From assembly GCF_000145295.1 (NCBI RefSeq), contig NC_014408.1, forward strand, positions 780,001-812,000: 32,000 nt of DNA, written 5' to 3'. Below are positions 1 through 32,000 of the stretch, one piece after another (position 1 is the stretch's first letter; each line of letters starts with the position of its first letter). The position numbers were made by a program, and so were the translations under genes. Under the pieces are notes generated by a model. It was given only the letters and a program-made list of their open reading frames with translations, searched no databases and had not been told where the DNA came from. This stretch comes from Methanothermobacter marburgensis str. Marburg (GTDB taxonomy: Archaea; Methanobacteriota; Methanobacteria; Methanobacteriales; Methanothermobacteraceae).

Positions 1-265
1 GCTTCTCAATGCAGCCATATGGACAGGTCAATACAAGATTCCCTTCATCCTCAAAGTCTATGAGGTACATGAGGGGGATCCCCGTGTCTCCAGGACCCCA
101 AGCCCCCACCCTCTGGGGGGTTGTGTATATGAGGATCAGGTCATGTTCAGTTTTCCTGGCATCTTTAAGATCTGTGGCCACATCCACACTGAAACCATGG
201 CGCCTCAGTTTTTCCTCTAAGTCAGGAGCACTATCAATATCCTTAACGAGAAGAATCCTGAACAT
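1..265 (-). CDS. Partial CDS (N-terminal part; continues past the left edge): small receiver-like (CheY-fold-like) protein of unknown function
   Basis: Absent from the ORF track because it runs off the window. Reverse-strand ATG at 265-263 follows a GAGGTGA Shine-Dalgarno sequence. The translation MFRILLVKDIDSAPDLEEKLRRHGFSVDVATDLKDARKTEHDLILIY... has the receiver-domain beta/alpha spacing. It lacks the canonical acidic pair (VKD instead of DD). Confidence 0.45.
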   Translation of the reverse strand, partial: MFRILLVKDIDSAPDLEEKLRRHGFSVDVATDLKDARKTEHDLILIYTTPQRVGAWGPGDTGIPLMYLIDFEDEGNLVLTCPYGCIEK

Positions 266-300
266 TCACCTCAGCCCCTGTACTAATTATATTTTCATCC

Positions 301-977
301 TCACCCTCTGAATAGCTTTTTGGTCCCCATCTCAGGGTTTGAGGCGATACGCTGCAGGTCGCCTCCGGGGATGTTCACCATGACATCCCCCTAACCACAT
401 GCACCTCCTTGAGCCCACATCCCCGAATCCATAGGTCACCTTACCTGTGAGGTAGGGGGAGTGATGCCATTGAGCTGCATATGGGTCCTGAGTCGGCCCC
501 GAGGCCATGTGAACCTGAGTCATAGGCGTTGGCATGGAGGACCTCCATTGCCTGCCTGGCATTGCAGAGGATGAATATAACGTCTGGCTCATATTCAGCA
601 AGTTGAAGGGGGGCAAATATAAGGGCACTGAAGACCCCCGGTTCAATGTTCAGGTTATCCCCTCCATGAGCGCTGCACCGCCGGTATGTTCCTGTAGACC
701 TCCATGGGCACAGGGAAAGCGCCGCTTCGCATGTTAGCTGGGAATTCGGATGGATCCCTCAGGCCAGTGTACCTCGCACCCCCCATGCACTCCTCCTCAT
801 CCCTGGTCGCATAGAAGACCTCCCCATTCATTGCCTTCACGAGTTTTTCACAGAACCTTGATTTACCATTCTCCCTTTCAATGTTTGCTGGCTCCCTGAC
901 GGACCATTTTATGGCCACAGGTTCATTTTCAAGTTTTAAGACTTCCTTAAGTTTTTCCCCAGTTCCTTAGTATCCAA
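301..977 (-). pseudogene. DUF169-family (COG2043-like) gene degraded by at least 4 frameshifts
   Basis: ORFs 655..918 and 332..646 plus two further frames can be chained into one DUF169-like protein. The pieces are (TTG)DTKELG / EKLKEVLKLENEPVAIKWSVREPANIE...CMGGARYTGL... / GDNLNIEPGVFSALIFAPLQLAEYEPDVIFILCNARQAMEVLHANAYDSGSHGLGADSGPICSSMAS / PYLTGKVTYGFGDVGSRR / DVMVNIPGGDLQRIASNPEMGTKKLFRG*. Each frame switch sits at a short G/C or A run (about 952-960, 659-662, 455-459, 387-391). Confidence 0.6.
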
Positions 978-1179
978 TAAAACCCGCTATTATCACGTAT
1001 TTAATTTGTTTTTGAATAATCGTTTCCTGGGATACTGCGTTCTGAAAATTTAGATGCGAGGTCCAGTTGTGACGACACAGTAGTTGAAATAGTAGTTTTT
1101 GTGTATGGACCTTTCTAAAGTGTTTAAGGCTTCTTCTAGTTTTTAGTGATTCAGATACTTATCAGGCTAAAATAAGCAC

Positions 1180-2037
1180 TTAACCGATAAGTTTCTTTTT
1201 CAGTTTTTTGAATTCTTCTTCTGTGAGTATTCCGCTTTCTACCAGTTCGCTGGCCTTTTTTATCTCATCCACAACGCTTATTGTGGGGGTGGAGGATGTT
1301 CCACTTTTTAATTTTTCTATTCTCTCTTTTATTTTAAGGGCGATTTTATATTCTTTTTCTCCATCAAATGTGACCGTATTCTCATCATTGGTTGAAGATA
1401 CACCACCACCAGTTTTCTCGAACCCCCCAGGTACTGTAAACTGGATGTATCCAACGGTGAATCCTGGTTTTTTTATTTCGACACCTGTAATATCTTGCAA
1501 GTATATTGTTTTTGTCCCTTTGGTTAAACTTCCATAGAAAAGGATTGACTTAAGGCCCTCTCTTTTTATCTCGACACGGTTATCATAAAGTTCAACCTGT
1601 CCGTTCCTGCCATCTAAGAAAAAAAGAGGCCTTGTGGTTTTTTGTTCGTATTCAGTTTCTAAAGGATCTGCGCTGCTATCCTCCAAATCAGGATTTTTTG
1701 GAGGTAGAAGAAGTTCTTCTGCCCTATCTAGATACTCTCTTCTGAGGTTGTATACTCTGAATTTGCCATTGTAGGTAAAGGTAAGCTGTGATAGTATCCT
1801 TCCAATTTTAACATCCTCCATATTACTTCTCAGAAAAACTTCCTTTTTTCCACTTTTTTCACCGGTTAGATTTCTCTTATGTACTATTACAGCATCCCTT
1901 GTTATTTCAATATCATCACCACCAGAGGGTGCTTCAAAGTATACCAGGATGTTCTGAAGATCCTTTCCGCAGTTTGTGCAAAATTTGACAGCTTCAGCAT
2001 TTGTAAAATAACAGTCTGGACATCTTTTTCCAGTCAT
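1180..2037 (-). CDS. Zinc-ribbon / PH-like (DUF4429-like) repeat / SHOCT-domain protein
   Basis: 285-aa ORF with a GGAGGT SD 7 nt upstream of the ATG at 2037. It has an N-terminal CPDC..(x13)..CTNCG zinc ribbon. Two beta-rich PH-like modules follow (..GQVELYDNRVEIKREG..., ..GYIQFTVPGG..TVTFDG..). The C-terminus is SHOCT-like (ELVESGILTEEEFKKLKKKLIG). Confidence 0.8.
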   Translation of the reverse strand: MTGKRCPDCYFTNAEAVKFCTNCGKDLQNILVYFEAPSGGDDIEITRDAVIVHKRNLTGEKSGKKEVFLRSNMEDVKIGRILSQLTFTYNGKFRVYNLRREYLDRAEELLLPPKNPDLEDSSADPLETEYEQKTTRPLFFLDGRNGQVELYDNRVEIKREGLKSILFYGSLTKGTKTIYLQDITGVEIKKPGFTVGYIQFTVPGGFEKTGGGVSSTNDENTVTFDGEKEYKIALKIKERIEKLKSGTSSTPTISVVDEIKKASELVESGILTEEEFKKLKKKLIG

Positions 2038-2253
2038 TTGAATACCTCCATGCTATGCATGTCATATTAATGTGATAAATCTATTAAAATCTTATTAAAA
2101 ACTTCAAATATCAAGATTTAAAAGAGAAATATTGAATTTATGTGGCCATTATTTATCGTAGGTAGGATATTCGTAAATCAATTGTCTCTTTTATCTGCTG
2201 AAAAAAACCCCTTGAAATCATGGAATACATCAAATAGGGGGGCCATGATAAAG

Positions 2254-2261
2254 TTTATATA
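2254..2261 (+). promoter_or_regulatory. Archaeal TATA box (TTTATATA) for the zinc-ribbon/M48 operon
   Basis: Perfect TTTATATA about 50 nt upstream of the ATG at 2312, in an AT-rich divergent intergenic region. A GGGGAGGTG SD lies just before the start codon. Confidence 0.45.
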
Positions 2262-2311
2262 TTTTGGAGGTTACTATGAATTATAAACTGAATATTGAAG
2301 GGGAGGTGTAG

Positions 2312-3064
2312 ATGGCTAATGGAAACTCTGAATCAAGCAATACACTTTATTGCATGGAATGCAGGGAGAAAATTCCGGATGGTTTTAAATTCTGCACCAG
2401 TTGTGGAGCCCCAGTTGTAAAAAATAGGGGTCTACACATTGAGGGGGAGCAGATTGCATCACACGATAATATTAAGATCTGCCCCGAATGTGGCTATAAG
2501 CTAACCCTTCAATCACGTTTCTGCACAAACTGCGGAAATAGGATCGGTACCCTGATGGTAGCCTCTAGTTGTCCCCATTGCGGTACAGATGCCAAACCCG
2601 GGCAACAGTTCTGCATTGAATGTGGCGAATCATTAGTTAAGGCGGGACCTACATCTGAGGATATAAGCAAAGCCCTGGCAATAAAAAAATCAGAAAAAGA
2701 GGAATGTGGCGAATCATTAGTTAAGGCGGGACCTACATCTGAGGATATAAGCAAAGCCCTGGCAATAAAAAAATCAAAATCAGAAAACAAAGAAGAATCG
2801 AATTATGAGAATAAACTCAAACATGAAGTCTATAAACTGGAATCCAGATTTTTTAATACCTTTGATGAGATTATTGATTCTGCAGACACTCTCCTTAAGG
2901 GAATAATTTCTAAAAGAAATTCCTTAAGGGAAAATGAATGCGGTTATATCGTGTGCGATACATGTAACAGGTACTACAAACTCAGACCATGGGATGATCC
3001 TCAGGAATTCTTAAAAAAATGTGAATGTGGCGGAACCCTCATTTTCATGGAAGAACTAAGGTGA
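2312..3064 (+). CDS. Multi-zinc-ribbon (DZR-like) protein with an internal 28-aa duplication
   Basis: 250-aa ORF with a strong SD. It carries four CxxC...CxxC ribbons: CMEC..CTSCG, CPEC..CTNCG, CPHC..CIECG, CDTC..CECGG. The central linker is lysine/glutamate-rich. Confidence 0.8.
   Translation: MANGNSESSNTLYCMECREKIPDGFKFCTSCGAPVVKNRGLHIEGEQIASHDNIKICPECGYKLTLQSRFCTNCGNRIGTLMVASSCPHCGTDAKPGQQFCIECGESLVKAGPTSEDISKALAIKKSEKEECGESLVKAGPTSEDISKALAIKKSKSENKEESNYENKLKHEVYKLESRFFNTFDEIIDSADTLLKGIISKRNSLRENECGYIVCDTCNRYYKLRPWDDPQEFLKKCECGGTLIFMEELR
2618..2785 (+). repeat. In-frame tandem duplication, period 84 bp, 75 bp perfectly identical (2618-2692 = 2702-2776)
   Basis: Direct reading of the sequence. 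gaatgtggcgaatcattagttaaggcgggacctacatctgaggatataagcaaagccctggcaataaaaaaatca occurs twice. It encodes ECGESLVKAGPTSEDISKALAIKKS twice. Confidence 0.95.
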
Positions 3065-3068
3065 TATA

Positions 3069-4007
3069 ATGGCTGGTGAAATAAAAAAGCTTAAATTTCT
3101 CCATCCCAGTGAATATGAGCACCCACTGGACCGAGAGGCGCTTCAAACCCTTGAAGGAACGCCTGGACTTGAAACGTTGACGCGTAAGCTATTCAAGCAT
3201 GGTGTGGAGAGATACTATCGATTGCAGTACACTGGAAGCTACATAAAGGCCAATGAGAACCACTTTTCTGAGGTTCATGATATTCTTGTTGATGTCTGTA
3301 ACACCCTTCACCTAAAAAAGATACCTGAACTTTATATAGAATGGGATTATAGGGTTAATGGACGTACCATAGGATCAGAAAACCCAATAATCATCTTAAA
3401 GTCAGGTGCCATCGATTTACTCACAGAAGATGAACTGCGATATGTAATTGGTCATGAGGTTGGCCATATCAAAAGTGGCCATATGCTGTACCATATCATG
3501 GCAGAGGTTATACCCATAGCGGGTGACATCATTGGCACTGCTACACTGGGAATAGGTGGACTCATAAGTACCGGCCTTGAACTGGCACTCCTCTACTGGA
3601 ATAGAATGTCAGAATTCACCGCTGACAGGGCAGGACTCCTGGCATGTCAAAATGAAGATGCTGCCATAAACGCCATGATTAAAATGGCGGGAGCACCTAA
3701 AACGTTTTTCGACAGGATCGACAGAGATCAATTCATTGAACAGGCAAGGGAGTTTAAGGGGTATGATTATGATAACCTTGATAAGGTAGGGAAAACCGTC
3801 CTCATCATGGGATCAACACACCCCTGGACTGTTATGAGGGCATCGGAAATCCTTGATTGGGTTGAATCAGGAGCATACAGTGAAATTATAGAAAAACACA
3901 CTGGTTCACAATTAGAAATCGATTTAAAGTGTCATAAATGCGGAACAGCTCTAACAGGTGATGAGAACTTCTGTGGGATCTGCGGATCAAGGTTGTGGGG
4001 TAGGTGA
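3069..4007 (+). CDS. M48-family (HtpX/Ste24-like) zinc metalloprotease with C-terminal zinc ribbon
   Basis: 312-aa ORF. Its ATG lies 4 nt after the upstream stop, with an AGGTGAT SD inside the upstream gene (translational coupling). The HEVGH (HExxH) motif is followed by two hydrophobic helices and EFTADR (third-ligand Glu). The C-terminus carries a CHKCG..(x11)..CGICG ribbon. Confidence 0.85.
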   Translation: MAGEIKKLKFLHPSEYEHPLDREALQTLEGTPGLETLTRKLFKHGVERYYRLQYTGSYIKANENHFSEVHDILVDVCNTLHLKKIPELYIEWDYRVNGRTIGSENPIIILKSGAIDLLTEDELRYVIGHEVGHIKSGHMLYHIMAEVIPIAGDIIGTATLGIGGLISTGLELALLYWNRMSEFTADRAGLLACQNEDAAINAMIKMAGAPKTFFDRIDRDQFIEQAREFKGYDYDNLDKVGKTVLIMGSTHPWTVMRASEILDWVESGAYSEIIEKHTGSQLEIDLKCHKCGTALTGDENFCGICGSRLWGR

Positions 4008-4011
4008 GCCC

Positions 4012-7000
4012 TCATGTATTCCTCCTTCTAAGGGCCCCATAAACCCCAATTATGAGCACTGATACCAGGAGAGACACCGCAAGCCATGTGTAGTCATATC
4101 CTCCCCTCATACCTGTGGGTGTCACGTTAACCATTTCAGCGGGCGGTACCACAGCCCTTGAGGGGACCTCACTCAAAGCACCTGAAACAGTGTACACAGC
4201 TGTTACAGCTGCAGTCTCCCTGACACCGCCGTGTTCACCCTCCTCAGGTGGCTTCACCGGTGAAACCCCCTGTATCATGAAGATAACTGTACTGTAGACC
4301 ACGTTCACTCCATCTGTGGCCCTCACAACCAGTGTGTAAACACCCGGTGAACTTACCGGGCCCCCTGTGTAGAGTTTGCCGTTGAGTGTTGCGAACCACC
4401 CTTCAAGGTTGTCATCGGCAACTGATATGAGGGGTTTAACTGTACCGGTGTACCTTCCACCACCTGATACTCCTGTAACCCTGATAACAGGTGCCCTGCC
4501 ATCGTATTTGTAGGTTGAACCGTACTGGTCTATGAGTATGCTGAAGAATTTATATACACCCGGGGTGATGTTACCGGTCCACTCTGAACCTGAGATGGGG
4601 TTTCCATCCTCATCGAGGACCTCAACGGTTATCCTGTAACTGTCTGTGTCAACCCCGAAGGCCTGTATCCTGAGCTCCCCTATACCTGCCGGTATCAACA
4701 TGACCTGGGGTTCACTGTAGGGGCTGTTGTAGAATGCGCTGGCACCGAAGTCGTTGACTATTCTCTGACCCTCAGGGCGTGTGGGGTCATATCCTATCCT
4801 GCGGCCGTCAGGCGCTGTTACGAGGAGTGCCACCGGTGAATGCGCTCCAATATATATGCTTGAGGGTTTACCTGCCGTACCCACCTTTATCAGCGGCAAG
4901 AGGTTCATTATGTCTGCAGTGGATGTTAGAACCTCTGGAATGAAGTTACTGCTTCTTTTGAGGTAATCCGTCGCACGAATCTCATAACTGGCTATTGCTT
5001 TATCCCATGATTCCCTGTCTGAGGTGGGCCAGTTTCTGACTATTCTTCCTATTTTAACCATAGCATCGTAGAAGTTTCCACCTGAAGCGTACCATAGCCT
5101 TGATGCCAGAGCTGGAAGTGATGTATCATAGACCGTGACACTGTCTGAGGGTATTAACTTGAAGGTGTTAACATGACCCAGCCATGCACTATAGAAGCTG
5201 TCCTCTGCATTGGCATATGCAAGGGCAACATGTGTTGATGCATGTACATCATCCCATCTGGTGAACTTTGTTGCAAGGGCGAAGAAGACCTTGAATGTTG
5301 TTATCACCACCATACCATATGGGTTCTTTGAGATTACTTCAAATACCTTATCTCTTATTATATTAAATGACTGGACCCCAATGTGCTTGATGACCTTTAA
5401 AGCGATCTCATTCTGGATGCTGTTTATATCGGCGGATAGCATATCCTCTATTGCCTCATGGGTGCTTCCATAAGTGTATGGCAGGATGGCTTCCAGCTGG
5501 GGCCTGTAGGCTTCTGTAACCCTGAGTTGCCACATGCATTTAAATAGAAACTCCCAGAGCTCCCTCTGAAACTGCAGTTCTCCAGTTACCAGCTCCGCTA
5601 TCTTAAGAACATCCTTAACCACCGTGGCCTGGAATGGTTTGCCTGCCTTCTCTGCCTGCATCTTTCTGAGCTTTTCAACAAGATCATTTACCTTGCTGGA
5701 ACCTGAAATGCCCATTGAGAACCATGATAGGGCTTGCTGGACTCCTGTGAGTGTGGTGGCGGTTGATCCATCACCCAGGATCATTGCGATCATATCCTTT
5801 ATGACGTCCTCATCATCTGGGATGGGGGCAGGGTTTGAGAAGAGGTAGCTGAGGAATCTGAGGGCCTCACCACTCCATGTATCTGCCCTGTCCTCAACCC
5901 ATTCGGTCAGTGAGTCGCTTACAAGTTCAGAGTATCCTGGTATGAATTTGCTGTAGAATGCCTTCCTCTCGGCTGCCTGAAATATCGTATATGCAAGGTC
6001 AGGGTCCCCCAATTCATAGTAATTGTCTCCAACCTTCTTCAGGACATGTATCTGAAGCAGAGTTCCATATGTTGATTGAAGCGCTGATCCTGAGGGGAGA
6101 TATGAGGGTGAGCCACCACTTCCTGCCGCCCAGAGGAGGAATATGCAGTAGTCCTCTCCGTTGTACCTGATGGTCTGCCATATTCTTGCCTCACCAATTC
6201 TTGTTTGGAATTCCCATCTGTAGGGATCTGGTTTTGGAAGTATTCTACCGTAAATTGTCCTTATATCTGATCCAATATATCCAAGGTAGTTCCTGAGACC
6301 TCCAAGTTCCTCTATGGGCGTGAAGTATCCTTTATTCGTTGAGGTGTCATAATATGCTGTACCATTTATTATTCCTCCCTGAGGGGTTCTTATCTGGAGG
6401 GTGTTGCCTGTGAAATTTCTAGGATCTAGTGGAACCTTGAAGTGGGCCCATATAGTGGGTCTAAGCGGAACATTTTCTTCTCTTGGGGATGGGTAAACAC
6501 TATCCACAACTGATTTGATGAATTCAACATTGTCTATCTTTGAGGATACAGATACCGTTTTTTTCAACACAGAGCTCCAGTCTCTTATACTGCCCTGGAA
6601 CCAGTTAACTGTCTCCCAGACAAATATAACTCTTATATGACCCCTGTTGAGTCCATGGGGTATCTTTAGAATGTAATTATTCCATAACCTTCCATCTGCG
6701 CCTCTGGCTGACGCTACACTGTCGTGGACTATTCCACCCCAGTTCACCCAGGGCGCCTCGTGTTTTGCGTAAAGTATTGCAGGGGGATTCAGGGCGCTAA
6801 GGAGATCAAAGCCCAGTATACCTGCGGTTCCATTTACCAGGAGACTGTATCCACGGCCATCATCAAAGTATGCCAGTATGGCACCACCCCATCCCCAGTT
6901 AATATTTGTTTCAACAGATATGTCAGTCATCCAGAGTGAGAGGAACTCTGCGCCGCTTGCATCAACGAATGGTGTTTCCGCGACGGTGAATGAGAGCTGC

Positions 7001-10000
7001 CCCCCCATTGGAAGAAATCTGTTTGATGATCTTTCATTGCTTGTTGTAAGAAGAGCTTTACTGGGTCCATCCATGTCACAGTAACCATAGAGGGCACTGC
7101 TTCCAGGGAGGAACCTGCTTGATGGGTCTATTCGCAGCTGATGTGTGTGGTTTCCTGAGTAAACCATGATGTCCGGTATGTACTCATACCTTGGAGTAAC
7201 TGAGGAAAGGTTCACAGGCACCCTCTCAAGGTGATAGAAGCCTGTTTCAAGGGTGTTTCTGTAGCCCCTTCTATCAATGACAGTTAAACTTACCGTATGC
7301 GGACCTTCACTGAACTGCCTCTTTATAATGTATTTGAGGGTACACTGATAGAGCTCCGGCCCGATATTTACATTTGGGATTGAATCTATCTCCTTCCCAT
7401 CGATTTCAAGTATGAATTTATCGAAACCCCCATCTGAGTTTTCCTGAACATTAAATATCATTGTGAGGGTCTCATTTTCACCGGAAGTCATGCCCATGTC
7501 TATCTCAGTTATATCTGGTATGGCTGTTATGGTTGAGAAATGGATCTCATCACTTGCCTCATTCCCTGCCCTGTCCCTCACTGTAACCTTCAGAACATGC
7601 AGACCAGAGTTAAGGTATTCGTAGGGTACGGGGTTGTACCCAACAAGAACGCTTCCAAGGGATGCGAGGTAATCATATCCATATGGTGTGTTCCCACTCA
7701 CAACATCTATATAGGTTCTCTCACTGTAGATGAGTCTGTCTGTGATGTTCTGACCGTCCAGCAACACCTCCAGGTTTGCAGGGTTGGGGGCAGGGTACTT
7801 CCTTGACTTATGCATTAGATAGGCCCTTGCAAGACCTGAGCATGTGTTATCGATCAACCTGAAACTAAGGAATGTACCTGGACGTGTCGTATCGTTCTCC
7901 CGTGGGTTGATGAATTTTATAACGGGTTTTATGGTATCTACCAGTATTTTATGGGCTACGGTTCTGCTGTTGCCCAGTGTATCCGTGAGGTTGAAGAGAA
8001 GGGTGTAGTAGCCGTCTGATGGAACTTCCATATTTACATGGAAACTTGTGGATGAGAAGCTGTAACTCACAGTGCCAGCTGAGGACGTCACATTGAAGCC
8101 CCCGATTCCAGCGGGATCTGAAAGGAAGCCTGTTATCTCAGGGTACCTTGTGTTGAAAATGTCCGGTCCGGATATGGTAATTGATGGGCCGGTGCTGTCT
8201 ATAACCGTTGAGAAATAAACTATGTTTGAAAAATAACCATCCATCCCCACGCCCACCATATGGAAAGATACTGGACCATCAGGGAGCCTGATATTATTTA
8301 CAGATCCATCCCAGCACTTTGTGATATTTTCATTAAAAGTCCCAATGTTAAGGGGTCCCTCATTGAAGTAGAGATAGACACTACTCAATGGTTCAGTGAT
8401 ATTAGCAAATATATTCATGAACCCGTGGATGGGTGAAAATACAGGGGATACGGAGGCATTGTATATCCGTGGCCCATCCTGATTGCTAATACATATCTTC
8501 CACTCATAGTCTGAGTAGAGTCCCTGAAGGTCAAATGCCCTTACCTTGATGGTGTGCCAGCCATCTGATAGTGGCCATCTTCCTGGTTCTGCTGTGACTT
8601 CAGACATTATCTGCCAGCTACCTGTTAGAATATTGCCTGTTACAGTCCCTGGAATTACAACTCCATCAAAAGTTATGTCAGAGTAATCAGAGAGACCGTT
8701 ACCAGGGTCATTGATTAATGTGGCTTTTATGGTTAGGGAGGATGGTTTTCTGAAAAAGCTTCCATCGGCTGGGGTTACAGATGTAATAACTGGTGGATTA
8801 CTTGTTGGTGGCAGGTACTGGAATGTCCAGGTCGCTGTTACCTCACCTGGCACCTCAACCCTGGCTGTGCAGGGGCCCCTGGGGGGCATTGAGGAGGGTG
8901 TGAATATCAGCCAGTCCCCTGTCCATGAGAGTATCCCCGGGAGTGGTGTCCCTGTGGGGGCTGTTCCAGGGTAGAGGTTCAGTGTGGCTGCAGCACCATC
9001 CCTTCCACCGAAGAGCCTCACACCCACACTCTGAAGTTCCCTGAGGACCTCACCTGGTGAGGGGTACCTGTCCATTACGAAGGTCCTGAAGACAACATCC
9101 TGGTGGAGGTGCTCCCCATTTCCAAGGAAGAAGTAGACAGACTCTGCCCAGCCACTCACATAGGCTGTAAGTACATGGTAGCCTGGTATGATATCGGTGA
9201 ACTCGAATCTGCCATCGGGGCCCGTGATCATGCTGGCACCATCAAGGAACACCTCACCCTGGAGGAGCCCGGCCCAGCAGAGTATCTGGCCCTCAACCAT
9301 CGTTGATAGGAGTGGCTGAAGCACCTGATCGTGTTCGATATCCTCTCCAGGTCCAGGGAAGAACCAGAGGTCCCTTACAGGGACGTAAGAGGGCTTTTCA
9401 AAGTCCAGGGTGTAGGTTCTCCATGGGTACAGTGACTGGAAGCTGTATGATCCATCTGAACCTGTGAGCACTTCAATTTCAAGGTCAACAAATTCACCGA
9501 TGTAACGTCTGAGGGTCACGGTGACGCCCCCCAGGGGAAGGCCGGTTATGGCATCTCTTACTGTACCATGGATGCCTGAGTATGGACCAGGATACAGTAT
9601 GATCTCCCTGAATAGGGCTGAGGTTTCCTGGAGGTTAACTTCTTCTGATGCAGGCTCATACGGGTGTAATCCTGCTGTAAGGTTATATGATCCTGATGTG
9701 GGGGCGGCTATCTCATATCTTCCCTCAGAGTCTGTGGTGGTGGATGCAACTGATGTGCCATCCATTAAAAGTTCCACAATAGCCCCTTCCAGAGGTGAGG
9801 GGTCCCTGTCAAGGTTCGCATGGAGCACCCGGCCATAAACGGAGTTTTTAATGTGCAGTTCAAAGTCCACAGGGATTATGAGGTTGGGTGCAACCGTTGT
9901 GGCCTTACTCACGGTTATATGGCTGGGGCTGGAGGTTGTGAAGAGGTAGTTCCCGGCTGGAAGGTCGAAGCTGTAGAAGCCGCTGGAATCTGTAATGTTT

Positions 10001-11661
10001 GAGATGCTGGGGTAACCTAACCTTGATGCTGTGACGGTTATTCCTGAAAGCGGTTCACCCAGGAAGTTCCTTATGTAACCCTGCACCCTGCCTGTTTCCT
10101 CCACATCAAGCTGAAGGGTGAAAATTCTGTTCACAGGTAACTCCCAGGGCATTATATCCACGGTGAGGTTCCTGTAACCATCCTTTGAGAATATGAGCCT
10201 CATGAGGTTGGCTGTTGTTGCGTAAAGGTTACAGGCAAATTTACCTGAGCCATTTGTCCTTACTGAACTCCATACAACCGGCTGGTCTGCATTTATGTAG
10301 AGGAGGTCCACCTTAACATTGAATACTGGAACCCCCACGTCATCAACCACGGTACCTTTTATCTCAAGAGGAACTGTAGTTGGAACCAGTGTGACATTGA
10401 CAGTCAGGTTCCGGTCCTCTGTGAGGGTGTACCAGTAGCCGTCCCAGTAGTAGTAGTTAGTGGGGTAGATGCAGACATTCCAGTACTCTGAGGCCGGGCA
10501 GTGTTCAAATACAGCAAGACCATCTGCACCTGTGGTGCCACTGAAACTGTCCGGACCAGAGAGGTAGACGTTCTCACCGGCCACAGGGTTGCCATTAATG
10601 TCAGTAACATTAACCGTGATATTTGAGGGCCAGAGGTCCAGGCGGATGTCCTGGGTTGTGACACCCTCACCCATTAACAGGTAGATGTCTGCGTCACGGT
10701 AGTGTGACAGGTAGGTTTTGAGGTGACCTGAGAGGCCTGATACCAGTTCAGGAAAATTCTGGGTTGTGAAGATGTAGAACCCCTCTGAATTCGTGTCACC
10801 CCATATGGATGTGTATCCAGGGTGTGTGTCAGGCCAGAAGTACAACCTGACACCACGTAACGGTGCACCCGTTGAGTCATAGACGTGACCCTGCAGTGTC
10901 ACAGGAAGCCCCTTCCTTATGAGCCTCACAGTCAGTGACTCACTGCTACCATCAGTGATGGTGAAATTACCGGTGACCGGTACATAGCCGTAGGGCCCCA
11001 TGGTGTAGGTCCAGAGGCCATCGGGGATGTGGTTGAAGAGTGCAACACCATCCGCCCCGGTGACCCTGTAGAGGTAGGCGGGTCCATCAAGCTGGATGCC
11101 CACTCCACTCAGCGGCTCCCCATCCCAGTTCACTACCTTGAAGGATGCTGAGCCGTCATAGTAGCCCATAACGATGTTATGGACATTTTCAGATGACATG
11201 TTCAGGGCTATGACCGCATGGTAGGGCCTGTAGAGTGGGTGGTACGCGCGGATGTCATATGTCCCTGTATCTGAGGGTCCAACACCATAGAAGAGGTAAT
11301 GGCCTCCCTCATCAAGACCCGCTGTCAGCTCAACAGGTTCACCATTCTGGGTGTAGCTGAGGGTAACATCCGCGTATACGAGGTTATCATCGGGGTCACT
11401 CACATAACCCCCCAGTGTGGTTTCATGTTCAAGTTCAATTTCCCTGTAATCCCCTGCCTCAGGGACTGTGAAGGTCTCAGCGTAGGGTTTATACATCCAC
11501 ATCTGCACACTGAGTGTCACAGGCACACCTGATGTGAGGAGGGGGTGGTCATCTGTGCTGAAGGCGTACTCCCCACTGGAACTGGTGTACCTGCTTAACC
11601 GGAATGAGCCTGATTCAAGGACAACCTCGGCGCCCTCAATGGGTGTTCCCCTATCAACCAC
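4012..11661 (-). CDS. Giant surface/adhesin-like protein, main (C-terminal) ORF of a frameshifted gene of about 2,940 aa; ends in a TM anchor
   Basis: 2549-aa ORF. The N-terminal half is many roughly 85-100-aa carboxypeptidase-regulatory-like/Big-type beta-sandwich repeats (recurring G.V.D..G.P..GA.V.L......T.sD..G.Y....L..G.Y). Ig-like and non-repeat modules follow. There are numerous N-x-S/T sequons. The C-terminus is hydrophobic (WLAVSLLVSVLIIGVYGAL) followed by RRRNT. The GTG at 11661 is internal, because the frame stays open upstream to 11748. Confidence 0.9.
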   Translation of the reverse strand: MVDRGTPIEGAEVVLESGSFRLSRYTSSSGEYAFSTDDHPLLTSGVPVTLSVQMWMYKPYAETFTVPEAGDYREIELEHETTLGGYVSDPDDNLVYADVTLSYTQNGEPVELTAGLDEGGHYLFYGVGPSDTGTYDIRAYHPLYRPYHAVIALNMSSENVHNIVMGYYDGSASFKVVNWDGEPLSGVGIQLDGPAYLYRVTGADGVALFNHIPDGLWTYTMGPYGYVPVTGNFTITDGSSESLTVRLIRKGLPVTLQGHVYDSTGAPLRGVRLYFWPDTHPGYTSIWGDTNSEGFYIFTTQNFPELVSGLSGHLKTYLSHYRDADIYLLMGEGVTTQDIRLDLWPSNITVNVTDINGNPVAGENVYLSGPDSFSGTTGADGLAVFEHCPASEYWNVCIYPTNYYYWDGYWYTLTEDRNLTVNVTLVPTTVPLEIKGTVVDDVGVPVFNVKVDLLYINADQPVVWSSVRTNGSGKFACNLYATTANLMRLIFSKDGYRNLTVDIMPWELPVNRIFTLQLDVEETGRVQGYIRNFLGEPLSGITVTASRLGYPSISNITDSSGFYSFDLPAGNYLFTTSSPSHITVSKATTVAPNLIIPVDFELHIKNSVYGRVLHANLDRDPSPLEGAIVELLMDGTSVASTTTDSEGRYEIAAPTSGSYNLTAGLHPYEPASEEVNLQETSALFREIILYPGPYSGIHGTVRDAITGLPLGGVTVTLRRYIGEFVDLEIEVLTGSDGSYSFQSLYPWRTYTLDFEKPSYVPVRDLWFFPGPGEDIEHDQVLQPLLSTMVEGQILCWAGLLQGEVFLDGASMITGPDGRFEFTDIIPGYHVLTAYVSGWAESVYFFLGNGEHLHQDVVFRTFVMDRYPSPGEVLRELQSVGVRLFGGRDGAAATLNLYPGTAPTGTPLPGILSWTGDWLIFTPSSMPPRGPCTARVEVPGEVTATWTFQYLPPTSNPPVITSVTPADGSFFRKPSSLTIKATLINDPGNGLSDYSDITFDGVVIPGTVTGNILTGSWQIMSEVTAEPGRWPLSDGWHTIKVRAFDLQGLYSDYEWKICISNQDGPRIYNASVSPVFSPIHGFMNIFANITEPLSSVYLYFNEGPLNIGTFNENITKCWDGSVNNIRLPDGPVSFHMVGVGMDGYFSNIVYFSTVIDSTGPSITISGPDIFNTRYPEITGFLSDPAGIGGFNVTSSAGTVSYSFSSTSFHVNMEVPSDGYYTLLFNLTDTLGNSRTVAHKILVDTIKPVIKFINPRENDTTRPGTFLSFRLIDNTCSGLARAYLMHKSRKYPAPNPANLEVLLDGQNITDRLIYSERTYIDVVSGNTPYGYDYLASLGSVLVGYNPVPYEYLNSGLHVLKVTVRDRAGNEASDEIHFSTITAIPDITEIDMGMTSGENETLTMIFNVQENSDGGFDKFILEIDGKEIDSIPNVNIGPELYQCTLKYIIKRQFSEGPHTVSLTVIDRRGYRNTLETGFYHLERVPVNLSSVTPRYEYIPDIMVYSGNHTHQLRIDPSSRFLPGSSALYGYCDMDGPSKALLTTSNERSSNRFLPMGGQLSFTVAETPFVDASGAEFLSLWMTDISVETNINWGWGGAILAYFDDGRGYSLLVNGTAGILGFDLLSALNPPAILYAKHEAPWVNWGGIVHDSVASARGADGRLWNNYILKIPHGLNRGHIRVIFVWETVNWFQGSIRDWSSVLKKTVSVSSKIDNVEFIKSVVDSVYPSPREENVPLRPTIWAHFKVPLDPRNFTGNTLQIRTPQGGIINGTAYYDTSTNKGYFTPIEELGGLRNYLGYIGSDIRTIYGRILPKPDPYRWEFQTRIGEARIWQTIRYNGEDYCIFLLWAAGSGGSPSYLPSGSALQSTYGTLLQIHVLKKVGDNYYELGDPDLAYTIFQAAERKAFYSKFIPGYSELVSDSLTEWVEDRADTWSGEALRFLSYLFSNPAPIPDDEDVIKDMIAMILGDGSTATTLTGVQQALSWFSMGISGSSKVNDLVEKLRKMQAEKAGKPFQATVVKDVLKIAELVTGELQFQRELWEFLFKCMWQLRVTEAYRPQLEAILPYTYGSTHEAIEDMLSADINSIQNEIALKVIKHIGVQSFNIIRDKVFEVISKNPYGMVVITTFKVFFALATKFTRWDDVHASTHVALAYANAEDSFYSAWLGHVNTFKLIPSDSVTVYDTSLPALASRLWYASGGNFYDAMVKIGRIVRNWPTSDRESWDKAIASYEIRATDYLKRSSNFIPEVLTSTADIMNLLPLIKVGTAGKPSSIYIGAHSPVALLVTAPDGRRIGYDPTRPEGQRIVNDFGASAFYNSPYSEPQVMLIPAGIGELRIQAFGVDTDSYRITVEVLDEDGNPISGSEWTGNITPGVYKFFSILIDQYGSTYKYDGRAPVIRVTGVSGGGRYTGTVKPLISVADDNLEGWFATLNGKLYTGGPVSSPGVYTLVVRATDGVNVVYSTVIFMIQGVSPVKPPEEGEHGGVRETAAVTAVYTVSGALSEVPSRAVVPPAEMVNVTPTGMRGGYDYTWLAVSLLVSVLIIGVYGALRRRNT

Positions 11662-11696
11662 GGTTCCCCTAACCTCAACCGGAAGCCCGAGCCTTA

Positions 11697-12101
11697 TTAG
11701 TTCAATGCTGAGGGTGTTTTCACCATCAACAACCTGATTGTTCTGGTCTCAGGGGCGTAGAGTGGATGTGAAACCTGAAGGTTGAGTTCTCCTGTCTCGA
11801 CAGCCAGTTTAACTGAGCCATCCTCACCGGTGTACCCTTCCATTCCAGCAAATGAGATAACAGCATCTTCAACGGGCTCTCCACTTGAGTTGGTGACGTT
11901 AACCGTGAGGAGCGCCCTCTCGTCCAGGACGATATTAAGTGAGATTTCATCACCTGGCTGCAGGGTAAGATCACTGCTCCAGGGGTGGTAGCAATATGCA
12001 TCCACAGTTACCCCCCTCAACGAGGGGGACCTCATCCTCTCTGAACTCAAAGTAGAAGTTACCATAGGGGTCGGTGTACTCTGTGCGGTTCTCGGCCTCA
12101 A
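11697..12101 (-). CDS. Middle fragment of the same giant surface-protein gene (real coding part about 11740-12012)
   Basis: The frame contains the repeat-type sequence VTVDAYCYHPWSSDLTLQPGDEISLNIVLDERALLTVNVTNSSGEPVEDAVISFAGMEGYTGEDGSVKLAVETGELNLQVSHPLYAPETR. This continues the repeat from the upstream ORF and runs into the downstream ORF. Confidence 0.7.
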   Translation of the reverse strand: MRPRTAQSTPTPMVTSTLSSERMRSPSLRGVTVDAYCYHPWSSDLTLQPGDEISLNIVLDERALLTVNVTNSSGEPVEDAVISFAGMEGYTGEDGSVKLAVETGELNLQVSHPLYAPETRTIRLLMVKTPSALN

Positions 12102-12834
12102 GAAGGACTGTTACAGGGATACCTGATGGCAGGGTCTCCTGGCCCCTCACAGTGCCCCTGATGGAGGTGCGGTACTCCATTTCAAAATCAAAGCGTGATG
12201 ATTCACCACGGTCCATGAGGATGTTGTACCTCTCTGTGAAGAGGTCTCCGCGGAAGGCCACGAGAGCAAGGTAGGCCTGTATTACTCCGGGGTGTTCATC
12301 AAAGTATCTGCCGTAGTTCACCATGTATCTGCCAGCAGAATCTGTGTAGTTCTCTGCAATGGTGACGTCCAGCTGGTCACGGACCTCAACGATGACGTTC
12401 TCCAGTGGCGCGCCGGAGGCGTCATGGATTGTGCCGTAGAATGAGTTGGGGTATGCAAGTTCAAAGTTAACCTCGAGGGGTTCATTCACGTCAAGAATAA
12501 GTGATGATGGGGTGTAATTTTCGGCTGATGCCACAATTTCATAGGTGCCTGGAGGTAGAATAAGGTTGTAGGTTCCCGATGAACTGGTGGTGTTCTCTGC
12601 AACTGTCGCACCACCCTGAATGGCCTTAACGGTTGCATTTTCAATCGGGTCCCCATTCCAGGACTTCACTGTCCCGTATGGGTCAATGCCGGGCGGCGGT
12701 ATTGCCGAGTCGTTGAGTTCAGCGGCGGAAGTTGAGCCTGCCAGGGCAAATAAAGTGAGTAAAAGTATAAGAATTGCAAATCCAGTGCATGCAGCTTCTT
12801 TTAAGGAGGATGTTCCATAAAGAAAATCCTTCAA
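11971..12834 (-). CDS. N-terminal fragment of the giant surface-protein gene (signal peptide plus first repeats)
   Basis: TTG start at 12834, preceded by a G8 run and TAA two codons upstream. The signal peptide is Sec-type (FAILILLLTLFALAGSTSAAE). Carboxypeptidase-regulatory-like repeats follow (GTVKSWNGDPIENATVKAIQGG..SSSGTYNLILPPGTYEI). The frame is lost at the C6 run 12011-12016. Confidence 0.8.
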   Translation of the reverse strand: MKDFLYGTSSLKEAACTGFAILILLLTLFALAGSTSAAELNDSAIPPPGIDPYGTVKSWNGDPIENATVKAIQGGATVAENTTSSSGTYNLILPPGTYEIVASAENYTPSSLILDVNEPLEVNFELAYPNSFYGTIHDASGAPLENVIVEVRDQLDVTIAENYTDSAGRYMVNYGRYFDEHPGVIQAYLALVAFRGDLFTERYNILMDRGESSRFDFEMEYRTSIRGTVRGQETLPSGIPVTVLLEAENRTEYTDPYGNFYFEFREDEVPLVEGGNCGCILLPPLEQ

Positions 12835-12996
12835 AATTTACCCCCCCCAGAACCCCTTTAATGATTATATTATTCTATCTAGCTGTATTTAAAATTTTTT
12901 AATTTAAGATTAAAAAATAAAATTTCTTAAAACAATAGGGCTTTTCATATAAAAATCATATTAAAGTAATATTGGAAATCATAAAACTTAGACCTT

Positions 12997-13413
12997 TCAC
13001 CTCAAACCGGCATATGAGAGTATTTCCTCTGTTTTTTCTCCCAGTATCTCCGAGGCCCTCTCCATGCACTCCTCAATCACGTATTCAAGGTCCTCATCGC
13101 CAGCCCAGTACTCCTCCAGGAACCCGTACCCGTGCCTGGATGCAAGCTCATCCACAACCACAGCACAGAGGTACACGTCGTCTATGTATCCATGTGGACC
13201 ATAGATCTCCTCGGGTATCACATCGTAGGGGGCCACCAGGTAGCCCATGGCGGCGGATATCCTCAGCCGCTCATCACTCCCCAGCTCATCACTCCTAAGC
13301 ACGTCAGCCAGCAGCCGGAAAAGATCCGGGGCGTAGTCCACTATCCTCTCATATTCTCCACGGTAACTGTTAATGTTCTCCCTTAAAACATCATAGAAAT
13401 GTGTGAAATCCAT
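12997..13413 (-). CDS. DUF1232 (YkvA-like) family protein
   Basis: The motif AAMGYLVAPYDVIPEEIYGPHGYIDDVYLCAVVV matches the DUF1232 signature (Y..P.D.IP....G..DD). I take the start as the ATG at 13413 (MDFTHFYDV...). The longer tracked ORF (to 13521) would overlap the helicase gene by 67 nt. Confidence 0.75.
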   Translation of the reverse strand: MDFTHFYDVLRENINSYRGEYERIVDYAPDLFRLLADVLRSDELGSDERLRISAAMGYLVAPYDVIPEEIYGPHGYIDDVYLCAVVVDELASRHGYGFLEEYWAGDEDLEYVIEECMERASEILGEKTEEILSYAGLR

Positions 13414-13454
13414 CAGAAACACCTCAATCACCCAAATGCGTAAAGTCCACAGAC

Positions 13455-16205
13455 CTATACCCCACAGAAGTTCCTGAACACACACCTTGAGCAGAACTGA
13501 TTCCTGCGGGGCTCGAAGCACTCACTCCTTATTTTCTGAACTGTCTCCTCTATCCTCTCCCTCACAGTGAAGTTGGGGTCGGAGTCAAATGACATCCTCA
13601 TGGAGTCCCTTATTGCGTATGCAGAGAGCCTGTCAAAATTGTATCTGTCCCTCAGTGCATACTCATAGGTCCGGAGCTGGTATTCGAGCCCCATCCTCTC
13701 AATACCCCCATGTTCCCGGGCCTTGAAGTCCACAAGCTCCAGTTCACCCCCAGAGTTCCTGATGATGAGGTCGGTCCGACCCTCTATTATTATATCATCG
13801 TCGGGTATGGAGAATGGCTCCTCCACCGAGACAACCTCCTCTATATGGTCCCTGCTGTCATGGTAGTAGTTGAGGAGTTCCCTTTCAAGGCGCCTCTTTT
13901 TCACCTCATCGTCTCTCCCCATGGGTATCCAGCACCTTTCAACAAGTTCCCTTATGAATGCCCCGTTTATATCCTCTGAATTCTTCATTGCAAGGTGTAA
14001 CTCTTCGAGGCACCTGTGGAGTATGATACCGTAGCGCTGCATGAATGTTTCAGGGTAGACAAAGCCGTAATGGTAGATCATCATGTACCTGAAGGGGCAC
14101 TCCTCGTAGGTGAAGAGGGCCGAGAAGTTGATCCTCAGGGGTTCCTCTGCCCACTCCCTCTCAAGGCACCCCTCAATGGATGTGCACTCACACTCGTATA
14201 TCCCGCACTTCTCCCTTAACTCGGTGATGTATGGTGAGATCCCCACCTTCCTTGTGTTGATTCTGGGTGCGGTGGAGATGATTAGCGCGTCCTGTGCCCT
14301 CGTCATTGCAACGTAGAAGAGCCTACGGTCCTCATCCTCGGGTTCCCCAGATGAGAGAAGCAGTTCCTGGGGGATGGGCACCAGTTCCTTTCTCCTTCTC
14401 TTTATACCAGGGAACCTTCCCTTTATGACCGAGCAGATGAACACAACCGGAAACTCAAGACCCTTTGCCTGGTGGACTGTCATCACCTTCACTGATGCCG
14501 GGTCCTCCAGGACGGCCTCGTCATGGTGGAGGTGCTGGGGGAGGAGGTAGAGGTACCAGAGGATGTCCTGTATCCTGGCCCCCGGCTTTATGGTCTCGTA
14601 CTTGTCTATGAGTGAACTGAGCTTTGCAAGGTTGAATATCCTTGCCCTGCTCTTGTCACTACCATCAAGGAGGAGTCTTCTGAGGTAACCCGTCACCTCC
14701 AGTATCCTGTAGAAGGTCTGGAGGACACTCAGTGAGCCCTGTTCAAGTTCATCCCTGATCCTGTTGAGGCCGAGTATCTTCTCTGCATCCTCACCCCTGA
14801 TACCCGCAGCCTCGAGTTCCTGGATTGAGGTGAAATCCGAGAGTTTCACATCCCTCTCAAGGGATTCAAGGGCCTCCAGTGTTTCCTCACCCAGATCAAG
14901 GAAGTCGCCCCGGAACATGGAGATGTTCCACCAGCCACCCCATCTTCCACTGAATTTATCGTCGTAATCAGGGGGGTCCACGTAGGCCAGGAAGTAGAGC
15001 ATCCTCCTTACCTCGTACCTTTTGAGGAATGACCCGTCACCGCGGACTATGTAGGGGATCCCCTCCCTTCTGAGCTCCCTCAGTATCTTATCTGCATGGT
15101 AGCGCACGCTCCTGAATAGAAGTGCAACATATCCATAGTCGGGGATTTTGCCTGTGGATTTAAGTTTCTTTATCAGGGATACTATGTTCCGGGCCTCGGA
15201 GTTAACATCACGGCTCCTGAGTATCACCACGTCTGTTCCGCCGCCCCTCACAGGCTTTATGGTTTTCTGGTAGTGCCGCTCCCCCCTCATGAACCTGTCG
15301 GCTGTGAGCACTATCCCGGCCCTTGACCTGAAGTTGTCCTCAAGGAACACCACCTCTGCATCGTATTTGTCCCTGAACCTTATGAAGTTCTCGGGGGTGG
15401 CGCCCCTGAACCCGTAGATGCTCTGGTCCTCATCCCCAACGACGCATATGCTTGATTTGGGTTCTGCTATCCTCCTGAATATCCTCTCCTGGATGGGACT
15501 TGTGTCCTGGTACTCGTCGATCATTATGTACCTGTATTTATTTCTGACAGATTCAAGGACATCCTCGTTTGATTTAAGGAGGAGGCAAACCTCCTTTTCA
15601 AGTCCTGGGAAGTCTATCTTCTTCTCCTCCCTTAGTGCCTTCAGGTATTGGCTGTAGCAGGCTGCCATGCCATGGTATCTCTTCTTATCAGGGTAACGTT
15701 TTTTGAGGGCCTCCATGAGTTCGTCAGGGTCCACGCAGTTCTCGGTGCACCTGTTGAAGAATTCGATTGCCTCATGGACCTCACCCATCTTCATGAAGCT
15801 GTTCAGGCCGATCCTGTAGAAGACTGATCTAAGGAACATCAGCTGGGACTCCTCGTCCAGGATCTCAAATCCGGCTCCAAGGTCATGTTCCTCGGGGTGC
15901 TCCCTCAGTATGGTGCTGCAGAATGAGTGTATGGTTGATATCTGCATGAGTTCGGCGTCCAGTCCAACGCAGTTTATGAGCCTTGACTTCAACTCATCTG
16001 CGGCCTTCTCTGTGAAGGTTATAACAAGTATATTCTCCGGGCTAACCCCCTTTCTTTTAACAAGGTAAGCTGTCCTCTCAACAAGAACCCTTGTTTTCCC
16101 GGCACCAGGTCCTGCCACAATTACAAGTGGCCCGTCGGTCTTCTTAACGGCCCTCTTCTGGTTCTCTGTACACGCCTCCCCTTTCCTGCAGAGTGATCCT
16201 GTCAT
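13455..16205 (-). CDS. UvrD/PcrA-type SF1 helicase fused to a C-terminal Cas4/AddB-type PD-(D/E)xK nuclease with a 4-Cys cluster
   Basis: 916-aa ORF. Helicase motifs: AGPGAGKT (Walker A), IMIDEYQDTSP (motif II), VVGDEDQSIYGFRGA (III), VMTVHQAKGLEFPVVFI (V), RRLFYVAMTRAQDAL (VI). Nuclease part: ECPFRY (Cys1), GRTDLI...LELVDFKA (D...ExK-type), QLRTYEYAL (QxxxY), CSRCVFRNFC (C-x2-C-x5-C). Confidence 0.9.
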   Translation of the reverse strand: MTGSLCRKGEACTENQKRAVKKTDGPLVIVAGPGAGKTRVLVERTAYLVKRKGVSPENILVITFTEKAADELKSRLINCVGLDAELMQISTIHSFCSTILREHPEEHDLGAGFEILDEESQLMFLRSVFYRIGLNSFMKMGEVHEAIEFFNRCTENCVDPDELMEALKKRYPDKKRYHGMAACYSQYLKALREEKKIDFPGLEKEVCLLLKSNEDVLESVRNKYRYIMIDEYQDTSPIQERIFRRIAEPKSSICVVGDEDQSIYGFRGATPENFIRFRDKYDAEVVFLEDNFRSRAGIVLTADRFMRGERHYQKTIKPVRGGGTDVVILRSRDVNSEARNIVSLIKKLKSTGKIPDYGYVALLFRSVRYHADKILRELRREGIPYIVRGDGSFLKRYEVRRMLYFLAYVDPPDYDDKFSGRWGGWWNISMFRGDFLDLGEETLEALESLERDVKLSDFTSIQELEAAGIRGEDAEKILGLNRIRDELEQGSLSVLQTFYRILEVTGYLRRLLLDGSDKSRARIFNLAKLSSLIDKYETIKPGARIQDILWYLYLLPQHLHHDEAVLEDPASVKVMTVHQAKGLEFPVVFICSVIKGRFPGIKRRRKELVPIPQELLLSSGEPEDEDRRLFYVAMTRAQDALIISTAPRINTRKVGISPYITELREKCGIYECECTSIEGCLEREWAEEPLRINFSALFTYEECPFRYMMIYHYGFVYPETFMQRYGIILHRCLEELHLAMKNSEDINGAFIRELVERCWIPMGRDDEVKKRRLERELLNYYHDSRDHIEEVVSVEEPFSIPDDDIIIEGRTDLIIRNSGGELELVDFKAREHGGIERMGLEYQLRTYEYALRDRYNFDRLSAYAIRDSMRMSFDSDPNFTVRERIEETVQKIRSECFEPRRNQFCSRCVFRNFCGV

Positions 16206-16324
16206 CGTGACTGTTTCATAGATTGGGTGGTGAATATATTAATGTTTTCCCCCAGTAACAGTGCAGCAATCCCGGTGGTGATATTATAGTCACCGATTTC
16301 TCAAGATGTGTTTTCCTGTGTAAC

Positions 16325-16333
16325 TTTATTAGG
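16325..16333 (+). promoter_or_regulatory. TATA-like box TTTATTAGG for the ZIP transporter gene, flanked by a GTAAC/GTTAC inverted repeat
   Basis: It lies 24 nt upstream of the ATG at 16357, and no SD is present, which suggests a leaderless or near-leaderless mRNA. GTAACtttattagGTTAC (16320-16337) is a 5-bp inverted repeat around the box. Confidence 0.35.
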
Positions 16334-16356
16334 TTACCACAGACATACAATCTACA

Positions 16357-17148
16357 ATGAACCCTGCAGACCCCATCCTCAACGCATTCCTTGCAACTGT
16401 CTTCACCTGGCTCATGACACTTGCAGGGGCGGCCCTGGTCTTTCTGCCTGTAAGGGCTGAGAGAAAACTCCTTGACTCCTCACTTGGCTTTGCAGCGGGT
16501 ATCATGATCGCTGCAAGTTTCTGGTCGCTCCTGGTCCCTGCAATTGAACTTTCAGCCCTCAACGGGTATGCCGAGTGGTTACCGCCGGCCCTTGGTTTCC
16601 TTGCAGGGGGACTCTTCCTTTCAGGTGTGGATAAGATCATACCCCACCTTCACCCTGGATGCGACCCTGAGGATGCAGAGGGGCTCCCCACCACCTGGAA
16701 GAGGAACAGGCTCCTTCTTCTTGCCGTTGCCATACACAACATCCCGGAGGGACTTGCGGTTGGCGTTGCCTTCGGGGCCGCTGCAGCCACAGGTGAACTT
16801 GCAGCCCCCATCATCCTGGCCCTGGGTATAGGTATACAGAACCTGCCTGAGGGGGCCGCGGTCTCCCTGCCACTGAGGGGTGAGGGTTTATCCGAATGGA
16901 GGAGTTTCACCTACGGCCAGGTATCGGGTCTAGTTGAGATCCTCGGGGGTCTTGCAGGCGCTATTCTGGTTTACTCATTCTCATGGGTCATGCCCTACGC
17001 CCTGGGCTTTGCTGCGGGTGCCATGATATTCGTTGTGATAGAGGACATCATCCCCGAGTGCCAGAGTGGTGGTAACACGGACCTTGCAACGGTATCAGCC
17101 CTTTTAGGCTTTGTTCTCATGATGATACTTGACCTGGCCCTTTCCTGA
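16357..17148 (+). CDS. ZIP-family divalent metal (zinc/iron) transporter (ZupT/GufA-like)
   Basis: 263-aa polytopic membrane ORF. It has the two ZIP signature helices HNIPEGLAVGVAF and IQNLPEGAAVS. Confidence 0.85.
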   Translation: MNPADPILNAFLATVFTWLMTLAGAALVFLPVRAERKLLDSSLGFAAGIMIAASFWSLLVPAIELSALNGYAEWLPPALGFLAGGLFLSGVDKIIPHLHPGCDPEDAEGLPTTWKRNRLLLLAVAIHNIPEGLAVGVAFGAAAATGELAAPIILALGIGIQNLPEGAAVSLPLRGEGLSEWRSFTYGQVSGLVEILGGLAGAILVYSFSWVMPYALGFAAGAMIFVVIEDIIPECQSGGNTDLATVSALLGFVLMMILDLALS

Positions 17149-17231
17149 AATTTTTTCAGAAATTACCCTGGAAGGATATTCACTATCACATTTTATTAGG
17201 GATGTCCTACATAATATTCAGAGGTGATAGT

Positions 17232-17783
17232 ATGGCCAGGGTTACCCGTGAAATGGTTGAAAATTCAGGTATAGATGTGGATGAACTCGTTGAACTCCTT
17301 GTGAAGAACGCCGCGGCGGAACTCACAACCTTCTACTACTACACGATACTCAGGGCCAACCTGATAGGCCTTGATGGTGAGGGAATAAAGGAGATAGCGG
17401 AATCTGCAAGGATAGAGGACCGTAACCACTTTGAGGCACTTGTCCCAAGGATATACGAACTTGGAGGTGAACTCCCACAGGATATGAAGGAATTCCATGA
17501 TATCTCAGGCTGCCCCCCGGCATACCTCCCTGAGAAGACCACTGACACCATGAAGATACTTGAGGTCCTTGTTGCCGCAGAGAGGTGCGCTGTGAGGCAG
17601 TACACCCACATATGCAATATAACGGCCGGTAAGGACCACAGAACCTATGACCTGGCACTCTCCATACTCCACGAGGAGATACAGCATGAGTCATGGTTCT
17701 CAGAGTTCCTGGGTGAGGGCCCATCAGGGCACTTCATGAGGCGCGGTGAAACATCACCCTTTGTGAGGAAATTCCTTGAATAG
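17232..17783 (+). CDS. DPS-like / ferritin-like four-helix-bundle protein (archaeal DPSL type)
   Basis: Start chosen at the ATG at 17232, after a GAGGTGAT SD (the tracked ORF starts at 17202). Ferritin-like di-iron ligand pattern: ..IEDRNHFEAL.. and ..ILHEEIQHESW.. (E..H pairs). The overall sequence resembles archaeal DPSL/COG2406 proteins. Confidence 0.8.
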   Translation: MARVTREMVENSGIDVDELVELLVKNAAAELTTFYYYTILRANLIGLDGEGIKEIAESARIEDRNHFEALVPRIYELGGELPQDMKEFHDISGCPPAYLPEKTTDTMKILEVLVAAERCAVRQYTHICNITAGKDHRTYDLALSILHEEIQHESWFSEFLGEGPSGHFMRRGETSPFVRKFLE

Positions 17784-17836
17784 TCTTTCCCATGGTGCTG
17801 GGATGGCTGAGTTAACAACGGAGTATCCTGAAGAAA

Positions 17837-18103
17837 ATGGGGCCAGAAGTGAAGCGGCTGGGTGGTGGAATGAGGGAGTTCACCCCTGATGATCTCAGAA
17901 AATTTGATGGAATTTCAGGTCCCGCATACGTTGCATGTGACGGGATTGTCTATGATGTATCAGAGAGTTTCCTATGGAGGGATGGCCGTCACCAGGTCAT
18001 CCACAGGGCAGGAGGGGATCTCACCCATGAGCTGGAGAAAGCCCCCCATGGCAGGGAACTCCTTGAAAGGTTCCCTGTGGTTGGTACCCTGAAGGTGAAA
18101 TGA
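17837..18103 (+). CDS. Cytochrome b5-like heme/steroid-binding domain protein (COG4892-like)
   Basis: FTPDDLRKFDG..GPAYVACDGIVYDVS.S.LW.DG.H is the typical start of a b5-like/MAPR domain. The ATG at 17870 (GGTGGTGGA just upstream) is a possible alternative start. Confidence 0.75.
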   Translation: MGPEVKRLGGGMREFTPDDLRKFDGISGPAYVACDGIVYDVSESFLWRDGRHQVIHRAGGDLTHELEKAPHGRELLERFPVVGTLKVK

Positions 18104-18112
18104 GGGCTTCAG

Positions 18113-19857
18113 ATGGCAGACTTCAGGTGCACGGTATGCAATTACATCTTCCATGAGGAAAATGAGGGTGAATTCGACTCACTCCCGGTGGAATGGCGCT
18201 GCCCGGTATGCAACGCACCAAAGGACGCGTTTGTGAGGCTGGGTTCCAGATCCATGGGGACAGGGAGGACGGTCTCTGATGTTTTTATAGAACAGCTTGC
18301 AGCCTGGGGAGTCAGGTACGTCTTCGGGATCCCGGGTACATCAACACTGGGACTTGTTGATGCAATACGAAGGAACAGTGACGTGAGGTACATACAGGTG
18401 CGCCATGAGGCAGCAGCGGCATTTATGGCCTCTGCCTATGGCAAACTCACAGGAAACCCTGCGGTCTGCCTGGCAGTCGCTGGCCCCGGGGCATCGAACC
18501 TCATAACCGGACTCCTGGACGCGGCCCTTGACAGGGCGCCGGTTATAGCTGTGACAGGACAGGTTGAAACCTACAGGATCGGGACAGGTGCAAGTCAGGA
18601 GATAGACCAGCACAGCCTCTTCGAGTCCCTGACAGTGTACAACATGACCATCATAAGCCCTGATGAGACCCCGGAGATTGTGGGGGAGGCCCTGAAACAC
18701 GCCATCATTGAGAGGGGTGTTTCACATATCGATGTCCCCAGGGACGTTTAGACAATGGAGTGCACTGCCGAAGTGAGGCCGCTGGCCGGTTCGATCGCCC
18801 CGGTATCGGTGACCGTTCCCAGACATCAGCTGAAGGATGCCGCATCCTTAATTGATTCTGCAGAGCGTCCCATAATAATCGCTGGTTTCGGGGCGCTTGA
18901 AGCGGCAGAGAGTGTTGTTGAACTTGCAGAGAGGATAGGGGCCGGTATTGTGACCACATTCCGGGGTAAGGGGGTTGTTGATAACCACCACCCCCTTTAC
19001 CTGGGCTGCCACGGGAGCCTGGGGTCCACTGCGGCTGCAGAGGCTGTTAGAAAAGCTGATCTCCTTATTGTTATCGGATCATCCTTCTCTGACCTCACCC
19101 AGCTTCCCCCTGGGAGGATCCTGCAGATTGACATAGACCCCTCATGATCGCAAGGCGCCACCCGGTTGAGATGGGCCTCGAGGGTAGATCATCACACACA
19201 GTACCTGAGCTTCTCTCCATGACCCGTGAGAGGAGGAGGGAGTCCTACAGGGCAGAGCTCAGGGAACTCAGGGCAAGGTGGCTGGATCTTCTTGAATCTG
19301 AAATCGACCCATCCTCAAGGCCCATAAGGCCACAGTACATAATGGCTGTCCTCAATGACCTCCTTGATCAGGGGGCAGTCATAGCACTTGACGTTGGTGA
19401 GAACGGCTGGTGGTTTGGAAGGAACTTCCAGATGAGGGGCACACAGAGGCTCATCTTCTCGGGGTACCTTGGTTCAATGGGTTTCGGGCTTCCAGCTGCT
19501 ATTGCAGCGCAGCTGGAGTTCCCTGACAGGGAGGTTGCATGTATAACAGGTGATGGAGGGTTTTCCATGGTCATGGCTGAATTTCTCACCGCGGTTAAGT
19601 ACCATCTCCCTGTGAGGGTCTTCGTACTCAACAACAGGAGCCTCGGGATGATAATGCAGGAGCAGCTGGTTGAGGGTTTTCCCACCTGGCAGACCGAACT
19701 GCAGAACTTTGACTTCGCAGAGTTCGCTGAGAACTGTGGCGGTCGGGGAATCCAGGTCACCGAACCAGACAAACTGGAGGATGCTGTTTCAGATGCCCTC
19801 GGAACAGATGGACCGGTTGTCGTGGACATCGAAACCGATCCGAGGCGCTTCATCTGA
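18113..19857 (+). pseudogene. Rubredoxin-domain fusion to a thiamine-diphosphate enzyme (pyruvate oxidase/acetolactate-synthase family), disrupted by an in-frame TAG and one frameshift
   Basis: Three consecutive ORFs (18113..18751, 18755..19147, 19144..19857) cover the TPP_N, central and TPP_C modules in order. Recognisable motifs are GIPGTS..., ..PVIAVTGQV.., and GSMGFGLPAAIAAQL...ITGDGGF..NN (the TPP-binding motif). The N-terminus is rubredoxin-like (CTVC..(x24)..CPVC). TAG at 18749-18751 is in frame with the next ORF (HIDVPRDV*), and a Gln usually follows PxDV in this family. The frame changes at about 19140-19150 (IDIDPS / IARRHPVEMGLEG). Confidence 0.8.
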
Positions 19858-20890
19858 TTACATGGACCGCGGATGCCTTGAATTCAAGCCAGACCTCTGA
19901 GCCTGTGGTGATCCCCATATCGTGGAGTGACCTTGCTGTCATGTGGACAGTTAGTGTCTCATCACCACACCTGACCTCAAGTTCCTGCAGGGTGCCTGAA
20001 TCACGTATCGCCTTCACGGTCCCCCGGAGCTGGTTCAGTGCACTTGACTCCACCCTCCCCCAGGATACGGTTATATCCTCGGGTCTCACGGTGGCTGAAA
20101 CCATGCCCTCGGCCTCCTCTGACGAGTAGATACTCACGCCATCGCATTCTATGAGGGTTACACCGTCGGGGGTTACCCTGGCACTTCCCCTCAGTATGTT
20201 CTCTGCACCCACGAACTCTGCAACGAACCTGCTCGCAGGCCTCCTGAACACCTCAGCTGGTTCACCCACCTGGAGGATCCTCCTGTTGAGTATGGCTATC
20301 CTGTCAGAGAGCTTCTGGCCCTGGATGAGGTCATGGGTTGTGAGTACCACCGTAACGTCAAGCCCAGCTATGACCTCCTCCATCCTCCTTGTGGATACAG
20401 GGTCAAGGCTCGATGTTGCCTCATCCAGGAGCACAAGTTCAGGCCGGTTTATGAGTACCTGGGCAAGGGCCAGGCGCTGCCTCTCACCACCAGACAGTTC
20501 AGTGGTTTTCCTTGAGGCGTCCTCAAGGCCCACCAGTTCAAGGACCTCCCGGACCTCCCTGGCCTCTGGTTTCATTCCCCTCACATGGGGACCGTAGAGG
20601 ATGCTCTCCCTCACGGTACCCCGGAATACGGGGGTGTTCTGGAATACCATGCCCATCCTTCTCCTGACATCCACCTCCCTCTTCTCAGCCACATTCTCGC
20701 CCTGGAAGATTATCTCGCCACTGTCAGGCCTTTCAAGGAGGTTTATTATACGTAGAAGTGTGGATTTCCCTGCCCCTGTGGGCCCTATGATCCCCAGGGT
20801 CTCACCCTCCCTGACCTCAAGATTCACATCATCCAGAACCCTCACGTCCCGGTAGGTCTTTTCTATCCCGTGGAGTTCAAGCACATTCAT
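19850..20890 (-). CDS. tupC: ABC transporter ATP-binding protein with C-terminal TOBE/Mop-like domain (tungstate TupC-like)
   Basis: Walker A GPTGAGKST, signature LSGGERQR, Walker B LVLLDEATSSLD. A C-terminal beta-rich extension of about 110 aa follows. The start lies 2 nt after the permease stop. Confidence 0.8.
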   Translation of the reverse strand: MNVLELHGIEKTYRDVRVLDDVNLEVREGETLGIIGPTGAGKSTLLRIINLLERPDSGEIIFQGENVAEKREVDVRRRMGMVFQNTPVFRGTVRESILYGPHVRGMKPEAREVREVLELVGLEDASRKTTELSGGERQRLALAQVLINRPELVLLDEATSSLDPVSTRRMEEVIAGLDVTVVLTTHDLIQGQKLSDRIAILNRRILQVGEPAEVFRRPASRFVAEFVGAENILRGSARVTPDGVTLIECDGVSIYSSEEAEGMVSATVRPEDITVSWGRVESSALNQLRGTVKAIRDSGTLQELEVRCGDETLTVHMTARSLHDMGITTGSEVWLEFKASAVHVIR

Positions 20891-20892
20891 GA

Positions 20893-21579
20893 CTATTTCT
20901 CCTGGAAATGGTTCAGTACTGTGTTAACGGCCAGTGATATGATGAGGAGTATTATCCCCAGGGCTATTGATAGTTCAAGGTTTCCCCTTGAGGTTTCAAG
21001 TGATATGGCGGTTGTTATGACCCTTGTGAAGCCCCTTATGTTTCCACCGAGCATTATGGCGACCCCGACCTCTGAGATTGCCCTCCCGAATCCCAGTATG
21101 ATGGCTGCCATGACAGCGTACCTTGCCTCCTCCAGGACCCTCAGCATAACCTGGAACTCGGTGGCGCCCAGGGATCTTGCAAGGTCCCTGAGCTCCGGTT
21201 TAACACTTCTGAGGGCTGTGATGCTGAAACCTGTGACCAGCGGGAGGATGAGTATGGTCTGGCCGAGTACCATGCCGGCAGGTGTGAAGAGGAGGTTGAG
21301 CGGACCCAGTGGCCCTGAGCGTGAGATGAGGAGGAATACAAAGAGGCCCACAAGTACCGTGGGGATGCTGTAGAGGGTCTGTATGATGTTAAGGAGGGCC
21401 CTCTTTCCTCTGAAATCCTGCAGGTCAATCATCGCCGCCACCGGAACTGCAATTAGAGATGCCAGGACCGTGGATGAGACTGAGATCATGAGGGTTCTTG
21501 CTGTTATGTCAATGAGTTCAGGGTCAAGTGATGCCATGAGTTCAATGGCCCTTAAGAATCCAGTTAGTATCTCATTCAA
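20893..21579 (-). CDS. tupB: ABC transporter permease (tungstate TupB-like)
   Basis: 228-aa ORF with 5-6 TM segments. The EAA-loop motif is LARSLGATEFQVMLRVLEEARYAV. Confidence 0.8.
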   Translation of the reverse strand: MNEILTGFLRAIELMASLDPELIDITARTLMISVSSTVLASLIAVPVAAMIDLQDFRGKRALLNIIQTLYSIPTVLVGLFVFLLISRSGPLGPLNLLFTPAGMVLGQTILILPLVTGFSITALRSVKPELRDLARSLGATEFQVMLRVLEEARYAVMAAIILGFGRAISEVGVAIMLGGNIRGFTRVITTAISLETSRGNLELSIALGIILLIISLAVNTVLNHFQEK

Positions 21580-21649
21580 TTCCCAGCATCTCCTGGAAAA
21601 TTAAATCAGTTGAAATCTGTAAGTAAAAAGTAAATATTAAGTATTCCTA

Positions 21650-22525
21650 TTAGCTTTTTGGTTCATCCCCTCCAAAGAGGGCTGTGAAGAGTGACTGACC
21701 GTATTTATCCTTTCCGTAATCTGCTATGAGTTTCTGGCACTCATCGCTCAGGAGGAAGTCAACAAATTTCTCTGCAGCCACGCTGTTCACACCACTCACC
21801 TTCTCTGGGTTCACGGGTATTGCTGCATAGACATTCAGTAGCGCCTTATCCTGTGTGAGGTATGTCACAAGTGTGATGTTGCTTCTGTAGGCAAGGTATG
21901 TGCCTGAATCTGTGAGTGTGTAGGCGCCCTTCTGGTCTGCAACCCTGAGTGTGTCCCCCATTCCGCTCCCGGTTTCAATGTACCATGCTGATCCATTGAC
22001 TGTTGCGTTGTAGTCTGTTACGTTTTTCCAGATCTTTATCTCCCTTGAATTGGTGCCTGAGTTGTCCCCCCTTGATACGAATTTCACAGAGGGGTTTCTG
22101 GCTGCTGCCTCAAGGATCCTCCTGAATGCGTCCTCTGCAGATTTAGCTTCACTGATATTCGCGGGGTCACTCTTTGGTCCCACAATGTAGAAGTAATTGT
22201 AGGCGAAGGGGTATCTTCCTGTACCGTAACCCTCCTTTATGAACTCCTTCTCCCTGGTTCTGTCGTGCACTATGACGAGGTCGGCGTCGCCCCTTTTTCC
22301 CCGCTCAAGGGCTATACCCGTACCACCTGAAACTATCTGCACATCGATGTCAGGGTATTTTTTCTCGAATGCTGCCTCCACACTCTCAAGGAGCCCTGTA
22401 TCTTCCAGGCTTGTTGTTGTGGATATTCTGAGTATCTGCCTGTTTCCATTGTCTGATATCCCATAAATGGCTGCCCCTATGATCACTGCAATAAGAGCCG
22501 CCATAGCAACGTATTTTTTCTCCAT
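21650..22525 (-). CDS. tupA: Periplasmic-type substrate-binding protein, tungstate-binding TupA-like
   Basis: N-terminal membrane anchor or signal (VAMAALIAVIIGAAIYG), then RISTTTSLEDTGLL...VSGGTG, the TTTS anion-binding motif typical of TupA. Start taken at the second ATG (22525), because GGAGGT lies 7 nt upstream of it. Confidence 0.75.
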   Translation of the reverse strand: MEKKYVAMAALIAVIIGAAIYGISDNGNRQILRISTTTSLEDTGLLESVEAAFEKKYPDIDVQIVSGGTGIALERGKRGDADLVIVHDRTREKEFIKEGYGTGRYPFAYNYFYIVGPKSDPANISEAKSAEDAFRRILEAAARNPSVKFVSRGDNSGTNSREIKIWKNVTDYNATVNGSAWYIETGSGMGDTLRVADQKGAYTLTDSGTYLAYRSNITLVTYLTQDKALLNVYAAIPVNPEKVSGVNSVAAEKFVDFLLSDECQKLIADYGKDKYGQSLFTALFGGDEPKS

Positions 22526-22665
22526 GCTTGGAACCTCCATTACAACAGATATACTGTATCGACATGCAATATATATGCATATCGGTTTTATGACGGAATA
22601 GGTCGTGTCAGCTATTCAAACAAAAGAGTGGTGATCCTCAAAATCTTAAACTATCGTTACATTTT

Positions 22666-22815
22666 CTCAAAAAAAGTAAAAAGCAGACCCTAACCCTTAT
22701 ACTTCTTCTCAAATCCTCAAAAAAAGTAAAAAGCAGACCCTAACCCTTATACTTCTTCTCAAATCCTCAAAAAAAGTAAAAAGCAGACCCTAACCCTTAT
22801 ACTTCTTCTCAAATC
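22666..22815. repeat. Perfect 50-bp tandem repeat x3 (ctcaaaaaaagtaaaaagcagaccctaacccttatacttcttctcaaatc)
   Basis: Read directly: units at 22666-22715, 22716-22765 and 22766-22815 are identical. On the minus strand each unit equals the last 7 codons plus stop of the ATP-cone gene plus an oligo-T tract. Confidence 0.95.
22766..22783 (-). terminator. Oligo-T archaeal-type terminator (CTTTTTACTTTTTTTGAG on the minus strand); two more identical copies follow downstream within the repeat
   Basis: T5 and T7 runs begin 7 nt after the TAG stop (22790-22792) of the ATP-cone gene. Archaeal RNA polymerase terminates at oligo-T tracts. Confidence 0.45.
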
Positions 22816-23062
22816 TTCTCCAAGACCTTGCAATGTAGGGCTCGCACTTATCAAGCTCGGTTAAAAGGCACATCCTTATGGTATCGGTTTTGATCTCCTC
22901 CTCACCCTTTATCTTCTCTGTAACGGTCTGGTAGACCTTCTCAATGATCTCCCTCTTCTCCTCAGGACTGTAACCTGCATCAATGGCAGCCTTCTCAAGT
23001 GAGGCCCGTATCTTTGATGGGTCGTAGGCCTCCCTGGAACCCCTTCTCTTTATCACATTCAT
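22790..23062 (-). CDS. Stand-alone ATP-cone domain protein
   Basis: MNVIKRRGSREAYDPSKIRASLEKA...TDTIRMCLLTEL matches the ATP-cone pattern (V.KR.G..E.fd..KI...l). Start taken at the ATG at 23062, after GGGTGATCATT (the tracked ORF begins at 23089). Confidence 0.75.
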   Translation of the reverse strand: MNVIKRRGSREAYDPSKIRASLEKAAIDAGYSPEEKREIIEKVYQTVTEKIKGEEEIKTDTIRMCLLTELDKCEPYIARSWRRFEKKYKG

Positions 23063-23301
23063 AATGATCACCCTGTATATTATGTTCATCTTTCAATAAA
23101 TTTTTTTCCAGTTAAAAAAAGGAAGGACCTCATAAAGCTTATTCAGAACAGATTACATAAAAATAAAGGTATTCAAAACACATGGTACTGGAATGACTCC
23201 CGGGAAGGGACTATCTGATGATGTATTGTGTACTCGATGAACCTGAATCACCTGGGGGCCTCCTCATGAGGCCGAGAAGTACATCATGGAGAGGTTGAAG
23301 G

Positions 23302-24000
23302 ATGAATGAATGCAGAGAGAACGGTTCATGGAAGAGAAAGCTGCTTACGGCAATGAGGATATTCCTTGTGGTTATGGGCCTGATAATAGTGGTCTTCGGG
23401 GCCGGGGGCACAAAGGTCTTCGGCCTCATGACGCTCCTTGCGGTGGCCGTGGTGTACCTCCCGGCCCTCAGGCACCCTGATGGCCTCAGCGTCATCCCTG
23501 TTGAGATAGAGATCCTCTTCCTCACCGTGGTTGCACTGGAGTATATACTGGGCAATACCTTTGGTCTGTACGGGAGAATAGCCTACTATGACAAGTTCAT
23601 GCACTTCACAGTCCCCTTCATAGTGGCCCTCATCGGGATGATGCTCCTCTACACCGCCTACGTCTACGGGAAGATAAGGACCAGTCTCTTCATAATGGCG
23701 TTCCTCATAATATTCGTGACACTGGGTATAGGCGCCCTCCTTGAACTGGTTGAGTATGGCTACGACCACCACCTTTACAGGCACATAGAGCACTTCCTCC
23801 CCACTGGTCCCACCCAGGGCTCACCCGTTATGGATCCGCTCACCGATACCATGATGGACCTCCTCACAGATCTCATAGGAGGTATATTTGGGGCAGTGAC
23901 AGGCATAATACTCATAAGAAGGGCTGAGGAGAAGAACTACTGCCTTGACTGGGTTGATGAGATAGCAAGGTTCGAGGGGATAGATGAAGAGGAGGACTAG
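23302..24000 (+). CDS. Polytopic integral membrane protein of unknown function (about 6 TM, acidic C-terminal tail)
   Basis: 232-aa ORF with a GAGAGGT SD-like sequence 8 nt upstream. It has repeated hydrophobic helices, a conserved-looking YYDKFMHF and ELVEYGYDH, and a FEGIDEEED tail. The overlapping antisense ORFs are His/Glu/Tyr-rich shadows. Confidence 0.7.
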   Translation: MNECRENGSWKRKLLTAMRIFLVVMGLIIVVFGAGGTKVFGLMTLLAVAVVYLPALRHPDGLSVIPVEIEILFLTVVALEYILGNTFGLYGRIAYYDKFMHFTVPFIVALIGMMLLYTAYVYGKIRTSLFIMAFLIIFVTLGIGALLELVEYGYDHHLYRHIEHFLPTGPTQGSPVMDPLTDTMMDLLTDLIGGIFGAVTGIILIRRAEEKNYCLDWVDEIARFEGIDEEED

Positions 24001-24071
24001 ATAGGCATCAGATCATCCCTCTAACTTACGAATAGTAAAACTAGATGGGCTTCAGTATGTCTCTGTTAAGC

Positions 24072-24320
24072 TCATGACGCTGCAAGGATGAAAGCCATCA
24101 TAACGGGGAGAAGGCAGATTTTAACCACCTCAAACTCCATGAGGGGTATGAACTCCTTTATGAACCTCACAGCCACGATTATGGCACCACTTACAAGTCC
24201 CATGGACACAAATCCCCAGACCCCTGATGCGAACCTTGTGAGCATGTAGTTCCTCACAGAAACCGCTGCTGCAAGGGTTATGAATATGAGGGATGCGGCC
24301 TTTAGGAGAACTAGTATCAT
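24072..24320 (-). CDS. Small 3-TM membrane protein, unknown function
   Basis: 82-aa ORF. Its ATG overlaps the upstream stop (ATGA at 24317-24320), indicating translational coupling. It has three hydrophobic helices. Confidence 0.65.
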   Translation of the reverse strand: MILVLLKAASLIFITLAAAVSVRNYMLTRFASGVWGFVSMGLVSGAIIVAVRFIKEFIPLMEFEVVKICLLPVMMAFILAAS

Positions 24321-24601
24321 GTCTCAGCCTCCAGTTTCCTGTTGGACCTCAGTGAGGCATAGAGGAACATTGCCGCTGCAAGCATGATGAAAACCCACTC
24401 AATGGTCCTCATAAGATCAAATGCCATTATCTCCCTCATAAAACCGAACACAGTTGATATAAAGAGCATGAAAACCGCGATGGTCATGGGGATCCACCTG
24501 CCGTCATGGGCAGAGACCCTCAGCATGTAGATGAGGCTCAGACCGGTTATAACTGTGGATATGAGCTGGGCCACCTGAAATTCACGTCCATAGGGGATCA
24601 T
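24317..24601 (-). CDS. Small 3-TM membrane protein, unknown function
   Basis: Start taken at the ATG at 24601 (MIPYGREF...), which has GGTGAT 3 nt upstream. The tracked GTG start at 24655 lies inside an 18-bp repeat. It has three hydrophobic helices. Confidence 0.65.
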   Translation of the reverse strand: MIPYGREFQVAQLISTVITGLSLIYMLRVSAHDGRWIPMTIAVFMLFISTVFGFMREIMAFDLMRTIEWVFIMLAAAMFLYASLRSNRKLEAET

Positions 24602-24651
24602 CCTATCACCATGTACATATATGTCCACTGGATAATTTAGTTCTTTCCCTA

Positions 24652-24723
24652 ACACGGTTCAGGAACTTCACTAGAAACAGTTTATCATTGTATTGTCCCC
24701 TCATCACACGGTTCAGGAACTTC
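24652..24723. repeat. 18-bp perfect direct repeat acacggttcaggaacttc (24652-24669 and 24706-24723) flanking 36 bp
   Basis: Read directly. The right-hand copy contains the last codons and the TGA stop of the histidine kinase. Confidence 0.9.
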
Positions 24724-26680
24724 TCTCAGGAAAGGTTATCCTGAAAACCGCCCCTCCCTCATTGAAGGTTTCAAGTTCACCGTCAAGCTGACCAACAAGG
24801 GCCCTCACAAGGGTCATCCCCAGTGAATCCGATGAACCTGAACTGAAATCTTCTGGAAGCCCCTGGCCTGTATCCCTGTAATCCAGGAGGTACACCCCAC
24901 CTTTAAGGTTAAAGCTGATTATGATTCTCCCCTTGCCATCAGGGAAGGCGTACTTTACTGAATTTGTGACAAGTTCACTGACTATGAGGGCCAGGGGGAC
25001 CGCCAGCTCAATATCAAGGCTCAGATCATCCACTCTGATGTCTGATACGATACCCGAGGCCCCGTAGGTTGAGAGGATTTCAGTTGCAAGGCGTGAGATG
25101 TAGTTCCTCATGTTTATCTCTGAGAGGGTCTCTGACTGGTAGAGGTTCTCGTGTATCATGGCCATGGACTTTATACGGGTCTGGCTCTCCTCAAATATCC
25201 TGAGGTCCTCAGCGTCCCTTATGTAGGGCTTCTGCATGTTCAGGAGACTTGATATTATCTGCAGGTTATTCTTTACACGGTGGTGTATCTCCCTTATAAG
25301 TGTCTCCCTCTCCCTGAGGGCGGATATCAGTGATTCCTCATATCTCCTGGCCTCTGTAACATCCCTCACAAGCACAGCTCCAAGACCAGGCATGATGCTG
25401 AATCTGAAGATTCTGACCACCCTCTCACCCCTTATGAGGAACTCATCGTTTCCACGGGTCTCAAGGATCACCTCGGAGCATATCTCAGGCATCTTCCTTC
25501 CCAGAGCATCATCCCTTCCAGTTGAGGTTATCTCCTCAAGTGCCCGGTTCCAGTAGATTACAGTATCTGATTCATCGGTTATTGCGATACCATCTGATAT
25601 GTTATCTGCAACTCCCCTGAACCTCATCTCACTTTCACGGAGCCTCTCTGTGGCCCTCCTCTGGAGGCTTATATCAGTTGCAATGAATACGAACCCAATG
25701 GGCTCCCTGAAGCGCCCCCTTATGGGGGATGCTGTGAGGAGAACGTCAGTTGTCCTTCCGTCCGATGAGATTATCCTGGTCTCCATTTCAGATGAGCTAA
25801 AACCAGAGACCACCTCCCTGAGCATCTCCCTGTCAGATGGGTCAAACAGATCCCAGAATGGTTTACCCCGCAGGTCTTCTGAGCTGTAGGAGAGCTTCTC
25901 ATGGACGCTCCTGCCGCAGCTTGTAACCCTCCCCTCAAGGTCTGTTATGATGAGGAAGTTGGGCATAACATCAGCTATGCTCCTTGCAGCGATGGCAGGT
26001 GAGAGTTCTGGAAAGTCGTACCTCCAGACCCCGTAGGCAATGAAGAGCAGGCCAATGGATAGCATGGTCTGGGTGAACTCCGGGAAGACCAGTCCCATAA
26101 GGTCCCTGAAGATGAAGTCAGTTGTGAAGCTCACAATCAGAGGCACGAAAAGACCCGTGAATATGTAGAGGGACTCCCTCTTCCTGTACCCTCGGGATCT
26201 CAGGTAGTCCCTGAGGGTGATGGCTGCCGCTGTCAGTGTCAGGGTAACGGTCCAGAGCGAGAAGAGTGCAAAGACCAGAGGTGGTTCCGGCAGGGCGTAG
26301 GTCCAGCCATAATATGTGAGGAGTGGACCGGAAATGAAGAGGTCAGTGAGGAGTCCCGTTAATATGAAGATAAGTGCAGGTGCATAGATTACTGCAAGTG
26401 CCGGTTTACCCACCCTTCTTCGTGTGTAGGTGAGGGATATGTGGAGGAGAATTGCAGGTATAATGGGCCAGAGGAGGCTCAGCCTGAGCCATATTAGGGC
26501 ATCGTCGGGTGCTGCCACTGTCCGGTAGACGAACTCGGTGAATGCCATGAATGATACAGCAACACCAAGGTTGGATACAAGCAGATTGAGGTTATTACGG
26601 GGGTTCCTGTAGTAGATGAATACCGATGTGTAGAATGCAATCACAGATGCAAGGAGGGATATGATTGAGTAGGGGTTCAT
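24713..26680 (-). CDS. Sensor histidine kinase: N-terminal 6-7 TM sensor (HisKA_7TM-like), two PAS-like domains, HisKA_2 and HATPase
   Basis: H-box REIHHRVKNNLQIISSLL (HisKA_2 type), N-box ELVTNSVKYAF, G-boxes DTGQGLP and SLGMTLV. The N-terminal 230 aa or so are polytopic. Start taken at the second ATG (26680), preceded by GGAGG. No response regulator gene is adjacent. Confidence 0.85.
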   Translation of the reverse strand: MNPYSIISLLASVIAFYTSVFIYYRNPRNNLNLLVSNLGVAVSFMAFTEFVYRTVAAPDDALIWLRLSLLWPIIPAILLHISLTYTRRRVGKPALAVIYAPALIFILTGLLTDLFISGPLLTYYGWTYALPEPPLVFALFSLWTVTLTLTAAAITLRDYLRSRGYRKRESLYIFTGLFVPLIVSFTTDFIFRDLMGLVFPEFTQTMLSIGLLFIAYGVWRYDFPELSPAIAARSIADVMPNFLIITDLEGRVTSCGRSVHEKLSYSSEDLRGKPFWDLFDPSDREMLREVVSGFSSSEMETRIISSDGRTTDVLLTASPIRGRFREPIGFVFIATDISLQRRATERLRESEMRFRGVADNISDGIAITDESDTVIYWNRALEEITSTGRDDALGRKMPEICSEVILETRGNDEFLIRGERVVRIFRFSIMPGLGAVLVRDVTEARRYEESLISALRERETLIREIHHRVKNNLQIISSLLNMQKPYIRDAEDLRIFEESQTRIKSMAMIHENLYQSETLSEINMRNYISRLATEILSTYGASGIVSDIRVDDLSLDIELAVPLALIVSELVTNSVKYAFPDGKGRIIISFNLKGGVYLLDYRDTGQGLPEDFSSGSSDSLGMTLVRALVGQLDGELETFNEGGAVFRITFPERSS

Positions 26681-26719
26681 ATACGCCTCCATGCGAATCT
26701 AAATGGCGGTATGCTTGCA

Positions 26720-29700
26720 TCAAACTGGTCTGATGGTATCATCCTCAACCACCACCTCACCCCTCCGGGCCATCTCCTCTATGACCTTTCTGATACCTGT
26801 GGCAGTCTTCCTGCTGGTATTTTTAAAGCCAAACATCCTTGAGACCCGTGTCACAACCTCATCAACCTCTGAGGTGGACCTGAGGGCTATTCTCACAGCC
26901 TCCTCAATCTCCATTGGGGATATGAGTGAGATGTCAACCCTGCCAGTCCTTCTCCTCACGGTGACCGGCATGGACTCTGTGAGGAGCAGGAAGTCACCGC
27001 TCCGCTTGATGTTACCGTTGTTCTCTGCCATCTCAATTGCAGAGTTTATTATGCTCCTCACCCTTCGCCCTGCTCTTCTAAGTCCACATGACTCTCTTAT
27101 ACGCCTTATAACCTCCTCAACATGCACAGGACCCTCCATTGATACTATCTCACTCACAACGGATGATATCACGGGTGTCGGGTTTTTGTAGAGGTCGTCG
27201 GGTTTTCTTAACTTATCGGTGCTGTATTCGACGTAACTGGCAACAGCCTCCCCCCTGGATTCATCGGAAAGCTCCAGTGGTTCTGCTGCATCCTGCTCTT
27301 CTATGGTGGACTCATCTAAATCCTCATCAAACTCAGGGGGTTCAGGGTCATCAACCTCCACCGGAATCCCCACCTCAGTCACCTCCTGTAGCTCCCTGGA
27401 TTCCCTGGTTTTATCAACTATCTCAGAGAGGCCATCTGCAACCTTCCTCTGTGTCTCATCCCTGTTCCGGTACCAGTCCGAGGACCAGAGGTGGATGATG
27501 TTCCAGCCCAGGTTCCTGAGGATCTCCTCCCTGAGCCTGTCACGGTCCCTTGCAACCTCCGCCCTGCTGTACATCTCACCATCGGTGAGGATCCCTGCAA
27601 TGTACCTGCCAGGGTCATCGGGGTCCTTAACCGCGAAGTCAACCCTGAAACCGGCGCACCCGACGCCCCGGTCAACCTCGAATCCCTGGTCAACCAGGAA
27701 CTCGTATACCGAATCCTCAAAGAGGCCCTGTGAATTACTGGTGGAATCTGAGTCAAGCACACCTGTCTCTGCGTACCTGAGGAACCTCTTAAGTGCCCTG
27801 ACACCGAAGGGGGTTCCAGGTCCGGTTTTAAGGTCCGATGCCCTGAAGTTGGTGAAAACCACACACTTCTCACGGGCCCTGGTTATGAGGACGTTCAGCC
27901 TCCTCTCACCGCCCTCCTGGTTCAGTGGCCCGAAGTTGAGGGACATCCTTCCGTTCTCATCAAAGCCGTAGCCCACACTGATGAAGATAACGTCCCTCTC
28001 ATCCCCCTGTATGGTTTCAAGGTTCTTTATGAAGAATGGCTCATCGGTCTCCTGATTTATGAGCCGCTCAAGTTCAGGGTTCTCCCGAAGCCTCTCCTCG
28101 AGGGCCTCAAGTATGGCGTTCATCTGGGCAACTGAGAATGTGCCCACACCAAGACTCCTTGATGTGCCGTACCTCATGAAGTGTTCCTCTATGGCCTCAA
28201 CAACGGCTGCGGCCTCGAGGGGGTTGGATGAGGTTCTCCCGCGCTCATATACCGTGTCTGGAAGGTACCTGAGGTGGAGTCCCAGTTCCCCATCCTCCCT
28301 TGAGGGTGAAGGGTACACCAGGAGCCTGTTGTCATAGAACTCCTGGTTTGACACCGCGATCAGGGACTCGTGCCGGCTCCTGTAGTGCCACCTCAGCATC
28401 CTCACAGGGAAGCTCCTCTTGCAGAGGTGGAGTATGCTCTCAATGTCAGCCGCTGTGGCCACGTCCTCAGAGTCCTCCTCAGATGTGAGCATCTGGTCAA
28501 AGAAACTGGTTGGTGGGAGCTGGTTGGTATCACCCATCACCACAGCGTTCCTGGCCCTTAGGAATGCCCCCAGGGCGTCCTCCGGTTTAACCTGTGATGC
28601 CTCGTCGAATATCACCACATCAAACTGGAGTTCACTGCTCCTCGGGTCAAGGTACTGTGCAATGGAGAGGGGGCTCATCATGAAACAGGGCTTTATCCTC
28701 TTTATAACGCCACCTGCAAGTTTAAGGAGTTTCCTGAGGGGCATATGCCCCCTCTTACGTGTGAATTCACCGCTGAGGATGCTCTCCTCAGAGTCTGGAG
28801 CCGCCCCTCCAAAGACTGTGGGCATGTTGCTTGTGAGCTGATGTATGAGCCTCTTCCTGTTGAGCTCGATTATCCTGGAGTCAAGCTCCCTGAACTCCCT
28901 TATCCTGGCCTCATGGAGGTCACCAATGAAGGTGTAAAGGGCTGGTATCTCCCTGAAGGCCCTCTCAAGGAGGGCATCTGCAAGGTTACCCTCCATTGCA
29001 TGCCTTATATCCTCCATGCTGATTATCCCAGACTCTATTAGTGGTATGAATGCGGCCCCCCGCGTCTTCATGCAGAGCCTCTTCTTCTCAAGGTACTGGG
29101 ACCAGAGGGGGAGGAGGTTGAGGGCCTCCCTCCAGGCCTTAACCCTTGACCTCCAGGCGCGGAACGGAACCTCCTCCGGTGCTGAGTTGAATATGACATG
29201 GGCATGGGTGTTTATCCTTGTCTGGAGCTTTGAAAGTTTATCCTGGAGTTCACTGTGGATTTCGAGGATTTCATGGAATTCAGAGAGAAGCCTATCACCG
29301 TCAAGGCCATCAGAGATGCACTCCAGTGCCCTCTCTGATATGAGACCATCGCTGTGGAGGTCCCTGAACCTCACTATCCACTCCGCGGTGGCCCTCAGGT
29401 CCTGGATGGATGGGTTTTCCGGGTTCCACATTGAACCAAAGAACCTCTCGGCCACCCCACTGTACCTTTCAAGTTCCCCCCTCAGGCTCATGACATCAAT
29501 CAGGTTCTCAAGGTCCTCCACGATCTCATAGTCATTCTCAGGGGCCCTTCCAACGTAAAGGGCTTCTATCTCATTCCTTACCTTCCTGTACCTGCCGCTC
29601 AGGAATTTTATCCTGCTGGATGACTCCTTGAGGTACTCCCTGAGGAGGGCCTCCAGATCCACGCTGTGGACAGATTCATGGAACCTGTCGAGTATCTCCC

Positions 29701-31510
29701 TCCTGCGGGTGTATGCCTCGAGTTTATCAAGAAGGGTGAAGGCGTCGGCCCTGTAGCGGTCCCAGATCTCTGATTCAAGGACGCCAAGGTCGAAGGGGCG
29801 TGACTCTGCAACCACAGAGACCACCTCCCCGAGCCTCTCAAGGTCCCCTGTATTCTTAACTGGGCTGAAGCCGTACCTCTCCTGGAATTCCCTGAGTGCT
29901 GCCATCAGTTTATCGGTAATCTTCATCACCGACTCCAGGAGGACCTCAAGTTCCCTCACATCGGAGGGTAGCATCATCCCGGGGTCGGTGCCTGACCACG
30001 GGTTCTCATGGAGGGGTGGGAGGAGTTCTGCGAGTTTTGCAAGGTTTCTCAGTTCCACCAGGGCCTCGTCCCACTCATCGGGGGTTATGGTCTCAGGTGA
30101 GGGTATCCTGACGAATGGCAGCTCACCATTGAAGTATCTCTCTGAGCTCTCCTTCATCCCGAATAACTGGAAGGGTGAGAGCTGTATGCTGTACAGTGGC
30201 TCATGGAGGGCTCTCCTGTACTCGTTGAGCTCATCGCGCAGCTTCTCAACCCTCCTGAATTCCCTCTCGGCGTCTGGCCTCTCTGCCTCTGCCTCCATGA
30301 GGGTTGACTCCAGTTCATTGAGGACGTCCTTCTTCCTGGCCTTGTGGGAGTGGAGTTCAAGGCAGAACCTCCCGAGGCCTATGGAGTCAAGCCTGCTCTT
30401 CACAACCTCGAGGGCCGCCATCTTCTCACTCACAAAGAGTACCGTCTTTCCTGCGGCCATGAGCTCGGCTATGAGGTTCACTATGGTCTGGGACTTCCCT
30501 GTCCCTGGTGGCCCCTCAACCACAAGGTTCTTACCCGCCTTTACATCCTCTATAACCGCGATCTGGGATGAGTCGGCGTCAACCACGTGGTAGAGGTCCT
30601 CGTAGGGGATGCTGTCTATGTCCACCTCCCCGTCGTCCTCATCGATTTCAATGGAGAATAGGGCCTTAAGGAGGGGGCGTTCAACTATCTCATCCCAGTT
30701 TGAGTAGGATGCCGGGTCAAGGTCCATGTACATGAGGAACTTGGTGAATGAGAAGAAACCCAGCTGGACCTCATCGGTGACCCCCCAGCCATCCATGGAT
30801 TTCACCGCGTCCTCAACCTTCCTGAGGTACTCCGAGATCCCTGACGGACCCTGGGGCATCCTGAATTCAGGTAGTTCGATTCCCTCCTCCCTGAGCCTGG
30901 CCTGGAGTGACATGTTGGTTATGATCTCGCTGCCATCCCAGCGTAGTGAGAATGATGAGCCCGCCCTTCGCCTCTCAAGGACCACCGGGACGAGAACCAG
31001 GGGGGCCCTCCTGATGTCAGGTTCATCTGCGGCCATCCACTCAAGGAAACCCAGGGCGAGGTAGAGTATGTTGTAGCCCTGCTCCTGGATCATCGTCCTG
31101 GCCCTCTGGTTGATGTAGAAGAGCCTCCTCTGGAGTTCAGATTCTGTGAGGTCGGTCAGTAGGACGTTCTCATCATCGGGTTTAAGGTCCTCCAGCTCAT
31201 CACCGGGGTCAAGCTCCCCTTCACTTTCAGGGTCCTCCAGCTCGTTAACGGTATCCACTTCACCTTCAGGGTCCTCCAGGTCATTACCGGGGTCAGTCTC
31301 TTCTTCAGGTTCCCTCCTGGGGGCCAGTTTCATCTTACCCCCGTTGAGGACAAGGTATGTGTATATGTATTCAGGGTCGTGGTTCACAACCTCAACCGTC
31401 CTTGACCTTGGCCTGAAATTCAGGAGCTGGTTTCGCATTGTGAGGTCAAGGAGTTTCTCCCTCAGGTTCTCAAATTCCCTCTCGATGATCTTCCTCGCAG
31501 ATTTATCCAT
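26720..31510 (-). CDS. Large SF1 (Upf1-like) helicase-nuclease: DUF4011-like N-terminus, AAA_11/AAA_12 helicase, Vsr/DUF559-type (REase_MTES_1575-like) nuclease, DUF3320-like C-terminus; Hhe-like
   Basis: 1596-aa ORF. The N-terminus KLLDLTMRNQLLNFRP is DUF4011-type. Helicase motifs: Walker A EGPPGTGKSQT, VIFDEASQV (II), GDTNQLPP, RWHYRSRHESL, QGDERDVIFIS, LNVLITRAREK. The nuclease module is VYEFLVDQGFEV..GFRVDFAV....ILTDGEMY...RDRDRLREEILRNLGWNIIHLWSSDW. The C-terminal PVHVEEVIRRI..CGLRRAGRRV is DUF3320-like. Confidence 0.9.
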   Translation of the reverse strand: MDKSARKIIEREFENLREKLLDLTMRNQLLNFRPRSRTVEVVNHDPEYIYTYLVLNGGKMKLAPRREPEEETDPGNDLEDPEGEVDTVNELEDPESEGELDPGDELEDLKPDDENVLLTDLTESELQRRLFYINQRARTMIQEQGYNILYLALGFLEWMAADEPDIRRAPLVLVPVVLERRRAGSSFSLRWDGSEIITNMSLQARLREEGIELPEFRMPQGPSGISEYLRKVEDAVKSMDGWGVTDEVQLGFFSFTKFLMYMDLDPASYSNWDEIVERPLLKALFSIEIDEDDGEVDIDSIPYEDLYHVVDADSSQIAVIEDVKAGKNLVVEGPPGTGKSQTIVNLIAELMAAGKTVLFVSEKMAALEVVKSRLDSIGLGRFCLELHSHKARKKDVLNELESTLMEAEAERPDAEREFRRVEKLRDELNEYRRALHEPLYSIQLSPFQLFGMKESSERYFNGELPFVRIPSPETITPDEWDEALVELRNLAKLAELLPPLHENPWSGTDPGMMLPSDVRELEVLLESVMKITDKLMAALREFQERYGFSPVKNTGDLERLGEVVSVVAESRPFDLGVLESEIWDRYRADAFTLLDKLEAYTRRREILDRFHESVHSVDLEALLREYLKESSSRIKFLSGRYRKVRNEIEALYVGRAPENDYEIVEDLENLIDVMSLRGELERYSGVAERFFGSMWNPENPSIQDLRATAEWIVRFRDLHSDGLISERALECISDGLDGDRLLSEFHEILEIHSELQDKLSKLQTRINTHAHVIFNSAPEEVPFRAWRSRVKAWREALNLLPLWSQYLEKKRLCMKTRGAAFIPLIESGIISMEDIRHAMEGNLADALLERAFREIPALYTFIGDLHEARIREFRELDSRIIELNRKRLIHQLTSNMPTVFGGAAPDSEESILSGEFTRKRGHMPLRKLLKLAGGVIKRIKPCFMMSPLSIAQYLDPRSSELQFDVVIFDEASQVKPEDALGAFLRARNAVVMGDTNQLPPTSFFDQMLTSEEDSEDVATAADIESILHLCKRSFPVRMLRWHYRSRHESLIAVSNQEFYDNRLLVYPSPSREDGELGLHLRYLPDTVYERGRTSSNPLEAAAVVEAIEEHFMRYGTSRSLGVGTFSVAQMNAILEALEERLRENPELERLINQETDEPFFIKNLETIQGDERDVIFISVGYGFDENGRMSLNFGPLNQEGGERRLNVLITRAREKCVVFTNFRASDLKTGPGTPFGVRALKRFLRYAETGVLDSDSTSNSQGLFEDSVYEFLVDQGFEVDRGVGCAGFRVDFAVKDPDDPGRYIAGILTDGEMYSRAEVARDRDRLREEILRNLGWNIIHLWSSDWYRNRDETQRKVADGLSEIVDKTRESRELQEVTEVGIPVEVDDPEPPEFDEDLDESTIEEQDAAEPLELSDESRGEAVASYVEYSTDKLRKPDDLYKNPTPVISSVVSEIVSMEGPVHVEEVIRRIRESCGLRRAGRRVRSIINSAIEMAENNGNIKRSGDFLLLTESMPVTVRRRTGRVDISLISPMEIEEAVRIALRSTSEVDEVVTRVSRMFGFKNTSRKTATGIRKVIEEMARRGEVVVEDDTIRPV

Positions 31511-31571
31511 TCAGATTCTCCCTCAACAGTTATATCCCGCACCGAGGTACTGGGCCCTACATTCAGATTCT

Positions 31572-31579
31572 ATTATAAA
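31572..31579 (-). promoter_or_regulatory. TATA-like box (TTTATAAT on the minus strand) upstream of the helicase-nuclease gene
   Basis: It lies about 62 nt upstream of the ATG at 31510, in the only sizeable intergenic gap of this block. GAGGGAG lies just upstream of the start codon. Confidence 0.35.
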
Positions 31580-31606
31580 GATCATTAGCTGTCTGCACTC
31601 ATCCCA

Positions 31607-31933
31607 TCAGATCTTCTTCTCCTTGGGTGCTGTGGTGGCTGCAACCCTGTAGAAGACATAGACAAGGACGATGTCAACCAACCATATTATGGAGGCTATT
31701 ATCTCATCATTCCAGGGTATCGGGTGGAATAGGTCAATGAGGTCCATCACCCTCGTGGCCGAGAAGAATATCATTGAAACAGCGAATACCCTCAGGAGGA
31801 ATGTGGTCTCATTGATGTTGGAGAAGAGCATTCCCAGGGCCGCCTCACTGTATCTCAGGTTGTTGAAGAGTATCCTCGCTGCAAAGTACAGGGTCAGGAT
31901 GGGTGGTATCATGATGAGCCAGCCAGGGACCAT
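31607..31933 (-). CDS. Small 3-TM membrane protein, unknown function
   Basis: 108-aa ORF. Its ATG overlaps the stop of the upstream partial gene by 1 nt (TGATG). It has three hydrophobic helices and a lysine-rich tail. Confidence 0.6.
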   Translation of the reverse strand: MVPGWLIMIPPILTLYFAARILFNNLRYSEAALGMLFSNINETTFLLRVFAVSMIFFSATRVMDLIDLFHPIPWNDEIIASIIWLVDIVLVYVFYRVAATTAPKEKKI

Positions 31934-32000
31934 CAGGCATCACCCCCCATGACCGAGGCCAGGAGTCCCACCGCTACAAGGAGAAAGAGGGCGTTGAGGT
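31933..32000 (-). CDS. Partial CDS (C-terminal end only): hydrophobic/membrane protein
   Basis: The reverse-strand frame reads ...LNALFLLVAVGLLASVMGGDA* with its stop at 31933-31935, coupled to the next start. The gene extends beyond the right edge. Confidence 0.4.
   Translation of the reverse strand, partial: LNALFLLVAVGLLASVMGGDA

Follow-up and report, generated by a model that had tools for sequence, protein, structure and literature searches.

The DUF4011 gene lies on the minus strand of the window (the whole stretch of 32,000 nucleotides of Methanothermobacter marburgensis DNA that was analysed) as a single open reading frame, with an ATG at 31510 and a stop codon at 26720-26722 (Table 1). 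The encoded protein of 1,596 residues, as given by the ORF list and the translation, was found by exact-sequence look-up to be identical to M. marburgensis ADL58475.1 / WP_013295699.1, which makes a thermophilic methanogen the source. The putative expression signals in front of the ATG were read from the letters by eye, rather than with an archaeal promoter tool. No non-coding RNA or tRNA was found in the window.

Table 1. Features of the DUF4011 gene, its product and its nearest flanks (positions are those of the window).
Feature	Coordinates	Strand	Residues	Details
Whole gene, ProA/PDC-S37-like DUF4011 helicase	26720..31510	-	1,596 aa	ORF list, translation, profile scores
Pfam DUF4011			19-206	E 5e-44
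Pfam AAA_11/AAA_30 P-loop			~314-375 + 958-1002	
Pfam AAA_12			1030-1221	
Pfam MTES_1575			1264-1359	E 7e-29, 100 bits
Pfam DUF3320			1438-1486	E 6e-17
N-terminal DUF4011 region, alpha/beta	30581..31510	-	1-310	Pfam hit 19-206
Acidic disordered loop within DUF4011	31166..31318	-	65-115	pLDDT <50
RecA1, first part	30200..30580	-	311-437	Walker A GPPGTGKS 333-340, motif Ia; AAA_30/AAA_19/AAA_11 hits
Insertion of ~510 residues, between motifs Ia and II	28661..30199	-	438-950	AAA_11 profile gap ~66 to 210
Remaining SF1B core	27836..28660	-	951-1225	Motifs II (DEAS 969-972), III, IV, V, VI; AAA_11, AAA_12
Vsr/EDxHD-fold MTES_1575 domain	27386..27724	-	1263-1375	E1265, D1291, D1310, D1322/D1324 kept
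Degenerate active-site motif	27566..27589	-	L1308-T-D-G-E-M-Y-S1315	E-C-D-G-x-x-Y-H in Hhe/ProA
Acidic disordered linker	27245..27385	-	1376-1422	pLDDT 30-49; unconserved
C-terminal tandem winged-helix tail	26723..27244	-	1423-1596	DUF3320 at 1438-1486
Putative own expression signals	31518..31580	-		TATA-like CTTTATAATA (31580-31571), Shine-Dalgarno-like GAGGGAG (31524-31518), before ATG
Small membrane ORF, last of two before the gene	31607..31933	-	108 aa	Syntenic in five Methanothermobacter loci
7TM-PAS-HisKA_2 histidine kinase	24713..26692	-		Downstream, co-directional, 27 nt after stop; Pfam

In a preliminary description the gene had been read as a DUF4011 region followed by a complete SF1B helicase, a Vsr-like nuclease module and a DUF3320 tail. 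The length and the order of the regions were borne out by the ORF and by the Pfam hits (DUF4011, a split SF1B helicase, MTES_1575 and DUF3320), and all four profiles matched above their curated cut-offs. The helicase motifs I, Ia and II-VI were all intact, as in the class of SF1B Upf1-like helicases; they were read directly from the protein (GPPGTGKS 333-340, DEAS 969-972, GDTNQLPPT 993-1001, YRSRHES 1043-1049, QGDERD 1168-1173 and GERRLNVLITRAR 1201-1213) and were invariant in a 10-sequence alignment. The closest solved relatives, as indicated by PDB sequence matches, were IGHMBP2, Upf1, Dna2 and Sen1, and motif I aligned with that of IGHMBP2 and Upf1. The insertion that splits the core matched no Pfam family and gave just weak coiled-coil-type matches (LmuB/mad8); it could not be aligned to Hhe and showed 20-22% identity to ProA. 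The remaining core (951-1225) aligned with IGHMBP2, Dna2 and Sen1 and was the most conserved portion of the protein.

The DUF4011 region was modelled by AF2 with a pLDDT of 64 overall and 75-90 in the core blocks, and its fold had no credible match in PDB or BFVD. The domain was present in 6,349 cluster representatives at 50% identity, a library that was queried with the N-terminal 310 residues and not with the whole protein. Between species the acidic loop at 65-115 was only 2-25% identical, versus 80-92% in its flanks, and the equivalent of the second acidic stretch, the linker after the Vsr-like domain, has grown to 670-940 aa in the Methanobrevibacter orthologues. The tail was modelled with a pLDDT above 90 as two H-H-H-E-E units similar to WH2-4 of SelB (Foldseek probability 0.96-0.97), and DUF3320 has been described as a wHTH (PMC3710099).

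With regard to family, the protein is very probably a member of the ProA/PDC-S37 branch of DUF4011 helicase-nucleases, a sister branch to Hhe. The PADLOC model PDC-S37 was the best of all models, with 1690.8 bits over residues 7-1592 (profile 4-1543 of 1550), a match judged without a curated PADLOC cut-off. The NCBIfam ProA model (NF058533) matched in one stretch (residues 9-1563, profile positions 356-1902 of 1903) and scored 1388, narrowly below the equivalog cut-off of 1500. On this model the other Methanobacteriaceae orthologues scored 1322-1399, bacterial colinear homologues 1521-1570 and the P. aeruginosa type 2372. The bacterial proteins of 1,596-1,609 aa which pass the cut-off were colinear with the Methanothermobacter protein, at 35-36% identity end to end by BLASTP, and three such proteins had the same Pfam set, with DUF4011, the split SF1B core, MTES_1575 and DUF3320 all in common; the N-terminal extension of ~355 positions of the P. 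aeruginosa-type protein was missing. ProA and PDC-S37 are used here as NCBIfam and PADLOC model names only, since a search of full-text and supplement literature found no published origin for either.

Hhe, which is reportedly the system of Gao et al. 2020, was the family to which the preliminary description had compared the gene. Homology to Hhe was confirmed by the profile matches, membership was not: the NCBIfam model (NF042953) gave 954 bits in 3 stretches against a cut-off of 2000, while genuine E. coli/Klebsiella Hhe reached 2735 bits, and the PADLOC model (PDLC02194) gave 686 bits, with the best stretch limited to 827-1364. Both proteins carry DUF4011, the SF1 helicase and MTES_1575 in this order on one polypeptide, and they are 41-42% identical in two blocks (113-431 and 827-1374). 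Hhe (1,911 aa), however, has a longer, unalignable insertion and lacks the DUF3320 tail that is present here and in ProA, so that the architecture cannot be called essentially that of Hhe. The reading as a single-gene defence candidate of the Hhe kind was supported only in part, the PDC-S37 and ProA models being the better matches.

The fold of the Vsr-like domain was assigned by structure comparison, because a PDB search by sequence matched no solved nuclease and returned just spurious de novo TIM-barrel hits. Foldseek on the AF2 model (pLDDT ~80-90) matched residues 1263-1375 to 3r3p and 3hrl (probability 1.00, TM 0.75), the fold shared by I-Bth0305I (PDB 3R3P), the DUF559 protein NGO0050 (PDB 3HRL) and E. 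coli Vsr. The proposed Vsr-like module therefore holds as a fold, but its active site is changed. When Klebsiella Hhe, three ProA proteins and the Methanothermobacter protein were aligned with MAFFT, the motif IECDGxxYH of Hhe and ProA (IECDGAAYH in Hhe) was seen to be replaced by ILTDGEMYS in the last, with Leu1308 in the place of Glu and Ser1315 in the place of the Vsr general-base His. When the residues were mapped onto the Vsr active site according to PMC3239194, E25, D51, H64/N208 and D97 corresponded to E1265, D1291, D1310 and D1322/1324; the general base (H69 of Vsr, H213 of I-Bth0305I) fell on Ser1315, and the additional acidic residue that characterises the EDxHD, Hhe and ProA groups fell on Leu1308. 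The domain thus keeps its metal-binding Asp residues and the Glu of the helix. The complete Vsr/EDxHD catalytic set is thus absent, with D1291, D1310 and D1322/1324 present and the His and the EDxHD-group acidic residue replaced. Degenerate catalytic residues, which the preliminary description had said would speak against its reading, were in this way found in part.

A published E1731A mutant of Hhe was without defence, and the Glu lost here probably corresponds to E1731, a mapping onto the Glu of IECDG (E1727 in the RefSeq Hhe) that is inferred from a 4-residue offset. Vsr itself, however, has Phe where the Glu is lost here, which counts against taking this loss as proof of inactivity, and an altered chemistry could be supported by other conserved residues of the alignment (E1265, Y1314, H1340 and D1322/D1324).

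In a census that covered 149 proteins at least 1,300 aa long and 92 loci, the motif was LTDGEMY[SR] in all 36 Methanothermobacter proteins and TTDGKMY[SA] in the rumen Methanobrevibacter orthologues. The bacterial ProA-type proteins (4/4) showed ECDGA[AMT]YH in the alignment. ECDG..YH was retained in the nearest Methanobacteriaceae clade, in bog Methanobacterium and in Methanolobus. The MTES_1575 score was 100 bits here and 120-127 in the bacterial proteins. We also considered that the nuclease domain might simply be decaying; within the genus, however, the domain is 88% identical, the same as the whole-protein average, and simple decay was therefore rejected. The domain is under purifying selection despite both lost residues.

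Directly upstream of the DUF4011 gene lie homologues of mrfA and mrfB, the MrfA/MrfB (YprA/YprB) DNA-repair pair of Bacillus subtilis, encoded as separate proteins outside the DUF4011 ORF: a helicase matching YprA/MrfA (PDB 6ZNP, E 1.6e-147) and a second gene matching MrfB (PDB 8UN9, E 4.7e-23). Two small ORFs stand between the mrfB-like gene and the DUF4011 gene. The last of these, a small membrane ORF, gave no hit in family searches and its link to the function of the DUF4011 gene is unproven; a paralogy test among the four small membrane ORFs flanking the gene showed no significant similarity. The downstream histidine kinase is present in marburgensis, THM-2 and DSM 3267 and missing in M. 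wolfeii, and HisKA_2 kinases adjoin the DUF4011 gene in further clades; the two genes are possibly co-transcribed, though not in an obligatory manner. Together with transporters, these genes make up the immediate neighbourhood. The mrfAB-like pair was found upstream and co-directional in 10 loci from several genera, and none was found at five bacterial ProA/Hhe loci. This adjacency suggests that the DUF4011 protein may be functionally tied to MrfAB. The uvrC gene follows on the same strand after ~20 nt in 24 Methanobrevibacter loci, whose flanks are housekeeping genes, and in some Methanobacterium (L017 and L063) a DEAD_2/Helicase_C_2 (XPD-like) gene is located directly upstream. Since loci within a genus share ancestry, these juxtapositions with repair genes count as about three independent ones.

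Farther upstream, defence genes were found in sister species, namely BREX in DSM 3267 and a McrB-like gene in M. wolfeii, at a distance of 5-9 kb, and BrxP/BrxC fragments in THM-2. The DUF4011 gene thus lies a few genes from a variable, defence-rich region, a defence hotspot that it borders, as seen in the sister species; two assemblies stop ~50 nt short of the mrfA-like gene. A large DUF4011 core gene of P. aeruginosa, present in every isolate, flanks cDHS1, which is also a defence hotspot (Johnson et al. 2023, PMC10250203). The two cases are likened by description, orthology aside: both genes are core and border a variable defence region, but the archaeal block, unlike that of cDHS1, also holds the mrfAB homologues.

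The gene is not of the sporadic, island-borne type. It was found at the same locus in every Methanothermobacter species sampled, among housekeeping and repair neighbours, where the sample comprises the genomes falling in the sequence clusters and is short of a full presence/absence survey; orthologues were identified in marburgensis, thermautotrophicus, defluvii, wolfeii, CaT2, EMTCatA1, THM-1/2, KEPCO-1/2, K4 and DSM 3267. An absence from M. thermautotrophicus and M. marburgensis had been considered and was rejected, as the cluster look-up gave orthologues in both. The gene order was the same in five Methanothermobacter loci and the sequence identity of the gene tracks that of its flanking genes; the gene is vertically inherited, chromosomal and syntenic across the genus. 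ProA genes, in contrast, are plasmid- or island-borne, and Hhe is accessory: 309 of 5,426 complete E. coli genomes carry it, as do conjugative Klebsiella plasmids. Phage-borne copies of the DUF4011 gene were practically none (4 of 50,697 records).

The loss of catalytic residues and the conserved chromosomal setting by DNA-repair genes make a classic nuclease-dependent role in cutting phage DNA doubtful. Judging from sequence features, we lean, at close to an even balance, towards a vertically inherited ProA-type translocase that may act in DNA surveillance or repair with its nuclease impaired or altered; a repair or surveillance role as such would be about evenly balanced, or slightly below. 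The protein would be an ATP-driven single-strand translocase, moving 5'-3' as other SF1B enzymes do, which may dock on DNA via the winged-helix tail and the Vsr-like domain and survey or process damaged or aberrant DNA. The nuclease chemistry of the protein itself would be lost or strongly altered and cutting, where needed, could fall to a partner nuclease, for instance UvrC or the MrfB-like exonuclease. The protein would then be a relative of ProA/Hhe, the mobile anti-phage proteins, that has been domesticated, and not a canonical nuclease-dependent defence gene. A specific history, possible but on the whole unlikely, is that an ancestor of the Methanobacteriaceae acquired a mobile ProA/Hhe-type anti-phage protein, which became a core factor of genome maintenance, that its nuclease chemistry (the Glu of ExD and the His that serves as general base) was lost repeatedly and independently in several lineages, and that it now works with the MrfA/MrfB homologues, UvrC or the XPD-like helicase.

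Some observations run against a repair role. ProA, Hhe and PDC-S37, the closest named families, all bear an anti-phage label, the Methanolobus homologue adjoins Wadjet-like genes, and the hotspot lies upstream. Core chromosomal defence genes also exist. We weighed whether the gene functions by itself as a ProA/Hhe-type defence against viruses or plasmids that has been retained in the core genome. In such a system the modified Vsr-like site would cut DNA or the helicase activity alone would defend, with the helicase as a sensor of foreign or replicating DNA. This explanation deserves consideration as a minority possibility. It agrees with the end-to-end PDC-S37 match and the ProA cut-off nearly reached, with the bacterial colinear homologues, which are named ProA and occur in defence-like or mobile contexts (a SIR2 neighbour, a conjugative plasmid, WYL and PD-(D/E)xK neighbours), and with the Wadjet-like genes in Methanolobus. 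Four of the six Vsr-type active-site positions are kept and invariant, and the purifying selection on the domain, the BREX/McrB-like variable region of the sister species at the border of the locus and the P. aeruginosa parallel point in the same direction. However, the Glu most probably essential for Hhe defence is missing and so is the general-base His. Both positions vary freely among Methanobacteriaceae while the adjoining D, G and Y are fixed, a sign that the constraint on catalysis is relaxed. Defence genes are not typically inherited as this gene is, vertically, in synteny and at the pace of their neighbours, and no methyltransferase or other self/non-self partner was found in the neighbourhoods examined. 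M. marburgensis is the laboratory host of the virus psiM1/psiM2, therefore the DUF4011 gene does not block that virus. Finally, the PDC entries are computational single-gene candidates obtained through 'guilt by embedding' and mostly unvalidated (PMC12988326).

The closest solved helicase cores could alternatively suggest a Upf1/Sen1-type helicase for RNA or RNA:DNA hybrids that clears R-loops or stalled transcripts and binds nucleic acids through its Vsr-like and winged-helix modules, since IGHMBP2, Upf1 and Sen1 work on RNA or R-loops. The tail is similar to WH2-4 of SelB, which bind RNA, and a nuclease site without its general base would fit a binding role. We consider this improbable: the core matches the DNA enzyme Dna2 as well, the recurring neighbours are all DNA-repair genes and none is an RNA-processing gene, the characterised relative Hhe defends against phage via a DNA-nuclease-type domain, and the substrate is not deducible from sequence. 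A functionless, decaying relic of a once-mobile defence gene is highly improbable, for although the canonical nuclease residues are gone and split copies occur in THM-1 (900 aa) and in one M. thermautotrophicus strain (three pieces), the 4.8-kb ORF is intact in at least 10 named species or strains, the Delta H truncation of 1997 is gone in newer Delta H-type assemblies (1,591-1,592 aa), the helicase motifs do not vary, and drift is confined to the disordered loops, all folded domains being conserved.

A large family of DUF4011 helicases (Hhe, ProA, PDC-S37) is filed wholesale as anti-phage by annotation tools. One whole archaeal branch does not look like a defence gene, being vertically inherited among repair and housekeeping genes and having lost the nuclease residues on which the validated relatives depend, which calls for caution before such matches are tallied as defence systems in surveys of the archaeal 'defensome'. 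The Methanobacteriaceae orthologues with and without ECDG..YH offer natural variants for dissecting the contribution of the nuclease domain, and the possible tie of a defence-type helicase to MrfAB and UvrC repair is testable in organisms for which genetics is now available. If true, the domestication of a ProA/Hhe-type protein in these methanogens would be a documented archaeal case of a defence protein recruited to DNA repair.

The DUF4011 gene was a single ORF in the ORF list and translation, and an exact-sequence look-up showed that its product, the window protein, is 100% identical to M. marburgensis ADL58475.1 / WP_013295699.1 (RefSeq name 'DUF3320 domain-containing protein'), in agreement with the thermophilic-methanogen origin given in the preliminary description. 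Ahead of the gene is a TATA-like box (31580-31571), at which a transcript of its own may start. The domain order DUF4011, helicase, Vsr-like nuclease and DUF3320, claimed there from the sequence alone, was borne out by Pfam, with all matches passing the curated cut-offs. The claimed helicase motif set was also complete: GPPGTGKS, DEAS, GDTNQLPPT, YRSRHES, QGDERD and GERRLNVLITRAR were all found, with no variation in an alignment of sequences at 47-81% identity. Between motifs Ia and II, the helicase core is interrupted by ~510 inserted residues, for which no family match was found. Among solved structures, the nearest helicase cores were IGHMBP2, Upf1, Dna2 and Sen1.

Features of the DUF4011 gene, its product and other ORFs of the window (residues refer to the window protein)
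Feature	Position	Detail
DUF4011 gene	window 26720-31510 (-)	1,596 codons
DUF4011	residues 19-206	Pfam, E 5e-44
P-loop region	residues ~314-375, plus AAA_11 at 958-1002	Pfam
AAA_12	residues 1030-1221	Pfam
MTES_1575	residues 1264-1359	Pfam, E 7e-29
DUF3320	residues 1438-1486	Pfam, E 6e-17
PADLOC PDC-S37	residues 7-1592	1691 bits; no cut-off given; profile 4-1543/1550
PADLOC Hhe	residues 827-1364 (best stretch)	686 bits; no cut-off given
NCBIfam ProA		1388 bits; cut-off 1500; profile 356-1902/1903
NCBIfam Hhe	3 stretches	954 bits; cut-off 2000
Alpha/beta domain, confident	residues 1263-1374	AlphaFold model
Acidic disordered linker	residues 1376-1422	AlphaFold model
Tail, very confident	residues 1423-1596	AlphaFold model; two helix-helix-helix-strand-strand units
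Vsr E25 / I-Bth0305I E170, possible catalytic Glu	E1265	kept
Vsr D51 / I-Bth0305I D196, essential metal ligand	D1291	kept
Vsr F62 / I-Bth0305I conserved acidic residue, extra in homing-endonuclease group	L1308	lost
Vsr H64 / I-Bth0305I N208, active site	D1310	kept
Vsr H69 / I-Bth0305I H213, general base	S1315	lost
Vsr D97 / I-Bth0305I D222, active site	D1322/D1324	kept
Small hydrophobic ORFs	31607-31933, 31936-32000, 24317-24655, 24072-24320	all (-)
PAS-HisKA_2 histidine kinase	24713-26692 (-)	adjoins DUF4011 gene
UvrD-type helicase-PD-(D/E)xK nuclease fusion	13455-16205 (-)	916 aa
CarboxypepD_reg + Ig-like repeat protein	4012-11661 (-)	2,549 aa
Rubredoxin-TPP enzyme	18113-19857 (+)	three ORFs; in-frame TAG 18752-18754; frameshift near 19140

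To place the protein among the defence models, scores were calibrated with reference proteins (Hhe, ProA and colinear bacterial homologues). Klebsiella plasmid Hhe, at least 99% identical to 304 of its 309 E. coli chromosomal copies, scored 2735 on the Hhe model and lacks the DUF3320 that the window protein has; the two could be aligned in two blocks only, 113-431 and 827-1374. A 2,221-aa protein of a P. aeruginosa conjugative plasmid scored 2372 across the whole ProA profile. On the same model, proteins of Azospirillum and Hymenobacter (1,596 and 1,609 aa), to which the window protein aligns end-to-end with 35-36% identity, scored 1564-1570, and other Methanobacteriaceae orthologues 1322-1399. 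On the basis of the model scores and this calibration, the protein belongs to the ProA/PDC-S37 branch, just beyond the curated ProA boundary, and is not an Hhe. The preliminary description of a Hhe-like candidate in an archaeon was right about homology to Hhe and wrong in some of its details; its headline was also largely known, since the protein is in RefSeq and the family is modelled in Pfam, PADLOC and NCBIfam. PDC entries are computational single-gene candidates, for the most part unvalidated (PMC12988326).

In the AlphaFold model of residues 1225-1596 (mean pLDDT 76.6) three parts were distinguished. The alpha/beta domain matched the I-Bth0305I catalytic domain (3R3P) and the DUF559 protein NGO0050 (3HRL) with a Foldseek probability of 1.00 and TM of 0.75, and the tail matched tandem winged helices such as SelB WH2-4. 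Both placements fit previous work (PMC3710099), in which MTES_1575 was described as a Vsr-fold nuclease and DUF3320 as a wHTH. For the N-terminal 310 residues the model was of moderate confidence (pLDDT 64); residues 65-115 form an acidic disordered loop in it, and no credible fold match turned up in PDB or BFVD. In Methanobrevibacter orthologues (proteins P0099, P0049 and P0022), the linker between the Vsr-like domain and DUF3320 is a D/E/S/K-rich low-complexity stretch of 670-940 residues, corresponding to 47 residues in the window protein, and their length of 2,100-2,500 aa is due to this expansion.

The active-site residues of Vsr and I-Bth0305I listed by Taylor et al. (PMC3239194) were mapped through an alignment of the window protein with Hhe and four ProA-type proteins. 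The expectation of intact Vsr-type catalytic residues did not hold: four positions were kept, but the Glu and the general-base His were replaced, so that G-I-E-C-D-G-x-x-Y-H of the bacterial proteins reads G-I-L-T-D-G-E-M-Y-S. The MTES_1575 score was 100 bits, as compared with 120-127 for the bacterial proteins. The Hhe mutant E1731A was reported to abolish defence (bioRxiv 10.1101/2022.06.16.496414). In the 1,911-aa RefSeq Hhe the motif Glu is E1727 and the next nearest Glu lies 17 residues off; on our mapping of residues, the published substitution most probably hits the Glu of IECDG.

In a motif census of 149 proteins of 1,300 aa or more and 92 loci, all 36 Methanothermobacter proteins had LTDGEMY[SR], rumen and gut Methanobrevibacter had TTDGKMY[SA], and some Methanobacterium had [TAG]CDGP[IM]YQ. 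The canonical ECDG..YH was kept in the nearest Methanobacteriaceae clade (57-63% identity), in bog Methanobacterium and in Methanolobus, and intermediate states with Glu present and His lost were found too. The orthologue of Methanobacterium alcaliphilum reads ECDGAMYH. Because the motif states differ by lineage, the Glu and His positions vary freely, while the neighbouring D, G and Y are fixed. Conservation of the Vsr-like domain (88% within the genus, 48-56% between genera) matched that of the entire protein. We read this pattern as catalysis lost or substantially altered, with the domain probably kept in a different role, of which DNA binding would be the simplest. Since Vsr itself has Phe at the position equivalent to the lost Glu, the substitutions are no proof of nuclease inactivity, and H1340 or Y1314 might stand in for the lost residues.

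Full-length orthologues (exact-sequence clusters) occurred in M. marburgensis, several M. thermautotrophicus strains, M. defluvii, M. wolfeii, CaT2, EMTCatA1, THM-2, KEPCO-1, KEPCO-2, K4 and DSM 3267. Split or shortened copies were also seen (cluster members P0146, P0152 and P0140/P0141/P0144), such as the 1997 Delta H entry of 1,157 aa and THM-1 with 900 aa; in one M. thermautotrophicus strain the gene is in three pieces (677 + 111 + 807 aa), and newer assemblies of that species give the full 1,591-1,593 aa. Genetic tools are available for its strain Delta H. Five Methanothermobacter loci had one gene order in common: SNase, the mrfA- and mrfB-like genes, a pair of small membrane ORFs, the DUF4011 gene, a histidine kinase that is optional and accompanied by two small ORFs, and then DUF2238, ATP-cone and an ABC transporter. 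Identity between species was 77-90%, similar to that of the neighbour genes. A scan with one genome per species gave 554 confirmed loci, the best 80 of which were nearly all from Methanobacteriaceae, and conserved flanks were found across 20-35 Methanobrevibacter loci as well. By contrast, E. coli hhe is present in 309 of 5,426 complete genomes, and bacterial relatives of the window protein are often on plasmids and chromids.

The gene two upstream of the small ORFs matched the B. subtilis YprA/MrfA helicase over its full length (PDB 6ZNP, E 1.6e-147), and the gene after it matched 'Exonuclease MrfB' (PDB 8UN9, E 4.7e-23). These co-directional homologues of mitomycin-repair genes lie just past window position 32000 (52-3458 of the M. 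marburgensis locus L085; also 5775-9181 of the THM-2 locus L081). Such a pair was upstream and co-directional in 10 loci, from Methanothermobacter, the 57-63% clade, Ca. Methanorudis and Methanobrevibacter cuticularis. Another neighbour is uvrC, which in 24 Methanobrevibacter loci begins ~20 nt past the stop codon in the same orientation; genes for IMP dehydrogenase, for histidine biosynthesis and for a cation-efflux protein and a PfkB kinase surround them. The gene directly upstream encodes an XPD/DinG-like helicase (DEAD_2 + Helicase_C_2) in Methanobacterium UBA279 and in a Methanomicrobiales MAG. Roughly three of these juxtapositions with DNA-repair genes are independent. Two independent short-read M. 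marburgensis assemblies (L085, L091) stop ~50 nt upstream of the mrfA-like gene, which hints at repeat or variable sequence there.

The HisKA_2 kinase adjoins the DUF4011 gene, upstream or downstream, in several distinct clades (also L012 8650-9702 and L019 16180-18030), though M. wolfeii lacks it; its surroundings showed no response regulator. The two pairs of small hydrophobic ORFs (~82-112 aa) that flank gene and kinase are conserved in the genus, with no family match and no detectable similarity to one another. Elsewhere in the window, the UvrD-type fusion had generic GajB-like matches in PADLOC, and the 2,549-aa product is presumably a surface protein. The rubredoxin-TPP enzyme, a single 581-aa ORF in THM-2 and M. 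wolfeii, is broken in M. marburgensis (the TAG is Gln in the THM-2 orthologue), as either a pseudogene or a sequence error.

The main rival to a role in DNA repair, and a possible one, is that of a core defence gene still functional, with a modified or nuclease-independent action. Beyond SNase the region varies among the sister species and is defence-rich: BREX genes BrxC and BrxL lie upstream of the SNase-mrfA block in DSM 3267 (L084 1-4445), a McrB-like ATPase in M. wolfeii (L082 1-1131), and a 588-aa ORF built of BrxP- and BrxC-like pieces in THM-2 (L081 3106-4872). This region may be a defence hotspot with the DUF4011 block at its border; in P. aeruginosa, a core DUF4011 gene flanks a defence hotspot (PMC10250203). 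Bacterial homologues have defence-island-like neighbours. In Methanolobus psychrotolerans (L070 12439-17796), where ECDGAKYH is kept, a UvrD-like helicase precedes the homologue, and DUF3375, a 193-aa ORF and an SMC-like ATPase follow in an arrangement resembling Wadjet/JetABC; this context is defence-island-like, in contrast to the Methanobacteriaceae loci. The window genes downstream of the DUF4011 gene (histidine kinase, transporters, ferritin, UvrD-PD-(D/E)xK helicase, surface proteins) are not a defence island. An RNA or R-loop helicase appeared unlikely to us. Drift among the orthologues was confined to two acidic loops, and a functionless relic was regarded as most improbable.

Our tentative first choice remains repair or surveillance. 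The window protein combines intact SF1B motor motifs, a predicted tandem winged-helix tail and a Vsr-fold domain with the metal-binding Asp residues and without the general-base His and ExD Glu, and its gene is inherited vertically and in synteny, with repair-gene neighbours. It would act on damaged or aberrant DNA as an ATP-driven single-strand translocase that uses the tail and the Vsr-like domain as its DNA contacts and leaves the cutting to partner nucleases, and would share a common stock with the mobile anti-phage ProA/Hhe proteins. What is new is an archaeal branch beyond the limits of the curated ProA and Hhe models, which is core and syntenic, has mrfAB, uvrC or XPD-like genes as neighbours, and appears to have lost the catalytic Glu and His repeatedly.
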